From NCBI GenBank assembly GCA_041600695.1, contig JBFIJP010000001.1, positions 1 to 55,374 of the forward strand: a stretch of 55,374 bases of DNA, given 5' to 3'. This document shows, one piece after another, positions 1 through 55,374 of the stretch; positions within the stretch are counted from its first letter, which is position 1, and every line of letters starts with the position of its first letter. The notes below the pieces were generated by a model that had not been told where the DNA came from, did no database searches, and saw nothing but the letters and a program-made list of their open reading frames with translations. The stretch is from Thermoplasmatota archaeon. Its GTDB lineage: Archaea; Thermoplasmatota; E2; JACPAO01; JAHFTW01. Position numbers and translations under genes: made by a program.

Positions 1-674
1 GGAAGGGCGCCGTCGACGACCTCATCAAACAGGCCCGCGAGAAGGACCTGAAGAGCAAGAAGTGGATGGTGCCCGTCAAGGACACCCTCGACGCTGACCG
101 CCAGGCTGCCGCCGAGCGTGCCGCCAAGGCCGCCGCCAAGGCGGGCAAGCCGGCGCCGACTCCGGCCCCGGCCCCGGCCGCCCGACCTGCGGCTGCACCT
201 GCCCCCGCCGCAGCGGCGCAGGCAGCTGCTGCCGCTCCCGCGGCCCCCGCGGCCCGGGCGCCGGCCCCGGTGGAAGCCGAGGTCCCTGCCACGGCGCCCG
301 CCGCCGAGGCTGCCCCCGCGGCCGCCGCGGCCGAGGCAGTCGTCGTCGAGGTCGTCGAAGCCAGTGACGAATACACCGGGGACCCCAACGACCAGGACGC
401 CGTGCGCAAGTGGGTCAAGGACAACGTCGCCGAGGAGAAGAAGGCCTGGGTGCTCGCCGCCGACTGCATCGTGTGCAACGGCTGCGAGGCCGCCTGTCCC
501 ACCGGCGCGGCCCTCGTCACCGACATGGCTCGCGTCGACCGGGACCTGTGTATTGCTGACGGGGCATGCTTTGATGCGTGTCCCACGGATGCGATTCGCC
601 CCGGCGTCGAGGACAAGGCAACCTCGGCGGGTTGGCCCGAAGGCACCCGCCTCGCCGGCCAGTTCGGCGTCTAG
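1..674 (+). CDS. Ferredoxin-type Fe-S domain protein with a long Ala/Pro-rich linker; the 5' end is probably outside the window
   Basis: The frame is open from nt 3 through the ATG at 66 to the stop at 672-674. The C-terminus has CIVCNGCEAACP (CxxCxxCxxxCP) and CIADGACFDACP (CxxDxxCxxxCP, Asp replacing the 2nd Cys). About 90 aa of A/P low complexity lies upstream. Confidence 0.7.
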   Translation, partial: KGAVDDLIKQAREKDLKSKKWMVPVKDTLDADRQAAAERAAKAAAKAGKPAPTPAPAPAARPAAAPAPAAAAQAAAAAPAAPAARAPAPVEAEVPATAPAAEAAPAAAAAEAVVVEVVEASDEYTGDPNDQDAVRKWVKDNVAEEKKAWVLAADCIVCNGCEAACPTGAALVTDMARVDRDLCIADGACFDACPTDAIRPGVEDKATSAGWPEGTRLAGQFGV

Positions 675-997
675 AAGTGCTTGCGTAACCCCAACAGGCG
701 CCAGGCGTTTGCAGCCGCCCGTTGTGCTGGCCTGCGGCCAGCAATCCAGGCGGCATGCTCAGCGTTTGCCGCCCGGGAGGCAAAGCATCGGGGCCGAAGG
801 CGCAATCCCGGCGAGGCTCCAACGGCGCCGCGTCGTGCGGGTCTTGCGAACCGCAGTCCAAGGCCATCGCGACGGTGGCCCGCCGACCGGACGGCGGCCA
901 GGCAGGCCTGGGCGCCATTGCCGCGGCCGGGTTGGCCCGCGCACGAGCGCCGGCGTCCATCGAAACCATCAGGTGACTGGCGCGTCTCGCAACGCTC

Positions 998-2638
998 ATG
1001 CGAGAGATCGTCGCGGCACACGCGCCTTCGCTGGTGGCGTTTGCGGCGATGGTGGTCGTTGCCAGCGTCGTGGTGGCCGCCATGGGGTATCCCCAACTCG
1101 GCAGCCAGGCTCGCCTTGATCCCTTTCCCCTGGTGGCGGTGAGCGTACCTAGCCCCGCCGACGACCGGGACCTGGACGGTTTCGCCGACGGGAGCGATCT
1201 CGTCGACGGGGACCTTATCCTTTGGGTAAACGTGACTTCCTTGGACCTGGGCGCTTCCGGCGCGGCGCGCCCCTATCTGGTGGTCGGGACGCAAGACGAC
1301 CAGTGGCGCACGGGGGCTGGCGCGGAACTGGAATGGCGACACATCGTGGACCTGGATCCCCTCGGCCACAAGGCGGGGTCGCCTGCATGGGAGGCTACGG
1401 CGGTGCGCACCGGCATGTGGTGGCCGTCCCAGGGCGAGGCCCCGGGATCGCCGGTTCTAGGTACGTCCGGCCGACTGGACGAGGACGCGGCGACCCTTCC
1501 CCAGGCCTTCCCGGTGAACGTCCGCGATGATCGCACGCGAGTCAGCGTGGTGGTTGAATTGTGGGATGCGGCGCCACAGCCCGATCGTATGGCTGCGCGC
1601 TGGACCCTGGCGTATGACGTTGGCGACGCGGCCTGGGGCCTGGCCCCAAGAGTATCCTTTGCGGCCGGTGAGGCAGGATTGGTGGCCTCCGGAGACGCCT
1701 CCCTACAGGTCTCCGTGGCGCCGGGGAAGGAAGTGCCGGCCGCGCAGCGGATCACGCTGGCCCAGCGCTGGGCACCTGAACTTTGGTTTGACAGCCAAGA
1801 GGCACTCTACCCCACAACAGGCGATAGCCTGGAATCGTTCCACGGTTTCACGAAACGGGCACCCAACCTTCGCACCTGGGACCCGGATTTCAACGACGGC
1901 CGCGACGGCTACCGGCTCCTGGCTGCGGACTTCAACGGCGACCGGCAGACGGACCACCGGGACGTGGTCATCATGACGGATGTGCTGCGCGCCGGCAATA
2001 ACGCGCCGGACACCGTCTATGTCCATGCTGCCACGGTCCACGGCGGACGTTTCGTGCTGCAATACTGGTTCATTTACGCGTACAATTTTGTTTTCGATGA
2101 AGCCGGGCGGGACATTGCAGCCCTGGCCCACGCGGGCGATCGGGAATTCATGCAACTGGTGTTCGCCAATCGGACGGCGGCAGAGGCAGGTTTTCCTGAG
2201 AGCGTGGCATACAGCCAGCATTACCGGGGCGTGCGCATCGATGACCCCCAGCCGGGCCTGGCGCCGTTTCATTTGGACGATCAGCATCCGGCCGTGTTCC
2301 CGGCGCGGGGAAGCCACGCGTCCTATCCGGCGCCGGGCGATGACGAAAAGCTCCGTTCCAGGCTGGCCGGTTACGGTGACCGTTTCGATGGCGGCGGGGA
2401 GGTGTGGCTGCCCGGAAACTACACGCTGGAGCTGCTCTCCACCCAGGCGTGGCACCTGGGTTACAAGTGGGGTCCGGTGACCCGCTACTCCAGGGACATG
2501 GGCACCAGCCTCAAGCCGCTGCTACAGCATGATTTCCGTTACCCGTTCATCGATCCGCTGCACTGGCAGGGGCGGTTGCCGGCCGTGGATGCGTCGGACC
2601 TGATGGATCTTTACCGTACCCCGGAGGACCTGAGATGA
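998..2638 (+). CDS. Membrane-anchored hypothetical protein with a C-terminal Vps62/DUF946-like region
   Basis: 546-aa ORF with an N-terminal hydrophobic helix (LVAFAAMVVVASVVVAAMG). The C-terminal half has WAPELWFDSQEALYP, LQYWFIYAYNF, HAGDREF and YSQHYRG, which resemble the Vps62/DUF946 pattern (H.GDWE). The stop overlaps the next gene's ATG (ATGA at 2635). Confidence 0.55.
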   Translation: MREIVAAHAPSLVAFAAMVVVASVVVAAMGYPQLGSQARLDPFPLVAVSVPSPADDRDLDGFADGSDLVDGDLILWVNVTSLDLGASGAARPYLVVGTQDDQWRTGAGAELEWRHIVDLDPLGHKAGSPAWEATAVRTGMWWPSQGEAPGSPVLGTSGRLDEDAATLPQAFPVNVRDDRTRVSVVVELWDAAPQPDRMAARWTLAYDVGDAAWGLAPRVSFAAGEAGLVASGDASLQVSVAPGKEVPAAQRITLAQRWAPELWFDSQEALYPTTGDSLESFHGFTKRAPNLRTWDPDFNDGRDGYRLLAADFNGDRQTDHRDVVIMTDVLRAGNNAPDTVYVHAATVHGGRFVLQYWFIYAYNFVFDEAGRDIAALAHAGDREFMQLVFANRTAAEAGFPESVAYSQHYRGVRIDDPQPGLAPFHLDDQHPAVFPARGSHASYPAPGDDEKLRSRLAGYGDRFDGGGEVWLPGNYTLELLSTQAWHLGYKWGPVTRYSRDMGTSLKPLLQHDFRYPFIDPLHWQGRLPAVDASDLMDLYRTPEDLR

Positions 2639-3705
2639 CCGCTTCCACGCGGTCTTCGCCGCCGGCGCCCGGAGCCACGGACGCAGGCGGCGCGGCCGGG
2701 CAGGTGGAAGAAGAAACGGCCACCAGCCCTGCCGGCGCCGCCGGAGCAGCAGGAACGACCGGGGCCCCCGGCACGGCCGCCGGTTCACCCCGCCCAGGCG
2801 CCCGAGACCCGGATCGGCGGGAGCGAGGCATCCAGGCACAAGTGATCGACATCCTGGCCCGCGCCGTTCACGCACTCCATGGCAGTCGGGGGCTCCTGGT
2901 TGCCGTTCCGTTCCTTCTCGGCCTGTCCCTCATCGAACCCCTCCTGCCGCCGGAGGTGCGCACCACGCTCCTGACGGCACCCCTCATGCTTCTGGTGGCA
3001 TCGGCGCTGGCCACGCTGCCCCGGGAGGCCGCGGCCGCCCAGCATGTGGTCCGGGACCTTTCGGCGGATGGCCTCTCCGTCGGGCGGGTGGCCCGACGCA
3101 TCGCGTGGCCGACCGTCCTGATCATCTTGCTCCTGCCGCGACTCTTCCTAGGAGCTGTGGGCATTCCCCACCTGAACCCGTTGACAGGATTGGTCCTGCC
3201 GTCCATCACCCAGTCCCTTGCCACCGCCTTCCTGTTCCTGCTGCTGGTGGTCCCGGTCCTCTACCTGCGGGGCCTGCGCCACTATTCGCCCGCGGGAACA
3301 GGCGCTGTGCGCCCCATCCATTTGCCTCCGGAGCACCCCGAGCACCGGGCCCGCGACGCCCTTCTCGTCCTGACGTGGGTCGCCGGCATCTTCTGGGCGT
3401 GGCTGCTCAGGCCCTTCTGGCAGCCCTTCAGCCTCCTCGCCTGGCCACCCGGCCTGGCATCCCTGGAGAGCGTGCGAGGAGTGGCCAGCCTCACCTACAC
3501 GCTGGTGCTGCCCCTGGTGCTTCTCCAGACCATGGCCATCCATCTGGATCTCATCCGGGACATCCGGGAGGCAGGCACGCTGGGCCAGCACCGTGGGCTG
3601 GTCGCGGCCGCCGTAGGCCATGTCCTGCTGGCCCTCGGCGCCATGGCGTTGCACGCCTACGATGTGCTGTGGGTGGTCCGGTACCAGGCCGCGTCTGGGC
3701 TCTAG
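2635..3705 (+). CDS. Polytopic membrane protein of unknown function
   Basis: 356-aa ORF translationally coupled to the upstream gene. It has an Ala/Gly/Pro-rich N-terminus followed by at least 6 hydrophobic segments. I recognise no family motif. Confidence 0.5.
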   Translation: MTASTRSSPPAPGATDAGGAAGQVEEETATSPAGAAGAAGTTGAPGTAAGSPRPGARDPDRRERGIQAQVIDILARAVHALHGSRGLLVAVPFLLGLSLIEPLLPPEVRTTLLTAPLMLLVASALATLPREAAAAQHVVRDLSADGLSVGRVARRIAWPTVLIILLLPRLFLGAVGIPHLNPLTGLVLPSITQSLATAFLFLLLVVPVLYLRGLRHYSPAGTGAVRPIHLPPEHPEHRARDALLVLTWVAGIFWAWLLRPFWQPFSLLAWPPGLASLESVRGVASLTYTLVLPLVLLQTMAIHLDLIRDIREAGTLGQHRGLVAAAVGHVLLALGAMALHAYDVLWVVRYQAASGL

Positions 3706-3817
3706 AGAGGGTGCCGCAGGGCTACGGGAGGATGGCCTGATCTGGCTGTCGGCGGGGGATCGTCCAGATCGAAGCCCGATCCTACACGGCAGCCCACCAG
3801 GGTTTTCCGTCCCCGGT

Positions 3818-4093
3818 CTACCCGCCAGCAATGGCGGGAATGATCCGGACCACGGCCCCGTCGTCCACTGGCGAGTCGATACCACCCCGCTCGTCGACAT
3901 CCACCTGGTCAACAAACACGCGGACAAACGACCGCAGGCGGCCCTCGGCGTCCAGCAGTTGCTGTCCCAGGTCAGGGTACTTGTCGGCCAGACTCTTGAT
4001 GGCGGCGCCCACGGTTGCAGCGTCCACGGGCACTTCGGCCTGGTCGCTGGCGAGTTTTCTCAGGACTGTCGGCAATCGGATGGTTACGCTCAT
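3818..4093 (-). CDS. cysO: ThiS/MoaD-family ubiquitin-like sulfur-carrier protein (CysO/SAMP-like), ending in Gly-Gly
   Basis: 91 aa starting at MSVTIRLPTVLR and ending ...VRIIPAIAGG* (diglycine C-terminus). The ATG at 4093 overlaps the TGA of the upstream JAMM gene (ATGA). The longer track ORF (to 4252) is an Arg/Pro-rich extension. Confidence 0.85.
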   Translation of the reverse strand: MSVTIRLPTVLRKLASDQAEVPVDAATVGAAIKSLADKYPDLGQQLLDAEGRLRSFVRVFVDQVDVDERGGIDSPVDDGAVVRIIPAIAGG

Positions 4094-4620
4094 GGTTGTT
4101 CCTCTGAAGAGATGATGAGGGGTGCCTCGATGAAGCGGCCGCCCCCTGGCGCCAGCACCCATGCGCGGATTTCCTCCTGGGGACGCGCGGCGCCGGGAGC
4201 CGATTGGATCGTCCGGTTGGGATCGGCCGGGTAGCCGTGGATGACGTACCATAGGCCGGGCAGGGCACCGTCCAGGTCAAACTGGCTGGGCACCGCCGGG
4301 GCGGGGGGATGTGAGTGGAAGATCCCGACGATGTGGCGGCCGCGTGCTTCGGCGGTATCCTCCGCGTCGGCGTAGGCCAAGGGGTCGATGCTGTAGCGAC
4401 GGAGCCTGGGCGGCTCGTGGACGTTTTCCATGGCCAGCAGGGCATCCGCCTTGTCGGGAGCAGGCCCCACCAGGAGGCCGCATGCTTCGTCTGGCAGGCA
4501 GGACTCCGACAGAGCCCGCAGATCCGCCAGCACGGCTTGCGTGACCGTGAAGGCGGCCACCCTGGACACGGCCGCGCGGCCCTCATGCAGGTTCTGGTCC
4601 GCCAGTGGAATGGGCTCCAT
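4090..4620 (-). CDS. mec: JAMM/MPN+ metalloprotease (Mec/JAMM deubiquitinase-like)
   Basis: Contains EACGLLVG and the JAMM motif HSHPPAPAVPSQFD (HxHx7Sx2D). Its stop is coupled to the cysO-like start. Confidence 0.85.
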   Translation of the reverse strand: MEPIPLADQNLHEGRAAVSRVAAFTVTQAVLADLRALSESCLPDEACGLLVGPAPDKADALLAMENVHEPPRLRRYSIDPLAYADAEDTAEARGRHIVGIFHSHPPAPAVPSQFDLDGALPGLWYVIHGYPADPNRTIQSAPGAARPQEEIRAWVLAPGGGRFIEAPLIISSEEQP

Positions 4621-4956
4621 GACCTAGCCAACCACTGGGCCTCGCCATAAGACGGCTCGCCTGGCGGCAGGTCTTGCCGGAGTCCGCCATCGAGCCGGCC
4701 GGGATCCACACATGTGTTCACTCCCGTCGCCGGGGCATGGGTGGGTCCGGCCCGCCTTGCATTACGCTTAAGAAGCCCCGGCGCCGATGGAGAAGGGACA
4801 TGATGTCCCAGGGTTTGACCCCGGCCAGCTTGCAGGACGACCACTCCTCGGAGTCGGTCGTCGCGGGAGCCGTCGGCAACCCCTGGAATTGTTGTTCCTC
4901 GGCGTGAGCCTGGCCGCAGGCTGCTCCCCGTCCTAGTCCTCGATGCGCCCCCTAGC

Positions 4957-5340
4957 GTGCGCTTGGTGTACCTCTGCCTCTGGATGGAGGCCGCTCGCAC
5001 GAGCCGTGAACTGCGCGACTGCACGGGCCTGCCCGAACGAACGGTCCGCCATGCCATCAAGTGGATGATCGAACAGGGCCTCGCTCGCCGGCAGACGACG
5101 CTCCAGGACGCCCGCCAGGACTACATCCTCCTCAACCGGGATGCCGACGCGGCGCAGACGCCCCCGGTGTCGCCACCACGAGCCCCGTCGTCGGCCGCCC
5201 GGTCCGCTCCGTCCGCCCCGTCCGCTCCGCAAGCCCTGTTAGCTCCATCGGCTCTGCCAGCCCCGGCAGCCCTGGCAGCCCCCGCAGCCTCACGCGCACC
5301 CCACCTGGCCAACCGGCAGGAGGCGGTCCATGTCGCATGA
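4957..5340 (+). CDS. Winged helix-turn-helix transcriptional regulator (MarR/ArsR/TrmB-like) with a Pro/Ser/Ala-rich tail
   Basis: SRELRDCTGLPERTVRHAIKWMIEQGLARR is a typical wHTH recognition segment. GTG start at 4957 (alternative ATG at 4984). The gene is divergent from the cysO/mec pair. Confidence 0.6.
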   Translation: MRLVYLCLWMEAARTSRELRDCTGLPERTVRHAIKWMIEQGLARRQTTLQDARQDYILLNRDADAAQTPPVSPPRAPSSAARSAPSAPSAPQALLAPSALPAPAALAAPAASRAPHLANRQEAVHVA

Positions 5341-5399
5341 TGCGGCAAAATCGGCCGCAGCACCAACAGCCATGTTCGACCGGCGGCTATGGGTTCTTC

Positions 5400-5852
5400 A
5401 TGAGTCTGAATCCCGCCCGGATCGACCCCCGCGGCGTCCGGTTCGCAGGCGTTCTGAGCACCCTCGTGGCGGCCTCGGCGGCCCTTCTGACGAGTCCCTG
5501 GATCGCCCTCGCCGGAGCCACGATTCTGCTTTCGGCCGCATGGGGCGGCTCCCGGCTCAATCTCTGGGGCCACATCTACCGCGCCACCCTGCGGCGCTGG
5601 CTGGGCCCCCCGGGCCACCTGGAGCCCGAGACGCCGGTGCGCTTCGCCCAACTGCTGGGCGGGCTGTTCCTGTTGGTGGCCGGAGCGGCCTTCCTGGCCG
5701 GTGGGCCGGGCATCGTGGTCGGGGCCGTGCTGGCTGGAATCGTCGCCGTGCTGGCGCTGGTCAACGCCGCCTTCGATGTGTGCATCGGCTGCCGCATGTA
5801 CGGCCTGCTGCTGGTGGACACCCGCCTACCCCGCTGGATCGGCATCCTGTGA
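5400..5852 (+). CDS. DUF4395-family membrane protein
   Basis: 150 aa from the ATG at 5400, with 4 hydrophobic segments, PVRFAQLLGG and the C-terminal FDVCIGCRMYGLL (CxGCxxY) typical of DUF4395. An alternative ATG at 5337 overlaps the upstream stop. Confidence 0.7.
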   Translation: MSLNPARIDPRGVRFAGVLSTLVAASAALLTSPWIALAGATILLSAAWGGSRLNLWGHIYRATLRRWLGPPGHLEPETPVRFAQLLGGLFLLVAGAAFLAGGPGIVVGAVLAGIVAVLALVNAAFDVCIGCRMYGLLLVDTRLPRWIGIL

Positions 5853-5886
5853 GAATTACCTCCATACCAACCCCGGAGGCGGCGCG

Positions 5887-6894
5887 TTGACGGCGTTCAG
5901 GACCTCTCCCCTGGAGAGCCGCGTCGGCAACACGCCGCTTCTTGACCTCTCCCACCTGGTCGGGCGGCCAGGCGTCGAACTCTACGCCAAGGCGGAGTGG
6001 CACAATCCCGGCGGTTCCGTCAAGGACCGACCCGCCCTCCGCATCATCCAGGATGCCATCGCCCGCGGCGACCTGCGGCCCGGGGTCAGCCTTCTGGATG
6101 CCACCAGTGGAAACACCGGCATCGCGTATGCGTGGATCGGTGCCGCCAAGGGGTTCCCCGTTACGCTCACACTGAGCGAAGGGGCGAGTCCGGCTCGCAA
6201 GAAGATCCTGCAAGCCTACGGTGCGCGCCTGATCTACACAGACCCGGCAGAGACCACCGATGGCGCCATCCGGCGCGCCCACGAACTGGTCGCCGAGAAC
6301 CCCAACGCCTTCTATTACGCCGATCAGTACAGCAATCCCAGCAACCTGGCCGCACACCGCGAAGGCACGGGGCCGGAAATCTGGAAGCAGACGGCTGGCC
6401 GCGTAACTCATTTCCTGGCGGGACTCGGCACCAGCGGCACGCTCATGGGAACAGGATCGTTCCTGCGCGGGGCGCAGCCGGACATCCAGCTCATTGGCCT
6501 CCAGCCGGATGCGCCTTTCCACGGCCTTGAAGGCCTCAAGCACATGGACACCGCTATCGTGCCCGCCATCTACGAGCCCACCACCATCGACCGACAGATC
6601 ACAGTGCCCACGGAAACCGCCTATGCCCAATGCCGCGCCCTGGCCCGCGAGTCGGGCCTGCTGGCTGGCATCAGCGGCGGCGCCGCCGTGGCTGCGGCCC
6701 TGGATCTGGCTGCCGAGTTGGACGAGGGCGTGATCGTCACCATTTTGCCCGACAGCGGCGAACGTTACCTGTCCGAGCCCTTCTGGTCCGAGGCCAACCG
6801 CCGCCCCGCGCCAGCACGACCGCCGGCCCAGCGAACGAGCCCCGATCCGACCACCGCCAACCCAACCACCGCCAACCCAACCCCGAATCCATGA
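5887..6894 (+). CDS. cysM: PLP-dependent cysteine synthase, CysM-like
   Basis: GNTPLL, NPGGSVKDRPA (PLP lysine), TSGNTGIA, GLGTSGTLMG and PDSGERYLS. Likely TTG start at 5887, 8 nt after GGAGG (5875-5879); the track ORF start at 5701 would overlap the DUF4395 gene. It has a Pro/Thr-rich tail (PTTANPTTANP, a 15-bp tandem duplication). The stop overlaps the moeZ ATG. Confidence 0.85.
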   Translation: MTAFRTSPLESRVGNTPLLDLSHLVGRPGVELYAKAEWHNPGGSVKDRPALRIIQDAIARGDLRPGVSLLDATSGNTGIAYAWIGAAKGFPVTLTLSEGASPARKKILQAYGARLIYTDPAETTDGAIRRAHELVAENPNAFYYADQYSNPSNLAAHREGTGPEIWKQTAGRVTHFLAGLGTSGTLMGTGSFLRGAQPDIQLIGLQPDAPFHGLEGLKHMDTAIVPAIYEPTTIDRQITVPTETAYAQCRALARESGLLAGISGGAAVAAALDLAAELDEGVIVTILPDSGERYLSEPFWSEANRRPAPARPPAQRTSPDPTTANPTTANPTPNP

Positions 6895-8072
6895 GCTTCC
6901 CCCCCGCCGTCCAGGCTGACTGGACACAGGAACAGCTATCCGTCGACGACCGCGGCCGATACAGCCGCCACCTCCTCATTCCGGAGGTCGCCATCGATGG
7001 CCAACGCAAACTGAAGGCCAGCCGCGTGCTCATCGTCGGGACCGGCGGCCTGGGCAGCCCGGCAGCGCTCTACCTGGCCGCAGCCGGTGTTGGCACGATT
7101 GGACTCGTCGACGCGGACGTGATCGACACCAGCAACCTGCAGCGCCAGGTGCTCTACGGCACCAGCCAACTCGGCCAGAAGAAGCTGGAAATGGCCAAGG
7201 CCCGGCTCCAGGATCTGAACCCCAACGTCAACGTGGTCCTCCACGACACCTGGCTGACATCCCAGAACGCGCTCGAAATCGTCGGCCAGTACGACATCGT
7301 GCTGGACGGGACGGACAATTTCCCGACACGCTACCTGGTCAACGACGCCTGCGTCCTCGCCGGCGTCCCCAATGTGTACGGGAGCATCTTCCGCTTCGAA
7401 GGCCAGGTGAGCGTCTTCTGGGCCGCCCAGGGGCCGTGCTACCGCTGCCTCTACGCCACCCCGCCGCCGCCCGGGCTTGTCCCGAGTTGCGCGGAAGGGG
7501 GCGTGCTCGGCGTTCTGCCCGGAGTGGTCGGAACCCTCCAGGCGACGGAGGCCATCAAGGTCCTGCTCGGAATCGGAACCCCCCTGGTGGGTCGCCTGCT
7601 GCTCTACGACGCGCTTCACCTCAGCATCGAGGAAGTGAAGCTGCGCAAGAACCCCCATTGCGTCGTCTGCGGCCCCAACCCCAGCATCAAGGCCCTCATT
7701 GACTACGAGGAGTTCTGTGGCATGCCCGGCGCCGAAGGCGGCCAGGTCCAGGCCGGCGTGCCCGAGATCACCGCCGCGGAGCTCAACGTGCAACTGCAAA
7801 ACGGCCACCCGCCACTGGTGCTGGATGTCCGCGAGCCGACCGAGGCGGCCATCTGCAGCATCCCCGGCGCACCCCTGGTCCCCATGGGCCAACTCGCCCA
7901 GCGCATCGACGAACTGCCCAAGGACCGCCCCATCGTGGCGTACTGCCGCAGCGGCCTCCGCAGCGCCCAGGCCACCCGATTCCTCCGCGACAAGGGCCTC
8001 AACGTGGTCAACCTGCACGGCGGCATCCTCGCCTGGATTGATGACGTGGACCCGGGGCAGGCGCGCTATTGA
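6891..8072 (+). CDS. moeZ: ThiF/MoeB-type E1-like adenylyltransferase fused to a rhodanese domain (MoeZ/UbaA-like)
   Basis: RYSRHLLIPEV, IVGTGGLGSPAALYLAAAGVG (nucleotide loop), CYRC and CVVC zinc pairs. The C-terminal rhodanese has the active-site loop YCRSGLRS. ATGA overlap with cysM. Confidence 0.9.
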   Translation: MSFPPAVQADWTQEQLSVDDRGRYSRHLLIPEVAIDGQRKLKASRVLIVGTGGLGSPAALYLAAAGVGTIGLVDADVIDTSNLQRQVLYGTSQLGQKKLEMAKARLQDLNPNVNVVLHDTWLTSQNALEIVGQYDIVLDGTDNFPTRYLVNDACVLAGVPNVYGSIFRFEGQVSVFWAAQGPCYRCLYATPPPPGLVPSCAEGGVLGVLPGVVGTLQATEAIKVLLGIGTPLVGRLLLYDALHLSIEEVKLRKNPHCVVCGPNPSIKALIDYEEFCGMPGAEGGQVQAGVPEITAAELNVQLQNGHPPLVLDVREPTEAAICSIPGAPLVPMGQLAQRIDELPKDRPIVAYCRSGLRSAQATRFLRDKGLNVVNLHGGILAWIDDVDPGQARY

Positions 8073-8559
8073 TGCGTTGAAGCGGCCAACGGTGCTTCGC
8101 TCAGGCGGTAGAACAGCGCCAACTGCACCAACGTATTGGCGCGTACTTCATGACCGTGGCGCAGGGCGCCGTCGATCTCCTCATCAGCATAAGCCATGGC
8201 CTGGAGCGCCTCCTGCACGAGGGCCTCCGGGTCCGACAACGGTGCGTCCACGATCTACTCCAGCGGCTTGCTTGACATAACCGTTTCGCGAATGAAACGG
8301 GACCCCTTAGCTTCATTTGGAGTTTGCGGCCCAGAGTTTCCTACGGAAGCGCAATTTCCACTCGACCATGGCCCCTCCCTGAGGCCAAACCGTCTGCGTG
8401 TGGCACCCATCGAAATCAACCGGCCCTCACCGCCGCCGCCCGTTCGGCGGCGGAACGCGGCGATTTCCGAAATCCTAGCCGAGCGGACCTGTGCAACCCG
8501 GGGGTGCCACGGGCCACGGCGCTTTTTATTCGGCTGAGGATTGCCCTTCAGGTCAAACC

Positions 8560-8793
8560 ATGCGCACCGCAGCACTCCTCGCAAGCCTGATGTTGATCTC
8601 CATCGCCGGCCTGGTGGCCCCCGCCTCAGCGGAGCACGACGACGAAGGCATCTGCACCATGTGGATCCCGCCTTACACCGCCGACGCTGGCGTCCGTTAC
8701 TGCATCACGCCGGACCACCCCGACTGCCTCATCTGGCGCGAACAGATCTACATCTGGGGCAGCGAGCACGACTGCTACATGGCACAGCCGTAG
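8560..8793 (+). CDS. Small secreted Cys-containing protein (77 aa) of unknown function
   Basis: Signal-peptide-like MRTAALLASLMLISIAGLVAPASA, followed by a 53-aa mature part with 4 Cys. Confidence 0.5.
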   Translation: MRTAALLASLMLISIAGLVAPASAEHDDEGICTMWIPPYTADAGVRYCITPDHPDCLIWREQIYIWGSEHDCYMAQP

Positions 8794-8796
8794 GCG

Positions 8797-10110
8797 CTAC
8801 GGCCAGGGCACGAACACGAACGCCGCTGCGGCGATGCCCACCAGGGTCGTGGCCACGGCGGGAACAAGCAGTGGCTTGAGGAGCGGGCGGTGGACCGCCT
8901 GCGCCACGGCCGGCTTCATCAGCAGGCTAAGCATGGCCGACAGGATCGACACCTGGCCGGCGACCAACACGTCCACCTGGCCCTGGAACGCCAGGAGACC
9001 CATGGACGCGAAGACGGCGCCTGTCGAAACTAGGCCCCCGAAGGCCGCCAGATAGATGGCCTTCGGGCCGAGGCCCGGAATCTCCTGCAGGAGCGCGGCG
9101 GCCACCGAGAAAGCCAGAAACAGCAGGCCGAAGCGAAGCGCGGAGCGCAGTGCAAACGGGGAGCGCACTCGCAAACTGGAGATTTCCGTCGCCGGCCCCC
9201 CCGTTTCCACCTCGTTTTCGTCGGGCTGGCTCAGGTCCGCGCCCCGGGAACCCCACGCAAACAGGATGAGTCCCATGAGGGCCAAGGGCACGACGACCAC
9301 CTTTGCGAGTTGGAGGCTTGGATCGGCAATGACCGCGATGGAGAGGTTGCGTGCAAACATCATGGCGCTGGCCAGCAGGATTGCCCGCGCCGCCAGGTTG
9401 GCCAGCCGCGATTGGTTGCGGGCGATGGCCGCCATGGAACCGGTGGCCGCCGTGCTGCTCACCAGCCCGGACAGGAGCCCGGCAACCAGCAGGCCCCGGC
9501 GGGCGCCCATTTGGCGCATGATGATGAAGCTCACGAACGATAGCACGCTGACCAGGACCACGATGAGGAGGATGCGTCGCGGTGCCACGGCCCCGAGGGG
9601 ATCAATTGCCTCGGTGGGGGCAAGCGGGAGGACAATGAACGCGATCACCACGAACGTAAGCGCCTCACGCAACTCCGCTTCCGTCATCAGGGTGGCAAGC
9701 TGGTGGAGGCTGCTTCGGGTCATTAGGAGAGCCGTCGTCGCTACCGCGACCACCACGGCCTCCACCTGTAGCCCCAATCCCACCAGCACACCAACGAGGA
9801 ACGTGACAAAGAGGGCGGCCGCCGTCGTGAGCCCGGTTCCCCCGTCACGCATGCGAGCCTGGATGACCATTAAGGCGAAACCGCCAAAGAGGGCAATTCC
9901 AAGCGGAACCACATACGCAGAATCCAGGCGGTCGGCCAGAATGGTCATGAGCACTCCGGCCAGCGCCACCAGGGGCATGGTGCGTACGCCGGCAACGACA
10001 TCGCGCTGGGCACGATGGCGCTCCCGCTCCAATCCTACCAGACCGCCCAGGCCAAGCGCCAAGGCGAAACGCGCCACCAGGTCCCAATCCACCGCGTCGG
10101 GGAAGGCCAC
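8797..10110 (-). CDS. MgtC/SapB-family membrane protein with a DUF4010-like C-terminal extension
   Basis: The N-terminus FALALGLGGLVGLERE is the MgtC signature. The protein is 437 aa and highly hydrophobic throughout. GTG start at 10110. Confidence 0.75.
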   Translation of the reverse strand: MAFPDAVDWDLVARFALALGLGGLVGLERERHRAQRDVVAGVRTMPLVALAGVLMTILADRLDSAYVVPLGIALFGGFALMVIQARMRDGGTGLTTAAALFVTFLVGVLVGLGLQVEAVVVAVATTALLMTRSSLHQLATLMTEAELREALTFVVIAFIVLPLAPTEAIDPLGAVAPRRILLIVVLVSVLSFVSFIIMRQMGARRGLLVAGLLSGLVSSTAATGSMAAIARNQSRLANLAARAILLASAMMFARNLSIAVIADPSLQLAKVVVVPLALMGLILFAWGSRGADLSQPDENEVETGGPATEISSLRVRSPFALRSALRFGLLFLAFSVAAALLQEIPGLGPKAIYLAAFGGLVSTGAVFASMGLLAFQGQVDVLVAGQVSILSAMLSLLMKPAVAQAVHRPLLKPLLVPAVATTLVGIAAAAFVFVPWP

Positions 10111-10190
10111 GGGCGTTTTTGCGCATGATTTGCGTAAAACTGTTTGCCCTCCGGCGTCCTGGACCTAGCCTTGGCGCCAACCGGCTGGTC

Positions 10191-12608
10191 CTACGTGTGC
10201 GTCCGGCGCGAGGCTGGCTGAGCTGGCACGGGATGGAGTTCGCCCCCGCGCGCGGTCCGGGTCGAGAAGCCCTCGACGACATCCGGCTGTCCAGGTCCGG
10301 AACCGGTATGCGTGGCGTCATTGGCAACGATGCGGACCAACGCGTTGGCTAGACTGTTGTGTTCCCGTACAAAAGCACGAAGGGCATCGATGTCGGCCAG
10401 GGACGGGAACCGCCGGCCGGCCTCGGCCCGGAAGGCATCTTCCGACGGCGCCAGGCGGACCAACCGTGGCCAGAGCCGGGAATCCTGGGCTGCTGCCTGG
10501 GACACCTCCGGCCAGCGTTCCTGAACGGCCGTCCAGAGTGCCAGGTCGCTGGGCGCAACGCCAGAACCCTCCTCCAGCAGCCCCGCCGATTCGGCAACGT
10601 ACGTCTGGACCCTGAGACGGTTGATGAACCGCTTCGCGTGGCGTGGGGTGCCGGGAAGAAGCGGCCAAGCAGCCTCAAGGGCCCTGCGGAAGGCCGGCGA
10701 CGCGGTTTCCAGTTGATCGATGTGGCGTCGCTCCGGCTCGTACGAGGCGCCCACCCTGGAGAGTCGCTCGACTTCGGCCTCGCGCTGGTCGCCCACGCCC
10801 GCCCGCCGGGACGCGCGCGGGGACCCACGGGGCGACGCGGACGCCGGGGGCGACGCGGGTGCCGGCGGGGGCGTTGGTGCGCTGCCGGGCGCTCTTCGGC
10901 CAGCCGCCGGACGAGGTGTCACGACCGCACGCTGCGCAGGCGGTTGCGGGGTTTCCTTCAGAAGTTCCGCCAGTAAGGTACGCAGCCGTTCGGCCGATGG
11001 ATGGGGCAGTGACAACTGGAGTTGGATGATTTTTTGCAGGTACCGCCGCCCGAAGACGAGACTGCCTGCTGGCCCGTCATCCGGGCCCAGGTCGCCGCCC
11101 GGTCGGTACGTGCGCGCCAGTTTCTCGTACTTGACGGCCACCTGAGCCGCAACGCCCGACATCTCCGCCATCACCACCACGATGACATCGGGGCCGGTCA
11201 GAACCTGGTTGACGAACTCGAGGGCATCGCAAGCTCCCGGTGGCCGGCAGCGCTCCAGGTCATCGATGAAGACCACGAGTCGCCCGCCTTCGGGCAGGGC
11301 TGCCGCCAGGTGTTCGCGAAGCTCTTTGCGCATCGCTTCCAGATCGCCAGCCGAAGCTTCCAGTTCCGGGTCGTGGGCAAAGGCGGCCAGGGCGCTCTGG
11401 AGGCGTTGGAGGCGGGGAAACTGACTCCCGCCGCCGGCTGCCGCCGCATTGAGGATCCACGCCGAGAGCGAGGGAGCTCCGTCGGCAAACAAGCTCACGA
11501 AGTTGGCTCCCGCTGGCGTCCCCAGCCATTCGAGCACCTGACCCACGCCCGCCAATCCGCCCACAGCGACCAGCGTGGCGACTGCTGCCGCCTCTGCATA
11601 ACTGCGCCCACGTTCGGGGCCGGCCTGCAAGTCGAGAGGCAGGCGGTGCCAGAACCGGCGCCAACGCTTGGCACGGGCCCGGGCCGCCCGCAGCACCGCC
11701 GCCAGGAGCGCCTGGCCCAGGTCGCCGGAGTCGTCGTGCTGCCAGGCGTTGAAATCGACGATCAGGTAGGGCTGCGCTTCGCCCTTGTCCCGGGCGAGCA
11801 TGTTGCGGTACGCCAGGCGGTCCCGAACCAGGTTGGCCAGGCTGGTCTTGCCGACACCCCAGGGCGCGTCAACCGCGATGGTCAGCGGCGTGTCGGTGGC
11901 GGGGTTCTCGATGAGGGCCGCCAGGGCGTTGGCGTACCAGCCGTAGCCAAGCATGTCCTGGGCCGGATCCTCGACGGCACGGTCTGAGAGTTGGTGGAGG
12001 GCGGCCAGAATCGATCCAGGCTCCGGCGGCTCGGGCCGGGCGACGCGGTCCAGGTGGTCGTCGACCCAGCGCGCGAGTCGATCCACATCAGGCTCTGCGG
12101 GTAGCTCGAAGAAGTCCCGTGCAGGAGCCCTTTCGAGCCGGACCATCGCAGCCTCGAAGATGCGACCCATCTCGTCTTGGCTGACGCGCTCAAATGGGCC
12201 CGCCATGGCCTCCTTGCCAGGCAAGGCTGCCAGGCGCTCGGAGCCCACATGCTCGCCGAGCCACTCCAGCCAGCCGGGATCGGGAACCCCCCGGTCCGGC
12301 CACCACATTTCGAGCACGATCTTTGCGGCTCCGATCTGCGCGGACGCGGACTGGCGGGCAGTATCATCGAACGGGGCACCGGTGTAGATCTGGACGAACG
12401 ACGCCTTCAGACCCACGGCCGCCAGGGCCCCACGCAAGTCAGCGGCTCGCCCACCCGCCCAGTCGGTGTTGTGGGCAACGAGAACCACGGGAGCATCGCC
12501 TGGCAGGCGGCCGGCCTCCTCGTCGATGCGCCGAATGTACGCCTCCCGGGTCTCGTCCCAACCGTCCGCAGGGGGATGCCGCTCGGGATCAGTCCTCGCC
12601 GCGAGCAC
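10191..12608 (-). CDS. KAP-family P-loop NTPase with an unassigned ~230-aa N-terminal region
   Basis: Walker A DAPWGVGKTS, FNAWQHDD, hydrophobic helices inserted within the NTPase domain (AAAVATLVAVGGLAGVG; SLSAWILNAAAAGG), Walker B VVFIDDLERC, and C-terminal TPRHAKRFINRL. All are KAP hallmarks. GTG start; the exact start is uncertain. Confidence 0.85.
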   Translation of the reverse strand: MLAARTDPERHPPADGWDETREAYIRRIDEEAGRLPGDAPVVLVAHNTDWAGGRAADLRGALAAVGLKASFVQIYTGAPFDDTARQSASAQIGAAKIVLEMWWPDRGVPDPGWLEWLGEHVGSERLAALPGKEAMAGPFERVSQDEMGRIFEAAMVRLERAPARDFFELPAEPDVDRLARWVDDHLDRVARPEPPEPGSILAALHQLSDRAVEDPAQDMLGYGWYANALAALIENPATDTPLTIAVDAPWGVGKTSLANLVRDRLAYRNMLARDKGEAQPYLIVDFNAWQHDDSGDLGQALLAAVLRAARARAKRWRRFWHRLPLDLQAGPERGRSYAEAAAVATLVAVGGLAGVGQVLEWLGTPAGANFVSLFADGAPSLSAWILNAAAAGGGSQFPRLQRLQSALAAFAHDPELEASAGDLEAMRKELREHLAAALPEGGRLVVFIDDLERCRPPGACDALEFVNQVLTGPDVIVVVMAEMSGVAAQVAVKYEKLARTYRPGGDLGPDDGPAGSLVFGRRYLQKIIQLQLSLPHPSAERLRTLLAELLKETPQPPAQRAVVTPRPAAGRRAPGSAPTPPPAPASPPASASPRGSPRASRRAGVGDQREAEVERLSRVGASYEPERRHIDQLETASPAFRRALEAAWPLLPGTPRHAKRFINRLRVQTYVAESAGLLEEGSGVAPSDLALWTAVQERWPEVSQAAAQDSRLWPRLVRLAPSEDAFRAEAGRRFPSLADIDALRAFVREHNSLANALVRIVANDATHTGSGPGQPDVVEGFSTRTARGGELHPVPAQPASRRTHT

Positions 12609-12763
12609 GCGGGGCCATCCGCGTCATGGCGTGTGAAGTTTACGGCCGCTGGGAGTGGCCGTGGCAGCGACCGTGACCAGTCCAGGGAAGCCACACGTTG
12701 CCCGGACAGGCTGCACGCGACCGGAGGCCCCACGGTGGTGTGCCCGTTGCCGGCTGCGGTCCA

Positions 12764-13597
12764 TCAATGCGTCAAACAGTGCAACGAACCGAAAGCGGCC
12801 CGCGCGCTGGTCGCAAGGGCCGGATTCCGCCTAACCTGCTCCCCGAGGCTCTCCCACGCCCGATCGGCGTACTGGTGGCCTGGAAAGACGACGATTTCCG
12901 GGGCCAGCGCCCGCAGCCGCGCCATGGAGGCAAACATGGCGTCGGTGTCGCCGCCGGGGAAGTCGGTGCGTCCGCAGGTGTCAATGAAGAGCGTGTCGCC
13001 GCCAAAGAGCGCCTGGCCCCGCCCGGCGGCGCCGACGAGGTAGCACGAACTCTCCGGCTGGTGGCCGGGCGTATGGAGAATCTCGATGGGCACGTCGCCG
13101 ATGTCGAGGCGTTCGCCGTCGGCCAGCAGGTGCACTGTTCCCAGTTGCTCGAACTCCGTGACCTTCGGGTGGCTCGCGGCGGCCTCGTGGATGCCGATCT
13201 CAGCGACGCCGCGACGGTGAATCTCGGGGATGCCGCCGATGTGGTCCCAGTGGCCGTGCGTGAACAGGGCCCGGCTGATGCGATACCCGTCCGCCTGGGC
13301 CAGAGCGAAGACCCGGTCCAGCTCGAACGCCGGGTCGATGACCAGCGCCTCCCGGGTCTCGGGGTCGCCGACGACGTAATGGAAGTTCTCGTGGGGTCCA
13401 GCCAGGACCTGCCGGAGGTAGAAGCCGAGGTCGGGGGCGTCGTGGCTGAAGTCCTGGAAGACCACGAGCGCCCCAGCGTGCCCCGGCGGCAAAGCCGTTT
13501 CGAGGCATGGCAAGGCTGCCCGGGGCCGTGCGGGCGGCCGCGCCGCTGGCGGCCGCGGCGCTCCGCCCCTGCTAGGGGATGTTGATCTGTTAGACAC
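12764..13597 (-). CDS. Metallo-beta-lactamase-fold hydrolase, persulfide dioxygenase (ETHE1)/glyoxalase II-like
   Basis: THGHWDHIGG (HxHxDH), HTPGH and GDTLFIDTCGRTDFPGGD. The start is uncertain: GTG at 13597, or an internal GTG near 13465 giving VVFQDF... Confidence 0.8.
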   Translation of the reverse strand: MSNRSTSPSRGGAPRPPAARPPARPRAALPCLETALPPGHAGALVVFQDFSHDAPDLGFYLRQVLAGPHENFHYVVGDPETREALVIDPAFELDRVFALAQADGYRISRALFTHGHWDHIGGIPEIHRRGVAEIGIHEAAASHPKVTEFEQLGTVHLLADGERLDIGDVPIEILHTPGHQPESSCYLVGAAGRGQALFGGDTLFIDTCGRTDFPGGDTDAMFASMARLRALAPEIVVFPGHQYADRAWESLGEQVRRNPALATSARAAFGSLHCLTH

Positions 13598-13875
13598 GTT
13601 GGCTACGGCGCGCGCGTCTCATGTGCTCTGCCGGCCCTTTCAGCCCATGGCTTACAGCGTCTGCATGATCCAGCAGCCCCAGGATGTCGTCTGCGGCGTT
13701 GGGATCGTCTACCGTCGCGCCTCCGAAGCTCTTGGCGCCGTGGCCATCGGCCTCTGCCTCGACTGCTAGAGGCGCCCAGCTGATCATCGAAGCGCGGCAA
13801 GCCTGGCTGGCGCGAGGCCGGCCCCGTGCCGGCTCACTCACCCTTAAGTAGCGATTCCTGGAGTCGCGGCCGTCC

Positions 13876-14862
13876 ATGGCCGAGCAGCCCCCCACCCCGA
13901 GGAGCCTTCCCATCAGTCAACCCGGTGCCGGCGCGCCGGGGCAACAGGGCGGCCCCGTCGATCCGCGGGCTGCTGAGCGGCTGAAGCGCCGCATGCGCAT
14001 CATCAACAACATGAAGCGCGTGAAGCACAAGTTCATCGTGGCATCGGGCAAGGGCGGCGTGGGCAAGTCGACGGTGGCCACCAATCTGGCCGTGGCGCTG
14101 GCTGATGCTGGCTACAAGGTTGGCTTGTTGGACATGGACCTGACCGGCCCCAACGTGCCGAAAATGCTGGGCCTGGAGGACGCCGACCTGATCCAGGACG
14201 AGAACGGCCTCGTCCCGGTCAAGGTGACGGACAACCTGCACGTCATCAGCATGCAGTTCCTGCTGCCCGACAAGGACGCGCCGATCATTTGGCGTGGCCC
14301 CATCAAGATGCAGATCATTGGCCAGTTCCTGGGTGACGTCAACTGGGGCGATCTGGACTACCTGGTGGTGGACCTGCCGCCGGGAAGCAGCGACGAACCC
14401 CTGTCCGTGGCGCAGAACATTCCCGACGCCGACGGCGTGGTCCTCGTGACGACGCCGCAGGATGTGGCGGTGGGCGACGTGCGCAAGAACCTGCGCTTCG
14501 CCGAGCGCCTAGAGCTCCCCGTGCTGGGTGTCATCGAGAACATGAGCGGCCTGCACCTCAAGGGCAAGGCCGCGCCGGGCACCGAGTTCAGCATCGACAC
14601 CGGTTCGGCCACCATTGATGTCCAGGCAGACGGCGACGGCGCCTTCGAACTGGTCGTGGATGTGTTCCAGAGCGGCGGCGGCCACGCCATGGCGGACGAG
14701 ATGGGCGCCCCCTTCCTCGGCGCCATTCCGCTCGACATGGCCATCATGCGCAGCGGCGACGCCGGAACGCCGTTCTTGCACGGCGGCGAGGGACCCGCCA
14801 AGGCAGCCTTCGAGGGCATCGTGGCCAAGTTGACGGCTGGCCACCCGAAGCCGGGCGAATAG
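13876..14862 (+). CDS. Mrp/NBP35/ApbC-family P-loop ATPase (cysteine-free variant)
   Basis: Deviant Walker A ASGKGGVGKST, DLPPGSSDE and ENMSG. The usual CxxC after ENMSG is replaced by a ~25-aa insert, and the whole protein has no Cys. Confidence 0.85.
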   Translation: MAEQPPTPRSLPISQPGAGAPGQQGGPVDPRAAERLKRRMRIINNMKRVKHKFIVASGKGGVGKSTVATNLAVALADAGYKVGLLDMDLTGPNVPKMLGLEDADLIQDENGLVPVKVTDNLHVISMQFLLPDKDAPIIWRGPIKMQIIGQFLGDVNWGDLDYLVVDLPPGSSDEPLSVAQNIPDADGVVLVTTPQDVAVGDVRKNLRFAERLELPVLGVIENMSGLHLKGKAAPGTEFSIDTGSATIDVQADGDGAFELVVDVFQSGGGHAMADEMGAPFLGAIPLDMAIMRSGDAGTPFLHGGEGPAKAAFEGIVAKLTAGHPKPGE

Positions 14863-15263
14863 TCGGCCGGCAGCGCAGGCTCCTTGGGGGGCAACGGCAC
14901 CGTTTCGATGGGCGGCAACGCCCGCCAGGCCCGCCAGGTCAGCAGGCCCGGGCAGAGTGTCCAGGTGGCTGGCCTATCCACAGGTGTCAAACGGGCCGGT
15001 GAAGACGCACTGGACCATCGGGGGGATCTCACGCGCCTCAGCCAGGCCGGTGGCCGACACGACGACGATCACGATGGCAGGCATCCAGCGAGCAACGGCA
15101 CGCATGCGGGGGCATCGGCCAACCCCGTCATGAGGCCTGCGCTGCTGCTGCCAGCCGGATGCCGACGGGACCCGGACGGGGATCGCGGACCAGTCCGCGC
15201 CCCGGCAAGCGCAGGCCTGCCGGCGTAGCAACGGTTAAGAGTAAGAAAGTGGCAGTTGCAACC

Positions 15264-15620
15264 ATGAGCGAGACCGCCACCTACGAAGCGAAGCTGAGCC
15301 TGACGATCACGGACGTGGCCCGCGCCAAGCTACAGGAATTCCTGGGAGACCAGGATCTGGCCAGCGCGGCCCTGCGCGTGGCTGTCGTGCCTGGCGGGTG
15401 CAGCGGCGCCAGTTACAGCCTCGCGTTCGCCGAGGCCCCCGAGAACGGCGAGCTTGAGTTTACCTTCAACGGCGTGCGGGTGCTGGTTGACCCCATGCAC
15501 GCACCGCTTCTCAACGGGTGCACCGTTGACTTCCTCGACGAGATGATGGGTGGGGGTTTCAAGATCGAGAACCCCAACGCCACCAGCACCTGCGGCTGCG
15601 GCAAGTCCTTCGGGGCCTAG
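15264..15620 (+). CDS. HesB/IscA-family A-type Fe-S cluster carrier
   Basis: 118 aa with GGCSG and the C-terminal CGCGKSF motif. ATG at 15264. Confidence 0.9.
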   Translation: MSETATYEAKLSLTITDVARAKLQEFLGDQDLASAALRVAVVPGGCSGASYSLAFAEAPENGELEFTFNGVRVLVDPMHAPLLNGCTVDFLDEMMGGGFKIENPNATSTCGCGKSFGA

Positions 15621-15740
15621 ACCTCCGAACGCTGGCTCGCCGTTGGCCCTCGTCTGGGGGAGCGCCGCCCCCGGCCAAATCCCCCCGCGGGCAGCAACGG
15701 CCCAGCTTTTTGTGCAAAGGTGCAATCCGGGGCTGTTGCA

Positions 15741-16454
15741 ATGATACTAGCGTACAAAATAGTCGGAGCAAATGTTGCTTTTGTTTCGCGCCGCTTGTTT
15801 CCGTGCAAAGTGGAAGGTGTCGAAAACGTACCCCGCAAGGGCCCCCTGATTCTGGCGTCCAACCACGAGTCGGCGATCGACCCCGTGATCCTGTACACCG
15901 CCGTCGGGCGTACGATCCATTTCCTGGGGAAGAAGGAGTTCTTTGGTAATCCAGTCACCGCGGCGCTTTTCACTAATTTTCTCGGTCCCCATTTCCCTGT
16001 TGATCGCTTCACGCCCGGTAGTAACGCCAAGGCGCTGGCGGATGCGGAGGCTGCCCTCGGGCGCGGACTGGCCATCGGAGTGTACCCGGAGGGCACGCGC
16101 GGCGGCGAGGCGGGTAGCGCCGTCGGACGAGGCAATACCGGCGTGGCGCGCCTTGCGCTGGCCACGGGGGCACCGGTTGTCCCCGTCGGGCTAAAGGGCG
16201 CCGACCAGTTGTATGGGAACCGCGGTTCCTTCCTCAAGCGCTGGAACCGCAAGGCCGCCTGCGTCCAGCGTTTCGGAGCGCCGCTAGACCTGACTCCGTG
16301 GGCCGGTCGTGCGGACGACCCCATCGCCTGGCGTGAGGTGACGGACCTGATCATGACTCGAATCGCGGAGCTCCGGGGCGAGGCTTATGACCCGGCGGCG
16401 GCGCCCAATCACATGAAGCGCCGGTATGGGGATCCTGAGGCTGACCAGCCCTAG
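15741..16454 (+). CDS. 1-acyl-sn-glycerol-3-phosphate acyltransferase (PlsC-like)
   Basis: Acyltransferase motifs NHESAIDP (HxxxxD) and YPEGTRG. ATG at 15741 (alternative GTG at 15720). Confidence 0.8.
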   Translation: MILAYKIVGANVAFVSRRLFPCKVEGVENVPRKGPLILASNHESAIDPVILYTAVGRTIHFLGKKEFFGNPVTAALFTNFLGPHFPVDRFTPGSNAKALADAEAALGRGLAIGVYPEGTRGGEAGSAVGRGNTGVARLALATGAPVVPVGLKGADQLYGNRGSFLKRWNRKAACVQRFGAPLDLTPWAGRADDPIAWREVTDLIMTRIAELRGEAYDPAAAPNHMKRRYGDPEADQP

Positions 16455-17110
16455 CGGCGCCTGGTGTCGGCGGGCGGCCCGCTGGTAAACTGCTGGTAAA
16501 CTTGACAGCCGGGCGCTACGCTCAGGCTCAGGTGGGGTGCTCCGGGTGCGGCCTCGCACGAGTCCCAGCGCGTGGGCGTGCCCATCCGTCTCCTGCGTCG
16601 CGCGCATGCGAGCACCGCGCGCCAGGGCGCATGCTGGTTCATCCTGACTCCGTGCTGCGACCAACACAGGCGGGTCCGCATGCGTGGACGCACGAGCGAA
16701 AACAGGTAGGGCCTCATGGCCTCCAACTGCCAGGTACGCGCGTGGGCGCAGGGAGTGATGGCCGTCGCCGCTGCCGTAAGTCCCCCATGCGCAGGCACGC
16801 GCGCGTGGATGCAGGGCGACATGCCGTTCGACCACCCAGAGCCGGTGCACCCCTGCGCCGAAGCGTCAACCGGCCGGGGGTCGCCGCGCCCAGACCGGAT
16901 GTGTGGGGGTTTGCGTCGCCGCTACCGACGAGCTCTTTCCGGGGTGCAGGGTGGCCCGACAGGCCCCGCCGGACCGTGGAAAATGGCCGTGGACACGGCA
17001 ATACGCGGTCAGCCCGGGAAAATTGGCGGCAAGGGCTAAATACCACCGCTAGCTAGCCACAATTAGGCTGTGGGAGACACAGCAACACACTATCACCCCC
17101 TCAAACAACA

Positions 17111-17116
17111 AGGAGG
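17111..17116 (+). promoter_or_regulatory. Shine-Dalgarno-like site for the HhH gene
   Basis: AGGAGG lies 8 nt upstream of the ATG at 17125. Confidence 0.6.
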
Positions 17117-17124
17117 AAACCAAC

Positions 17125-17793
17125 ATGGAACTCAAACACATCAAGGGAATCGGACCCGCCAAGCAGACCAAGCTGAACGAGAACGGTGTCTCGAGCATCG
17201 AGGACCTCGCCGGAATCGACGTCGCCGCCTTCGCCACCAAGACCGGCATCAGCGCCGAGACCCTCAAGGAGTGGAAGGAGCAGGCCGTCGGCCTCGCCCT
17301 GATCGAGAACGTCAAGGGCATCGGCCCCAAGACGCTTGTAACGCTGGCCGAGGCCGGCGTGCGCAACCTGAAGGACCTCGCCGAGGCCTCCAGCGAGCGC
17401 ATCTCCCAGGAGACCAAGGTCGCCCGCGAGAAGGTCCTGGAGTGGCAGAAGCAGGCCCAGGAACTCCTCGAGCGCGTCCGCGCCGAGTCCAAGACCGCCG
17501 AAGGCCGCCAGAAGCTGGTCGCTGAGGGCAAGGACTTCGCCCAGAAGTCCGCCCAGCGCGCCCAGGAACAGACCAAGGAACTCGTCGCCCGCGCCCAGAA
17601 GGAGGGCGAGGTCGTCGTCGCCAAGGCCAAGGAGCTGACCGAGAAGGCCCCCGAGATGCTCAAGGAGGCCGAGGTCAAGCTGAAGGAAGCCAGCGCCAAG
17701 ACCCAGGAATTCGTCAAGCACGAGACCGAGAAGGTCAAGGCCGCCAACGAAGGGTTCCTGACTCGCATCAAGGCCCGCTTCCAGCGCAACTAA
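17125..17793 (+). CDS. Helix-hairpin-helix (HhH) repeat protein with a charged coiled-coil C-terminal half
   Basis: IKGIGPAKQTKL and VKGIGPKTLVTL are HhH GIG motifs. The C-terminal half is Lys/Glu/Ala-rich. Confidence 0.8.
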   Translation: MELKHIKGIGPAKQTKLNENGVSSIEDLAGIDVAAFATKTGISAETLKEWKEQAVGLALIENVKGIGPKTLVTLAEAGVRNLKDLAEASSERISQETKVAREKVLEWQKQAQELLERVRAESKTAEGRQKLVAEGKDFAQKSAQRAQEQTKELVARAQKEGEVVVAKAKELTEKAPEMLKEAEVKLKEASAKTQEFVKHETEKVKAANEGFLTRIKARFQRN

Positions 17794-17807
17794 GCGCCCA
17801 GCGGCAC

Positions 17808-17962
17808 CGCCTCCTCCCCCTCTGCAAGCCAATCAACTCCAACCAACACCTTCTCCCCCTCTGCAAGCCAATCAACTCCAACCAACACCTTCTCCCCCTC
17901 TGCAAGCCAATCAACTCCAACCAACACCTCCTCCGCCTCTGCAAGCAACTCAATCCTACCAC
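17808..17962. repeat. 39-bp tandem repeat, ~3.5 copies, immediately 3' of the HhH gene
   Basis: The unit tctgcaagccaatcaactccaaccaacaccttctccccc starts at 17821, 17860 and 17899. The first two copies are identical and the third has 2 mismatches. Partial or degenerate copies flank these. Confidence 0.9.
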
Positions 17963-18315
17963 CACCTCGTCCCCCTGGGCCACCTCTGCCGAACCACCAA
18001 CCTCGGCCACCTCTACCCCAATCCCACTCCATGACCCTGCCCCGAATCCACCCGGGCACAGGGTCCGCCTGGACCCCTGGGGTCCAGGCATTGTACCGCA
18101 ATGATTTTCCTCCCGCCTGAGCAGGGGGAAGCGGAACGGGACTTCGGTCCCGGGCCAACCAACAACCAACCAACCAACCGCATCGGCCGGGCAACGGGGT
18201 GAGTCGCGACACTTTTTTGGTCGCGGCCGCCGCGGGGGCCCCTGGCCCGGCCCGGCCGGTGCACCCACCTTTCCTTGGATAGTCTCTTTATCGCAGCCAC
18301 TGCCATCGCCGCGCC

Positions 18316-19347
18316 GTGAAGATCGCCAACAACGTCCTAGACCTGATGGGCAACACGCCACTCGTGCGGCTCAACAAGGTCGTCCACAAGGGCGGCGCCC
18401 CCGTGGTCGCAAAAATGGAGATGTACAACCCGGGCTTCAGCGTGAAGGACCGCATTGGCCTGCCCCTCATCCGGGCCGGCGAAGAGCAGGGCCTCCTCAA
18501 GCCCGGCGGGACCATCGTTGAACCCACCAGTGGCAACACCGGCCTCGGCCTGGCCATGGCCGCAAGCCTGCTCGGCTACCGCATGGTTTGCACTCTGCCT
18601 GACAAGGTGCCCATGGAGAAGCAGAGGCTGCTCCAGGCCTTCGGCGCCGAACTCATCGTCTGTCCCACCAACGTCGAGGCCGACGACCCCCGCTCCTACT
18701 ACAAACAGGCCGAGCGAATGCGCGACGAAGAAGGCGCCTACCTTCCCTACCAATACTACAACCAGGCCAACCCAACCGCCCACGTGACCACCACGGGGCC
18801 CGAGATCTGGCGCGACACCGACGGCAAGATTACCCACTTCGTCGCCGGCATCGGCACCGGCGGCACCATCAGCGGTACCGGCAAGGCACTGCACGAGGCC
18901 GCCCGCGCGGCCGGCCGGGATGTCCAAGTCATCGGCGTCGACACGGTGGGCAGCATCTACGAGCACTACTTCCACCACCGGGAGTTCCCCAAGTACATCC
19001 ACCAGTACCTCATCGACGGCATCGGCGAGGACTTCATGCCCGAGACGGTATGGTGGGACCAGATCAATGATGTGCGCACCGTCAGCGACCAAGATGCCTA
19101 CCTGATGCAGGCCCGGCTGGCCCGCGAGGAATCCATCTTCACCGGATCCAGTGGCGGCGCCGCCGTCGCCGGCGCCGTTGCGGTTGCCAAGGACCTCTCG
19201 CCGGACGACTTGGTCGTGACGCTGCTGCCAGACAGCGGCGAGCGCTACCTCAGCAAGTTCAACGAGGAATGGCTGACCGCCAAGGGCCTCACCAAGGCCG
19301 CCAGCTACCTGGCCACCAGCCAAAGCAGCACCGACCTGGAGGAGTAA
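18316..19347 (+). CDS. PLP-dependent cystathionine beta-synthase/cysteine synthase family enzyme (no CBS-pair domain)
   Basis: GNTPLVRL, NPGFSVKDR, TSGNTGLGLA, GIGTGGTISG and PDSGERYLSKF. GTG start at 18316. Confidence 0.85.
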   Translation: MKIANNVLDLMGNTPLVRLNKVVHKGGAPVVAKMEMYNPGFSVKDRIGLPLIRAGEEQGLLKPGGTIVEPTSGNTGLGLAMAASLLGYRMVCTLPDKVPMEKQRLLQAFGAELIVCPTNVEADDPRSYYKQAERMRDEEGAYLPYQYYNQANPTAHVTTTGPEIWRDTDGKITHFVAGIGTGGTISGTGKALHEAARAAGRDVQVIGVDTVGSIYEHYFHHREFPKYIHQYLIDGIGEDFMPETVWWDQINDVRTVSDQDAYLMQARLAREESIFTGSSGGAAVAGAVAVAKDLSPDDLVVTLLPDSGERYLSKFNEEWLTAKGLTKAASYLATSQSSTDLEE

Positions 19348-19349
19348 GC

Positions 19350-20546
19350 ATGGTGCGCCTCGAAAACACGGACGGGCCCGGCACACGCTGCGTCCACGCT
19401 GGTGTCACCGCCGACCCCCAGACAGGAGCCGTAACACCTCCACTTCACCTTTCGAGCACGTTCGCGCAGCAGGGCGTCGGGGTCCACAAGGGATTCGAGT
19501 ACGCCCGCACCGGCAACCCCACCCGCGGCTTCCTGGAGAAGGCCATCGCCCAGCTCGAAGCGGGTCCAGCCGGGGCCGCCGCGGGCGCCCGCGGGCTAGC
19601 CTTCGGCAGCGGCAGCGCCGCGCTGGACACCCTCCTTCGCCTGCTGGACACGGGCGACCACGTGGTGTGCGCCGAAGACGCCTACGGGGGCACCATCCGG
19701 CTGCTGACCAAGGTCACCAACCGGTGGGGCCTCGGCGTGACGTTCGTGGATACCCGCGACCTGGACGCGGTGCGCGCCGCCATGACTCCCAAGACGCGCA
19801 TGGTGCTGATGGAGACGCCCACGAACCCGATGCTGCGCGTGAGCGACATCGCCGCGGTGGCAGAGATTGCTCACGCTGGCGGCGCGCTGCTCGTGGTGGA
19901 CAACACGTTCATGAGTCCGGCCCTGCAACGCCCCCTGGATCTCGGCGCTGACCTGATCTACCACTCAGCCACCAAGTACATCGGTGGCCACAGCGACGTG
20001 GTCGGCGGCCTGATCGTCGCCAAGGACCCCAAGATCGGCGAGGACCTGGCCTTCCTGCAGAACGCCGTCGGCGCCATCCTGAGCCCCTTCGACTCCTTCC
20101 TGTTGCTGCGCGGCCTCAAGACCTTGCACCTACGCATGGAGCGCCACTGCGCCAGCGCCGCCACGCTGGCGGCCCGCCTGGCCAAACACCCTGCCGTGGA
20201 GGAAGTCTACTTCCCCGGCCTCCCCGGCCACCCCAACGCGGATGTGCAAGCCCGCCAGGCCAGTGGCCCCGGCGGCATGCTGAGCTTCCGCCTGCGGGAC
20301 GGCCCCACAGCGCGGCGGATGGTGACCGCGACGCGGCTCTTCCAACTCGCCGAATCCCTCGGCGCCGTGGAATCGCTGATCCAGGTGCCGGCTGCCATGA
20401 CGCATGCAGCGGTGCCAGCCGAGATTCGCAAGCGGACCCGCCTCGACGAGGGACTCGTGCGCTTGTCGGTGGGCGTGGAAGACGTTGAGGACCTGTGGGC
20501 CGACCTGGAGCGGGCCCTGGCCCAGATCGAGCTCGTTGCCTCATGA
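19350..20546 (+). CDS. Cys/Met-metabolism PLP-dependent enzyme, cystathionine gamma-lyase/synthase family
   Basis: YARTGNPTR, DNTFMSP, HSATKYIGGHSD (PLP lysine) and LAESLGAVESL. It lies 2 nt downstream of the CBS-like gene. Confidence 0.85.
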   Translation: MVRLENTDGPGTRCVHAGVTADPQTGAVTPPLHLSSTFAQQGVGVHKGFEYARTGNPTRGFLEKAIAQLEAGPAGAAAGARGLAFGSGSAALDTLLRLLDTGDHVVCAEDAYGGTIRLLTKVTNRWGLGVTFVDTRDLDAVRAAMTPKTRMVLMETPTNPMLRVSDIAAVAEIAHAGGALLVVDNTFMSPALQRPLDLGADLIYHSATKYIGGHSDVVGGLIVAKDPKIGEDLAFLQNAVGAILSPFDSFLLLRGLKTLHLRMERHCASAATLAARLAKHPAVEEVYFPGLPGHPNADVQARQASGPGGMLSFRLRDGPTARRMVTATRLFQLAESLGAVESLIQVPAAMTHAAVPAEIRKRTRLDEGLVRLSVGVEDVEDLWADLERALAQIELVAS

Positions 20547-21355
20547 AGCTCCTCCTGGCTGCCCTCGCGGTGCTGCTGGCTTGCGCCGCCGTCGAGGCCT
20601 CGTCCGACTACGTGGCCGACCCGCAGGGCGACGTGAAGATGCAGTCGCGCGGCAACGCCACCGTCGGGCACGCGCCCGAAATCGACATCCTCAACGTCAC
20701 CGCCCAGCGCACAGACAACAACCTTGTGCTGACGATGGATCTGGCCGGCGAGCCAATCGGTCACCTTGACGGCCAAGGCAACGTCAGCCAGGTCGCCTAC
20801 ATGTTCTTCCTCGAAAGCCTCGACGAGGGGCAGGAACCTTCGTCCCGCACGGGCACCGTGGGAACCTGGGCCGATGTGGTGCGATGCAGCGCCCAGCGCC
20901 AGACGGATTTCACCTGCGCCGCCGCCAAGGCCACGCTGGACATACGGTCCGTGCGGCTGGAGAAGCAAGCCGTGACCTTGGAAGCCGGCATCCACAACGA
21001 GACCTTGTTCCAAAACATCGGCGTGGGCGGCTTCACGATCCTGTTTCGCGGCAGCGACAACGCATTGTTCTTCATGGACCTCACACGCAACGCCGATGCC
21101 GCAAACTCCGAGCCAAGCCGCCAGCAGGCAACCAACAACACGGCGCCCCAGGCCGGCTTCTCGGTCCAGCCCGCGGCCGGCAACGCAAGCAGCCAGAGCC
21201 AACAGAGCGCACCGGGGCAGCCGATCCATCAGAACGATCAGAACAACCACGCCGACGCGACGGGCAACCATTCGGCCCCCATCGCACCAACACCCGGCTT
21301 CGGGCTGGCGGCGACCGTGGCCACCCTGGCAATCGCTTCTCGGCGGCGCCGCTAG
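20543..21355 (+). CDS. Secreted surface protein with a PGF-CTERM archaeal sorting signal
   Basis: Signal peptide MKLLLAALAVLLACAAV. The C-terminus TPGFGLAATVATLAIASRRRR* has the PGF motif, a hydrophobic helix and an Arg tail. It has several N-x-S/T sequons and a Gln/Asn/Ser-rich linker. ATGA overlap with the upstream gene. Confidence 0.75.
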   Translation: MKLLLAALAVLLACAAVEASSDYVADPQGDVKMQSRGNATVGHAPEIDILNVTAQRTDNNLVLTMDLAGEPIGHLDGQGNVSQVAYMFFLESLDEGQEPSSRTGTVGTWADVVRCSAQRQTDFTCAAAKATLDIRSVRLEKQAVTLEAGIHNETLFQNIGVGGFTILFRGSDNALFFMDLTRNADAANSEPSRQQATNNTAPQAGFSVQPAAGNASSQSQQSAPGQPIHQNDQNNHADATGNHSAPIAPTPGFGLAATVATLAIASRRRR

Positions 21356-21608
21356 CCAGCGTCCGTCCAGGGGACCGCGCTCCCAGTCCAAGGGTGCCCG
21401 GCGTTCGTCCACAATGCTTTTCCCGGCGGCCGAGTCCCTTCAGAACGTCGAATCCCTGAACCAGGCACTGGCAGCGATGACGCGCCTTCGTGCCCGCCGA
21501 GAGCCGCAGGAGGACCCGCCGCGACGGCCCCTGGCTGTTGGCTGGCGGCCGAAACCCGTCCATGCCGGTCCCGGCCAGGGCCATGCACGAAATCCCGGTG
21601 GTTGCCCC

Positions 21609-22469
21609 ATGAAGATCCGCATTACCCTGCTCGCCGTCTTGCTCCTGCTGGCCCCCGCCATGGCCCAGGACGCCCAGCCTGCTTCCGACAGCCTACCCGA
21701 CGCCCGCGACGATGTCATTCAAAGGCAGTCGAGCAACGAAACGGACGAGGATGGCAACCCCGCCATGCCCCCACTCGTCCCCGGCAGCGGCCACGCACCG
21801 GAAATCGACATCACCAACGTCCGGGCCGTGCGCCTGGGCAACAACCTCACCATCACCATGGAGACGGCGGGCACGCCCATCCCGTCCCTGAAGGAAGGCG
21901 ACTTCGTGACCCAGGTCGCGTACATGCTCTTCGTGGAGGACTTGGCCGAGGGCCAGCAGCCCTCGTCCAAGACGGGCAAGGTTGGCAACTGGGCAGAGGT
22001 CATCCGTTGCGCCATCCAGATCCAGGGCAACCTCACATGCGCCGCCGCCAAGGCCCAGATGCGCATCGCCTCCGTGGACATCGGCCAAAACGCCGTCGTG
22101 GTGGAGACAGAGATCTTCGATGAAACCATGTTCCAGCGCCTCGGCGTGGGTGGCTTCACCCTAATGTTCAGGGGCACCACCGAGAACCAGACCTTCCTGA
22201 TGGACATGACCAGCAACCTGGATGTCCAGAACGCGCCTGCAAGCACGGACGCCGGGGGCCCGAGTGGTCTGCTGGGCATGCTGTCCGATCTGTTCGGCTG
22301 GCTGTTCGGCTTCCCGCAGGTCCTCGGCGTGGCTATTCTGGCCGCCTACGGTGTCAGCGTGTACGTCAAGCGTCGCCAGGAGGCGGAATCCTCGGCCACA
22401 GCTCCTGCGACGGCCACCTCGCCGTCGGCCCGGGTCAGCGAGACGATCGACGACGAATTGAAATCATAG
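21609..22469 (+). CDS. Paralogue of the preceding surface protein, with a C-terminal TM helix and charged tail instead of PGF-CTERM
   Basis: Shares GHAPEIDI.NV, NNL..TME, QVAYM.F.E.L.EGQ.PSS.TG.VG.WA.V.RC, TCAAAKA and GVGGFT..FRG with 20543-21355. Signal peptide MKIRITLLAVLLLLAPAMA. TM helix VLGVAILAAYGVSVYV followed by KRRQ. Confidence 0.75.
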   Translation: MKIRITLLAVLLLLAPAMAQDAQPASDSLPDARDDVIQRQSSNETDEDGNPAMPPLVPGSGHAPEIDITNVRAVRLGNNLTITMETAGTPIPSLKEGDFVTQVAYMLFVEDLAEGQQPSSKTGKVGNWAEVIRCAIQIQGNLTCAAAKAQMRIASVDIGQNAVVVETEIFDETMFQRLGVGGFTLMFRGTTENQTFLMDMTSNLDVQNAPASTDAGGPSGLLGMLSDLFGWLFGFPQVLGVAILAAYGVSVYVKRRQEAESSATAPATATSPSARVSETIDDELKS

Positions 22470-22598
22470 ACTCGGCGGGTCGCCAGCCCGAGCCGGTCCA
22501 AGCTGCATGGAAGGCGTGCTGTGTTGGCCGCCAGCCGGAGGTCCGGGAGGCCGGGCACCCAGCGAGCGACCGTCCGCCGGTGTCAGACGCCAGGGCGC

Positions 22599-23828
22599 TT
22601 ACCTGATCAGGTGGCCGAGCGATTCCTTGAAGGCTTCCGCTTCGGCGCCAACGGCGGCCGCCAGCCGCACCAGGCGTCCACCGTCCAGGTCTCCGGGGCG
22701 CAGCCGAGCCTGCAACTGCAGCGCTGCCCGCCAATGGCTGCCGGCCAGATCGACCCTGCGCACACGCACGCGGCCGGTCTCCGGGTCCCGCAAGTCGTCA
22801 AAACGAAGCACACGAATCTCCCCGGATTCCATGCTGATGATACCGTTGCCCTCGTCGTTGGCCAGGAAATCAACCGCCCCAACGCCAAGCGTCCGGGTGT
22901 ACTGAACATCAAACGCGGTGGGGTCGGCGCAGCGCAGTTCGTAACCAATGATCTTGGTGACGAAGCCAACCTTGACCCCCCGTGCCTTCAGGCGGGCGTC
23001 CACCACGTCCCGCACTGCGCGGCCGAGATCGATCTCCGACATGCGGGGGTTGCCGTGTTCGTCCAATTCCAGCTTGGCGATTCGATCCAGATCCTCCTTG
23101 TGGAGTCGGTCAAGGATGCCCTCGCCGAGCACCACGAGGCCCCAATCCTGCCCTTCGGCGCCGCGTTTGGCCAGCGCCGCCTCGACGTAGTCGGCGACGC
23201 GGGCGAGACTGACGCCATCATCAAACTCCTCGGGGAGGACAACCAGGTCAGCTCCGCTGCCGATGGCCATGCTGAGCGCCAGATGGCCGGCGCTGCGGCC
23301 CATGGCCGTTACCAGGTACCAGCGACCCGTGGTCTGGGCATCCACCCGCAGGTTGCGGCACAGGCGCGCGCCCAGATCCTTGGCAGTCTCAAAGCCGAAC
23401 GTCGGAGTGTCCCCGGGGAGCGGCAGGTCATTGTCGATGGTTTTGGGCACGTGGGCAACGCGCAGGCCGCCCCCGACCGCATCCGCCACCGCGGCGGCCG
23501 CCGAAGCGGTGTCGTCCCCGCCAATGGTCACCAGGGCCTCAACGCCCAGCCGGCGCATCGAATCCACCGCCGCGGCCATGTCCTCGGGGCGCTTGGTCGG
23601 GTTCGCCCGGCTGGTTCGCAGAATGCTGCCGCCGCGGGTCTCGATGCCCGCCACATCCCCGGCTCCGAGCGGCGTGCAAACTCCGACGTTGCCCGAAATG
23701 AGGTTCGCGTAGCCCTGCCGAATGCCTATGACTTCCCAGCCGCGGGCCTCAGCGGCCAGCGTTACGGCGTTGATGACACCGTTGAAACCAGGGGCGGGAC
23801 CGCCTCCCGTGAGCACGCCGATCTTCAT
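22599..23828 (-). CDS. pfp: 6-phosphofructokinase, pyrophosphate-dependent type by signature residues
   Basis: MKIGVLTGGGPAPGFN. GGDDT (Asp where ATP-PFKs have Gly) and PKTIDND (Lys where ATP-PFKs have Gly) are the classical PPi-PFK discriminators. ATG at 23828. Confidence 0.8.
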   Translation of the reverse strand: MKIGVLTGGGPAPGFNGVINAVTLAAEARGWEVIGIRQGYANLISGNVGVCTPLGAGDVAGIETRGGSILRTSRANPTKRPEDMAAAVDSMRRLGVEALVTIGGDDTASAAAAVADAVGGGLRVAHVPKTIDNDLPLPGDTPTFGFETAKDLGARLCRNLRVDAQTTGRWYLVTAMGRSAGHLALSMAIGSGADLVVLPEEFDDGVSLARVADYVEAALAKRGAEGQDWGLVVLGEGILDRLHKEDLDRIAKLELDEHGNPRMSEIDLGRAVRDVVDARLKARGVKVGFVTKIIGYELRCADPTAFDVQYTRTLGVGAVDFLANDEGNGIISMESGEIRVLRFDDLRDPETGRVRVRRVDLAGSHWRAALQLQARLRPGDLDGGRLVRLAAAVGAEAEAFKESLGHLIR

Positions 23829-23911
23829 GGTTCGCCGCGAGTCCGGGCCTCCTGAAAAAGGGGATCGGCGCACGTGGCAAGGCTCAAGCCCCGTGCGCCC
23901 GCTGCCCCACC

Positions 23912-24733
23912 ATGGAGCCCGTCGCGGTCCTTGAGGCCGCCAAGCGGCACGCCAGCGCCATCGCGTTCAGTCCCGATGGCAAGTCGCTCGTCACCGGCGG
24001 CATGGAAGGAACGCTGCGCGCCTGGAACGTGGGCGACTGGAGCCTTGAGCACGATCTGAAAGGGCACACGGGTTCGGTCAATGGCATCCAGTGGCAGGGC
24101 GACTGGATGGCGACCGCCGGGTCGGACAAGACCGTGCGATGGTGGCATGATTGGCAGGCCGATGACGCGTGGCAGGGCTTCGTGGGCATCGCCTGCCACG
24201 ATGGCGCCATCGCCCTTCGCAAAGAGCGCAGTGCACAAATTGAGATTCACCTGGGCCACAAGGCCAACAAGATCAAGACCGGCCATGCCCGCGTGATGGG
24301 CCTCACCGCGGTGCCCGGCGGGTGGGCAGTCTCCGGCCTTGGCCCCGACGTTGAGATTCGCGACATTGACGGGGAATTCATGCACACGCTGCCTGGCCAC
24401 CAGCCCTGCCCAGCGTCCATAGCCGGATCGGACCCAATCGTGACGACGGATGGAAAAGGACGCGTGCGATTGTGGAGTCGGGGAAAAGAAAAGGCCGGAT
24501 TTTCCGTTCACCCCGGGTATTGCTGGGCGGCGCCCAGCCCGAATGGGAATGCGATCGCCACAGGGAGTGAGAATCAGATTGGAATTTGGACGCCTGAGGG
24601 CGAATTGATGGATTCCTTCGAGCCCGGGCTGAAGGGCGTGTACGGAGTTTGCTTTTCGCCCGACGGGCAGTGGCTCGTCAACGCTGCCGCCGACGGGGAA
24701 GTTCGCGTCTTTGACGTAAGCCGGACAGGTTGA
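23912..24733 (+). CDS. WD40 repeat protein (273 aa)
   Basis: Repeated SPDG..LVTGG.EGTLRAWN, GSDKTVRWW and AAADGEVRVFD type blades. Confidence 0.8.
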   Translation: MEPVAVLEAAKRHASAIAFSPDGKSLVTGGMEGTLRAWNVGDWSLEHDLKGHTGSVNGIQWQGDWMATAGSDKTVRWWHDWQADDAWQGFVGIACHDGAIALRKERSAQIEIHLGHKANKIKTGHARVMGLTAVPGGWAVSGLGPDVEIRDIDGEFMHTLPGHQPCPASIAGSDPIVTTDGKGRVRLWSRGKEKAGFSVHPGYCWAAPSPNGNAIATGSENQIGIWTPEGELMDSFEPGLKGVYGVCFSPDGQWLVNAAADGEVRVFDVSRTG

Positions 24734-24823
24734 GACACGACATCTTGTCGACCCCACGGGCCGCCCGCCAGACGCTCCGCCATGAGCGCATGGGCTTCGG
24801 CCTTCTAGCGGCCCCCTGGTGCC

Positions 24824-25639
24824 TCAGAGTAGGGATACAACGGGCATCGGAATCCATGCCCGGTTGTTGCCGTAGTCCGTCTCGATGATGAACTGGTTGG
24901 AGTTCATTTCGCCCTCAAGGATGTAGAGGCCCGTCGGCAGATCCGTTACGTCGATCCACATGCCGTCCTGGAAGAAGGCATACGTGTCCGCCCACCCCGG
25001 GTCCTGGCCCTGGCTGCTGTTGCAGATCTGGAACAGCACATCACTGTGGTTGGGCACAGGATCAAACGTCGTCGCCGCGCCATTGGGCCCAGGCACGAAC
25101 GGCTCCTGGGAGACAACACAGAAGCCCTGTTTCTTGCCCGCAACAAAGGCAGACTGCAGTTCCGGGTGGGCGGCCAAAACCTCCTCGGCCGGCCGGGCCG
25201 GGTCGGCGGTGCGAAGCGCATCCCAGGCAAGGAAACCCTCCGGCGTCCAGACCCGGAACGTTGCATGTTCCTTGACATGGTAATGCCGGTGGCAACTGGA
25301 CCACTCGAACCAGTCCGGATGGTCGGCGGGGGCGCCGAGATTCAAATCTCCATCGCCAATGTTGCCAAACGTGAAGCTGACCCTAATCAATTGCCGGTGG
25401 CCGGCCTCGACGGCCCCCTCGCGCACGGCGCAATGGTTCGGCCCGAAAAACTCCGTCTCCTGTTTTCCGATGGCCAGCGACTGGAACGATGTGGCGAGGT
25501 CCGGGCATCCGCGCGGATCCGAACAGGGGACCTGGAGCGGGTCGTTGCCGGACGCGCCGCCGGTCGGGTGAAGGGCGACGGTCGTTGCGGCGATGACGAT
25601 GAAGAGAGCAAGCCTGCGCATTACGGGAGAAAGGCGCAT
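24824..25639 (-). CDS. Lysyl oxidase (LOX) family copper amine oxidase homologue, secreted
   Basis: FEWSSCHRHYHVKEH matches the LOX copper site WEWHSCHQHYHS. GKKQGFCV aligns to GHKASFCL (LTQ Lys). GWADTYAFFQDGMWIDVTDLPTGLYIL aligns to [27 protein letters not shown] (LTQ Tyr). ETDYGNN aligns to ESDYTNN. N-terminal signal/anchor; start at 25639 or 25621. Confidence 0.85.
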   Translation of the reverse strand: MRLSPVMRRLALFIVIAATTVALHPTGGASGNDPLQVPCSDPRGCPDLATSFQSLAIGKQETEFFGPNHCAVREGAVEAGHRQLIRVSFTFGNIGDGDLNLGAPADHPDWFEWSSCHRHYHVKEHATFRVWTPEGFLAWDALRTADPARPAEEVLAAHPELQSAFVAGKKQGFCVVSQEPFVPGPNGAATTFDPVPNHSDVLFQICNSSQGQDPGWADTYAFFQDGMWIDVTDLPTGLYILEGEMNSNQFIIETDYGNNRAWIPMPVVSLL

Positions 25640-25739
25640 GGCCTTCTTCGCGCTTTGGGTCCGCCCCGGTGGGGGCGCCCCACCCATGATGCCGCCCGTC
25701 ACAGTACCAACGCAGCCACCGTAGGCGGTGATCCATTCC

Positions 25740-26108
25740 TCAGGCAAGCAATTCGAAGAGCAACGCGCCAATCGCCGCCAGTTCCACCACCCATGACAGG
25801 TGTCGCCCCCGCGAAACGATGATGGTCATCACCGACGTGGCGCCGAGTCCACAGACCACGGTCCAGCCGATCACCTGCTCGGCGCTCGCCGGCGCCAACA
25901 GCAACAGGGCGGCGATGGCCCACCAAGCGACCGTGAGGGCGTGCCAAGCGAACCTGAGCGTCTGCTTGGTGAACGAGTCGTCGCCGAACAGCTTCGGTAA
26001 GTCCCGCCTGAACAGACGGATCAGGATGAACTTCTCGCCGAGAATCGAGTGGGCCAGGGCGAGCGCGATCATCATGACGGCGGCGGCAACGAAGCCGGGA
26101 GGGCTCAC
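25740..26108 (-). CDS. Small 3-4 TM membrane protein of unknown family (local paralogue A)
   Basis: 122 aa containing ALALAHSILGEKFILIRLF..DLPKLF.DDSFTKQTLRFAWHALT. It looks roughly 80% similar, by eye, to the copies at 32678-33007 and 28317-28634. Confidence 0.65.
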   Translation of the reverse strand: MSPPGFVAAAVMMIALALAHSILGEKFILIRLFRRDLPKLFGDDSFTKQTLRFAWHALTVAWWAIAALLLLAPASAEQVIGWTVVCGLGATSVMTIIVSRGRHLSWVVELAAIGALLFELLA

Positions 26109-26299
26109 GCTGGCTGATGGCTGGGGCGCGCTAAGGGGCTACCGGGCCAACAGGAGGAGCGCCGCGGCCGCCTGCATCCGGACGCGTGGGAAAAAACCAG
26201 ACCTCCGATGTGGGCGCCTGCCGTGCGGGCCAGGACTCACGCCGCCGCGCGCTGCGTTCGAAGCGCCCCGGCCCTGTTGGGCGTCGCAGCGCGCCGCCG

Positions 26300-27454
26300 C
26301 TAGGCTGTGTTCGCCTTGAGGAACGCAAGCGTTCTGACCCACGCGTCGGCGGTTTGGTCGGGGGCCCAGGCGTCGCCGGAGGGGTTGGCGAAGGCATGGC
26401 CGACATCCGGGTAGATGTACATCGCGTTCTCGACGCTGGCGTTGCCGAGGGCGGCCTCAAACTGCCTCACCGCTGCGGGCGGGATCAAGGCGTCGTCCTC
26501 GCCAAAAATGCCCAGGATGGGCCATTCGATGGCTGCCAGACGCGCCTCGTCGGTCACCAGGGAGCCGTAGTAGATGACGGTGGCCGCAAGCGTCTCGCCG
26601 CTGAGCGCCAGTTGCAGGGATTGCCCGCCGCCGAAGCACCAGCCCAGGGAGATGATGCGGTCGGCCCCCGCTGAGCGAAGGTAGGTCGCGGCGGCTTGCA
26701 TGTTGGCATTCGCCTCGTCTTGGTCGAGCGCCTGGACCTGTGCCAGCGCCTCGGCGGGAGTCGCCGCAACGCTTCCATCAAACAGATCGACCGCGACGAC
26801 GGCGTATCCGTGCGTGGCCAGCAGGTGCGCCATGTCGCGGATGTTGTCGGTGAGGCCCCACCACTCGTGGATCATGACCACACCAGCCATCGCGGTCCCC
26901 TCGGCCGGACGGGCGTAGTTCCCAACGATGTCGCCGTGGTAGGCGACGTTCTCCTGGACGACGGCGAACGGTCCCGCGTCGTTGAGCATCTCGGAGTTGC
27001 TGGGCGGATGGCGCACCACGAACCAGACGCCCCCTCGCCCGTCGCCCTTGGCGTCGCCGGGGCTTGTGTCTCCAACGTAATAGTACAGGGGGAGCCCCTT
27101 GTAGGCCAACTGCATCGTCCCGTCGGCGCGCTGGATGACCTCAAGGTCACCAGCCACGACGGGCGGCGCAGGTGGCGCCTCGCTGGCCAAAACAGGAGGC
27201 CAGTTCACGAGGCAAGTGCCCAAACACCTGCTGGTGCCGGCTTCGTCGTCGGTGAACACGTACAACGTCCTGCCTGCGCTGTCGACCAGCACGGTGCCGA
27301 CGCCAGCGATGGATTGGAACTCAAGGGATCGCGCGCCCGTGCCCGCGTCAGCCCCCTCTCCGGGCCCGGGGCCGGGGTCGGCGGGCTCGGTGCAGCCTGC
27401 GAGCGATGCCAGGGCAATGACGAGCAGAGCCAAACGTGCGCCGTGGTTAACCAT
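26300..27454 (-). CDS. Lipoprotein: PF03640-like secreted repeats fused to a dienelactone hydrolase domain
   Basis: Lipobox LASLAGC. GRTLYVFTDD...CLGTCLVNWPP and GLPLYYYVGD...GVWFVV match the 'secreted repeat of unknown function' pattern. The C-terminal DLH has IHEWWGL, GWCFGG (nucleophile elbow) and YPDVGHAF. ATG at 27454; the upstream part of the track ORF is an artefact. Confidence 0.8.
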   Translation of the reverse strand: MVNHGARLALLVIALASLAGCTEPADPGPGPGEGADAGTGARSLEFQSIAGVGTVLVDSAGRTLYVFTDDEAGTSRCLGTCLVNWPPVLASEAPPAPPVVAGDLEVIQRADGTMQLAYKGLPLYYYVGDTSPGDAKGDGRGGVWFVVRHPPSNSEMLNDAGPFAVVQENVAYHGDIVGNYARPAEGTAMAGVVMIHEWWGLTDNIRDMAHLLATHGYAVVAVDLFDGSVAATPAEALAQVQALDQDEANANMQAAATYLRSAGADRIISLGWCFGGGQSLQLALSGETLAATVIYYGSLVTDEARLAAIEWPILGIFGEDDALIPPAAVRQFEAALGNASVENAMYIYPDVGHAFANPSGDAWAPDQTADAWVRTLAFLKANTA

Positions 27455-27962
27455 GACATCGAACACGGAAGGAGCCAGAAAAGACCTCGCCAGCAGGCCG
27501 TGATTTTGGCACGCCGACGGGCATCTCGGCAGGGATGCCCGTTGCATTATCGTCGGTCGCGGATGGGACGGGGCGAGCCCCACAGGCTGCTTCGCATGGA
27601 CATCCAGTGGGCTTTCGACGAGGCGGGCGGTGGTACGCGAAAAGTCCAGATCGCGGCCATCCTGGCCGCCCGGCCGCAGGCGCGGCGGCCCATGAGGGGC
27701 TGACCTTGGACGGCTACGCCGGGTCCGGACGAGATTAGCGGCATTGGCCCGAGTGGCGTCGAGCCACCCCGCGCACGGGGGCGCGGCGAAAAACACGGGC
27801 TCAGGTCCCATGGCTTGACAAGAGCTGGCCCGAGCACGCGGCGACGGCTGGCCCGTCGTGTGCTGCGCGCGGCCGGCCCCCTCAACAATCAATCAAAGTT
27901 CCTGATCAACCCGCTAACGTTATAGATTGGATGATTTTTCAGCCATACAGCCCAGAGGTGCT

Positions 27963-28193
27963 ATGATGTATCGTAAACTTGCAACCGCAACGCTGTGCGC
28001 TTTGGCCCTGGCCATGACACTGACTCCCACGGTCACGGCAGACTACATGGACGGGCAGGGCTGGATCGAGGCCTGCGCCGGCGAAACGAATGTCGTCGAT
28101 CGGGGCTTGTGCGCCGGGAGCGGCAAGCCGCATGAACACTGCGACCATGGCAGCAACGGATTGTACTACTGCGTTCACGTGAACGACGTTTAG
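27963..28193 (+). CDS. Small secreted Cys-rich protein (76 aa)
   Basis: GAGGTG lies 5 nt before the ATG at 27963. Signal peptide MMYRKLATATLCALALAMTLTPTVTA. The mature part has 5 Cys and 4 His. The gene sits in a locally AT-richer patch. Confidence 0.5.
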   Translation: MMYRKLATATLCALALAMTLTPTVTADYMDGQGWIEACAGETNVVDRGLCAGSGKPHEHCDHGSNGLYYCVHVNDV

Positions 28194-28203
28194 CTCGCCC
28201 GAC

Positions 28204-28227
28204 GTGGCGCGGCTACGGCCGCGCCAC
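28204..28227 (+). terminator. Hairpin downstream of the small secreted-protein gene
   Basis: gtggcgcggc (28204-28213) pairs with gccgcgccac (28218-28227) around a 4-nt loop, 11 nt after the stop. A T5 run follows at ~28252. Termination function is not established. Confidence 0.3.
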
Positions 28228-28316
28228 CCCTCTTTCACCCCTTCCACCAACCCATTTTTGCGGCACCGGGCCCGCCATCATCGCTTGACGTTCCCGGCGC
28301 CGGTGCCAGCAGATCC

Positions 28317-28634
28317 TCAACTCACGAGTTCAACGAGAAGGGCTCCGATGGCCGCCAACTCAACGACCCACGGCACGTGCCGTCCTCGGGAGATCACGAT
28401 CGTCATCAGGGCCGTGGCTCCCAGGGCGGCCACCACGGTCGAGCCGATCACTTGCTCGGCGGGGGCGAGGAGCAGCAGGGCGGCGATGGCCCACCAAACG
28501 ATGGTCAGCGCGTGCCAGGCGAACCTGAGCGTCTGCTTGGTGAAGGAATCGTCACTGAACTATTTCGGCAGATCCTGTTTGAACGGCCGGATCAGCACGC
28601 CGAGGTGCACGTCACCGTCACGTGCGTCGTCCAT
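28317..28634 (-). pseudogene. Truncated, stop-containing duplicate of the small membrane-protein gene (paralogue B)
   Basis: The minus-strand frame gives MDDARDGDVHLGVLIRPFKQDLPK*FSDDSFTKQTLRFAWHALTIVWW...ELVS*. There is an in-frame TAG (plus-strand cta at 28560-28562) where copy C has TTG. The N-terminal TM helix is replaced by unrelated sequence. Confidence 0.75.
28326..28595. repeat. Left copy of a ~270-bp direct repeat (partner at 32684-32959)
   Basis: In my manual alignment the two copies differ by about 6 substitutions and one 6-nt indel (gctggc, present only in the right copy). Confidence 0.85.
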
Positions 28635-28744
28635 GAGCCCGTGAACCTTGACTTAAAGGTGCGTCGGTGGACCCCGGTTGGGCGCGAGCCTGTTGCCTGT
28701 TCGCCATCCAAAGGACTTTCATCCTGAATACTTCATCGAAGACC

Positions 28745-31700
28745 ATGTCCCACCAACGGTGCGCGACCAGCAAAGATGTCGGCTCGGTCGTTGTCCGAGT
28801 CCTCGGTGGGCATGACGCGCCGGTCGCCCGGGCGACGTGGCGCCCCGACGGTGCCCGTCTTGCAACCGGCAGCCGGGATGGAACCGCACGCATCTGGGAC
28901 GCGGCGTCCGGGAAGACCCTGCGGGTCCTACTTCGGCACCGAGGATCTGTGAGCACCCCAGCTTGGAGCCCAGATGGTGCCTACCTAGCCACGGGGAGCG
29001 CTGATGGCACCGCGCGCATCTGGCACGCCGGTTCGGGTCGATCCATCCACGTCTTGAGTGGTCACAAGGGCTCGGTAGGCTGGCCGGCTTGGAGCCCGGA
29101 CGGGACACGGCTAGCGACCGGTAGCGATGATGGAACAGCCCGCATTTGGGAAACAGCTTCGGGCAAGGCAATGCATGTCCTAGCCGATCACAAGGGGTGG
29201 GTAGGCTCGCCAACTTGGAGCTCCGACGGCACTCGTGTCGCGACGGGCAGCCGCGATGGTAAGGCACGCATCTGGGACGCATCCTCTGGCAAAGCCATCC
29301 ACCAGCTGTTGGGTCACAGTGGTTGGGCCTACGCACCCACATGGAGTCAGAAACGCAACTATGTCGCCACGGGCAGCCATGACGGCACAGCTCGCGTTTG
29401 GGATGCGGGGTCGGGAAACGTCGTCACGGTCCTTAGCGGCCACAAGGGCTGGGTGGGCTCGCCCAGTTGGAGCCCGGACGGTACGAGGGTGGCCACCGGG
29501 AGCCGCGATGGCACGGCGCGCATATGGGATGCCGCCTCAGGCCAAGCGATGCATGTGCTGACTGGCCACAAGGGATGGGTCGGGTCTCCATCATGGAGTC
29601 CAGATGGCACGTGCGTCGCAACCGGCAGCCGGGATGGTACGGCGCGGATTTGGGACACGGCGTCGGGCAAAGCAATTCACGTGTTGACGGGCCACACGGA
29701 TTGGGTGTATGCACCCACCTGGCACCCCGAGGGCGGTCAGGTCGCAACCGCTAGTCATGACGGAACGGCACGGATCTGGGATCTTGGGCTCGGACGGGAA
29801 CACGTTGATCCGAATAGAATCACGTGCCGCGTAGCCAAGATAGTATTAGTGGGGCACGAACGGGTAGGGAAGACGGGTTTGACGCGGGCCCTGGCGGGCA
29901 TGCCTTTCCAGGAAACCGGCCCGACGCACGGTCGGGACGTCCGCCTTTTTGATGATCGGATTTGCGAGCAATTGGCTACGCTTGCTCCGAACGACGAGCA
30001 GCGGGAAGCGTGGGTCTGGGATCTAGCAGGCCAAGCGGGCTACCGTATCTTTCATCAACAGCACCTTGACGATGCGGCCCTTGGAATCGTTGTTTTCAAC
30101 AACCAAGCAGGGGAGGATCCGTTTCCAGAAGTAGCATACTGGGCACGCGCCCTTGACGCTGCCAACCCAGGACCGCATTTCCGCAAGCTGTTAGTTTCTT
30201 CGCTTGCCGACATCAATGCCCCTCCCATAAACAAGGCGGACCTAGACAGGGCTCTCGATGAATTCGGATTCCAGGAGTTCCTGTCCGTGAGTGCCAAGGA
30301 ACCCTATCGAGCGGATACGCTGCCCGCCTTGGCGCGACGGGTCCGCGACGCAATCGCATGGCACGAACTGCCGAATTGGATACGAGATGGAGTTCTTCTC
30401 CAAGCTGAGGAGTTCCTCGCGTCCAAGCGAGATGGTGGATTAATTCTTGTAAAGGAAGCCACCCTGAGAGATGAGTTCGCCTCTAAGCACGGCGCGCCAA
30501 GTGAAGGTGCGGTTAGGCAGGCCCTGAGCGTTTTGGAACATTCGGGATTGGCCCGGCGACTCAGATTCCGGGATTGGGTGCTATTGCGCGCAGAGGTCCT
30601 CGACGCATACGGCGCTTGGATCGCAAGCGCCGCCCAAGACACGTCGCGTGATGGAGCAGGAACCATTCTCGAGCGCTCGGTGAATGACGCGAAGATACCG
30701 ATGGCCGCCGACCGACCACTGAAGGGTACAGACGCAGAAGATGTCCTGCTGCGGGCGACGGTAAACGATTTGCTAGACCGAGGCGTTGCTCTTCGGCAGG
30801 AGACCGAGGGCGGCGATATGCTCGTCTTCCCGGCCGAATTCAGTCGGCACCTGCCGGCCGAGGCCCCCGCGCTCGAACCCGCGGTTGCTTTCACATTCCA
30901 GGGGGACAAGGCTTCGATACATGCAACCCTAGCAGTGCGGTTGGCCAACGTCCCAATCTACCGAACCCCTTCGCCTCGCTTCTACCACAGCGCAGCGCTG
31001 TTCCAAGCTCCGGATGGGGCCACTTGCGGATTCCGTGTCGGGGAGGCAGACCCGCGTGATCAATCGAGCTGCCGGCTAACTGTAATGTTCAGCAAGGCGG
31101 TAAGATCCCAAACGAAGGCGGCGTTTCTGCGCTACGTGCGCCATCACCTAGACTCGCGAACGGGCCAAGAGCCCGCGGCAGCCGAAAGAATCTACGAGCA
31201 CTGCGACGAGAGGATATCGCCTCGCGTTGTGGCGAAGATCAGACGTCGGGGTCGCAATACCGTTCGCTGCCAGATTTGCGAGGCGACCTTATGCCTCGAT
31301 GATCTTGCTGGTGATATCGGACCGCTGGATACGAAAGGCGCGGCGCAATGGCGCGCTTCTGGAGAGGAGCAGGCTCGTCAAGCCCGGAAGACACTCGCCC
31401 CGGAGCGGATGGCTGCAGAGGAATTCGACTTGTTCCTCTGTCATAATAGCGCAGACAAATCTCAAGTCCAAGACATACAACGCCGACTTTTCGATCACGG
31501 TATTGTGTCATGGCTCGACAAGGAGCAGATCCTGAAAGGACGGCAATTTATTCCCATACTAGAACAAGCAATAGATCGCACCCCGAACGTCGCTGTGGTC
31601 GTCGGACCAGAGGGGCTGGGGCGTTGGCAGGAACAGGAATACTACGCATTCTTGCAGTTGTATGTCGAAGGACGTGATGACACGGATAAGAAACGGGTAC

Positions 31701-31876
31701 GAATATTCCCGATCCTGCTTCCGGGCGTTGAACGGAAACCGCATCTCCCAACCTTTCTCAAGGCATTCCATTGGGTTGATTTGCGCCGGAAGGGTGTTGA
31801 TGGTGACGCCGAAATCGGCGAATTCGCGCGTGCCATATTGCAGACCAATTCCCCGGACGACCCAGACCGGTTGTGA
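28745..31876 (+). CDS. Multidomain WD40 (x8) / Roc-type small GTPase / COR-like / TIR protein (1043 aa)
   Basis: aa 17-346: eight ~42-aa WD repeats (GH.G.V....WSPDGT..ATGS.DGTARIWD). aa ~364-525: P-loop KIVLVGHERVGKTGL, WDLAGQ (DxxGQ), LLVSSLAD (degenerate NKxD) and SVSAK. aa ~540-800: COR-like region. aa ~893-1030: TIR-like FDLFLCHNSADK...IVSWLD...VVVVGPEGLGRWQEQEY...RIFPILL. ATG at 28745. Confidence 0.85.
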   Translation: MSHQRCATSKDVGSVVVRVLGGHDAPVARATWRPDGARLATGSRDGTARIWDAASGKTLRVLLRHRGSVSTPAWSPDGAYLATGSADGTARIWHAGSGRSIHVLSGHKGSVGWPAWSPDGTRLATGSDDGTARIWETASGKAMHVLADHKGWVGSPTWSSDGTRVATGSRDGKARIWDASSGKAIHQLLGHSGWAYAPTWSQKRNYVATGSHDGTARVWDAGSGNVVTVLSGHKGWVGSPSWSPDGTRVATGSRDGTARIWDAASGQAMHVLTGHKGWVGSPSWSPDGTCVATGSRDGTARIWDTASGKAIHVLTGHTDWVYAPTWHPEGGQVATASHDGTARIWDLGLGREHVDPNRITCRVAKIVLVGHERVGKTGLTRALAGMPFQETGPTHGRDVRLFDDRICEQLATLAPNDEQREAWVWDLAGQAGYRIFHQQHLDDAALGIVVFNNQAGEDPFPEVAYWARALDAANPGPHFRKLLVSSLADINAPPINKADLDRALDEFGFQEFLSVSAKEPYRADTLPALARRVRDAIAWHELPNWIRDGVLLQAEEFLASKRDGGLILVKEATLRDEFASKHGAPSEGAVRQALSVLEHSGLARRLRFRDWVLLRAEVLDAYGAWIASAAQDTSRDGAGTILERSVNDAKIPMAADRPLKGTDAEDVLLRATVNDLLDRGVALRQETEGGDMLVFPAEFSRHLPAEAPALEPAVAFTFQGDKASIHATLAVRLANVPIYRTPSPRFYHSAALFQAPDGATCGFRVGEADPRDQSSCRLTVMFSKAVRSQTKAAFLRYVRHHLDSRTGQEPAAAERIYEHCDERISPRVVAKIRRRGRNTVRCQICEATLCLDDLAGDIGPLDTKGAAQWRASGEEQARQARKTLAPERMAAEEFDLFLCHNSADKSQVQDIQRRLFDHGIVSWLDKEQILKGRQFIPILEQAIDRTPNVAVVVGPEGLGRWQEQEYYAFLQLYVEGRDDTDKKRVRIFPILLPGVERKPHLPTFLKAFHWVDLRRKGVDGDAEIGEFARAILQTNSPDDPDRL

Positions 31877-32656
31877 GGCCCTCTGTGCCGGAGCAACAAC
31901 CAAGCGAGACAGCACTTGGAGTCCGCAATCTGATCGATTCTAACAATATGAATTCAGGAATGATGCCACCAAGGCAATATAAAAACTAACTTGGTGTAAC
32001 CCTGGCCACGGATTCAGCCATGCCGGCGGCCGATTGCAGGCGATGCCGTAAAGCCACCGGCGCTTTGCCGTGAACCCGAGGATCTGATCTGGAACGCCGT
32101 TACGCAAGCCCATCAACTTTAGTCAAGAAGCTATGAGAAAAACATCTGGCATTGGTGCCTTTACGGCGCTAAAAGCAAGGCAACTTTTGCATCCACCTGA
32201 TGAGCATATAGGCTCGGACTCACATTCGACTTTCATCCGAGCCACCCCATCAGCTACTCCGACGACACGAAATGCCCGACGCCATGGTGGCCGTGACGAA
32301 TGCGGAAGTCACGGATAGCTGGGGCCACGCCATTCTCCGGGGAGGGGTACCATCAGGCGGCGTCCATGTCGTCGTAGAGGAGGTCACAGAGCGCAAGCCA
32401 TCTCCCATGGAGGGTGCGTGATGACCGATCATTCGCAGCTTGAGACGACAAGGACAAGGTGACTTTGATGCTCATGAAGGGCGTTTCGGCCGGCGTGTTC
32501 AACGGCACGTTGGAAGGCAATGCCAGGCGGGCGATCGATGTGTCCAGCGGGCCAAGATTGATGCTCCTCCAGTAAGCGCCCTCGTGTGGGCGGCGGCAGT
32601 CCAAGTTTCAATCCGCTTATCGCGCGGCTTGGCCTCGGCTTCGAGTTGAGCACGAG

Positions 32657-32678
32657 GCCGGGCCGGGCCCGGCCCGGC
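32657..32678. repeat. 22-nt perfect GC palindrome at the right edge of the insert
   Basis: gccgggccgggcccggcccggc is its own reverse complement. It abuts (1-nt overlap) the stop codon of the intact membrane-protein gene. Confidence 0.8.
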
Positions 32679-33007
32679 TAAATGAGTTCAACGAGAAGGG
32701 CTCCGATGGCCGCCAACTCAACGACCCACGACACGTGCCGTCCTCGGGAGATCACGATCGTCACCAGCGCCGTGGCTCCCAGGGCCGCCACCACGGTCGA
32801 GCCGATCACTTGCTCGGCGCTGGCGGGGGCGAGGAGCAGCAGGGCGGCGATGGCCCACCAAACGATGGTCAGCGCGTGCCGGGCGAACCTGAGCGTCTGC
32901 TTGGTGAAGGAATCGTCACTGAACAATTTCGGCAGATCCTGTTTGAACGGCCGGATCAGGATGTACTTCTCGCCGAGGACAGAGTGGGCAAGCGCGAGGG
33001 CGATCAT
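32678..33007 (-). CDS. Small membrane protein (local paralogue C, intact)
   Basis: 109 aa from the ATG at 33007 (MIALALAHSVLGEKYILIRPFKQDLPKLFSDDSFTKQTLRF...). The longer track ORF (to 33205) would overlap the aldolase 3' end and is Arg-rich. Confidence 0.65.
   Translation of the reverse strand: MIALALAHSVLGEKYILIRPFKQDLPKLFSDDSFTKQTLRFARHALTIVWWAIAALLLLAPASAEQVIGSTVVAALGATALVTIVISRGRHVSWVVELAAIGALLVELI
32684..32959. repeat. Right copy of the ~270-bp direct repeat (partner at 28326-28595)
   Basis: See the left copy. This copy lies inside the intact gene 32678-33007. Confidence 0.85.
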
Positions 33008-33045
33008 CAGGACCGCTGCCGCGACGCCAAACCCTACTGTGAGGC

Positions 33046-34080
33046 CTACGCCGCGACGAACTTCTTGCCGAGCGCGGCGGCGCGGTTGGCGTCGCAGCGC
33101 TCCCGGAGGGCCGCCTGCGCGGCCGGGTTGTTGGCGTTGTTGCCGGCCCACGCCGTGAGGGCGGGTTGCTGTAGGGCTCGGCCGTAGCTGAAGCTGAGCT
33201 TCCACGGGAACGTGTAGTGCTCGTTCATGAGGCGCAGGTGCTCCGTGGCCTCCTCGGGGCTCTGGCCGCCGGACAGGAAGACGACGCCGGGGACACTCGC
33301 GGGCACGCAGTCAAGCAGAGCGAGCGCGGTGCGCTCGGCGACCTCCTCGGGGCCGGCGCGGTCGGGGGCGTCCTTGCCGCTGATGATCATGCTGGGCTTG
33401 AGCAGGATGCCCGGCAGGTGCACGCCGGCGTCCTTGAGGGCCCCGAAGAGCATGTCCCACGCGGCGCGGGTGATCTCCTCGCAGACATCGATGTCGTGGT
33501 CGCCGTCCATGAGGACCTCGGGCTCCACGATGGGGACGATGCCGGCCTCCTGGCACAACGCGGCGTAGCGGGCCAGGCCGTGGCTGTTGCCCACCAGGCA
33601 TGCGTTGCTGGGCATGCCCTCGCCGATGGTGATGACGGCGCGCCACTTGGCGAACTTGGCACCCATTTCGGCGTACTCAGCTAGGCGCTCGCGCAGGCCG
33701 TCGAGTCCTTCGGTGATCTTCTCGCCGGGGTGGTTGGCCAGCGGGTGAGCCCCGGTGTCAACCTTGATGCCGGGGAAGACGCCCTTGCCAGCCAGCAGTT
33801 CGCGCAGCGGCTGGCCGCTGGCGCTGTCCTGGCGCAGAGTTTCATCGAACAGGATGACGCCGCCGATGGAGTCCTCGATGCCCGGCGTGTCGAACAGCAT
33901 CTGGCGGTAGTCGCGGCGGGTGGTTTCGGTTGACTCCACGCCGATGCTGTTGAAGCGCTTGGTGCAGGTGGGGGTCGATTCGTCAGCGGCGAGGATTCCC
34001 TTGCCGTCGGCCACGATCGTCTGGGCGATCTCCTCCAGGAGCTGCCGGTCCATGGCGCCGGCCACACAGGTTTTGGGCAT
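33046..34080 (-). CDS. Class I fructose-1,6-bisphosphate aldolase (PF00274 'glycolytic' type)
   Basis: GKGILAADES, GVILFDETL, PGIKVD, KWRAV, VEPEVL, LLKPSM (Schiff-base Lys region), VVFLSGGQS and SFSYGRALQ. Start at 34080 (MPKTCVAG...) or 34053 (MDRQ...). Confidence 0.85.
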   Translation of the reverse strand: MPKTCVAGAMDRQLLEEIAQTIVADGKGILAADESTPTCTKRFNSIGVESTETTRRDYRQMLFDTPGIEDSIGGVILFDETLRQDSASGQPLRELLAGKGVFPGIKVDTGAHPLANHPGEKITEGLDGLRERLAEYAEMGAKFAKWRAVITIGEGMPSNACLVGNSHGLARYAALCQEAGIVPIVEPEVLMDGDHDIDVCEEITRAAWDMLFGALKDAGVHLPGILLKPSMIISGKDAPDRAGPEEVAERTALALLDCVPASVPGVVFLSGGQSPEEATEHLRLMNEHYTFPWKLSFSYGRALQQPALTAWAGNNANNPAAQAALRERCDANRAAALGKKFVAA

Positions 34081-34087
34081 AACGGCT

Positions 34088-34140
34088 GCGGTGTTGGTGA
34101 CCCGGCGGTGTTCGGCGGTGTTCGGCGGTGTTTGGCGCTG
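34088..34140. repeat. 10-bp tandem repeat (cggcggtgtt x3 plus degenerate flanks) just upstream of the aldolase start
   Basis: Exact copies at 34103-34112, 34113-34122 and 34123-34132, with partial copies on both sides. Confidence 0.7.
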
Positions 34141-34180
34141 GCCGACCCTCGGCGCGCCCCCCCGGTCCAGTTGGGTCTGG

Positions 34181-35098
34181 TTAGCGACCAAGACCGGCTG
34201 GCGGCCCGGCGTGGGGCGGATCCGGGGCCGCATCGCCTGTCGCTTCGGGGGCCGCATCGGCGCCGGCGCCAGCCAAGGCAACGGCCGCCACGCCAGCCAG
34301 CACCAGGGCGACGCCGACCCACTGCACGGCCGACGGTTGCTCGGCGAACAGCAGGACCCCCCAGACCAGGGTCAGACACGGCTGGCCCAAGAGCAGGACG
34401 CTGGTCGTCAGCGCCGGCAGGCGCGGCAGGGCATGGGTGAGGGCGAGCCAGGAAAGGGAGTGGGACCCCAGCGCGAGTAGCAGGAGCCATCCGTGCGCGG
34501 GCCACGCCGGCTGCCACGAAAACCCGCTGTCCAGGGGAGCCAGGGCAAGCGCGCCGACGAAGGTGCCAATCGTCGCGTCCAGGATGGGGCCTGCGGCGGG
34601 GCCTCGTCGGCGGTTGCTGGCCCGCAGGAGCAAAAGGAAACCGGTGTAGGCGACCGCCGCGCCCGCGGCCAGGAGAGAACCAGCAACGGGGTCCGACCCG
34701 TACGCGCCTGCGCGGCCGAGGCCGCTCGTCAAGGCCACACCAAGAACAGCAGCCGGCACCCCCAGCAGGGCCACGCGGGGAGGCCGCTCCGCGTGCAGGA
34801 CCCACGCGGCGATCCCGACAAGGACGACCTGCAGGTTGGCGATGACCGTCGAGAGGCCTGCTCCGACAAATTCGATGCTGCGATGCCACAGGTTCAGGTC
34901 CACGGCGAGAAAGAGCCCGGCGGCAAACGCGATCCAGCGTTCCCGGGGAGCCCGCTGGTCGCGCCGTGCGACCCTGAGCCACAGCAGGAGGAGCAGAGGC
35001 AACGCGTAGGCTACCCGAAACAACGCGGACGTGCCGGGGCTGACGCCAGCCAGGCGCACGAAAATGGCGCTGAAGCTGATCCCGATTACTCCCGCCAT
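34181..35098 (-). CDS. EamA/DMT-superfamily transporter
   Basis: About 10 hydrophobic segments with a two-EamA-repeat layout. Start taken at the ATG at 35098 (MAGVIGISFSAIFVRLA); the upstream part of the track ORF is Gly-rich and unlikely to be coding. Confidence 0.7.
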   Translation of the reverse strand: MAGVIGISFSAIFVRLAGVSPGTSALFRVAYALPLLLLLWLRVARRDQRAPRERWIAFAAGLFLAVDLNLWHRSIEFVGAGLSTVIANLQVVLVGIAAWVLHAERPPRVALLGVPAAVLGVALTSGLGRAGAYGSDPVAGSLLAAGAAVAYTGFLLLLRASNRRRGPAAGPILDATIGTFVGALALAPLDSGFSWQPAWPAHGWLLLLALGSHSLSWLALTHALPRLPALTTSVLLLGQPCLTLVWGVLLFAEQPSAVQWVGVALVLAGVAAVALAGAGADAAPEATGDAAPDPPHAGPPAGLGR

Positions 35099-35305
35099 GG
35101 CCGAGGGACGGCTCACGGCGCTGCGACCTGCCCATGGTGGATAACCACTAGCACCCCCCCCCGGGCTCGCGGCCACGGACGGGCCCCCCGCGCCGACCCC
35201 ACCGACCCCACCGCCGACCCCACCGGCGCCTTCCTCCTGTGATGGGCCGCCACGGTCAAACCCGCGCTTCACAGCCTCTATGAACGGCGGCCCCGCTGGA
35301 GCGGT

Positions 35306-35629
35306 GTGTCCACTGCCTGGGCCTGCTACCTTCCCGTGCCCCTGCTGCGCACCCTCCTGGTTCTGGCCGCACCCCACGATCGGCTGCTGCGGTTCCATGC
35401 CTGGCAGGGCCGCGTCGTGGTCTGGGGCACCGTTGCCGCCATCTTCCTGTTCGGCCTGCTCGGCCTGCTGTCGGATGCCAAATGGTACCAGGCCAGCATT
35501 GGGCTGCCCGCCGGGCTGGCGCTCATTGCGTACGTCTACTACGCGGGCAAGGGCACGGCTGGCGCTGCGGCCGGGCGGTACACGCGGGTGGCCCCTGCCT
35601 ACGCGGTGCTCTCACTTGCCGGGCGATAG
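35306..35629 (+). CDS. Small membrane protein, possibly DUF4870-like
   Basis: 107 aa with a GTG start and 2-3 hydrophobic segments. YLPVPLLRTLLVLAAPHDRLLRFHAWQG resembles the DUF4870 N-terminus. The call is weak. Confidence 0.4.
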   Translation: MSTAWACYLPVPLLRTLLVLAAPHDRLLRFHAWQGRVVVWGTVAAIFLFGLLGLLSDAKWYQASIGLPAGLALIAYVYYAGKGTAGAAAGRYTRVAPAYAVLSLAGR

Positions 35630-35635
35630 GCTGGA

Positions 35636-36853
35636 TTAGAGGACGAGAACCCTCACGTCATACCCGGCGTCGGTCAACGCCTGCCTTGCCTGCTCGACAT
35701 GCTTGGGCCCCCGGGTTTCCACGTGCAACTCAACGAGGGTCCGGTGCATGGGGACCCCGGGCCGGCTGCGGTCGTGGTGAATATCCAATACATTGAGGCG
35801 TAGCCGGGCAAACAGGTTGAGCAGCGCTGCGATCTGGCCCGGCTTGTCAGGAATGGTAGTCTCAAGGACCGCGATGCGGCCTTCGTTGACGAGTCCGTTT
35901 TGCAGGATGCGGCCGAGCAGGGTCATGTCGATGTTGCCGCCGCTGATCACCGCGCAGACCTTCTTGCCCTTCAGCTCGACGCGGCCGAACATGGCTGCCG
36001 CCAGGGTGACGGCTCCCGCACCTTCAGAGACAACCTTGGTGCGCTCCAGAAGGAACAGGATGGCGGCGGCGATTTCGTTTTCGTCGACGCTGACCACTTC
36101 GTCCACGTATTCGCGGATCACCTCGAAGGTTTGGCTGCCCAGTTTCCGGCAGGCGATGCCGTCGGCCATGGTGTTGACTTCATCCAGGGGCACCACGACG
36201 CCCTTCTGGAGGCTGGGTGCCACGGTAGCAGCCCCGGCCGCCTGCACACCGATCACGCGGATGCCGGGACGGGTCTGCTTCAGGGCCGTGGCCACACCTG
36301 AGATGAGGCCGCCGCCCCCGATGGGCACCAGAACGGTGTCCACGTCGGGCAGGTCGGCCAGGATTTCCAGCCCAAGGGTGCCCTGGCCCGCCATGATGAG
36401 GGGGTCGTCGAAGGCGTGCACGAACACCTTGTCGTGCTCGTGACAGAACGCCTCGGCGGCTTCCTGGCTCTCCTGATAGTCGCGCCCCACCAGGTGGACG
36501 GTGGCGCCGTAGCCACGGGTTGCCTGGACCTTTGCCAGGGGGGCGTCTTCAGGCATGAAGATGTCCGACGCGGCGCCAACGCGGGTGGCTGCAAATGCGA
36601 CCCCCTGGGCGTGGTTGCCCGCCGACGCCGCGACCACGCCGCGCCGTCGTTCCTCGTCGCTGAGGGAGTGAATCTTGTTGAGGGCGCCCCGGACTTTGAA
36701 CGAACCCGTGCGCTGGAAGTTCTCCAGTTTCAGGTAGAACTCGGCGCCGGTCTTCTTGCTGAGCGTGGTGCTTCGCTTCAGCGGGGTGTCGAGGGCAGCG
36801 GGGCTGACCACCTCCCGGGCTGCGAGAATGTCGTCAAGGTCCAGGATGGCCAC
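35636..36853 (-). CDS. ilvA: Threonine ammonia-lyase (threonine dehydratase) with a single C-terminal ACT-like domain
   Basis: KLENFQRTGSFKVRGA (PLP Lys), SAGNHAQGVA and GGGGLISG. The C-terminal ~80 aa is regulatory-domain-like. GTG start. Confidence 0.9.
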   Translation of the reverse strand: MAILDLDDILAAREVVSPAALDTPLKRSTTLSKKTGAEFYLKLENFQRTGSFKVRGALNKIHSLSDEERRRGVVAASAGNHAQGVAFAATRVGAASDIFMPEDAPLAKVQATRGYGATVHLVGRDYQESQEAAEAFCHEHDKVFVHAFDDPLIMAGQGTLGLEILADLPDVDTVLVPIGGGGLISGVATALKQTRPGIRVIGVQAAGAATVAPSLQKGVVVPLDEVNTMADGIACRKLGSQTFEVIREYVDEVVSVDENEIAAAILFLLERTKVVSEGAGAVTLAAAMFGRVELKGKKVCAVISGGNIDMTLLGRILQNGLVNEGRIAVLETTIPDKPGQIAALLNLFARLRLNVLDIHHDRSRPGVPMHRTLVELHVETRGPKHVEQARQALTDAGYDVRVLVL

Positions 36854-36877
36854 GGCGGCGGACCCGGCCGCGGTGCG

Positions 36878-37810
36878 TTAAGACTTGCCTGATGCCCCGG
36901 CCAGCGCGGCCGCATTGGCCGCAGCCCGCCGGGCGACCGTTCGGGCCCGGTTGACAAGGCCGACGCCGCCCAGAATCAGGGCCGAGCCTGCCACGAACCA
37001 GGCCGTCACGCCCTCCCCGCGGAGCCACCAGCCGGCAAGCGTCGCCACGATGGGGACCAGGTAGATGTAGGCGGTCACTTCGGTGGCGGCCAGGTGGCGC
37101 AGGCTGATGTTCCATACCGCGTAGCCGATGGCCGTCGCGAAGACGGACAGGTAGACGAGCCACAGCCATTCCGTCGTGTTCAGGGATCGCAGCGGCTCGA
37201 TGCCTTGGCCGATGCCGTAGGGCAGGAACAGCAGCGTCCCCACACTCATGGTGAGTCCCGTGGTGACGAGGCCGCCGAAGCGGTCCACCAGGGGCTTGGC
37301 GACGACGGAATAGGACCCCCAGCAGATGGGTGCAATCAGGATGACGAGGACACGGCCGGCGAACGTAAACGTCTGGTCGCCCGATTTGCCAAGAAACGTC
37401 ACCACCGCGACGCCCGCAAAGGCCACGAAGAGCCCGATGGCGCGCTGTCGGTCAAAACGTTCCTGGCGGCTGCCGACGGCGGCCAGCAACGTCCAAAGCG
37501 GAGCCGTTGCAATCAGGATGGCGCCCGTGGCAGCGGTAACCTCGACGCCGTCGCGGGGTTGCAGGCCCCAGTACAGGGGCAGATGGTAGCCGACCACGCC
37601 CAGCAGGCCCAGCAGAAACACGCGGCCCCAGTCGCCGCCGCTCAGGCCGCGCAGCTGGGCGCGCCGCCAGATCAGCAGCCATGCGCCGTAGGCCAGCAGC
37701 AGCGGCACGTACCGGTACCACGTGACCTGGAACGGGTCAAGGGCGCCGTCGAGGAGCACCTTGATCGAGACGAAGGCGATGCCCCACGTCACGACCAACG
37801 CCAGCATCAT
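36878..37810 (-). CDS. EamA/DMT-superfamily transporter
   Basis: 310 aa from the ATG at 37810 with ~10 TM segments (alternative GTG starts at 37819 and 37835). The long N-terminal part of the track ORF is an antisense artefact of the gene at 37934. Confidence 0.7.
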   Translation of the reverse strand: MMLALVVTWGIAFVSIKVLLDGALDPFQVTWYRYVPLLLAYGAWLLIWRRAQLRGLSGGDWGRVFLLGLLGVVGYHLPLYWGLQPRDGVEVTAATGAILIATAPLWTLLAAVGSRQERFDRQRAIGLFVAFAGVAVVTFLGKSGDQTFTFAGRVLVILIAPICWGSYSVVAKPLVDRFGGLVTTGLTMSVGTLLFLPYGIGQGIEPLRSLNTTEWLWLVYLSVFATAIGYAVWNISLRHLAATEVTAYIYLVPIVATLAGWWLRGEGVTAWFVAGSALILGGVGLVNRARTVARRAAANAAALAGASGKS

Positions 37811-37933
37811 GCCGTGCACCCAGGACTTGCCCACGGACCGGCCGACTTGGGCCTCGGGGATGAACGTTGGCGTGCCGGGGGGCCGCACCTGGAGGCGACA
37901 AACGTTTTCAGGGGCCTCCACCACAGGCCACCC

Positions 37934-38545
37934 ATGAACGGATCGGGCCGCACGAGCCCATGGGTCCTGATCGGGATGGTGGCGGGCCTGCTGCTGTTGG
38001 GAACCGCTGCGGCCGTGCCCGAATCCGAGGCACCCCAGACCCGCCTCGCCGAGTCCGGCCTGGCCGATGTGGAACGGGTCTGGCACGAGCCCGAGCCGGT
38101 CCAGCCGGGCACGCAGTGGACGGGCCACATCCAGTTTCGGGCTGACCACAACGTGAGCGACGTGCTGTACCAGATCTGTCGCGTGGGAACGTATTGCTTC
38201 GCGCCGCCGACGCCGGCCGAGCGCGTCAACGACACCTACTGGCGTTTCGACACCAGCACCTACATCCAGCCGGGCAGCGGCAAACCGGTCCAGTACGAGG
38301 CAGCCTGGCGCGTCGGCTACCAGTTCCTCCTGGTGGAGGGGGACAACACGACGCTCTTCCCCCACGGCATTGAGCCGTCAGACCCCTCCTGTGAGGGCGG
38401 CGACGCGTGGATCGAGTGCGCCGAGACCCACTACTTCTCGTTCACCGTGGCAGGGACCCCCGCGGATCGTGGGGCCCCGGCCGTGGGCCCCATCGCGGCC
38501 CTCGCCTTGTTTGCCCTACTGGCCCTGGCGGCCCGCCGCCGTTGA
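37934..38545 (+). CDS. Secreted protein with an archaeosortase-type C-terminal anchor-like tail
   Basis: N-terminal signal/TM WVLIGMVAGLLLLGTAAAV. Contains 4 Cys and N-glycosylation sequons. The C-terminus GAPAVGPIAALALFALLALAARRR* has a hydrophobic helix and an Arg tail, but the PGF tripeptide is not conserved. Confidence 0.6.
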   Translation: MNGSGRTSPWVLIGMVAGLLLLGTAAAVPESEAPQTRLAESGLADVERVWHEPEPVQPGTQWTGHIQFRADHNVSDVLYQICRVGTYCFAPPTPAERVNDTYWRFDTSTYIQPGSGKPVQYEAAWRVGYQFLLVEGDNTTLFPHGIEPSDPSCEGGDAWIECAETHYFSFTVAGTPADRGAPAVGPIAALALFALLALAARRR

Positions 38546-38606
38546 ACCTGGCATCCCACCTGCGAAGCAAAGCCCCATCAACCGGGACGGCTCCAGGGGA
38601 ACCGGG

Positions 38607-39944
38607 ATGAGTGATGACTCAGGCCGGGGCGCCACAATGGGCCCCGGCGCGCCACAGAGCCCCGGCGGGCCAGCGGGCGCCACGCGGCGCCGCAGCAGGC
38701 TTCGCGCGGCCTCCTGGGGCCTGGTAGCCCTGCTGGTTGCTGCCGGCCTCGGTGTTGGCGCCTACGCGGCATGGAACTCGTTGCACAGCGAACAGACGGC
38801 GCCGGACTTCACGCTCACCTCGACCGGCTTCGAGAACGGAACCCAGGGCGCACCCGTCGTCTTCAACCTCACCGACTACCGCGGCCAGACCGTTCTTCTC
38901 GACTTCATGGGGGTCACGTGCTCGTCGTGCCGCATCCTCACGGACCAGGTGCTCTTCCCCCTGCACGAACGGTACGGCAACCGGACCGATTTCGTGATCG
39001 TTTCCGTCGACGTGTGGGCTGGCCGCTTCGGTGAGACCGAGGAAGAGTTGATCAAGCTCCAGCAGAGCGAAGGCACCCCGTGGCGCCACGCCTTGGACAC
39101 GGACAACGTGTTCACGAAGTACAAGACGTACGAACTGCCCAAGATCACCGTCATCGACCCGGCGGGCCGCATCGTGTTTGACGGCATCGGCATTCCACCC
39201 CTGGGCCGCGTCGACGCAGCCGTCCAGGAGAGCTTTGTGGGACAGGCGGAAGCTGTCCCCGTCCTCACCGTCGGCATCCTCGGCCTCGCCTTCATCGCAG
39301 GCGTGGCCAGCGTCTTCAGCCCGTGCAGCATCGGCCTGCTACCCGCCTACCTGGGATTCCTACTGCGCGACGACCCCGCCGAGGCCCGCCTGCGCCGGGA
39401 GCGCCGCGCCATTGCCGGCGGCCTCGCCACCACCGGCGGCATCGTCACCGTGTACGCTGCCATCGCCGTCCTGTTAGCGGTCTTTGGCTCAGCCCTGCGG
39501 CCCTACGTTCCCCTGCTTGCCCCCGTGGTGGCGGTGCTCCTCATCGTTCTCGGCATCCTCATGTTCGCCGGCTTCGACTGGAGCATCCTGACCCGCAGGA
39601 TCGGCGTCGGCCAAGCCGACGGCCGGCGGGGCTTCTTCGTCTTCGGCATCGGATATGGCACAGCCGCTTTCGGCTGCACCGGACCGGTGTTCGTCCCCAT
39701 CCTCCTCGCCGCGTTCCTTGAGGGCACCCTCACCGGCGTGGCCGCTTTTGCTCTCTACACGGTGGCCGTTGCGGCCGTCGTCATCACCGCCGCCATCCTC
39801 GTGGCGGCCGGCCGGCGGAGCGCGCTCAATGCCATCCAGGCGCGAACCGCGGTCATAAGCAAGATAAGTGCGGCCCTCCTCGTGGCGGCCGGCGCCTACC
39901 TCCTCTGGTTCTCCTGGACCAGCAACCGAGGCTTCCTCCTGTGA
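38607..39944 (+). CDS. Fusion of a TlpA/ResA-like thioredoxin domain and a CcdA/DsbD-type thiol-disulfide transmembrane transporter
   Basis: TM anchor, then APDFTL...LLDFMGVTCSSC (CxxC) thioredoxin fold. Next comes a 6-TM CcdA part with FSPCSIGLLPAY and FGCTGPVF. Confidence 0.8.
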   Translation: MSDDSGRGATMGPGAPQSPGGPAGATRRRSRLRAASWGLVALLVAAGLGVGAYAAWNSLHSEQTAPDFTLTSTGFENGTQGAPVVFNLTDYRGQTVLLDFMGVTCSSCRILTDQVLFPLHERYGNRTDFVIVSVDVWAGRFGETEEELIKLQQSEGTPWRHALDTDNVFTKYKTYELPKITVIDPAGRIVFDGIGIPPLGRVDAAVQESFVGQAEAVPVLTVGILGLAFIAGVASVFSPCSIGLLPAYLGFLLRDDPAEARLRRERRAIAGGLATTGGIVTVYAAIAVLLAVFGSALRPYVPLLAPVVAVLLIVLGILMFAGFDWSILTRRIGVGQADGRRGFFVFGIGYGTAAFGCTGPVFVPILLAAFLEGTLTGVAAFALYTVAVAAVVITAAILVAAGRRSALNAIQARTAVISKISAALLVAAGAYLLWFSWTSNRGFLL

Positions 39945-41299
39945 CCACCATGGACTCCGACGCCCCCACTCCACTGCCCGCCAGCGAACCCGAGGAAGGC
40001 CTGCCGCCCGCGGCCGAGCCCCCGGAGGCACCCGAACCCGAAACCGGCCTGATCGAACGTCTGCCGGGCTACACGGCCCCGGCGCTCCTGCTTGGCATCC
40101 CGCTGCTCATCTGGATCGGCACGCTCATCGCGCCCCGCCAGGTGTACGACAACTTCGTCTGGAAGTACTACTGGGGCCCCATCAAGGCCGACGGAATGAG
40201 TCGTCACAGCCTGGTCCACAACGGTGTCGAGGCCTTTGCCGGCTACAACCTGGTCAACACGCTCAGCTGGGTCGTCCTCATGGCGGTCTGTATCCTGGGC
40301 CTCTATCAGTTGCTGCGCCGGCTGGATGCCAAGATGAACCCAACGGCCATCTATGGCGCCACCGCCTGGGTGGTCGCCGGGGCCATTGCGCACGTCTTGC
40401 AGGACACCGACCTGATCCTGGCGCCCCTGGAATACATCTTCATCACGCCGCCGATCTACCTGCTCTACGCGGTCGGCGGCATTGTCAGCCTGCTGCTCGG
40501 ATACTACCTGAGCGGCATCGCCCAGACGGCGGGGCTGGAGCGGGCTTTCCAGAAACTCTGGTTGATCTTCTCCGCCGGAACGCTCGTCTGGCTGCTTCTC
40601 TGGCTTTACGAGTGGGAGACCGTCCGCTTCCTGATTCATCCGGTGATCGTCGCCGTCGTCGCCGTTGCCACGTTCTTCGGCATCCGCATGCGTGCCGAGC
40701 GCCGCGGCGGCATCGGCATGATGGATTTGCTGACGCCTCTGGCTCTGGCGTTCATCGCCTTCGACCTGATCTACGTCTGGACCTACATGGGCAGCCCCTG
40801 GCCCGGCAAGACGGCCGAGGATGGGCTGCGCACGATCCTGTTCACCGCACCTGCCATTGCCGGCGCCATGACGGGCATCATCTGGCTGCTGGCACGCCAG
40901 CGCTACAGTGTGACAGGCAGCGAGGTGGCGGCCGCTTTCAAGAATCCCGTCAACCTCTTGCTGATCTTCAGCCAGTCGCTTGACGGGGTCGGCACCGCCT
41001 TTGGCCTCGATCTGGCTGGATACGTGGAAAAGCACGTCCTCTCCGGGTATGTGATCGACCAGTTCCGTGCGTTCAGTGAGTCCATCGGCTGGGGCTTTGG
41101 CGCCACGTACCCCACATTCCTTGCGTTTGCCCCATTGAAGCTGCTAGTGAGCGTTCTGGTGGTGTACACGATTGACATCTACTCGAAGGAGGAGGTCAAG
41201 CTGTACCCCAACCTGATTGGGCTGGTGAAGTTCGCCATCATCATGGTGGGCATCGGGCCTGGGGTGCGCAACATCTTCCGCCTGTTCCTCGGCGTGTAG
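39941..41299 (+). CDS. Polytopic membrane protein, DUF63-like (archaeal family)
   Basis: 452 aa with an acidic/Pro-rich N-terminus and ~9 TM segments. SQSLDGVGTAFGLDLAGYVEKHVLSGY resembles the DUF63 core as I remember it. The GTG at 39941 overlaps the upstream stop (alternative ATG at 39950). Confidence 0.55.
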   Translation: MTTMDSDAPTPLPASEPEEGLPPAAEPPEAPEPETGLIERLPGYTAPALLLGIPLLIWIGTLIAPRQVYDNFVWKYYWGPIKADGMSRHSLVHNGVEAFAGYNLVNTLSWVVLMAVCILGLYQLLRRLDAKMNPTAIYGATAWVVAGAIAHVLQDTDLILAPLEYIFITPPIYLLYAVGGIVSLLLGYYLSGIAQTAGLERAFQKLWLIFSAGTLVWLLLWLYEWETVRFLIHPVIVAVVAVATFFGIRMRAERRGGIGMMDLLTPLALAFIAFDLIYVWTYMGSPWPGKTAEDGLRTILFTAPAIAGAMTGIIWLLARQRYSVTGSEVAAAFKNPVNLLLIFSQSLDGVGTAFGLDLAGYVEKHVLSGYVIDQFRAFSESIGWGFGATYPTFLAFAPLKLLVSVLVVYTIDIYSKEEVKLYPNLIGLVKFAIIMVGIGPGVRNIFRLFLGV

Positions 41300-41779
41300 A
41301 TGCAGGTTCAGCGCACCGGAACGCCGACCATCGAGGGATGGGGCTGGCTCCTGGGAGCGACAGCGTTCGCCACGATCATCCCCCCACTGCGCCTCGTGCT
41401 CCCCCTGGTGGCGCCAGGGGCCGGTGCGCTGGGGCCAACCACCGTTGCGGTCGGCGCCGCGGGGGCCCTGCTCGTGGCCTTCGTGGCCCATGGGCGATTC
41501 TGGGCCCAGCGGTACGAGGCGGCCCCCCATGTGGTGCTCTGGGTGGAGTTTGCCGTGCGCGCGGCGTTCGTGGCGGCCGGTGCGGGGGCGGTGGCGTTGG
41601 CCGGCGGGCACTGGGACCGATTTCTCCTCATCGGGGTCCCGTGGGCGGTCGTCAACTGGCGCGTGCACCAGGTCGTCGTGAAGGGATTGATCGGTTACAG
41701 GGCCGATGCGGCCATCGTCGCGTGGGGCCTCATGCTCGGCGGGCTGGCAGGAGCCGCCCTGCTGGCCATGACGATTTGA
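41300..41779 (+). CDS. Hypothetical 4-TM membrane protein
   Basis: The ATG directly follows the stop of the upstream gene. 159 aa, Ala/Gly/Val-rich with hydrophobic segments. Confidence 0.5.
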   Translation: MQVQRTGTPTIEGWGWLLGATAFATIIPPLRLVLPLVAPGAGALGPTTVAVGAAGALLVAFVAHGRFWAQRYEAAPHVVLWVEFAVRAAFVAAGAGAVALAGGHWDRFLLIGVPWAVVNWRVHQVVVKGLIGYRADAAIVAWGLMLGGLAGAALLAMTI

Positions 41780-42116
41780 GGTTTCACCAACGTCCCCAGA
41801 CCCAAACGTTAGCCATACCACACGAAGTGCACAGTTGGCGGCGCCGCCACCGGACGCCAGGGGCCCCCGGTGCCTTGGCCTTCCCTTGAGGGCAAGCTTC
41901 AGCCGGTGGCGGCGTCGTTGCTTGTCTGCCGCCGTAGCCGGATGGATGGAGGAGAATCGCTCAGCGTACCGCGCACGAGGGGGCGGCCCGGGGGGCGCCA
42001 CGCCACGCTGCATTGGAACCATTTGGGTGGTCCGCGGTGGCCCGCCCGGACCAATGCTGCGGCATGCAGCCGAACGCTGGCGCGGCGTTATAAGAAGGAG
42101 GCGGGCTTCTTCCCGC

Positions 42117-43127
42117 ATGAATCGGTTACTCGCCGCCACCCTAGTTCTCTGCATCGTGCCCGGCTGCACGGAAGGCCCGGAGCGGGCGCTTCCCCTGACG
42201 AGTCAAGTCGAGGATGCGGCCTGGCACTGGCACCCCGACGCCGCTCTGGTGGGACTTATTGGCCACGAATGGCCAGCAGGCCCGGAAGCGCCGAGCTTCG
42301 CTCGCGGGTTGCGCGACGAATCCCCCCTCGACGGCGAGCCCGCCGCGTGGACCTTCCGCTTCTGGGCGCCTGATTCCGGCAACCATGACATCATCACCGA
42401 CGCCCGCACGGGGGAGATCCTGTACGATGGCGCCGCCCTGGACGACTGGCATTGGAACGAAACCGTCGCGGCCGCACAACTTTCGGTTCGGCAAGCGGTC
42501 CAGGTCATCCGTGCAAACGACGCACGCCTGGGGGCCCTCACCCCCGACGCCCGGCTTTCTGACTACTACCTGTACGCGTCGCCCATTGGTCTGGTGTGGT
42601 TGGTCGTTACCTGGGTCGACGATGAGCCAGTCAGCTTTGCCGTCATGGACGACGGCGGGGCGTACCTGGGCTCGTCAATGGACCCGAGCTTTCCACTGGA
42701 TTTCGTCAGGGCCCAAACCCAGAACGACAATGGCATTTCCAGCAGCGTCGCGCTGCTTGGCGAAAGCCAACTGACCTACGGTTTCGAATTGACGGACGCC
42801 CGGCATCCGCAGCTGAAGGTCGACGTGCACGCAGGTTTCGACGACGTGGGACCAGCCCAAGCCGGCCTCGGCGGGCTGGCCGACCTTAACCTCAGCCTCA
42901 GCGGGCCGGATGGCACTCGCCTGCAAGCATCGGTCAGGGCGCAGCCCGTGATGATGTGGCATGAGGGGCTGGTCGTGCTCGACCCGGTCCCCGGAAACTG
43001 GACGCTTACGGTGAGATTGGACGGGGAGGGCCACGCTGCCCACGAAGTCTATTGGTGTGCCCAAGGAACCAGCGCCCGGACCCCCGTGAGCGGCGGTTTC
43101 TCCTTTTGCTCGATCACATACTTTTGA
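42117..43127 (+). CDS. Lipoprotein of unknown function (paralogue of 46034-47074)
   Basis: Signal plus lipobox LVLCIVPGC. The C-terminal PGNWTLTVRLDGEGHAAHEVYWCAQG matches VGTWTVQVALTEGLAQGYEVLWCAPG in the other copy. Confidence 0.65.
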   Translation: MNRLLAATLVLCIVPGCTEGPERALPLTSQVEDAAWHWHPDAALVGLIGHEWPAGPEAPSFARGLRDESPLDGEPAAWTFRFWAPDSGNHDIITDARTGEILYDGAALDDWHWNETVAAAQLSVRQAVQVIRANDARLGALTPDARLSDYYLYASPIGLVWLVVTWVDDEPVSFAVMDDGGAYLGSSMDPSFPLDFVRAQTQNDNGISSSVALLGESQLTYGFELTDARHPQLKVDVHAGFDDVGPAQAGLGGLADLNLSLSGPDGTRLQASVRAQPVMMWHEGLVVLDPVPGNWTLTVRLDGEGHAAHEVYWCAQGTSARTPVSGGFSFCSITYF

Positions 43128-43216
43128 TCCCTTTGTACCGCTGCGATGCGTACCGCGGTCGCCTTGGTTGGGCAAGCGCCGGAACACCGCTCCTGCGCTG
43201 GCGCTGCCGTGCTTTC

Positions 43217-45931
43217 CTACTGAACTGCCTGCGCGCCCGCCGCGACGCTCTGCCCCCGCCACGCCACCAGCCTGGCGCCCGTGCGGCCGCCGGCAACGTC
43301 CCGGCCCGCCAACTGTACCTGCACGGGGTCGCCCAGGCGGGCCCGGACCATGCGGGCCTCGCCCAGGTCGTCGTCAAACCACTCATCGAGCAGCTTGAGG
43401 TCCTCGGGATCGAAGCGCTGCGGTGCCTCAAGGTCGCTGAGGAAGAGCATGGATTCCCATTCGTCCACCTGGAAAGGGCCGCCGGGGAGGTCCCGGCTGC
43501 CGATGCGGGCGTCGATGCCGCGACCGACCTGGACGAACACGCTTGCGGGTGTAATTCCGGTGATGCGGGCCTTGGTGGTTTCCAGTGCGCCGCCACCGTG
43601 AAGGCTGGCCAGCACGAGGGCACTGGCCTTGATGCGGCGCTCCAACTGGTCCGCGGCCTGCTCCTGGTCGGAACAGTGGTCGCAGAGGCTGCGGAGGCTT
43701 TCGAGGTCGTGGGGCGGGGTACCCGACTCGGGGTCGCCCCCCTGGATCAGCCACTTGAGATTGCGGTGCACGACCAAGTCTGGGTAGCGCCGGATGGGGC
43801 TGGTGAAGTGGCCGTAATGGGTCGATGCGAGACCGAAGTGGCCCTGGTTTTCCGGCGCGTAATAGGCGCGGCCCATGGCGCCCAAGAGCTTGAACGTCGC
43901 CACTTCGGCCAGTTCGCGGTCCTTGATCTGAGACAGCAAGTCCACGGCCGCCCGGAAGGGGCGTAGCCACTGTTCTTGCTCCTCCTCGGACAGGGCAGCG
44001 AAGCCCTCGTCCTCTGGCTGTTCGTCTTCTTCCTCTTCCGGTTCTTCGGCCGTCTGGCCGGACAGGCCCATGCCGCCGCCGAACAGGTTGAGCTTGCCGC
44101 CGCCGGCCTTGAGTTGCTCCAGGAGGCTGTCGGCGGCCTGGCCTGCTGCCGCGGCCTTGGTAGCAGCCGCGCGCTTGGGGAGGCTCATGTCCACCTCGAA
44201 GCCCATGGTGGCCATCTGGTGCTGGAAGCGCTCCGCCTTGGCCGGGTCCGGCAGCGGGTGGCAGCGGTACAGGAGGCCCACGCCGCGCTCGTTGAGGTGC
44301 CGGGCGACCGCTTCGTTGGCGGCCACCATGAAGACCTCAATCATGCGCGTGGCGGGGTTGGCGTGCTTTTCGAGGGCCGAGAAACCGGATTCCTCCAGGA
44401 GAACCTTCAGTTCACCCGTTTCCAGGGCCAGGCCTCGCCGGTGGCTGCGCATCCGATCCGCTAGTTCGAGGAGGTTCTGGAAGTACGATTCGCCCGCCTC
44501 GGCGCGGCGAAGGGCGTCGTCGTAGGCCAGGTTTTCGGTGACCCGGATGAGGCTTGTGTGGAACGACGCGTGCTGCACGCGGCCTTGGGGATCGATGTCC
44601 ATGGCGACGCTGGAGGCGAACCGGTCGCCGTCGTCGCGCAGGCTGCACAGGTGGTCCGCGATACGGTGGGGCAGCATGGGCAGCACCCGTCCGGGCAGGT
44701 ACACGCTGGTGGCGCGCTTCTTGGCGTGCCGATCCAGCAGGGAGTCCTGCCGCACGTAATGGCTGACATCGGCGATGTGGACCCAGAGGCGCTGCCAGCC
44801 GGGGCCGCGGCCGGGCTCCTCGGACAGGTCGTCGATGCCCACGGCATCGTCGAAGTCCTTGGCATCCGGCGGGTCGATGGTGTAACAGGTCAGGTGGCGC
44901 AAGTCCTCCCGGCCGGGGTCGTCCTCCAGGCGGGGCTCCGGCAGGGCGTTGGCTGCGGCCTCGGCGTCGGGGTTCTCGACGTGCTCGAAGAAAGGCTCCT
45001 GATTGACGTGCCGCCGGGTCAGGCTGGCCACGGCCTGGTCGGCGTTCCACAGGCCCGATTCCAGCAGGAACTGCACGTAGTCGCTGCTCGTGGTGGTATG
45101 TTCGCCGCGAATCCAGTCCTGCGCGAGGAAACCCAGCGCCCGGTGCAGGTCCATCCCGAACACCCGCGTGGCGCCGAGACCGCCAATGCCGGCCACCGGC
45201 GCGCGGCCGTCGGGCACGCCGTCGTACTCCACGTACTGCTCCATGGCTGCGCGGGCCCACGTCATCGCGTCCCGGTCCGCTTCGTCAAGGCCGGCGGCAT
45301 CCAGTTCGATGCGCACGAACAGCCGCTCGCCCTCCTCATCCTCCTGGATGTCCACGAGTTTCTTGCGCAGAACCTGCAGCCGCTCCCAGGCCTCCCGCAT
45401 CTGCTGAACCTCGGCTCGGGTCCACGGCCGCCACGTGTCCCCCCGTCCGGCAACGGTCTCAAACCGGCCCGTGCCAGCCCGGCGGCAGCGAGCAAGCGCC
45501 TCCCGCACGTCCTTCAACTGCTGGCTGGACGGTTCCCGGTAGCGCGCCACGGCGATCTGTTCATCGGTCCACGGGTCCCCCGGCTGGCCCCCCGGTGGCC
45601 CATCGCAGGTCGCCTCCCACAGCGCCTCCTCCAGCGCGCCCAGATCGTCCTCGGCCTCCTCGGCCAGTCCTCCCTCAGCGTGCTGTGACAACAGGAAGCG
45701 CAGGCGGGCCTGGACTTCGTCTGCCTTAGCCAGCGGCCCCTCGTAGCGCTGCTTGAAAACACGGTGCGTGAGGCGGTCCCACCCGATCTCCTTCTCGCCC
45801 TCGACGGTCATCACGCGGGCGCGTACGACCCCCTTGCGGCGGGTCCGCTCCAGCAGGACCCCCAGGTTCTGGGGCGCCTCAATGCCGAAGAGGCCGCTGC
45901 GAAACTCCACCACGTCCCCGGGTTTGGCCAT
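43217..45931 (-). CDS. rnr: RNase R / RNase II-family 3'-5' exoribonuclease
   Basis: RNB-domain motifs TIDPPDAKDFDDAV, ADVSHYV, TSVYLPGRVLPMLP and HFGL....YGHFTSPIRRYPDLVVHR. C-terminal S1-like domain. ATG at 45931. Confidence 0.9.
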   Translation of the reverse strand: MAKPGDVVEFRSGLFGIEAPQNLGVLLERTRRKGVVRARVMTVEGEKEIGWDRLTHRVFKQRYEGPLAKADEVQARLRFLLSQHAEGGLAEEAEDDLGALEEALWEATCDGPPGGQPGDPWTDEQIAVARYREPSSQQLKDVREALARCRRAGTGRFETVAGRGDTWRPWTRAEVQQMREAWERLQVLRKKLVDIQEDEEGERLFVRIELDAAGLDEADRDAMTWARAAMEQYVEYDGVPDGRAPVAGIGGLGATRVFGMDLHRALGFLAQDWIRGEHTTTSSDYVQFLLESGLWNADQAVASLTRRHVNQEPFFEHVENPDAEAAANALPEPRLEDDPGREDLRHLTCYTIDPPDAKDFDDAVGIDDLSEEPGRGPGWQRLWVHIADVSHYVRQDSLLDRHAKKRATSVYLPGRVLPMLPHRIADHLCSLRDDGDRFASSVAMDIDPQGRVQHASFHTSLIRVTENLAYDDALRRAEAGESYFQNLLELADRMRSHRRGLALETGELKVLLEESGFSALEKHANPATRMIEVFMVAANEAVARHLNERGVGLLYRCHPLPDPAKAERFQHQMATMGFEVDMSLPKRAAATKAAAAGQAADSLLEQLKAGGGKLNLFGGGMGLSGQTAEEPEEEEDEQPEDEGFAALSEEEQEQWLRPFRAAVDLLSQIKDRELAEVATFKLLGAMGRAYYAPENQGHFGLASTHYGHFTSPIRRYPDLVVHRNLKWLIQGGDPESGTPPHDLESLRSLCDHCSDQEQAADQLERRIKASALVLASLHGGGALETTKARITGITPASVFVQVGRGIDARIGSRDLPGGPFQVDEWESMLFLSDLEAPQRFDPEDLKLLDEWFDDDLGEARMVRARLGDPVQVQLAGRDVAGGRTGARLVAWRGQSVAAGAQAVQ

Positions 45932-46033
45932 GCGCGGGTGCCGGCAGCCGACGGCCCATCCTAACGCCTTCGTTGAGCGATCGCCGGGGTTCACCTCCAA
46001 ACGCTTTTGCCCCGCGGCCCGGCTGGGGCATCC

Positions 46034-47074
46034 ATGCGAGCCGTTCCCGTCCTGTTGATTCTCGTGGCGACAGCCCTAGCCGGCTGTTCAGACTCGGCGC
46101 CCGCGGGAGCCACCGCCCGCCAACTTCTGGCAACAGCGGACGCCGAAGCCCAGGCCTGGAACCCGGCGGCAACCCTGGTCGCCGTCCAGGCGGTTGAATT
46201 GCACGAAGCCATGGAAGACGAGGGCGAGGACGACGACCCCTTCTTTACGGCGGCCAACCGCGCCGACCCCGCGGTGGGCAACGGCCGGGCGGCAGCCTGG
46301 GCTTATGAATACAAGAGGAGCGACTCCGATGAGCGGTTCCAGGTTGTCGTTGATGAAGACGGAAAGGCGCAGACATCCGCCGGCGGGGACGGAGACGACT
46401 CCCCGTTTGGCGGCGAGCCAATCGGTAGCTGGCGCGTCGATTCGGACCAGGCCGCCCGCACGTTGCGCCGCGAAGCGTCCGACTTCTCCCAGCGGGCCGC
46501 CGACGAGGATGCCATCGTCCTGTGGACCCTGGGCCGGGAAAACGCCACGGCCGATGCCGTCTGGGCAACCGTCGTTTTCAGCATCGCCGACGGAGCCGAG
46601 GATGTCCGGATCTTCATCGTCGGAGCAGTCAACGGTACCTACCTGGGGAGTTTCAGCCTGGAGGACTTTGTGCTCCGGTTCAGTCTGCCGCCTCAGGAGT
46701 GGGGTTCCTTCAGCGAGCAGCTCACAACAGCCACTCCGGCTGCCATGCACAGCTTCAACATTGACCACGAGGGCCACGAGCGACTGAACGTGATCGTTCG
46801 CAGTGCAGATCCCACGGTCGGGTCCACGTTGAACATCACGATCCTCCAAGGGGATGTCCTCCGGTTTGCGGGCGACCTGGAGTCAGGCCTGCTGTCCGAA
46901 AGCCTCGTGAAGACGTTCTTCCTGCCGGCGAACGCCCCCTTGGTCGGAACATGGACCGTTCAGGTGGCCCTCACCGAGGGCCTCGCGCAAGGCTACGAGG
47001 TCTTGTGGTGCGCCCCGGGCCTCACCGTAACCATCGACCAGCCCCCATTCAGCCAGGATACCGCCTGCGACTAG
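46034..47074 (+). CDS. Lipoprotein of unknown function (paralogue of 42117-43127)
   Basis: Signal plus lipobox LVATALAGC. It is acidic and shares N-terminal (W.P.A.LV) and C-terminal (WT..V.L..G....YEV.WCA.G) blocks with 42117-43127. Confidence 0.65.
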   Translation: MRAVPVLLILVATALAGCSDSAPAGATARQLLATADAEAQAWNPAATLVAVQAVELHEAMEDEGEDDDPFFTAANRADPAVGNGRAAAWAYEYKRSDSDERFQVVVDEDGKAQTSAGGDGDDSPFGGEPIGSWRVDSDQAARTLRREASDFSQRAADEDAIVLWTLGRENATADAVWATVVFSIADGAEDVRIFIVGAVNGTYLGSFSLEDFVLRFSLPPQEWGSFSEQLTTATPAAMHSFNIDHEGHERLNVIVRSADPTVGSTLNITILQGDVLRFAGDLESGLLSESLVKTFFLPANAPLVGTWTVQVALTEGLAQGYEVLWCAPGLTVTIDQPPFSQDTACD

Positions 47075-47292
47075 CGCAGTCCACTACGAAGGGCGGCCAG
47101 CGCCTCGTAAGGGCGCTCGGGCTTGACCCCGCCACTGGCCAGCAGGACGCCGAATACACCGAGTTCGATGGCTTTGGCGACGTGACAGGCGCCGCACGGC
47201 GGGACCTCATCCGGGTTCTTCGGTGGGCCTTTATAGCGCTGGTCGAACACCCGGATTCGGCACTGGGAATTCTCTTGGGTCCGGCAGGGTTT
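47071..47292 (-). pseudogene. Possible remnant of a CMP/dCMP-type zinc deaminase gene (open frame with no ATG and an upstream in-frame TGA)
   Basis: The minus frame reads ..TQENSQCRIRVFDQRYKGPPKNPDEVPPCGACHVAKAIELGVFGV...*. It has PCxxC followed by AKAI..G, and an E-N pair exactly 26 residues before the first Cys, as in HAE.N...PCxxC deaminases, but His is replaced by Thr. Very tentative. Confidence 0.2.
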
Positions 47293-47436
47293 TCAATTCA
47301 AGGCCTGACGTACGTACAACGGTCGAACTCAACCGCGCCGACCACAGGGAGCCGTCGGTTGGAGTGATTTGTTCGAAGGCGGGGGAGGTCACGATTCTCG
47401 GCGTCTACAATTTGCTATCGTGATTCTCTTGCCCCA

Positions 47437-48510
47437 TCAATTTGGGGTCCACCATGGCAGCGTGCAGTTCCCGGACTTGTCGGTTATTATCGCAACACTT
47501 TGAGCGGCGCGGGTTACGGCGACGTAGAAACATGCGGCCGGTATGGCATCGAGCCCCTTGTTATGTTGTAAGAATTGCCGGATGCCCGCGGTGGGGACAA
47601 TCAGAATTCGCTCGTGTTCGGTCCCCTTCGATATTTTGAAGTTCGTGAACCGCAGATTGTATTCTTTTCCCGAGGCAACGCTATGTCTTAGACAATGCGG
47701 GCCGAACGTGTCCACGTATTCGTAAATATGGTCTGGGTGAACTAAGAATAGCCCATCGTGGCCCGTTTCTTTCACGTTGTGGGTTTCGGTTGCTGGAAAA
47801 TCCCAGAGATGGGCGAAAATCGTGTCCGCGAATTTCGCTATTTCGCCGTGGCATCGCCAAGTGGTTGATTGGAACTCGATTTCCAGTGTGCCTGCATCGA
47901 CCCGCTCCTGGAACCAATCCATTGCCCCTGCGTAGGCATAGGCGCTGTTCTTTTTGCTTCGTGGATTAGTTGCCAATACCGCTTGGCGAACGTCGCCCAC
48001 CATTCGGATATGAATGGCTGATTTGAACAAATGGTCAAGAATGTCCCAGTCGTGCGCACTAAGGTCCTGAACTTCATCAATCAGGATTTCATCATATAGT
48101 GCCTCGAGCCGGTTCATCAGAGCCCCGCCCGCCAATCCAACCAATTCGCTAGAAAGGCGCCCAAGTTCGCAAGCGTAAACAGCGCCACTGGCGTCAAGGA
48201 ATCGCGCTGCCCCTGATGCCTTGAAATGTGGTCGACCTTCGAAATTGAATCCCCTGACTCGCAGGCCAGGAAATTTGAATGGGATAAACGGCCGGGCAAA
48301 GTGGCGCAGCAGGAATGTAAACCAGCCCATTACCTCCAGATGGGAGTGGTCGCCTGCAACCCCTCGCAAGCGTTCCTTCAAAACGCTTTGATTAGCGGTC
48401 GTGAAGGTCAAGACAAGGATTTTTCTGTCTCGCGGCGCATCGGCACAATGTTGGACCAGGCTCGTGGTTTTTCCTGACCCGGCGACGGCCAATTCAAGAC
48501 TATTGGGCAT
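47437..48510 (-). CDS. gajB: Compact UvrD-like SF1 helicase, GajB-like
   Basis: AVAGSGKTT (motif I), ILIDEVQDLS (II), MVGDVRQAV (III), SKGTEHERILIV (V) and YVAVTRAAQSVAII (VI). Only 357 aa. Its start overlaps the stop of the upstream OLD-type gene by 11 nt. Confidence 0.8.
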   Translation of the reverse strand: MPNSLELAVAGSGKTTSLVQHCADAPRDRKILVLTFTTANQSVLKERLRGVAGDHSHLEVMGWFTFLLRHFARPFIPFKFPGLRVRGFNFEGRPHFKASGAARFLDASGAVYACELGRLSSELVGLAGGALMNRLEALYDEILIDEVQDLSAHDWDILDHLFKSAIHIRMVGDVRQAVLATNPRSKKNSAYAYAGAMDWFQERVDAGTLEIEFQSTTWRCHGEIAKFADTIFAHLWDFPATETHNVKETGHDGLFLVHPDHIYEYVDTFGPHCLRHSVASGKEYNLRFTNFKISKGTEHERILIVPTAGIRQFLQHNKGLDAIPAACFYVAVTRAAQSVAIITDKSGNCTLPWWTPN

Positions 48511-50104
48511 GGATGAACTCCGCCGCCGCGGAAAGGTATGCTGGTGGGTTGAGTGCTTCCGTCGACGTGGCTATCCTGAGTGCGCCTTCCGTTTTTTCAC
48601 GACCCATCCATGTAGTGAGGTTTGCGTGGTCCGTGATTCCGAGCAGGCTACGCATCGCGGGTTCTCCATTTGCATGGACGAGTTGGGGCTCTAGCGTCCG
48701 GCCGGATGCAACGTCTCCAATAAACACCTCTCGACGTCCACCCACCAGCCACTGGGCAAGGGAAGTTCTCAGCGTTTCTGGTTCAGCACCATCGTTGTCA
48801 AGCACTACGGCCACAACCTTGTCCAGGGCGGCGCACAGTTCCAAACACTTGGCGGCTGAAAGACTCTTCATGCTGAGGACGTCAGTGCCGTGATCCAGTG
48901 GGCTGGCGCCAAATTTGTCCCGATATATGCGTTCAAAGATTATTTCGTCCGATGGGCCCTCCACTAGAACCAATTTCTTGGAAAGTGCAATCCGCAAGGT
49001 GTCGTAGCCGGGGAGTTTTTGGAAGTAATTGGCCGTACTTGGGTCCATTTCCGGGATTCGTGGGGCGTTTCCAGGCCCCATTAGGAAAAGCCGATCAAGC
49101 CGCAAGCGATTCAGTAAAAACGAATTGTGCGTTGCTATGAACACCTGTTGCCCATCAGCCGCTAGGTGTTCTATCTTTGACACAAGCGACACGAGAGCAG
49201 GGTATGCCAAATGGTTCTCGGGTTCCTCTATCATGACTATGTTCGCTTTATCCTGTTGCTGATGCATCGCTAGGGATATTTTGATGGCCGCTTGCTGTCC
49301 TTGTCCGGACATTGCGAATGGCACGCCGTCGACGTGGGGTGCGATGGAATTTTGCCACGATGCCCGGGCGCTTTGGTCTACGGCAAGTGTGATTGGCTTG
49401 TCATGAAGGGCTGTTTGGGCGGCTGAAATGCGCGCGTTTACCTCGTCCAAGGGGGGTGACGCGACGTTTTCCCGGCTTTGACGGAACGCAAGCGAAATGG
49501 CCGCCCGCTCTGCCGGTTCGAGAAAATCATTGAGAATGTCCCTGAGATGGAAATCAATCCCCGCAGTTGAACGGACTGTTCGCGAGTCAATAATCGCGGT
49601 CGCAAGGGGTCGTGGGCGCCGTAGTAAAGGGTCGTCAGCGAAACTTCTCCAAACCACCGAGTAGTATTCGATGGGAAGAATTGGCGAGGGATTGTTGGCC
49701 CAGAGTTCAAAATCGTCGGCAAATTCCGGATTCAGTACGACACTAAGGGCGACACCCGGACATGCATTGGTTGGCACGTCGCTGTTTATTGCGCCAGTAA
49801 GTCGCTGCAAATCTCCCCTATCCTGGAGGAAAACCTCGATGTGTATCTCGGGCGGGGGTGCAGCAATTCCTGATTTTCGGGCCTCCAAAAAAGCCTGAAC
49901 ATGACTCTTGTTGAACCAAAATGGATTCAGGTCGTCCGCTGCTCTCCGTCCATTCAGTCGCCCTGTGAGGGCAAGAATCATCGACTCCATTAGGGTTGAT
50001 TTACCGCTTTCGTTGGCGCCAACGATAAGGTTGAACCCTTCATTAGGGTGAAACTCGAATGACTGGAAAATTCGGTAACCCGAAATCTTGACCTTGGAAA
50101 TCAT
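48500..50104 (-). CDS. gajA: OLD-family ATPase-TOPRIM nuclease, GajA-like
   Basis: N-terminal ABC-type ATPase with GANESGKST (Walker A), MSGQGQQAAIKISLA, VMIEEPENHL (Walker B) and FIATHNSFLL. C-terminal TOPRIM with LVLVEGPSDEIIFERIY and VAVVLDNDG. Confidence 0.85.
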   Translation of the reverse strand: MISKVKISGYRIFQSFEFHPNEGFNLIVGANESGKSTLMESMILALTGRLNGRRAADDLNPFWFNKSHVQAFLEARKSGIAAPPPEIHIEVFLQDRGDLQRLTGAINSDVPTNACPGVALSVVLNPEFADDFELWANNPSPILPIEYYSVVWRSFADDPLLRRPRPLATAIIDSRTVRSTAGIDFHLRDILNDFLEPAERAAISLAFRQSRENVASPPLDEVNARISAAQTALHDKPITLAVDQSARASWQNSIAPHVDGVPFAMSGQGQQAAIKISLAMHQQQDKANIVMIEEPENHLAYPALVSLVSKIEHLAADGQQVFIATHNSFLLNRLRLDRLFLMGPGNAPRIPEMDPSTANYFQKLPGYDTLRIALSKKLVLVEGPSDEIIFERIYRDKFGASPLDHGTDVLSMKSLSAAKCLELCAALDKVVAVVLDNDGAEPETLRTSLAQWLVGGRREVFIGDVASGRTLEPQLVHANGEPAMRSLLGITDHANLTTWMGREKTEGALRIATSTEALNPPAYLSAAAEFIHAQ

Positions 50105-50135
50105 CCCGCCGACCTGGCGGTGACACGGTTGGTCC

Positions 50136-50145
50136 CATTATATGC
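50136..50145 (-). promoter_or_regulatory. TATA-box-like element upstream of the gajA-like gene
   Basis: The minus strand reads gcATATAATggg, centred ~36 nt upstream of the ATG at 50104. This is a position-based guess only. Confidence 0.25.
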
Positions 50146-50916
50146 TCGCCTACCCCGCCGTCGAACTCGCCTTATGCGCATCAAGAGCAATCACGGCTCT
50201 CACGTTCTTCACCTGCCCGACGACCGGCACGGATCGTCAGCACGTGTCCGGTCAATGGCCCAACGACACGCTGGGATCGCAGCACTGGGACAGGGCCCAC
50301 GGCAGACGTACATTACCACTTTTTAGACGGCGTCCGCAGCTCCGGACGGAGAACGTTTTTTGGTGAACTGGCTGGCCTGGAACCCCGGTCTCCGGCTCCG
50401 AGTGAACCTGCAAGCTAGCGCCGTTCACCAGCGCCCGAGATGTAGCCTGTAGGCAATCATCGTGTGCGTAGGCGAACAATTGACGCGGCGCTGGCGCATC
50501 CTATGCAGGAAACGTAATCGATTAAGATGGTCAATGCGGACATGATTCCCGTCAAGTCCGTATTCACCAAGGCACGGCGCTGACGACGGCTTGTTTTTGG
50601 TCAATCAATCCCATAGAGCAATCCTAAGGCCAAGGCAGGTCGCTTCGGCCATTTAGGTGCTGGGCACGCAATCACCCCTCGAGGTTTCTCAACCGACTTG
50701 CTGGCGCGTCCAAAACGTGGAGCCACGGTTGTTCTTCGCACACCTGCGATCCTCCGGGGAGGTTCGATGTCACCGGGCCCATGGGCTAGCGCCCGCATAC
50801 CGCCACACATCAACCGACCGGCAACCCACAGTGACGAAGAAGACGGCGCGGCGGGTTCGCGGGTCGGCTGGATGTAATTGTTATGCGCCCTTCACCACCT
50901 TTTCGACAAAAAATTC

Positions 50917-51402
50917 CTAGCTGCAAGCGCCCATCCACTGACAGATTTCATTCGCAACGGCACCTGTGCCCTGAGAGATTACGGCGCCCAACCCTCTAAG
51001 AAATGTTAGGGCTGCTTCAACGTCCACGCCAGCGAAGTCTGCCAAGGCAACCACTACTCCTGACTCTGGAGTAAGTGCTGCAAGACCGGCCACCCCGACA
51101 ATAACAATTGCAGCTGCGACGGTATAAGCCCCAACCTTGCACCAAGTGCAGCCAGCCCCACCTGTCAACACTTCCCTATGGGCTGCTGATAGCTGGTCTT
51201 CGGAGGCTTCCCTGAGTCGGGCGACAAGATCTCCAGCGACTTCCTTAAAGTAGCTATTGAATCCCTCATCGTCACCTTTGGGCAGGCTAAGGCCGTTACG
51301 CCGAAAGGCAGCGGCTGGGTCGGCTAAGCATTGCTCTGCGTTAGTCTTACTTGCGAATGCATCCTTTATCGTTCTTGCTACGATCTTCATTTCACCGGAC
51401 AT
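50917..51402 (-). CDS. Orphan 161-aa protein with one central TM helix and 4 Cys
   Basis: AGGTGA lies 3-4 nt before the ATG at 51402. The soluble N-terminal ~85 aa is followed by CTWCKVGAYTVAAAIVIVGVAGLAAL, and the protein ends in CQWMGACS. I recognise no family. Confidence 0.5.
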   Translation of the reverse strand: MSGEMKIVARTIKDAFASKTNAEQCLADPAAAFRRNGLSLPKGDDEGFNSYFKEVAGDLVARLREASEDQLSAAHREVLTGGAGCTWCKVGAYTVAAAIVIVGVAGLAALTPESGVVVALADFAGVDVEAALTFLRGLGAVISQGTGAVANEICQWMGACS

Positions 51403-51698
51403 AGTTCACCTGCCTTTTCTTCCGTGGTCGTTTAGTTACATCGTCGCTCATCTCTAACCGAATAGCGCGGCGGATAAGGGTTATGGGCCGGAACACGGGG
51501 TGGTGGCCCAGCGAGCGTAGCGAACGATGCCGTGTTCTTGCTTGCCGCAGGCTTTGGCGAGGAATTGCCCTCTAGTATATCTTCCGGTATATGGTAACTA
51601 CTCGCCGAGTGCCGATGAAATCTTGCTAAATGTTGCGAAATTGCCTACAGCTTGAGTAGTAGACCTTGACGCTGAATTCGGGTTGATGTCAAGTGCTC

Positions 51699-52049
51699 TC
51701 AGATAAGCATGACGCGGATGTTGTGGCGGCTCTTTTTTCTTTTTATTTCATTGGCTCGCGCGGTCGGTGTGCGGCTGCCAAGGCGGTCGCCGAATGCGCC
51801 TTTGGTCATCGCGAAGGTGGTCTCCATGAGGCTACGCTGCGCAATGAGTTCCTGAAAACGATTTGGGAATTGGCGGCCAAATCGGACGCCCTTTTCATAA
51901 TCGATACGGGCAAAGCAAGCCCATTTGGCATTGCTCCTGGGCCGATGAAGGGGTCGTGCTCCACGCTGGCTGGCAATGGCCATACAGGCTTGATTGGCGT
52001 ATTGCTGGGCACGGTGATCGCGCAGAAGCCAGGCATGAAAACGATTCAA
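51699..52049 (-). mobile_element. C-terminal remnant of a DDE (IS4/IS5-like) transposase gene
   Basis: ...RGARPLHRPRSNAKW....IDYEKG.....RSLMETTFAMTKGAFGDRLGSRTPTARANEIKRKKSRHNIRVMLI* fits the common transposase C-terminus Y..RS.VET.F...K..FG..L.S.T...Q.NE....(L.HN)I..LI. I found no matching intact N-terminal part or inverted repeats. Confidence 0.6.
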
Positions 52050-52554
52050 CAGGTGACGGAACCGACGGCTGCGATTCCTGCGACTCAGCGTTGTCGCATC
52101 ATACGTTTATTGGAAGCCCATGAAATCACTGGGGCGCAGCCCCGGCATCGTCAGGATTTGGTGCAGCACATCCTGAAATCAGGAGCAGCCCCGCGAGCGC
52201 GGCGGCCCTCAAGGTGGCGGGCTTCGGCGGTCGCGTGCCGCCGAACCACCGAATCCAGTTCCCTCCATGTTTGACGTCCACCTGGGACGTAATCGCGATG
52301 ACCTACAAGGTCCTTTGCCGTTCGCAATGGTGAAGCAGCGGACCGCGCCGCCGAACAGGGTCCGGGGGGGGGCGGTTGCGCGTCCGTAGCGGCATCTAGA
52401 TCGCGCGCCGCTCCTCCTGGGGCTCCCCGGAGTGGAGGAGCCGTCGACCCAAGGACTCAACGGGCGGCGTTGTGCTCGCCCTTGCGATGGCCTCCCGCCC
52501 GGGCGTTTCCGGTGGGTGCGTGGCTGGTGCGCCGCCTGCTGCCTGGGTCTAAGA

Positions 52555-53226
52555 ATGGCGAAGCAATGGCACCCGTCGATGTACGACCTTCCCTATCACA
52601 AGGAGCCAGATGAAGAGATCATCCGGCAATTCATCCGGGACCACCCCTTTGCCCTGGTGTCCGGCGTCGACGCGCAGCATCGACCGGTGGCCACGCAGGT
52701 TCCGGTTCTGATGGAAGAACGCGACGGCCGTTACGTGCTTCGCGGCCACATCATGCGAAACACCGACCATCATGGCGCCTTTGCAGCCAATGAGAATGTG
52801 CTGGTGGTGTTCATGGGAAAGCATGCGTACGTGAGCGGAAGCTGGTATCGTGACCCCCACACGCCATCGACCTGGAATTACATGAGCGTCCACGCAAGGG
52901 GGACCATTCGCTTGCTCGACGGGGCGGCCATCGATGAGGTCCTCCGGGAGGCGAGCCTGCACTTTGAAGGGCAGGACGGGGCGTCGGCAACCATTTTTGA
53001 CAACCTGCCCCCGGACCTCAGGGCACGATTAACCAAGGCCATCTTGGCTTTCGAGATTCATGTGACCGACATCGACACGGTGTTCAAATTGAGCCAGGAT
53101 CGGGATCGTGACAGCTACATGAAAATCATGGAAAAATTGAAGGAAAAGGGGTCCGATGGCAAGACGGTTGCTGCCGAGATGGAAAAAAGAATGAGTCGAG
53201 TTTTTGCTACAGATGAATTGGCATGA
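52555..53226 (+). CDS. paiB: PaiB-family FMN-binding putative transcriptional regulator
   Basis: MYDLPYHKEPDEEIIRQFIRDHPFALV...ATQVPVL...L.GH.MRNTDH...VVF.G.HAYVS.SWY..P..PSTWNY..VHA.G...LSQDR is the PaiB pattern. ATG at 52555. Confidence 0.8.
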   Translation: MAKQWHPSMYDLPYHKEPDEEIIRQFIRDHPFALVSGVDAQHRPVATQVPVLMEERDGRYVLRGHIMRNTDHHGAFAANENVLVVFMGKHAYVSGSWYRDPHTPSTWNYMSVHARGTIRLLDGAAIDEVLREASLHFEGQDGASATIFDNLPPDLRARLTKAILAFEIHVTDIDTVFKLSQDRDRDSYMKIMEKLKEKGSDGKTVAAEMEKRMSRVFATDELA

Positions 53227-53705
53227 TGGCCACGATCCATCGCTGGCCAATGAATGAAAAAACCCGACATATCTCCATCCAATCCGTGGTTCTTGCGTGC
53301 CCGCCCGAAGTCCAGGTTAAGGCATTTGATCTGCACTGGAGTTTTCGCGACGGAAGCACATGGACTCTTCCGTGATTCGCAAACCATGGCACGAATACGA
53401 AACCTTACGAAACCTGCCGGGACCAGAGATATCAGGGTTATGTTGGTGCAGCCAGAAGCCATCTGTCTGCTGGACCCGTCGTGATTGAATAGGAAATCGC
53501 GACAACGAGCCATCCCAGACCAAAGATTCTATCTTGCCGGCCGTCTGTCCTTTGTTGACGGAAAAGGCCAACGCTGAAATCATCGGGCGCTGCCGGGAAA
53601 GAGCCGCCAATGGATCAATCATCTCCGAGCAGATTTCCCGACAATAACGATCAATTTCGGTCGTGTGGTGATGGCCGGTTTCGCCACGAAATGGCAGATG
53701 GAGGA

Positions 53706-54152
53706 ATGAAAATGGAATTGAAACAGCAAATCGTAAGTCGGGAGATCATTGCACACGAATTCATGGTTGCGACCCACGGCAAACTGGACCCGGAAAGAAT
53801 CGATGCCGCCATGGCAGCCATTACGGCGGCCGACACCAGCTTTCCGGCAAACGGCAGCGTCGCGAGCTTCATCTTTTACCTGCAATTTCAGGTGAATGTG
53901 ACGGGTGGGAAATCCTTCAACGGCAAGGCTGGTGGCGTGTCATCGCCTGGCGGCGGAGCCCTGATCGGCGACCTCTACACGGACGACATCGACCGCTTGT
54001 ACCGTGACACGGTCAGTTTCGAATTCCAGGCGACCCCGGTCTACACGAGCCTGCTGTTCTTCGACAGCGACAGCAACCTGCTTGGGCATTTCCAGGCCGG
54101 AGCCGTTTCGACGGTGGCCGGTGTTGGCGGCGGTAGCGGCAGTTGGTCGTGA
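53706..54152 (+). CDS. VapA/Vap-family (Rhodococcus equi virulence-associated protein family) beta-barrel protein with no signal peptide
   Basis: The C-terminal half FNGKAGGVSSPGGGALIGDLYTDDIDRLYRDTVSFEFQATPVYTSLLFFDSDSNLLGHFQAGAVSTVAGVGGGSGSWS closely parallels my recollection of VapA (FDGDAGG..PGAGAFWGTLFTNDLQRLYKDTVSFQYNAVGPYLNINFFDSSGSFLGHIQSGGVSTVVGVGGGSGSW). GGAGG precedes the ATGs at 53706 and 53712. Confidence 0.7.
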   Translation: MKMELKQQIVSREIIAHEFMVATHGKLDPERIDAAMAAITAADTSFPANGSVASFIFYLQFQVNVTGGKSFNGKAGGVSSPGGGALIGDLYTDDIDRLYRDTVSFEFQATPVYTSLLFFDSDSNLLGHFQAGAVSTVAGVGGGSGSWS

Positions 54153-54290
54153 GTCCGTAGCCAAGCAGATCGCGCGATGCGCGTCGGGCTCGCTGATTGG
54201 CTGGGCTCGATGCGCGTTGCGCCGCTGCGTTGGATCACGGCGGAGTGTTGGCTGAGCTTCCACCGGGCGACGCGGGCTCGCTTTCCATGT

Positions 54291-54971
54291 CTAGCTTGGC
54301 GTGCCTCGGTCCCCGGCGATGATGTAGATCGCCCCTTTCGGCGGTCCGTCCCCGCCCATCCTGTCGGTGACGGCGGCGAGGACATCGGGTGGCAGGGTGG
54401 ACAGGTTTGCCTCCGAGGCCGCGACCTCGATGTTCTCAAAGCCCGCCTCCTCGAGCAACCTGCTCCAGTCGGCCGGACTGCGCATGTCATTGGCGCGCGC
54501 TTCGGCATCGACCGCGTCCGTCTCGGCAATGGCCAGTCGGCCTCCGGGCCTGAGCACCGCGTAGGCGGCGGCCAGCCATGCAGGATCGGCATGGTGGGCG
54601 CCGAGCCGGCAAATGATGGCATCCCACGGCCCCGCGGGAGGGGCGAGCATGTCGCCCTCCTGGAACGAGGTGCCCGGGAAGCGATCGCTGGCGATGGCAA
54701 TCATGGCCGGGCTGGTGTCGATGCCCGTCGTCCAGGCGCCGGCCGCGGTGGCGGCTGCGGCGGTATGGCCCGGCCCGCACGCCACATCCAGAACATGATC
54801 GCCGGGCTTGACCCGCGCTGCGCGCAGCAGCGCCTGGCTCGCCTTGCCAAGTTCCGGCTCCAGGAGATCGACGACCTCGTTGTAATCCTGGGCCCGCTCC
54901 TCCCAATCGTGGTCCTCGTGGGCGTGATGGTGTCCGTGTTGGCGCTCGTCCGGGTGCTCGTGGCCGGCCAT
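54291..54971 (-). CDS. Class I SAM-dependent methyltransferase with a His-rich N-terminus
   Basis: VLDVACGPGHT (motif I), GIDTSPAMI and LRPGGRLAI. The N-terminus is MAGHEHPDERQHGHHHAHEDHD. ATG at 54971 is preferred, because a start at 55100 would abut the divergent gene's ATG. Confidence 0.75.
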   Translation of the reverse strand: MAGHEHPDERQHGHHHAHEDHDWEERAQDYNEVVDLLEPELGKASQALLRAARVKPGDHVLDVACGPGHTAAAATAAGAWTTGIDTSPAMIAIASDRFPGTSFQEGDMLAPPAGPWDAIICRLGAHHADPAWLAAAYAVLRPGGRLAIAETDAVDAEARANDMRSPADWSRLLEEAGFENIEVAASEANLSTLPPDVLAAVTDRMGGDGPPKGAIYIIAGDRGTPS

Positions 54972-55098
54972 GCAGGGCGCGCCCAGTGGGCGGGCCGCCA
55001 AATCAGTTGCCCCGTCGCGGCCGGCGACGGACCAGCCGGCTTCAAAACGGGCAGACAGGATGTCCGCCCACGGCCCCCGGCCGGGAGCTGCGTGCCGC

Positions 55099-55374
55099 AT
55101 GATTTCTTCCAATCTTGACGCCGCACTGACCCGCCTGTCCGCCAGACGCCGACGTGGAACCAACGGACCCGTGCCCACGCGACTCGTGGACACGCCGTCG
55201 GGCCGCGTGCGCCTGCACGATTCCGGATCGGACAAGCCGTGCGTGGTGCTGGTTCCCGATGGGCCCAACGTCATCGAGCATTACGCCGAATTGATTGCAC
55301 TTCTTTCCGAGAAGTTCCGGGTTGTGGTGTTTGATATGCCTGGTTTTGGCTTTTCATTTCCGCGCCGGGCTTAC
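55099..55374 (+). CDS. Alpha/beta-hydrolase-fold protein, 3' end outside the window
   Basis: An ATG at 55099 opens a frame that runs to the window end (92 codons): ...PCVVLVPDGPNVIEHYAELIALLSEKFRVVVFDMPGFGFS. This is a typical alpha/beta-hydrolase N-terminal strand pattern. It is absent from the ORF track because it has no stop. Confidence 0.6.
   Translation, partial: MISSNLDAALTRLSARRRRGTNGPVPTRLVDTPSGRVRLHDSGSDKPCVVLVPDGPNVIEHYAELIALLSEKFRVVVFDMPGFGFSFPRRAY

Follow-up and report, generated by a model that had tools for sequence, protein, structure and literature searches.

The stretch of DNA analysed here (the window, 55,374 nucleotides from a Thermoplasmatota archaeon) carries genes for a ubiquitin-fold sulfur carrier (Ubl), a JAMM protease, a cysteine synthase and an E1-rhodanese fusion together with genes for a small winged-helix (wHTH) protein and a DUF4395 membrane protein. 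This raises the question of whether cysteine is made here by a protein-thiocarboxylate route, and what the two additional proteins contribute to it. All six genes recognized in an earlier note on this DNA were found in place (Table 1). They form two divergent units, with the Ubl and JAMM genes on the minus strand and those for wHTH, DUF4395, CysM and MoeZ on the plus strand. The couplings proposed in the note are also present, as the JAMM stop and Ubl start codons share an ATGA (4093-4090, read from the sequence) and the MoeZ start overlaps the CysM stop by ATGA. CysM starts with a TTG approximately 9 nt 3' of a GGAGG, and the lengths of its relatives indicate that the likely start of DUF4395 is the ATG at 5400, not 5337. 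No inverted repeat was found in the divergent intergenic region. Two genera have the six genes in unchanged order and orientation, with protein identities of 42-93%, and the arrangement thus exceeds chance.

Table 1. Features of the six-gene locus (positions within the window)
Feature	Position	Strand	Basis
CysO-like ubiquitin-fold sulfur carrier (Ubl), 91 aa, C-terminal GG	3818..4093	-	PF02597 ThiS, E 8e-12
JAMM/MPN+ zinc metalloprotease (Mec+-like), 176 aa	4090..4620	-	PF14464 Prok-JAB, E 5e-19
Divergent intergenic region, 336 bp; presumed promoter/operator for both gene sets	4621..4956		Position; function inferred
Small winged-helix (wHTH) regulator	4957..5340	+	Weak MarR_2 match, E 0.004 (below cut-off)
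DUF4395 membrane protein	5400..5852	+	PF14340, 107.8 bits (cut-off 24.5)
CysM-type PLP-dependent cysteine synthase	5887..6894	+	PF00291 (PALP), E 1e-67
MoeZ-type E1 adenylyltransferase + rhodanese fusion	6891..8072	+	ThiF, E 1e-83; Rhodanese, E 1.5e-16

The same four core protein types make up the O-phosphoserine-dependent system of Mycobacterium tuberculosis, which includes CysO (Rv1335), CysM (Rv1336), Mec+ (Rv1334) and MoeZR (Rv3206c). Both this protein-thiocarboxylate pathway and a dual function of MoeZR have been established in that organism, whereas the sulfur donor is unknown (PMC3227635). All domains and motifs of this pathway are present in the archaeal locus. The Ubl ends in AIAGG, and its nearest solved relative is M. 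tuberculosis CysO (3DWG_C), with an end-to-end alignment and an E value of 2.7e-14, compared to only 0.14 for a SAMP1 homologue structure; an archaeal CysO pathway, one of the possibilities raised in the earlier note, is thus the best reading of the cluster. The JAMM protein has an intact zinc-site motif (E45, H102-S-H104, S112 and D115) and matches best 2kcq and PfJAMM1 in the PDB. Based on these sequence comparisons, the locus very likely encodes a protein-thiocarboxylate cysteine route of the CysO/CysM/Mec+/MoeZ type. In contrast to M. tuberculosis, the host is an archaeon, the MoeZ gene lies within the locus (unlinked in M. tuberculosis), and wHTH and DUF4395 genes have been added.

The cysteine synthase retains the catalytic features of its family, including the PLP lysine (Lys46 in SVK46DR) and the Asn loop TSGNTG, and carries a genus-specific Pro/Thr-rich tail. 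Its score against the TIGR01138 cysM model (338.7 bits) is under the cut-off of 394, and its distances to E. coli CysM, the closest solved relative (225 bits), and to M. tuberculosis CysM (198 bits, 38% identity) are about equal. The E. coli enzyme uses O-acetylserine and thiosulfate. Lys218, inside the FHGLEGLKHM segment, aligns with Arg220 of M. tuberculosis CysM (3DWG_A), so that the charge is kept while the residue differs, and a Lys occupies this position in all aligned cluster-type CysM proteins, both archaeal and bacterial. Arg220 reportedly recognizes O-phosphoserine, but E. coli CysM presumably also has Arg there, and this position cannot therefore tell O-phosphoserine from O-acetylserine users. 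Because of the equal distance to both characterized enzymes and the score under the NCBIfam cut-off, substrate choice was read from the genomic context. No serine acetyltransferase (CysE) was found above cut-off in 41 relatives, including 18 with a completeness of at least 90%, and no siroheme sulfite reductase (NIR_SIR) in the host genome and five cluster-bearing relatives, which fits an O-phosphoserine-dependent and sulfide-independent route; all of these genomes are metagenome-assembled (the host genome is 86% complete), and the lack of both enzymes, like that of a second E1, is therefore unproven.

The MoeZ protein contains a GTGGLG motif, two CxxC pairs, Cys200 and, like M. tuberculosis MoeZR, a rhodanese domain with a six-residue active loop (C352-RSGLRS). 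It scored 482.8 bits against the MoeZ model PRK07878, under the equivalog cut-off of 647 but ahead of the UbaA model (329.6 bits). One E1 was detected in each of the genomes G000 (the host), G001, G002 and G008, and MoeZ is the sole one in the host, which has three GG-ended Ubls: the locus Ubl, a MoaD and a third small protein. As the sole E1 found, MoeZ very probably also charges the MoaD and the third Ubl, which agrees with the idea of an E1 with several functions and resembles MoeZR, shown to serve MoaD (PMC3227635). The separate GG-ended MoaD gene adjoins those for MoaA and MoaE on contig C365, and the locus Ubl was accordingly rejected as the MoaD of molybdopterin synthase. Since this dedicated set lies outside the locus, the concern in the earlier note that the Ubl could prove closer to MoaD/ThiS with molybdopterin partners does not hold.

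The earlier note regarded the presence of all parts in one locus as special for archaea, which was not upheld. At least six further families of Thermoplasmatota have collinear CysM-JAMM-Ubl-MoeZ operons, and the four-part cluster is common in bacteria, including CysM-JAB-ThiS-E1/rhodanese operons in Acidobacteriota. It was catalogued in 2006 by Iyer, Burroughs and Aravind as operon type 4c (ThiS/MoaD, E1-rhodanese, JAB and cysteine synthase), next to an actinobacterial variant (row 4d) listing ClpS and helical-protein genes (PMC1779556); neither of the latter two was noticed among the genes called here. Compared to type 4c operons of Acidobacteriota and other bacteria, the gene content is identical, and CysM shares 58-62% of its residues with the bacterial proteins. 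The locus differs in that the Ubl and JAMM genes are inverted and form a divergent unit, the regulator and DUF4395 genes precede cysM, and the carrier stands alone, whereas some bacterial copies have it fused to the E1. In the CysM tree, archaeal sequences are interleaved with bacterial ones, and the linkage of CysM to the carrier genes holds in both domains. In the 41 relatives, a high-scoring JAMM co-occurs with a CysM and a MoeZ of at least 54% and 55% identity, respectively, in the same 11 genomes, where their genes adjoin in varied orders. Thus, the four-part cluster is already known, and the built-in wHTH and DUF4395 genes are its sole unusual part; among the genera sampled, the layout containing both was found in only two.

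The wHTH protein is the likely local regulator. Its profile matches AspA and MarR structures (E value about 0.007), and its N-terminal 71 residues, including GLPERTVRHA, are conserved and followed by a Pro/Ala/Ser-rich tail. The gene is kept with the cluster in four relatives.

DUF4395 has four transmembrane helices, with a C-x-G-C motif at the cytoplasmic end of the fourth as predicted by the positive-inside rule, and its invariant columns are D, PxRF, G and CxGCxxY. The AlphaFold2 model (pLDDT 90.5) had no match among solved structures. Against PF11127, the YgaP-like transmembrane domain that belongs to a membrane-bound rhodanese, DUF4395 scored 14.8 bits (cut-off 25.3); seven of 19 family members matched this domain (best E value 0.0015), and hhalign gave a probability of 14% over just 21 columns around the Cys motif. 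In five of approximately 150 actinobacterial copies, an in-frame TGA takes precisely the place of the first CxxC cysteine, and in four of these five it is followed some 20 nt downstream by a SECIS-like hairpin.

In 76 other DUF4395 loci, the neighbouring genes are consistent with sulfur metabolism. A gene for a membrane-anchored CxPC thioredoxin-like protein adjoins DUF4395 in 65 of them, and a tandem rhodanese gene follows in 45 (overlapping by 4 nt in 17 of 44). In Actinomycetota, DUF4395 shares an operon with a thiosulfate sulfurtransferase and the membrane-anchored thioredoxin-like protein, and in others of this phylum (Propionibacteriales, Actinomycetospora) it adjoins CysK, CysE or a Cds1-like desulfhydrase. 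The actinobacterial operon of thioredoxin-like (ThiX-type), DUF4395, thiosulfate sulfurtransferase (CysA/SseA-type) and DUF1416 (SseC-type) genes shares with the archaeal locus the DUF4395 family, the invariant CxGCxxY and a rhodanese neighbour, but in the archaeal locus MoeZ contributes the rhodanese as its C-terminal domain, and neither a DUF1416 gene nor the thioredoxin-like gene, the usual partner of DUF4395, is present. This actinobacterial operon is uncharacterized, and DUF4395 was mentioned only in passing in the literature searched. The earlier note based a role of DUF4395 in sulfur handling on its conserved position between the regulator and cysM. This position is restricted to two genera, and the 76 other loci have no adjacent CysO, JAMM or MoeZ genes; the role itself is supported by the operons with rhodanese, thioredoxin-like, CysK, CysE and Cds1 genes and by the Sec/Cys exchange in the CxxC. 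Because of these operon partners and the TGA at the CxxC cysteine, DUF4395 probably acts in the membrane as a redox-active partner in sulfur transfer of the rhodanese type. That it acts in the rhodanese step of the present locus is a plausible but tentative placement suggested by the same comparisons.

The Ubl, E1 and JAMM could instead constitute a sampylation-like conjugation and deconjugation system with CysM as a mere neighbour. Like Haloferax volcanii with SAMP1-3, UbaA and HvJAMM1, the host is an archaeon with a JAMM protein and one E1 for several GG-ended Ubls, any conjugation in the cell must use MoeZ as the sole E1, and the best NCBIfam names include SAMP1 (56 bits), desampylase (61.6) and UbaA (329.6). 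However, these scores all miss the curated equivalog cut-offs (60, 130 and 450, respectively), UbaA has no rhodanese domain, and no cysteine synthase gene is clustered with those of Haloferax. With a Ubl far closer to CysO than to SAMP1 structures, an adjacency of CysM that survives several gene-order changes across domains, and a second, housekeeping-type and widely conserved JAMM (contig C498) as the better candidate for a general desampylase, this explanation appears very improbable. It is also improbable, if somewhat less so, that CysM acts on its own as a conventional sulfhydrylase that takes free sulfide as substrate, or thiosulfate to form S-sulfocysteine, with the Ubl, JAMM and MoeZ serving molybdenum cofactor, tRNA thiolation or another thio-metabolite. 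The E. coli enzyme as closest solved relative, the JGI name of many close homologues, 'S-sulfo-L-cysteine synthase (O-acetyl-L-serine-dependent)', and the service that MoeZ must also provide to MoaD are in line with such a split. On the other hand, the searches described above revealed neither a serine acetyltransferase, leaving O-acetylserine not evident, nor a sulfite reductase as sulfide supply, MoaD has its own locus, and the CysM, JAMM and Ubl genes adjoin or overlap in many lineages.

The wHTH and DUF4395 genes might also be passengers between the halves of a rearranged operon that are functionally unrelated to cysteine synthesis. Both genes are missing from most cluster copies, DUF4395 genes are mostly located elsewhere, the cluster does not include DUF4395 in most lineages that carry it, and archaea of the same order hold it at another locus, coupled to a thioredoxin-like gene. 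Nevertheless, both genes stay in place across two genera at just 42-49% identity, only 59 and 34 nt separate the genes leading to CysM on the same strand, and DUF4395 is independently associated with rhodanese, CysK, CysE and Cds1 genes in Actinomycetota, which makes passengers rather unlikely. The combined explanation, a CysO-type core pathway with roles for wHTH and DUF4395, is likely as a whole.

In the CysO-type pathway, as modelled on M. tuberculosis, the C-terminal Gly-Gly of the Ubl would be adenylated by MoeZ, and a persulfide on the rhodanese Cys352 would convert the adenylate into a thiocarboxylate. CysM, with PLP on Lys46, would generate aminoacrylate, most likely from O-phosphoserine, to which the Ubl thiocarboxylate would be added. 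As in M. tuberculosis, an S-to-N acyl shift would then allow JAMM to release cysteine and restore the Ubl. DUF4395, with its redox-active CxxC predicted to be cytoplasmic, would have been added in this lineage as an accessory to the rhodanese step, where the disulfide or acyl-persulfide of the rhodanese/E1 may be its target for recycling or reduction; alternatively, DUF4395 may act at the membrane as a relay of sulfane sulfur derived, for instance, from thiosulfate. The comparative results on DUF4395 are more informative than the four-part cluster itself.

All six genes of the locus were found to be present as the earlier note had described them. On the minus strand, the stop codon of the JAMM gene overlaps the start codon of the Ubl gene in an ATGA sequence, and the same overlap joins the cysM stop to the MoeZ start on the plus strand. 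The wHTH and DUF4395 genes are separated by 59 nt, and DUF4395 and cysM by 34 nt; because these gaps are short, a single plus-strand operon is plausible. The divergent intergenic region revealed no inverted repeat or operator. The MAG (G000) is 86% complete and comprises 4.2 Mb in 589 contigs, with the window as contig 1; no SSU rRNA was recovered from it. A same-genus contig with the cluster encodes proteins 82-93% identical to those of the window, and both cluster flanks are syntenic within the genus. The upstream flank encodes proteins of 546 and 356 aa without a Pfam match, and the downstream flank an MgtC/DUF4010 membrane protein. In the genus g7, the two upstream-flank genes also lie near the cluster, but on its opposite side. 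Pro/Thr/Ala-rich low-complexity tails are found on CysM, on the wHTH protein and on a ferredoxin-like protein at the window start; the CysM tail was seen in this genus only, and in the other genus all three orthologues are tailless. A metallo-β-lactamase-fold protein (Lactamase_B, E 1e-20) is encoded 4.7 kb from the cluster.

Features of the cluster and of related loci (positions are those of the window unless a handle is given: G, genome; C, contig in a genome; L, inspected locus)
Feature	Position	Strand	Details
Ubl	3818-4093	-	ThiS/MoaD fold, 91 aa, C-terminal GG
JAMM	4090-4620	-	Prok-JAB protease, site E45 / H102xH104 / S112 / D115 intact
wHTH	4957-5340	+	small
DUF4395	5400-5852	+	likely start ATG at 5400
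CysM	from 5887	+	PLP enzyme, TTG start behind GGAGG
MoeZ	6891-8072	+	E1 fused to rhodanese, C352-RSGLRS
Low-complexity tails	6790-6891; 5140-5337; 66-400		CysM; wHTH; ferredoxin-like protein
Upstream flank	998-3705	+	
Downstream flank	8797-10110	-	
Metallo-β-lactamase-fold protein	12764-13597	-	
CBS-like PALP paralogue and adjoining gene	18316-20546	+	
MoaD, MoaA, MoaE	L016:1318-3015		contig C365
Small Ubl	L017:505-690		contig C2
E1 homologues with in-frame stops	G017:C14:5576-6664; G032:C2:24333-25031		
DUF4395 loci with CysK, CysE or Cds1-like neighbours	L087:7998-11398; L065; L072:5502-8556; L044; L031:7455-9513		
TGA-containing DUF4395	L172-L176		genomes G572, G407, G381, G539, G231

The closest solved relative of the Ubl is CysO from Mycobacterium tuberculosis (Mtb; 3DWG chain C, E 2.7e-14), which aligns with it end to end, followed by the CysO-like ThiS/MoaD-family protein 4N6E_B. 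G000 contains three ThiS-family genes, including the one in the cluster. On contig C365, a MoaD ending in GG is encoded directly upstream of MoaA and MoaE, with a molybdopterin oxidoreductase alongside, and contig C2 carries a Ubl of ~66 aa ending in LSGG, which adjoins an aldo/keto reductase and is possibly a tRNA-thiolation carrier. The genome therefore has a dedicated MoaD beside MoaA/MoaE, and the objection anticipated in the earlier note, namely that the cluster Ubl might be the MoaD or ThiS of another pathway, does not apply. Only one copy of the E1 enzyme was found in each of G000, both same-genus genomes and one 93%-complete relative, and no second E1 for the C365 MoaD and the C2 Ubl was found in the G000 MAG. 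Since only one E1 was found, MoeZ very probably also acts on MoaD and the third Ubl, in analogy to mycobacterial MoeZR, which likewise serves more than one carrier including MoaD (PMC3227635). A weak second ThiF match on contig C576 was rejected as an E1, being the N-terminus of an FAD/Rossmann oxidoreductase. Two relatives have E1 homologues with in-frame stops (two TAG and one TGA), which could stem from frameshifts, errors in the assembly or recoding. Two JAMM genes are present in G000, the high-scoring cluster copy and a lower-scoring copy on contig C498 of a type that occurs in nearly all relatives.

Based on the Mtb system, from which all steps between Ubl and cysteine are drawn, MoeZ would adenylate the Ubl and the persulfide of Cys352 would convert the adenylate to a thiocarboxylate, which CysM would add to the aminoacrylate made from O-phosphoserine, with the JAMM protease setting cysteine free; the wHTH protein would regulate both divergent promoters. 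In the alignment, the position of Arg220 of Mtb CysM is occupied by Lys within the motif FHGLEGLKHM, which every aligned CysM from such clusters, archaeal or bacterial, retains. This residue is compatible with an anionic substrate, without deciding between substrates; the genome context is more informative. No serine acetyltransferase (CysE) above the cut-off was detected in 41 related Thermoplasmatota genomes (18 of which reach at least 90% completeness), and no NIR_SIR sulfite reductase in G000 or five further cluster-bearing genomes; every genome examined is a MAG, so these absences are provisional. Contig C406 of G000 does encode an ATP sulfurylase. The lack of detectable CysE and NIR_SIR fits a putative O-phosphoserine-dependent, free-sulfide-independent route. 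Further downstream, the window encodes a CBS-like PALP paralogue that shares 39-41% identity with CysM and, together with its adjoining gene, suggests a second, transsulfuration route to cysteine.

A sampylation-like conjugation system formed by the Ubl, the E1 and the JAMM protease is an unlikely alternative; SAMP1 homologues match this Ubl with an E value of 0.14 only. It is likewise unlikely that CysM acts independently of the carrier, using sulfide or thiosulfate. CysM is nearly equidistant from the E. coli (225 bits) and Mtb (198 bits) enzymes, and its distribution follows that of its cluster partners: the 11 of 41 relatives that have a high-scoring JAMM are also those with a CysM at 54% identity or more and a MoeZ, fused to rhodanese, at 55% or more. 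The wHTH and DUF4395 genes, finally, could less probably be passengers. The full six-gene layout was found in the window's genus and in a second genus of its family (42-65% identity). The earlier interpretation is partly supported: the cluster is best read as a CysO-type cysteine route, but the position of DUF4395 is conserved only in these two genera.

Elsewhere in the order, other families have either a collinear CysM-JAMM-Ubl-MoeZ arrangement or one that is partly split. Across the phylum, CysM was detected at E < 1e-70 in 29 of 151 genomes, and all four genes lie side by side in 6 of the 16 loci inspected. The nearest non-archaeal CysM proteins are bacterial (58-62% identity; Acidobacteriota, Chthonomonadales and Anaerolineales), and all three bacterial loci looked up are CysM-JAB-ThiS-E1/rhodanese operons, two of them with a carrier-E1 fusion. 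In the CysM tree, cluster-type sequences fall into a single group with archaeal and bacterial lineages interleaved; deep support is weak and the bacterial rows are best matches to the window, so that the direction of inter-domain transfer is not readable from this tree. A 2006 catalogue already lists this type of operon (Table 1, row 4c; PMC1779556), and the statement of a 2010 survey that archaeal JAB genes rarely adjoin Ubl genes (PMC2948915) reflects the sampling at that time. The literature searched revealed no mention of CysO together with Thermoplasmat*. Thus, the four-gene cluster is of an already known kind, and the insertion of wHTH and DUF4395 is a lineage-specific variant.

Gene neighbourhoods of DUF4395 were compared across 76 loci, drawn from Actinomycetota and, in a few cases, from Halobacteria. 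None of these has a CysO, JAMM or MoeZ gene next to DUF4395, which speaks against the conserved position claimed in the earlier note, and the sulfur role proposed there is supported by the rhodanese, thioredoxin-like, CysK, CysE and Cds1-like neighbours. The gene belongs instead to a conserved operon: DUF4395 adjoins a gene for a membrane-anchored CxPC thioredoxin-like protein in 65 of the 76 loci, a tandem-rhodanese sulfurtransferase follows in 45 loci (overlapping DUF4395 by 4 nt in 17 of 44) and DUF1416 in 43 of 76. In Propionibacteriales, the DUF4395/thioredoxin-like pair is followed by CysK and cystathionine gamma-synthase or by CysE and an amino-acid transporter, and in one Actinomycetospora by a Cds1-like cysteine desulfhydrase. 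Two archaea of the same order as the window have DUF4395 coupled with a membrane-anchored thioredoxin-like gene, at another locus. In contrast to the actinobacterial thioredoxin-like-DUF4395-rhodanese operon, the only rhodanese of the window operon is the C-terminal domain of MoeZ.

DUF4395 proteins share an invariant D, PxRF, G and C-x-G-C-x-x-Y. The AlphaFold2 model (pLDDT 90.5) contains four transmembrane helices, and the positive-inside rule would place both termini and the CxxC on the cytoplasmic side. The DUF4395 profile produced no match to PDB sequences, and a Foldseek search of the model against the PDB returned generic helix bundles only (best E 0.18), so no fold was assigned. A tentative homology is hinted at between the C-terminal half and the YgaP-like transmembrane domain known from a membrane rhodanese. 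Of the 401 Actinomycetota genomes surveyed, 150 contain DUF4395. In five of the surveyed copies, the position of the first Cys in the CxxC is taken exactly by an in-frame TGA, beyond which the reading frame and the LGCxxY motif continue. In four of them, a conserved hairpin (CCUGCUG-GUN-CAGCGGG) resembling a bacterial SECIS starts ~20 nt downstream, which makes these four candidates for UxxC selenoproteins; the fifth copy (G231), a divergent one, has no comparable hairpin. Replacement of Cys by Sec is a recognised sign of a catalytic redox cysteine.

Given this neighbour set and the Sec/Cys pair, DUF4395 is best read as a putative membrane-embedded, cytoplasm-facing thiol/persulfide redox protein partnering rhodanese-type sulfurtransferases and cysteine metabolism. 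Its role at this locus may be to reduce the disulfide or acyl-persulfide with which MoeZ is left once sulfur has been transferred, or to pass sulfane sulfur on to the MoeZ rhodanese domain. More speculatively, and with rather low confidence, DUF4395 could represent a family, so far undescribed, of C(U)xxC thiol oxidoreductases or persulfide relays in the membrane that work with rhodanese-domain sulfurtransferases, in this lineage wired directly into the carrier-protein cysteine pathway, where supplying or recycling the rhodanese/E1 cysteines of MoeZ would be the missing primary sulfur donor or reductant step of MoeZR-type enzymes.

The core cluster adds little that is new. The CysO-type route appears to be a regular cysteine route in high-GC Thermoplasmatota apparently without serine acetyltransferase and siroheme sulfite reductase, and one rhodanese-fused E1 can probably support the synthesis of both cysteine and molybdenum cofactor as well as a third Ubl. 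The most useful outcome is the comparative picture of DUF4395, which now has a pinpointed redox site (the Sec/Cys pair), a predicted topology and a consistent partner set composed of a membrane-anchored thioredoxin-like protein, a thiosulfate sulfurtransferase, and CysK, CysE, Cds1-like or CysM/MoeZ proteins. Together, these make its function directly testable, and DUF4395 may bear on where MoeZ-type enzymes obtain their sulfur and reducing power.

Follow-up and report, generated by a model that had tools for sequence, protein, structure and literature searches.

A ROCO protein, in which a Roc GTPase is fused directly to a COR domain, is encoded in the 55,374-nucleotide window analyzed here, the whole stretch of DNA taken from one contig of a Thermoplasmatota archaeon. 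The gene occupies positions 28745-31876 of the plus strand and is a complete open reading frame of 1043 aa from its ATG, ending in a TGA at 31874-31876. A GTG at 28667 represents an alternative start, giving 1069 aa. The product is composed successively of a WD40 propeller, Roc, COR, a Zn-ribbon, a long helix and a TIR domain. The first-pass annotation had described a giant single open reading frame with WD40, Roc, COR and TIR domains; the frame is indeed single, although a protein of 1043 aa is hardly giant. All four domain calls stand, that of COR by fold and that of TIR with a conserved Glu at the catalytic position, and the proposal of a sensor, a switch and an effector within one gene matches the domain anatomy of the single polypeptide. 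The Zn-ribbon (aa ~813-850) and the long helix (863-890) between COR and TIR were absent from that annotation. On balance we consider it probable that the protein is a ROCO-family member of the prokaryotic "AP-GTPase" conflict-system type, the propeller acting as sensor, Roc-COR as switch and TIR as effector. An immune role, which we infer, is plausible.

Domain anatomy from propeller to TIR

The N-terminal part of the protein, aa 16-351 (28790-29797, plus strand), is an eight-bladed WD40 beta-propeller that is proposed to act as the ligand sensor. It was matched in eight stretches by Pfam WD40 (PF00400, E 1.2e-75) and corresponds at the DNA level to a 126-nt repeat family, with a period of exactly 42 aa throughout. 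The eight repeats of about 42 aa had been called near-identical. Their number and length are correct, whereas the similarity was overstated, since pairwise identity is 45-83% for protein (mean 61%) and 50-75% for DNA. Nevertheless, the repeats are highly alike for WD40, the variation being limited to a few positions, which cluster at 1-2, 6, 9, 13-16, 22-23 and 29. In the AlphaFold2 model of the full-length protein (pLDDT 83.6, pTM 0.62), eight four-stranded blades are formed at pLDDT ~85-95, as expected of a propeller of seven or eight repeats.

The propeller is followed by the Roc (Ras-of-complex) G domain at aa 362-540 (29828-30364, plus strand), delimited by Pfam and the family alignment. 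Roc PF08477 was matched at E 2e-12, with 47.9 bits against a cutoff of 27, and Ras PF00071 at E 4e-11; the Roc domain of LRRK1 was also matched by sequence (E 0.0013). The motifs quoted at first pass for a Ras/Roc-like G domain were all found: G1 GHERVGKT at aa 370-377, including Lys376 of the P-loop (codon 29870-29872), G3 WDLAGQ at 425-430, G4 SLAD at 486-489 and G5 VSAK at 515-518. Switch I reads PTH.

The COR domain, by comparison, was recovered by structure. Pfam COR gave no match in the protein, nor in 17 mid-regions of the family even at E<=1, and a sequence profile searched against the PDB reached no solved Roco chain. The AlphaFold2 model of aa 356-850 (pLDDT 84.8, pTM 0.80), on the other hand, was matched by Foldseek to LRRK1, the RocCOR of Chlorobium tepidum (3dpu), LRRK2 and 6hlu over ~520-560 columns with E 6e-18 to 1e-16, and to the isolated COR domain 3dpt with E ~4e-10. 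Because the model matches both Roc-COR tandems and the COR-only structure, the earlier call of about 270 aa of COR-like sequence is correct at the level of the fold (Foldseek E ~1e-17), even though Pfam COR is silent. In the model, the COR fold sits immediately C-terminal to Roc at aa ~541-812 (30365-31180, plus strand), and is predicted to comprise COR-A, with two winged-helix-like units, followed by an alpha/beta COR-B. Next comes the Zn-ribbon at 31181-31294 (plus strand), recognized from the family pattern C-x(1-3)-C ... C-x2-C and from weak Zn-ribbon matches to Pfam in relatives. The linker between the Zn-ribbon and TIR (31295-31420, plus strand) carries the long helix, assigned by DSSP on the full-length model.

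The C-terminal TIR domain covers aa 893-1035 (31421-31849, plus strand), as established by Pfam TIR_2 (PF13676, E 1.3e-16, 61.6 bits against a cutoff of 28) and by profile alignment with AbTIR. The beta-alpha pattern of the fold can be observed in the full-length model. The TIR profile of the family matched the AbTIR structures 7uxr and 8g83 at 2.5e-11 and 1.2e-10, and residue alignments were also obtained with TIR-STING, Cat1, PdTIR and Roq1. Trp961 and Glu965 (codon 31637-31639) fall on the Trp and Glu of the W-x3-E motif in AbTIR, so that Glu965, within WQEQE, corresponds to the Glu of AbTIR "WTNYE", which we take to be the catalytic Glu208. In the family, Trp961 is conserved in 115 of 136 members and Glu965 in 115 of 135, and Asp904 is likewise conserved; the candidate catalytic Glu named at first pass is thereby upheld. 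The domain thus appears to be of the NAD-cleaving type, judging by the Trp/Glu pair kept at the catalytic position. It should be borne in mind that certain TIR domains are scaffolds rather than enzymes.

The family core and the altered switch of this copy

A profile of the COR/Zn-ribbon region, with matches counted in clusters at 50% identity, retrieved 2132 clusters at E<=1e-3 and 1102 at E<=1e-30. The listed matches of this profile, together with relatives from the first search, gave a set of 164 proteins for classification. TIR is C-terminal in 137 of these, and among the remaining 27 there are 22 in which Roc and COR precede a non-TIR or truncated C-terminus. The alternative tails include Guanylate_cyc (class III nucleotide cyclase), nSTAND2 (nSTAND ATPase) and PNP_UDP_1 (PNP/UDP-type phosphorylase), and family members on Nostoc plasmids carry metallophosphoesterase and NACHT tails. 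On these domain matches, Roc-COR-Zn-ribbon forms an unchanging core behind which the C-terminal domain is exchanged, with TIR in the majority. Relatives were located at no fewer than 199 loci in species-representative genomes, at least, across many phyla and including one Calothrix plasmid; no relative was found in phage genomes. The nearest relative of the present protein is 36-38% identical. No conserved partner gene was seen in the neighborhoods of homologues, where most genes are metabolic or housekeeping, and three Lentzea species have the gene in a common chromosomal setting, next to genes for Mur ligase and PBP. The association with defense islands considered at first pass is visible only as scattered conflict-type genes (NACHT 3, TIR_2 2, nSTAND3 2 and Cas3 1 among 150 neighbors, in raw counts), with no visible concentration, a result that falls short of refuting the immune reading.

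The present copy departs from this family chiefly in its GTPase. Eleven of 61 near-invariant family positions are violated, mostly in GTP-binding motifs, against a mean of 1.6 and a median of 1 in relatives (n = 145), which makes it the second-worst of 146 sequences. Nine of the 11 departures fall in Roc, including G373R, D371H, S/T372E, S393P, R487L and T515V. Position 373 is Gly in 138 of 145 relatives and Arg in none of them, and position 487 is Arg in 149 of 153 relatives and Leu here. The G4 motif had been singled out as a degenerate NKxD (SSLAD). A departure in G4 does exist, namely R487L, but NKxD is the wrong yardstick, the family-wide G4 being AARxDR, and the stronger anomaly is that of the P-loop changes D371H, S/T372E and G373R taken together with R487L. 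Lys376 and Thr377 of the P-loop, the DxxGQ of G3 (WDLAGQ) and Asp489 of G4 are kept. Furthermore, this copy has lost by deletion the first Cys of the Zn-ribbon, which 161 of 161 relatives possess. The GTPase of this copy therefore looks damaged and may not work as it does in the family; GTP binding and hydrolysis, which in ROCO proteins are coupled to dimerization through COR, are uncertain because G373R, D371H, S/T372E, S393P and R487L depart from the family. Given the lost GTP-binding residues and the loss of one Zn ligand, the switch may be locked, rewired or decaying. Changes equivalent to Ras G12/G13 slow hydrolysis and do not abolish binding.

The cassette and competing explanations

The gene lies in an inserted cassette with 4086 bp (~4.1 kb) of unique sequence at 28598-32683, corroborated by a cassette-free site in a relative. 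It consists of a 147-bp upstream region, the ROCO-TIR gene and ~800 bp with no recognizable gene; no Pfam match was obtained at 31.9-32.7 kb, leaving the cassette with no second gene, and no recombinase is present in it. Direct repeats of 272 bp, revealed by repeat comparison, flank the insertion at 28326-28597 and 32684-32961, being 95-99% identical with one 6-nt indel. The right repeat is the 3' part of an intact gene for a small membrane protein (ORF 32678-33205, minus strand), and the left repeat is a displaced 3' fragment of that gene (~90 codons, minus strand). In one relative (L089) the site has no cassette and the repeat is in single copy, and a second (L086) shows a related arrangement, so that the site is found without the ROCO-TIR gene in two relatives. 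Positions 28566-32713 of the window recur as an independent Logan contig of 4148 bp. The GC3 of the gene is 0.63, compared with 0.80-0.91 in most host genes checked, and its codon usage is foreign. The accessory status proposed at first pass is consequently shown directly by the flanking repeats, the foreign codon usage and the gene-free sites in two relatives, and the gene was acquired by the archaeal host as a repeat-flanked 4.1-kb cassette. The contig has a second low-GC island, and a Gabija system is located there.

In the mechanism we propose, the propeller would bind a protein or other ligand, derived from an invader or from the stressed cell. Binding would alter which nucleotide state the Roc-COR core is in and how it oligomerizes through COR, and this change would bring TIR domains together such that active sites form. 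Cleavage of NAD+ or synthesis of an ADP-ribose-derived signal would follow at these sites, and the infected cell would stop growing or die, as in abortive infection.

The alterations of Roc admit an explanation in which the laterally transferred cassette is a decaying or disabled passenger, its GTPase switch eroding under relaxed selection, and the protein therefore no longer a regulated sensor. The 11 violated columns of 61, nine of them in Roc, the deleted Zn-ribbon Cys, the foreign codon usage and the distance even to the nearest relative all point in this direction. However, the frame of 1043 codons is intact, free of frameshift or stop, the eight WD repeats, WDLAGQ, Lys376/Thr377, Asp489 and the Trp, Glu and Asp of TIR are all kept, and the whole chain is modelled confidently by AlphaFold; moreover, the substitutions could reflect a changed nucleotide cycle instead. 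Decay is accordingly judged unlikely, though it carries real weight. Rather less probable is a role other than defense against invaders, that of a cellular signaling or regulated cell-death/development module of filamentous or multicellular prokaryotes, in which the TIR or cyclase tail would produce an endogenous nucleotide signal. Homologues are mostly solitary genes amid housekeeping genes, as would suit such a module, the Mur ligase/PBP context recurs in the three Lentzea species, a class III cyclase, a classical signaling output, is the tail of a sizeable minority, and a filamentous habit or complex development is common among the carriers (Nostoc, Calothrix, Lentzea, Micromonospora, Actinoplanes, Anaerolineae, Methanosaeta). 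Set against this are the patchy distribution over distant phyla and archaea, the plasmid copy, the strain-variable insertion of the gene described here, WD repeats that are internally conserved as in fast-evolving receptors, and the swapping of the effector among toxin-like or immune-type domains (TIR, nSTAND, NACHT, phosphorylase).

It is very improbable that TIR serves as a non-enzymatic adaptor, recruiting a TIR protein encoded elsewhere in the manner of animal TLR/MyD88 and making the protein the sensor half of a two-part system. The best matches of the domain are enzymatic (AbTIR, TIR-STING, Cat1, Roq1), the Glu at the catalytic position and the Trp that precedes it are kept in ~85% of members, and neither a conserved partner gene nor a second gene in the cassette is seen, although the profile also matches the scaffold TIRs MAL/TIRAP, MyD88 and TLR1/2/6 with weaker E-values, a TIR_2/SEFIR-like variant exists in one subgroup, and TIR_2 proteins occur in 2 of 150 neighbors.

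Returning to the reading as an AP-GTPase-type immune sensor, its implications extend beyond this gene. ROCO proteins have been studied chiefly for LRRK2 and Parkinson's disease. Taken jointly, the observations tentatively suggest, at somewhat less than an even chance, that proteins of the beta-propeller-Roc-(cryptic COR)-Zn-ribbon-effector type are widespread single-polypeptide innate immune receptors, a "ROCO-type NLR analogue", captured here moving into a Thermoplasmatota archaeon on a recombinase-free 4.4-kb cassette that would have integrated by one crossover in a 272-bp stretch of homology. If this were true, a TIR NADase could be fired by an immune receptor whose switch is a Roc-COR GTPase, in parallel to the STAND-based NLRs, and a tractable system would be at hand for studying the coupling of ligand sensing to an output domain through Roc-COR. 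In such a receptor class, a Ras-like GTPase would replace the STAND ATPase; the family runs to over 2000 clusters at 50% identity, spread over many bacterial phyla and also archaea. Useful in themselves are the COR domain of propeller-type members, missed by sequence models and recovered by structure prediction, the conserved Zn-ribbon in the core, and a gene that can enter an archaeal genome, one with Gabija as well, within a small repeat-flanked cassette. With such atypical GTP-binding motifs, this copy is ill suited to experiments, for which canonical relatives from cultured Nostoc, Calothrix, Lentzea, Micromonospora or Actinoplanes would serve better.

Likeness to and difference from known systems

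That no named defense system is involved was borne out, none being matched by PADLOC, which gave only weak matches at the level of TIR (ThsB, SAVED_TIR and RT-TIR models, E 4.5e-06 to 0.03). The characterized prokaryotic TIR NADases AbTIR, Thoeris ThsB, TIR-STING, SPARTA TIR-APAZ and Cat1 have the TIR_2 fold in common with the ROCO-TIR protein, but none is fused to Roc-COR or WD40, and the partners ThsA, STING, SAVED and Argonaute are absent from the cassette. Thoeris was rejected, as its ThsB models match only at E 0.007-0.03 and the cassette has no second gene.

STAND/NLR-like proteins (Avs, bNACHT, and plant TNLs such as Roq1) likewise unite a repeat sensor, an NTP-dependent switch and a TIR effector within a single chain, and the TIR of Roq1 resembles that of the ROCO-TIR protein (E 2.5e-08). 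However, the switch is a Ras-like GTPase with COR here and an AAA+ ATPase there, and the effector is N-terminal and the sensor C-terminal in TNL and Avs proteins, the reverse of the present order. Pfam detected no STAND domain, and only Roc/Ras-type P-loop matches lie between propeller and COR; the protein is an analogue of this group, not a member. Among ROCO proteins, human LRRK2 and LRRK1 are the top structural matches (E 6e-18 to 1e-14), with the Roc-COR core flanked by repeat domains and an enzymatic output C-terminal to COR, as here. LRRK2 also possesses a WD40 propeller, but a C-terminal one, and its output is a kinase, whereas in the ROCO-TIR protein WD40 is N-terminal and the output is TIR; the kinase, ankyrin and LRR domains of LRRK1/LRRK2 are missing. 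The sensor-effector order had been regarded as inverted. It is not, because LRR-Roc-COR-kinase runs likewise, and repeats, then Roc-COR, then effector is the normal ROCO order. The Roco protein of C. tepidum (LRR-Roc-COR; 3dpu, 3dpt, 6hlu) has the same Roc-COR fold and order (3dpu_A, E 1.2e-17, 520 columns), although the two are only 11-13% identical in sequence and are not connected by Pfam COR or by a sequence profile. LRR stands where the present protein has WD40, the deposited LRR-Roc-COR structures contain neither Zn-ribbon nor TIR effector, and the WD40-Roc-COR-TIR family differs from it in G4, which is [AS][AS]RxD, with SLAD in this copy.

The closest likeness is to the prokaryotic AP-GTPase (= Roc)-COR proteins (Kaur et al. 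2021, PMC8195603), which were described as carrying repeats at the N-terminus and any of more than 24 alternative effectors, TIR among them, at the C-terminus, and were predicted to be counter-invader systems. Their layout is that of the ROCO-TIR protein, with an N-terminal repeat array, a Roc GTPase and a variable C-terminal effector that is often TIR, and they are likewise single-gene, patchy in distribution and biased to multicellular prokaryotes. Across the homologues collected here, too, N-terminal repeats and AP-GTPase(-COR) precede a variable C-terminal effector. The constant Roc-COR-Zn-ribbon core with a variable tail is the pattern of constant core and variable effector described for conflict systems (PMC7159879, PMC8195603). 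The architecture had been thought unknown at first pass, yet "BetaPropeller+AP-GTPase+TIR" is already listed in the source data of Kaur et al. 2021 (eLife 10:e70394, Fig. 6D; PMC8195603). Examples are the LRR-AP-GTPase-COR-TIR protein Npun_F6039 and, likened by its listed architecture, the "BetaPropeller+AP-GTPase+TIR" protein HFS11412.1. The family is thus already catalogued computationally as likely immune sensors, and the ROCO-TIR protein belongs there; no experimental test of any member was found in the literature. The published account centers on LRR versions with a recognizable COR, while its beta-propeller entries carry no COR annotation and receive no discussion in the text. Relative to that account, the predicted structure adds a putative COR fold, to which are joined the conserved Zn-ribbon, a family size of 2132 clusters and an archaeal copy.

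Domain architecture of the window protein

The open reading frame lies on the plus strand, starts at 28667 (GTG) or 28745 (ATG) and ends at the TGA codon at 31874-31876, giving a product of 1069 or 1043 aa; residues are numbered here from the ATG. WD40 was matched in Pfam with an E value of 1.2e-75 in eight stretches, and the repeats span aa 16-351 with a period of exactly 42 aa (126 nt). It can be observed that pairs of repeats are 45-83% identical in protein (mean 61%) and 50-75% identical in DNA. The variation is held by repeat positions 1-2, 6, 9, 13-16, 22-23, and 29, the others being little varied, and the repeats are uniform to a degree unusual for WD40. The first-pass annotation had described eight near-identical repeats of about 42 aa, which is correct in number and length, but “near-identical” does not hold at such pairwise values. 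In an AlphaFold2 model of the full-length protein (pLDDT 83.6, pTM 0.62), eight propeller blades and every domain are seen.

Roc scored 47.9 bits in Pfam against a threshold of 27, and Ras matches too. Pfam returned nothing for the 340-aa stretch that separates Roc from TIR; Pfam COR was absent from 17 family members even at E ≤ 1, and a sequence profile of the middle region returned no Roco chain from the PDB, only chance matches to C2H2, Zn-ribbon, and Zn-finger spacing. A model of aa 356-850 was then built with AlphaFold2 from a 17-sequence family alignment (pLDDT 84.8, pTM 0.80) and searched against the PDB with Foldseek. The matches comprised LRRK1 (8e04, E 6e-18), C. tepidum RocCOR (3dpu_A, E 1.2e-17, 520 columns), the LRR-Roc-COR structure 6hlu, and many LRRK2 entries, with plain small GTPases ranking lower than the Roc-COR structures. 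The isolated COR domain 3dpt was also matched (E ~4e-10, 314-326 columns). These matches, to Roc-COR tandems and to COR alone, indicate that aa ~541-812 of the predicted structure form a COR fold, with a pair of winged-helix-like units and then an alpha/beta COR-B, and that the window protein, as modelled, is a genuine ROCO protein. The earlier reading of about 270 aa of COR-like sequence was thus borne out at the level of the fold, by AlphaFold2 and Foldseek and not by Pfam. In the family, a four-Cys Zn-ribbon (aa ~813-850) and then a long helix (863-890) are located C-terminal to COR and before TIR.

At the C-terminus, TIR_2 scored 61.6 bits against a Pfam threshold of 28. A single-sequence search of the PDB with the TIR region produced mostly chance matches to TAL-effector repeats, and a profile built from 11 TIR domains of the family, searched against solved structures, was used instead. 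This profile matched AbTIR (7uxr, 2.5e-11; 8g83, 1.2e-10), TIR-STING (6wt6), the CRISPR-associated Cat1, and PdTIR (3h16), in addition to the solved TIRs of Roq1, TcpB, RUN1, and L6. The family motif W-q-x-x-E aligns onto W-T-N-Y-E of AbTIR, whose Trp and Glu we take to be Trp204 and the catalytic Glu208; in the window protein, W961 and E965 occupy these positions. Family-wide, the Trp is conserved in 115/136 sequences, the Glu in 115/135, and the N-terminal Asp904 in 128/140, and the window protein retains the residues at the TIR catalytic positions. The C-terminal TIR with a candidate catalytic Glu, proposed from sequence, is therefore upheld by the above-threshold TIR_2 score and by the conservation and alignment of E965. 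The wider reading of WD40, Roc, COR, and TIR likewise stands, through Pfam for WD40, Roc, and TIR_2 and through AlphaFold2 and Foldseek for COR. It is extended here by a COR fold demonstrated on a predicted structure and by the addition of the Zn-ribbon.

Departures of this copy from its family

The G3 motif of the family, WDLAGQ, displays no variation. The P-loop reads G-D-[ST]-G-V-G-K-[ST], switch I S-T-H, and G5 T-S-A-K, and G4 is A-A-R-x-D-R, not NKxD. Lys376, Thr377, DxxGQ, Asp489, and SAK are retained in the window protein. At position 371 it carries H, where D is found in 124/145 family sequences; at 372, E in place of S/T (137/145); and at 373, R in place of G (138/145), R never occurring there in the family. 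Further changes are P for S at position 393 (142/145), L for R at 487 (149/153), I for R at 490 (136/153), and V for T at 515 (151/157), and the first Cys of the Zn-ribbon, present in 161/161 family sequences, is deleted. Over 61 near-invariant columns (conservation ≥93%), the window protein violates 11, compared with a mean of 1.6 and a median of 1 for the 145 other members; it is the second-worst of the 146 sequences, and nine of the changes are in Roc. The degenerate G4 (SSLAD) remarked on in the first-pass annotation is correct but understated, the P-loop anomaly being bigger. Judged from these substitutions, the GTPase switch of the window protein may be locked, rewired, or decaying, and this copy may be impaired.

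The cassette and its genomic setting

The ROCO-TIR open reading frame has a GC3 of 0.63 (0.56 in the TIR part), compared with 0.80-0.91 for most of the surrounding genes checked and 0.74 for the adjacent gene for a small membrane protein. Direct repeats border it on both sides (28326-28597 and 32684-32961); their identity is 95-99%, and they differ by a single 6-nt indel. On the right, the repeat consists of the 3' end of the intact small membrane-protein gene (32678-33205, minus strand, ~120 aa); on the left, it is a 3' fragment of that gene in a displaced position. An intact paralogue, less closely related (77-80% nucleotide identity), lies at 25740-26108 on the minus strand, and none of the copies has a Pfam family.

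The site was compared with two related contigs. In L089 (GCA_041624075.1, ~85% nucleotide identity), the stretch 1201-2607 aligns with window 34098-32684, and the stretch 2336-3831 with window 28595-27077. One 272-bp segment of L089 therefore corresponds to both repeats, and the 4086 bp of 28598-32683 are missing. In L086 (GCA_041622435.1), whose aldolase is 97% identical, the aldolase gene adjoins the dienelactone-hydrolase gene, and therefore the whole of 27519-33015 is absent. In an independent Logan assembly, a contig of 4148 bp reproduces window 28566-32713, the unique sequence enclosed by the repeats. A circular DNA crossing over once with the 272-bp homologous segment would give rise to such a repeat-flanked insert. 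No integrase, transposase, tRNA, Rfam family, or inverted repeats were found in the cassette, and the 800 bp downstream of the ROCO-TIR gene displayed no Pfam match and no recognisable coding sequence. Promoter and terminator scans, which are not suited to archaea, did not rise above shuffled expectation. The accessory status suggested earlier is confirmed by the gene-free site in L089 and L086, the flanking repeats, and the foreign GC3, and the cassette is a clean example of a ROCO-TIR gene inserted into a probably archaeal genome.

For the class I aldolase beside the cassette, the closest relatives with a name come from MAGs labelled Thermoplasmatota archaeon (77-79% identity); several more Thermoplasmatota or Thermoplasmata labels follow at 64-68%, and bacterial labels occur only at ≤65%. 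A Thermoplasmatota MAG contig (L087/L088) is collinear with the window at 63-77% nucleotide identity across RNase R, AliA_AliB, EamA, PALP, aldolase, and phosphofructokinase. On the aldolase matches and this synteny, the host is probably a Thermoplasmatota archaeon; no rRNA or tRNA was found in the window. In L087 the phosphofructokinase gene directly follows the aldolase gene (11007-11008), and the corresponding window interval, 23832-33047 (~9.2 kb), contains a lysyl-oxidase-like gene, the small membrane protein, the dienelactone hydrolase, and the cassette; this stretch looks like a hotspot at which the lineage varies in its gene content. The minus-strand dienelactone hydrolase/Lipoprotein_15 frame (26300-27892), mechanically called at 530 aa, is probably over-extended, to judge from an L086 orthologue of 385 aa with homology from window 27518. 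An 88-aa frame at 27927-28193 on the plus strand has a signal-peptide-like N-terminus, several Cys, and no Pfam match; its region is also present in L089 and is therefore native to the lineage and outside the cassette.

Elsewhere in the window, a complete Gabija system is located at 47437-50104 on the minus strand, inside a low-GC stretch at ~47-54 kb. GajA (OLD-type ATPase plus TOPRIM, 48500-50104) and GajB (UvrD-like helicase, 47437-48510) were matched over the full model length in PADLOC (E 3.7e-194 and 2.2e-132). The GC content of this region is 0.53-0.57, compared with ~0.67 for the contig, and it is therefore a second foreign island, ~16 kb from the ROCO-TIR cassette. An 805-aa frame at 10191-12608 (minus strand) gave a partial QatA match that stayed below threshold, reaching 78.7 bits (E 3.8e-22) where the cutoff is 600, and may be simply a related P-loop ATPase rather than the QatA anti-phage ATPase.

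Family, neighbourhoods, and known systems

A word-indexed homologue search yielded 20 relatives (24-38% identity), almost all with the layout WD40-Roc-COR-TIR. One, probably truncated, lacks WD40; a cyclase replaces TIR in one, an extra N-terminal TIR occurs in one, and six carry a TIR_2/SEFIR-like variant. The impression of a rare family was overturned by an exhaustive profile search, which exceeded 2000 clusters: among 50%-identity cluster representatives, the COR/Zn-ribbon profile matched 2132 at E ≤ 1e-3, of which 1102 passed E ≤ 1e-30. In the 164 proteins classified (the matches listed from this search plus the relatives from the first), a C-terminal TIR is present in 137, and Roc and COR with another or truncated C-terminus in 22. 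Pfam identified several class III nucleotide cyclases, an nSTAND2 ATPase, and a PNP_UDP_1 phosphorylase among the non-TIR tails, and two alternative tails had no Pfam identification. The relatives P0014, P0022, P0029, P0070, P0072, P0091, and P0137 form a recurrent subgroup with a class III adenylate/guanylate cyclase on the WD40-Roc-COR-Zn-ribbon core, in which the two tails searched match Pfam Guanylate_cyc at E ~1e-15 and the remaining tails are alike by eye.

A search with a Roc+COR alignment located relatives at 199 or more loci of species-representative genomes, and these occur in cyanobacteria, actinomycetes, Chloroflexota, Planctomycetota, Acidobacteriota, Verrucomicrobiota, and Methanosaeta/Methanosarcinales archaea. 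Plasmid4 of Calothrix NIES-4101 encodes a full-length relative, and on Nostoc plasmids the genes that come after the core carry annotations as metallophosphoesterase or NACHT protein; no relative was found in the phage records searched.

Three metagenomic relatives are solitary genes amid metabolic genes. Two genes on each side were scanned at 43 genome loci, giving 150 neighbouring proteins, for which raw counts are reported. No gene family was common to these neighbours beyond closely related taxa, and no PADLOC family was matched by more than two of the 150. The commonest Pfam families were the NNMT/PNMT/TEMT methyltransferases (6) and response regulators (4); Mur ligase/PBP genes lie beside three Lentzea loci, and conflict-type neighbours are thinly scattered (NACHT 3, TIR_2 2, nSTAND3 2), a distribution compatible both with enrichment in defence islands and with its absence. 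The lack of a conserved partner gene fits a self-contained single-gene system.

All six methyltransferase genes are confined to L051, L058, L068, and L072 (Streptosporangiaceae and related actinomycetes), one or two per locus, immediately upstream of the ROCO-TIR homologue and divergent from it in all four. Nicotinamide N-methyltransferases are among the members of the NNMT/PNMT/TEMT family, and TIR NADases release nicotinamide. The link could be functional, or could reflect inherited synteny or shared ancestry. In L085, a thymidylate-synthase gene called at 61 aa (9218-9403) adjoins an intact DHFR gene and lies directly upstream of the homologue P0002 (10001-13129), which may be a further case of a ROCO-TIR gene inserted within a host gene or beside it.

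In prokaryotes, AP-GTPase (Roc)-COR proteins carrying LRRs at the N-terminus were described by Kaur, Iyer, Burroughs and Aravind (eLife 2021, PMC8195603), with at least 24 alternative C-terminal domains, including TIR, caspase, trypsin, DRHyd, FGS, and EADs, and were predicted to be counter-invader systems. The Figure 6 source data of that study hold “BetaPropeller+AP-GTPase+TIR” (for example HFS11412.1, Anabaena, 1179 aa) and “TIR+BetaPropeller+AP-GTPase”, COR annotation being absent from all those BetaPropeller entries (PMC8195603). Chondrus, a red alga, is also noted to have a TPR-ROCO-TIR protein (PMC11378527). Our literature search returned no experimental work on a ROCO-TIR protein. The window protein belongs to a kind already known, as a prediction only.

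Because of the conserved residues at the catalytic positions, the pattern of a constant core with variable effectors, the lateral mobility, and the earlier independent prediction, the most likely function is considered, with modest confidence, to be that of a ligand-sensing, GTPase-switched TIR NADase in abortive-infection-type immunity; the domains themselves are identified with far more confidence. The value of the protein is that it points to a large family of Roc-COR immune-receptor candidates.

PADLOC and NCBIfam gave no system-level match to the window protein, only weak TIR similarities, and membership of Thoeris, TIR-STING/SAVED, retron-TIR, and STAND/Avs was rejected on these searches. 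The architecture had been described as unfamiliar as a named defence system, which agrees with this result, the architecture itself being already listed by Kaur et al. (2021). The sensor-effector order had also been regarded as inverted, a view that is not sustained: ROCO proteins normally place the repeats first, Roc-COR next, and the output domain last. Only with respect to STAND, TNL, and Avs receptors is the domain order of the window protein opposite, and it is analogous to these receptors rather than a member of them.

Follow-up and report, generated by a model that had tools for sequence, protein, structure and literature searches.

Two overlapping genes lie on the minus strand of the window (the whole 55,374 nt stretch of DNA that was analysed). 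The gajA-like gene (positions 48500–50104, minus strand) encodes a 534-residue protein of the OLD family, and the gajB-like gene (positions 47437–48510, minus strand) encodes a 357-residue compact SF1A UvrD-like helicase/ATPase. The end of gajA overlaps the beginning of gajB by 11 nt (positions 48500–48510, minus strand), so the ORF coordinates agree with the initial annotation of the locus, which had described a 534-residue ATPase–TOPRIM gene overlapping a 357-residue SF1 helicase gene by that amount. The overlap suggests translational coupling; the junction is similar in related loci, where the overlap is mostly 4 nt. The start codons of both genes are correct, because the N-termini align from residue 1 with those of homologues.

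Both proteins match Gabija models of PADLOC from end to end, with equal lengths and architecture. The GajA-like protein aligns with PDLC00098 over residues 1–531 (profile positions 2–534 of 534; 644 bits, E = 3.7e-194) and the GajB-like protein aligns with PDLC00140 over residues 1–355 (profile positions 1–360 of 365; 440 bits, E = 2.2e-132). Matches of this strength are far beyond chance, and together with the predicted folds, for which B. cereus GajA and GajB are the best matches in the PDB, they bear out the proposal that the locus is a Gabija-like module.

The GajA-like protein (positions 48500–50104, minus strand) is composed of an N-terminal ABC-type ATPase domain with a dimerization insert, a C-terminal TOPRIM nuclease domain and a short helical tail, as assigned from Pfam (AAA_15, AAA_23 and OLD-like_TOPRIM) and Foldseek. 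Its AlphaFold model aligns best with the GajA chains 8u7i_A, 8sm3_A and 8x5i_D (E = 2e-17 to 8e-16), followed by the class 1 OLD protein of Thermus scotoductus (TsOLD; PDB 6p74), while a single-sequence search of the PDB gave no match. In length the protein is class 1-like (534 residues, compared with 528 in TsOLD and 578 in B. cereus GajA). Class 2 OLD proteins exceed those of class 1 by approximately 50 residues because their C-terminal helical domain is larger, with 90 residues in BpOLD (BpOLD and XccOLD; Schiltz et al., 2019; PMC6755086), whereas the tail in our model has approximately 64 residues, with five helices over residues 471–533. Residues Thr506 and Glu508 of BpOLD, a Thr-x-Glu motif that opens the helical domain, and Lys562 have plausible counterparts in T470-L-E472 and Lys504. 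These are invariant in the family, which suggests, from the sequence alignment, that the helical domain may be present in a compact form. A profile restricted to the TOPRIM C-terminal region of the protein, compared with BpOLD, XccOLD and TsOLD, gave as its sole match 24 residues around the GajA catalytic Glu, and no sequence match to the BpOLD or XccOLD C-terminal structures was obtained from the C-terminal profile even at E ≤ 10.

The AlphaFold model of the GajB-like helicase (pLDDT 86) aligns best with GajB in the PDB (8tk1_F; E = 2e-14) and then with Rep, UvrD and PcrA. A single-sequence search of the PDB with the helicase gave no match, and B. cereus GajB was absent from the family-profile matches to the PDB at E ≤ 1. 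Pfam identifies UvrD-helicase and AAA_19 domains, with no match to UvrD_C. The predicted model has 1A and 2A cores and a 1B-like insert of approximately 77 residues (positions 63–139) and is without a 2B sub-domain. Only 12 residues separate the strands at 272–275 and 288–290, the site occupied in B. cereus GajB by a C-terminal accessory (2B) sub-domain of 103 residues (residues 314–416; PMC10681800), and in a profile alignment to UvrD 106 residues of the helicase lie opposite approximately 300 residues of UvrD. The protein thus lacks the four-sub-domain layout (1A, 1B, 2A and 2B) of B. cereus GajB, a layout that is typical of the characterized member rather than a formal definition. The suspicion that both accessory sub-domains might be missing therefore holds for 2B but not for 1B, as a 1B-like insert is retained. 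In the absence of 2B, both the regulation of the helicase and its contacts with duplex DNA probably differ from those of the B. cereus enzyme.

The helicase had been noted as unusually short and as a possible minimal variant. It is indeed short, but it is neither peculiar nor new: more than 1300 homologues share a length of 356–365 residues, and this size is the norm of a large sub-family already covered by PADLOC models (profiles of 365 and 534 positions). A truncated pseudogene was ruled out, as the protein is of full length relative to these homologues.

The motifs named from the DNA alone (ABC ATPase, TOPRIM and helicase motifs I, II, III, V and VI) were all found, and all lie in alignment columns that are invariant over 25–30 homologues. 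In the OLD protein these are the Walker A (GANESGKST), signature (SGQGQQ), Walker B (VMIEEPE) and H-loop (ATHN) motifs of the ATPase and the TOPRIM motifs LVEGPSDE and LDNDG; in the helicase they are AVAGSGKT (I), IDEVQD (II), VGDVRQ (III), SKGTEHERILIV (V) and YVAVTRAAQS (VI). Loss of the TOPRIM catalytic acidic residues had been raised as a concern, but the alignment shows that all are retained (Glu382, Asp386, Glu387, Asp436 and Asp438), as is the Walker A Lys35, and Glu382 pairs with the catalytic Glu379 of B. cereus GajA in a family-profile alignment. The GajA-like protein thus has both the full set of ABC-ATPase motifs and an entire two-metal TOPRIM site. In the helicase Gly11, Lys14 and Thr15 and the stretch D145-E146-V-Q148-D149 are invariant in the homologue alignment. 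The residues that are required for defence in Gabija (the Walker A Lys and TOPRIM Glu of GajA, Lys35 and Glu379 in B. cereus, and the Walker A motif and DExQ box of GajB) all have counterparts here.

The closest characterized system is the Gabija of B. cereus VD045 (GajA of 578 and GajB of 494 residues; PDB entries 8SM3, 8U7I, 8TK1 and 8X5I), which shares the gajA–gajB gene order. Its GajA is likewise an ABC ATPase with an inserted dimerization region and a TOPRIM domain, and its GajB also belongs to the SF1A UvrD-like proteins and has a 1B-type insert; in the solved complex the 1B sub-domain contacts GajA (PMC10781630). The differences are considerable: the identity in the Foldseek alignments is only 13–18%, the GajA here is 44 residues shorter, the GajB is 137 residues shorter with no room for 2B, and the host is archaeal. 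UvrD-like helicases that lack 2B are already known in defence systems. The UvrD-like core of DarH in the DarHTG system (PMC13069673) is likewise without 2B, as is an engineered Rep, and 2B, although it has been implicated in the binding of dsDNA, is dispensable for helicase activity (PMC13069673). The partners of DarH are the DarT/DarG toxin–antitoxin proteins rather than an OLD nuclease, and the likeness is one of description and not of sequence comparison.

The compact form of Gabija, in which a GajA of approximately 533 residues is paired with a GajB of approximately 357 residues without 2B, is represented by 248 clusters (50% identity, E < 1e-30) in a search of a representative library. 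Synteny was examined in 81 loci, including 80 related genomic loci, and the OLD gene lies directly upstream of the helicase gene, on the same strand and in the same order, in 74 of them. The loci come from Proteobacteria, Actinobacteria, Verrucomicrobiota, Nitrospira, Gemmatimonadota and others, and the pairwise distances of GajA and GajB are strongly correlated (r = 0.95). The two genes evolve together, and their order, lengths and junction are conserved over many bacterial phyla. Rather than a set of truncations, compact Gabija forms a coherent sub-family that is both large and deep. No structure of the compact form is present in the PDB, and no functional study of any member of the sub-family was found in the literature. 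A compact pair is carried by the E. coli plasmid p14EC033d; however, the Walker A Lys of its GajA is at position 37, as counted on the translation, compared with 35 in the ECOR49 mutants, and this pair could therefore not be linked to the ECOR49 Gabija.

The pair lies in an island of lower G+C content (positions 47150–54000, no strand; approximately 0.56 compared with 0.67), with high-G+C DNA on both sides. As the initial annotation had noted, both genes are richer in AT than their flanks: the G+C content of the pair is 0.533, compared with 0.667 for contig positions 1–47100, and GC3 is 0.56–0.57, compared with 0.79–0.86 in the adjacent host genes. An independent Logan assembly crosses both island junctions. 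No integrase, tRNA or att-type flanking direct repeat bounds the island. The rest of it consists of small ORFs without family assignment, none of which is conserved beside the pair in the other loci examined or matches PADLOC. Upstream of gajA a weakly indicated promoter-like element, TCGACG-16-TATAAT (positions 50137–50164, minus strand), ends 33 nt before the ATG; it has 10 of 12 matches, and the region contains three such sites where 2.1 are expected by chance. This candidate promoter is bacterial in type (σ70-like), although its TATAAT may double as an archaeal TATA box.

These features bear on whether the pair works in its present host. It could be silent cargo, that is, a recently arrived bacterial cassette with an intact sequence that is not expressed, or is unable to work, in an archaeon. 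The unameliorated composition, the σ70-like character of the sole promoter-like element, the unassigned small ORFs that make up the remainder of the island and the fact that neither the 80 genome loci kept nor the named protein matches include an archaeal relative would all fit this explanation. However, both ORFs are of full length with every invariant catalytic column intact, whereas at 62–66% identity to the nearest relatives an unselected gene should show stops or motif losses, and the TATAAT, at 33–40 nt upstream of the ATG, could act as an archaeal TATA box. We consider silent cargo to be unlikely.

The nearest relatives of the pair are only 62–66% identical, and all named relatives are bacterial, mostly from Proteobacteria; relatives were found on 77 plasmids, 58 of which are conjugative or mobilizable. 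In a tree the pair is placed inside a clade that is mainly proteobacterial. Foreign composition and this phylogeny among bacterial sequences agree with the earlier suggestion of horizontal acquisition, the source most likely being a bacterium. Phylogenetic placement, which had been recommended as a means of finding the donor, gave bacterial and mainly proteobacterial surroundings, but the nearest relatives are too distant for the donor lineage to be named. Compared with the nearest known relative in the sub-family modelled by PADLOC, the copy in the window is 34–38% diverged and lies in an archaeal contig, whereas the named members are bacterial.

A third explanation is that the pair serves the cell in repairing DNA or maintaining the chromosome rather than in defence, as reported for the class 5 OLD ATPase Cran1 of Sulfolobales. 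Cran1 is a precedent for an archaeal OLD-family protein with a non-defence role (PMC12796447), and UvrD-like helicases are classical repair enzymes. A maintenance function is nevertheless highly improbable: the host lineage does not conserve the pair, which is absent from the available DNA of relatives whose RNase R is 88% or 66% identical; the pair occurs patchily, often on plasmids, and has a foreign composition; and it matches the Gabija models and is without the conserved membrane-protein partner of the Cran1-type context.

The host assignment depends mainly on one gene, that of the flanking RNase R, which is 60–63% identical to proteins of many Thermoplasmatota metagenome-assembled genomes (MAGs) and closest to them overall, in keeping with the earlier view that this is probably an archaeal genome. 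Pfam and NCBIfam scans of 20 ORFs of the window identified metabolic genes, none of them decisive as a marker of archaea, and the window contains neither rRNA nor tRNA genes nor a universal marker gene of archaea. A notion that an acidic salt-in proteome would be unsuited to a bacterial protein was dropped, as the host pI is approximately 5–6 and not extreme. The paucity of markers, the reliance on RNase R and a close RNase R match that is labelled 'bacterium' could be taken to indicate that the archaeal assignment is an artefact, the contig being either bacterial or a chimera of archaeal DNA with a bacterial fragment. Against this, the island lies between high-G+C DNA on either side, a separate Logan assembly reproduces both of its junctions, many independent MAGs of Thermoplasmatota and Thermoplasmata supply the named RNase R relatives, and the contig that encodes the 66%-identical RNase R also carries clearly archaeal genes (archaeal-type FEN1, HMG-CoA reductase and PheRS-β). 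The chance of an artefact thus seems very small. The evidence supports a transfer between domains, into an archaeon, because the named relatives of the pair are bacterial and the RNase R is closest to those of Thermoplasmatota archaeal MAGs.

Other OLD-containing systems were also compared. The OLD-family profile matches TsOLD (528 residues; PDB 6P74; E = 1.6e-10) slightly better than it does GajA (E = 4e-9), the Foldseek scores of the two are comparable and there are weak, partial PADLOC matches to AriA, but TsOLD is encoded by a stand-alone gene, whereas the OLD gene here is strictly linked to a helicase gene. PARIS comprises an AriA without a TOPRIM domain and a separate TOPRIM/DUF4435 protein, AriB, while class 3 OLD proteins of the retron Eco8 type are adjacent to a reverse transcriptase and a retron ncRNA; no Rfam family, and hence no retron RNA, has a match in the window, and no reverse transcriptase is found among the neighbouring genes. 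The idea that the locus is PARIS, a retron-associated OLD or a stand-alone class 1 OLD with a helicase adjacent by coincidence is effectively refuted by the conserved synteny described above. The coevolution of the two proteins, the fusion of TOPRIM to the ATPase with a helicase as partner and the AriA match, which, in the comparison with AriA and AriB that had been advised, is confined to residues 257–330 at 69 bits against 644 for GajA, also speak against it.

We therefore favour, with a probability of roughly 80%, the identification of the locus as a horizontally acquired Gabija system (class 2 OLD and UvrD-like helicase) of the compact sub-family. It is a further member of a sub-family that defence databases already model and not a new system. 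That it is active in antiviral defence in its archaeal host is somewhat favoured on balance, the function being inferred from homology. By analogy with the B. cereus system (PMC10781630, PMC8136825 and bioRxiv 10.1101/2023.05.02.539174), GajA would oligomerize through its ATPase insertion, and GajB would dock onto GajA by its 1B-like insert. A GajA4–GajB4 complex may form, for which the coevolution of the two proteins (r = 0.95) offers indirect support, and protection would depend on both genes. Nucleotide bound at the GajA ATPase would hold off the TOPRIM nuclease until, on infection, nucleotide depletion or exposed DNA ends allowed GajA to nick or cleave DNA; DNA ends would also stimulate GajB to hydrolyse (d)ATP and (d)GTP, and viral replication would be blocked.

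The contribution is modest and holds no point that will surprise specialists, as Gabija is already known from nine archaeal phyla (PMC12881386). It does provide a clear case in which a cassette otherwise found in bacteria and on conjugative plasmids is now in a probable Thermoplasmatota chromosome with its composition unameliorated. Self/non-self discrimination by Gabija has been linked to RecBCD (PMC12407980). RecBCD is the complex that was recently proposed to shield host DNA ends from Gabija. Archaea are not known to possess RecBCD, and the locus raises the question of how Gabija discriminates between self and non-self in a cell without it. A more speculative possibility, which we regard as doubtful, is that the compact sub-family, with its 2B-less GajB and class 1-length GajA, is regulated unlike the Gabija of B. 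cereus or P. aeruginosa and that the copy described here is antivirally active in Thermoplasmatota. If this were so, self would be told from non-self in a different manner once Gabija had crossed between domains.

The two genes lie on the minus strand and share 11 nt, a gajA-like reading frame of 534 aa (48500-50104) being followed by a gajB-like helicase gene of 357 aa (47437-48510). The ORF list and translations bear out the sizes, overlap and motifs described in the initial annotation: the larger protein carries GANESGKST, SGQGQQ, VMIEEPE, ATHN, LVEGPSDE and LDNDG, and the smaller AVAGSGKT, IDEVQD, VGDVRQ and YVAVTRAAQS. Both proteins align end to end with PADLOC models, namely GajA PDLC00098 (E = 3.7e-194; residues 1-531 of the 534-aa protein, model of 534 positions) and GajB PDLC00140 (E = 2.2e-132; residues 1-355 of the 357-aa protein, model of 365 positions). 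The next-best PADLOC families are much weaker; PARIS AriA, which had been named as the alternative to exclude, reaches 69 bits over residues 257-330 only. The Pfam matches are AAA_15, AAA_23 and OLD-like_TOPRIM for the ATPase and UvrD-helicase and AAA_19 for the helicase, with UvrD_C absent from the latter; no NCBIfam model is specific to either protein.

Single-sequence searches against solved structures gave no match for either protein. A profile of 25 OLD homologues reached the class 1 OLD of Thermus scotoductus (6P74; 1.6e-10) and Bacillus cereus GajA (4e-9), aligning E382 with the catalytic E379 of the latter; a profile of 30 helicase homologues matched UvrD, Rep and PcrA at ~1e-7 and did not reach GajB. 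Although sequence similarity to solved structures is thus low, the picture at the level of the predicted fold is clearer. The helicase model (pLDDT 86) has GajB as its top PDB match (chain 8tk1_F, E = 2e-14), ahead of Rep, UvrD and PcrA, whose query TM-score is ~0.68. The OLD model (pLDDT 71, poor at residues 160-270) best matches GajA (8u7i_A, 8sm3_A and 8x5i_D; E = 2e-17 to 8e-16), followed by TsOLD and retron Eco8.

Linkage was assessed in GTDB using one genome per species, which gave 134 helicase relatives, 80 loci of which were kept; a Logan copy of the window locus (L001) brought the set to 81. In 74 of these the gene immediately upstream, in the same orientation, encodes an OLD homologue, usually with a 4-nt overlap at the junction; most of the others are truncated or lie at contig ends. 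Pairwise GajA and GajB distances correlate strongly (r = 0.95, 73 loci), and none of the other ORFs in the surrounding low-G+C island recurs beside the pair elsewhere. The locus is a two-gene system.

The helicase had been flagged as unusually short and possibly a minimal variant, with a truncated pseudogene named as an outcome that would count against the proposed module. A word-indexed search returned 1354 helicase relatives, the best 120 of which are mostly 355-383 aa (longest 393 aa; query coverage 99-100%), and 1466 OLD relatives, nearly all of 533 aa. An exhaustive search of 50%-identity representatives gave 961 helicase clusters at E <= 1e-3, of which 248 passed 1e-30; full-length members are mostly ~340-400 aa even at ~30% identity. 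Truncation is ruled out by these same-length relatives and by a 30-sequence alignment in which the window helicase is collinear from Met1 to the C-terminus with all invariant columns intact. It is indeed short, but the compact form is already represented in defence databases: of the PADLOC GajB models with hits, two have lengths of 365 and 369 and the others 431 to 663, and the matching GajA models are also the shortest (534 and 532, versus 570-709), which places the locus in a compact Gabija sub-family. The exact architecture of the window pair is thus already modelled in PADLOC; our searches turned up neither a structure of this sub-family nor a functional test. An even more compact pair is present on the Escherichia coli plasmid p14EC033d (NZ_CP024151.1, 1767-4336), where a 520-aa ATPase-TOPRIM protein and a 340-aa helicase (27% identity to the window helicase) overlap by 16 nt; the plasmid is conjugative and of the IncF type, and a VapBC toxin-antitoxin module flanks the pair on either side. 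Both are annotated only as 'hypothetical protein', which shows that the short-helicase form is widespread and under-annotated.

BcGajB, the B. cereus helicase, comprises an N-core (residues 1-72 and 156-222), an N-accessory domain or 1B (73-155), a C-core (223-313 and 417-494) and a C-accessory domain or 2B (314-416) (PMC10681800). In the window helicase model, residues 63-139 form a helical, 1B-like insert of ~77 aa between core strands, and just 12 residues separate strands 272-275 and 288-290 of the C-terminal RecA-like core. Motifs III to V span 106 residues, against ~300 in UvrD, in the profile alignment. From this gap and this length difference, read from the model rather than by superposition, 2B is probably absent and the 1B-like insert retained, so that the earlier suggestion that both might be missing would hold for 2B alone. 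The main GajA-GajB contacts in the B. cereus complex run via 1B (PMC10781630), and its retention would therefore preserve the GajA-docking part. As 2B is implicated in duplex binding yet dispensable for helicase activity, according to work cited in PMC13069673, its loss suggests altered helicase regulation. UvrD-like helicases lacking 2B occur in other defence systems, for example DarH (PMC13069673).

The ATPase and TOPRIM motif columns of the OLD protein show no variation among 25 homologues, and the loss of TOPRIM acidic residues that would have spoken against the Gabija module is not seen. Class 2 OLDs are described as ~50 aa longer than class 1, and a 90-aa helical domain of BpOLD gives the active-site residues T506, E508 and K562 (PMC6755086). 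By contrast, the window protein has a class 1-like length of 534 aa and a modelled helical tail of ~64 aa (residues 471-533). Its invariant T470-L-E472 and K504 are plausible counterparts of the BpOLD residues, judging from the alignment; a C-terminal-only profile gave no match reaching the Bp, Xcc or Ts structures. Class 2 OLDs nest inside class 1 diversity in a published phylogeny (PMC12796447), so length is no sharp criterion, and judged by genomic context (a tandem helicase) the protein qualifies as class 2.

The G+C content drops from ~0.67 to ~0.53-0.57 across roughly 47.15-54.0 kb. The pair has a G+C of 0.533 and a GC3 of 0.56-0.57, versus 0.86 and 0.79 for the two adjoining host genes, in agreement with the AT-richness noted initially. 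Named relatives are all bacterial (Burkholderiales, Pseudomonas, Halomonadaceae, Xenorhabdus, Sorangium, Nitrospira, Verrucomicrobiota, Actinobacteria and others). Relatives are carried by 77 PLSDB plasmids (34 conjugative, 24 mobilizable); GenBank phage records contain none, and IMG/VR has only two full-length copies. A neighbour-joining tree built on the concatenated proteins places the pair with two metagenomic contigs and a Marinobacter MAG, nested in a clade of ~60 mainly proteobacterial sequences; the nearest relatives (62-66% identity) lie in DNA of 42-52% G+C. Composition and tree together uphold the proposed horizontal acquisition. High-G+C DNA bounds the island on both sides, a separate Logan assembly shows the same arrangement, and the adjacent RNase R (43217-46000) is 60-63% identical to proteins of many MAGs labelled Thermoplasmatota/Thermoplasmata archaeon; another contig, whose RNase R has 66% identity, also encodes archaeal-type FEN1, HMG-CoA reductase and PheRS-beta. 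These findings give good support to the transfer of a bacterial-type cassette into a Thermoplasmatota genome. The adjoining lipoprotein gene (46007-47074; L001 11440-12504) shows 99.4% protein identity between the assemblies, a difference that points to strain-level variation in the sample and not to two identical assemblies.

The island has no integrase or tRNA gene and no repeats at its borders. A sigma-70-like TCGACG-16-TATAAT element (50137-50164, minus strand) ends 33 nt upstream of the gajA start, its TATAAT lying 33-40 nt before the ATG. The element is compatible with a bacterial promoter; in this contig, otherwise archaeal, the TATAAT could also function as a TATA box of the archaeal type. 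Similar sites are no more frequent in the region than chance predicts. The calculated pI of the helicase is 6.8 (73 helicases, window copy included: median 8.6, range 6.2-9.4) and host proteins are mostly at pI 5-6; the lower value may reflect some host adaptation or chance. The remaining island ORFs, none with a PADLOC match, encode proteins of 161 aa (50917-51402, minus) and 94 aa (51699-51983, minus) without family assignment, an FMN_bind_2 protein (52432-53226, plus) and a 146-aa R_equi_Vir-like protein (53712-54152, plus); a higher-G+C patch lies at ~52.0-52.7 kb.

Two further loci in the window have partial or weak matches to defence models. An 805-aa KAP-family P-loop NTPase (10191-12608, minus; PF07693, 3e-30), 35 kb from the pair, partially matches PADLOC PifA (3.6e-29) and QatA and may be a stand-alone defence NTPase; synergy with Gabija has been reported for KAP NTPases such as tmn. 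A 1069-aa WD40-repeat protein (28667-31876, plus) weakly matches SAVED_TIR (TIR-containing, 4.6e-6) and the candidate PDC-S66 (4.9e-6) in PADLOC at its C-terminal residues ~902-998. Its gene falls in a second compositionally atypical region (~30-33 kb, G+C 0.55-0.61), which may be another acquired element.

Archaeal Gabija systems have been reported before, among them those in cold-seep MAGs of nine archaeal phyla (PMC12881386). By homology, GajA would form an oligomer kept inactive by bound nucleotide, with GajB docked via the 1B-like insert; upon infection the TOPRIM domain would nick or cleave DNA, and DNA ends would stimulate GajB to hydrolyse (d)ATP and (d)GTP (PMC8136825; bioRxiv 10.1101/2023.05.02.539174; PMC10781630). 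An alternative described in Pseudomonas aeruginosa is the non-abortive targeting of linear DNA ends without RecBCD occupancy (PMC12407980). Archaea are not known to possess RecBCD. What the analysis shows for the window pair is that its catalytic parts are present and intact; its assembly, activation and antiviral effect are inferred.
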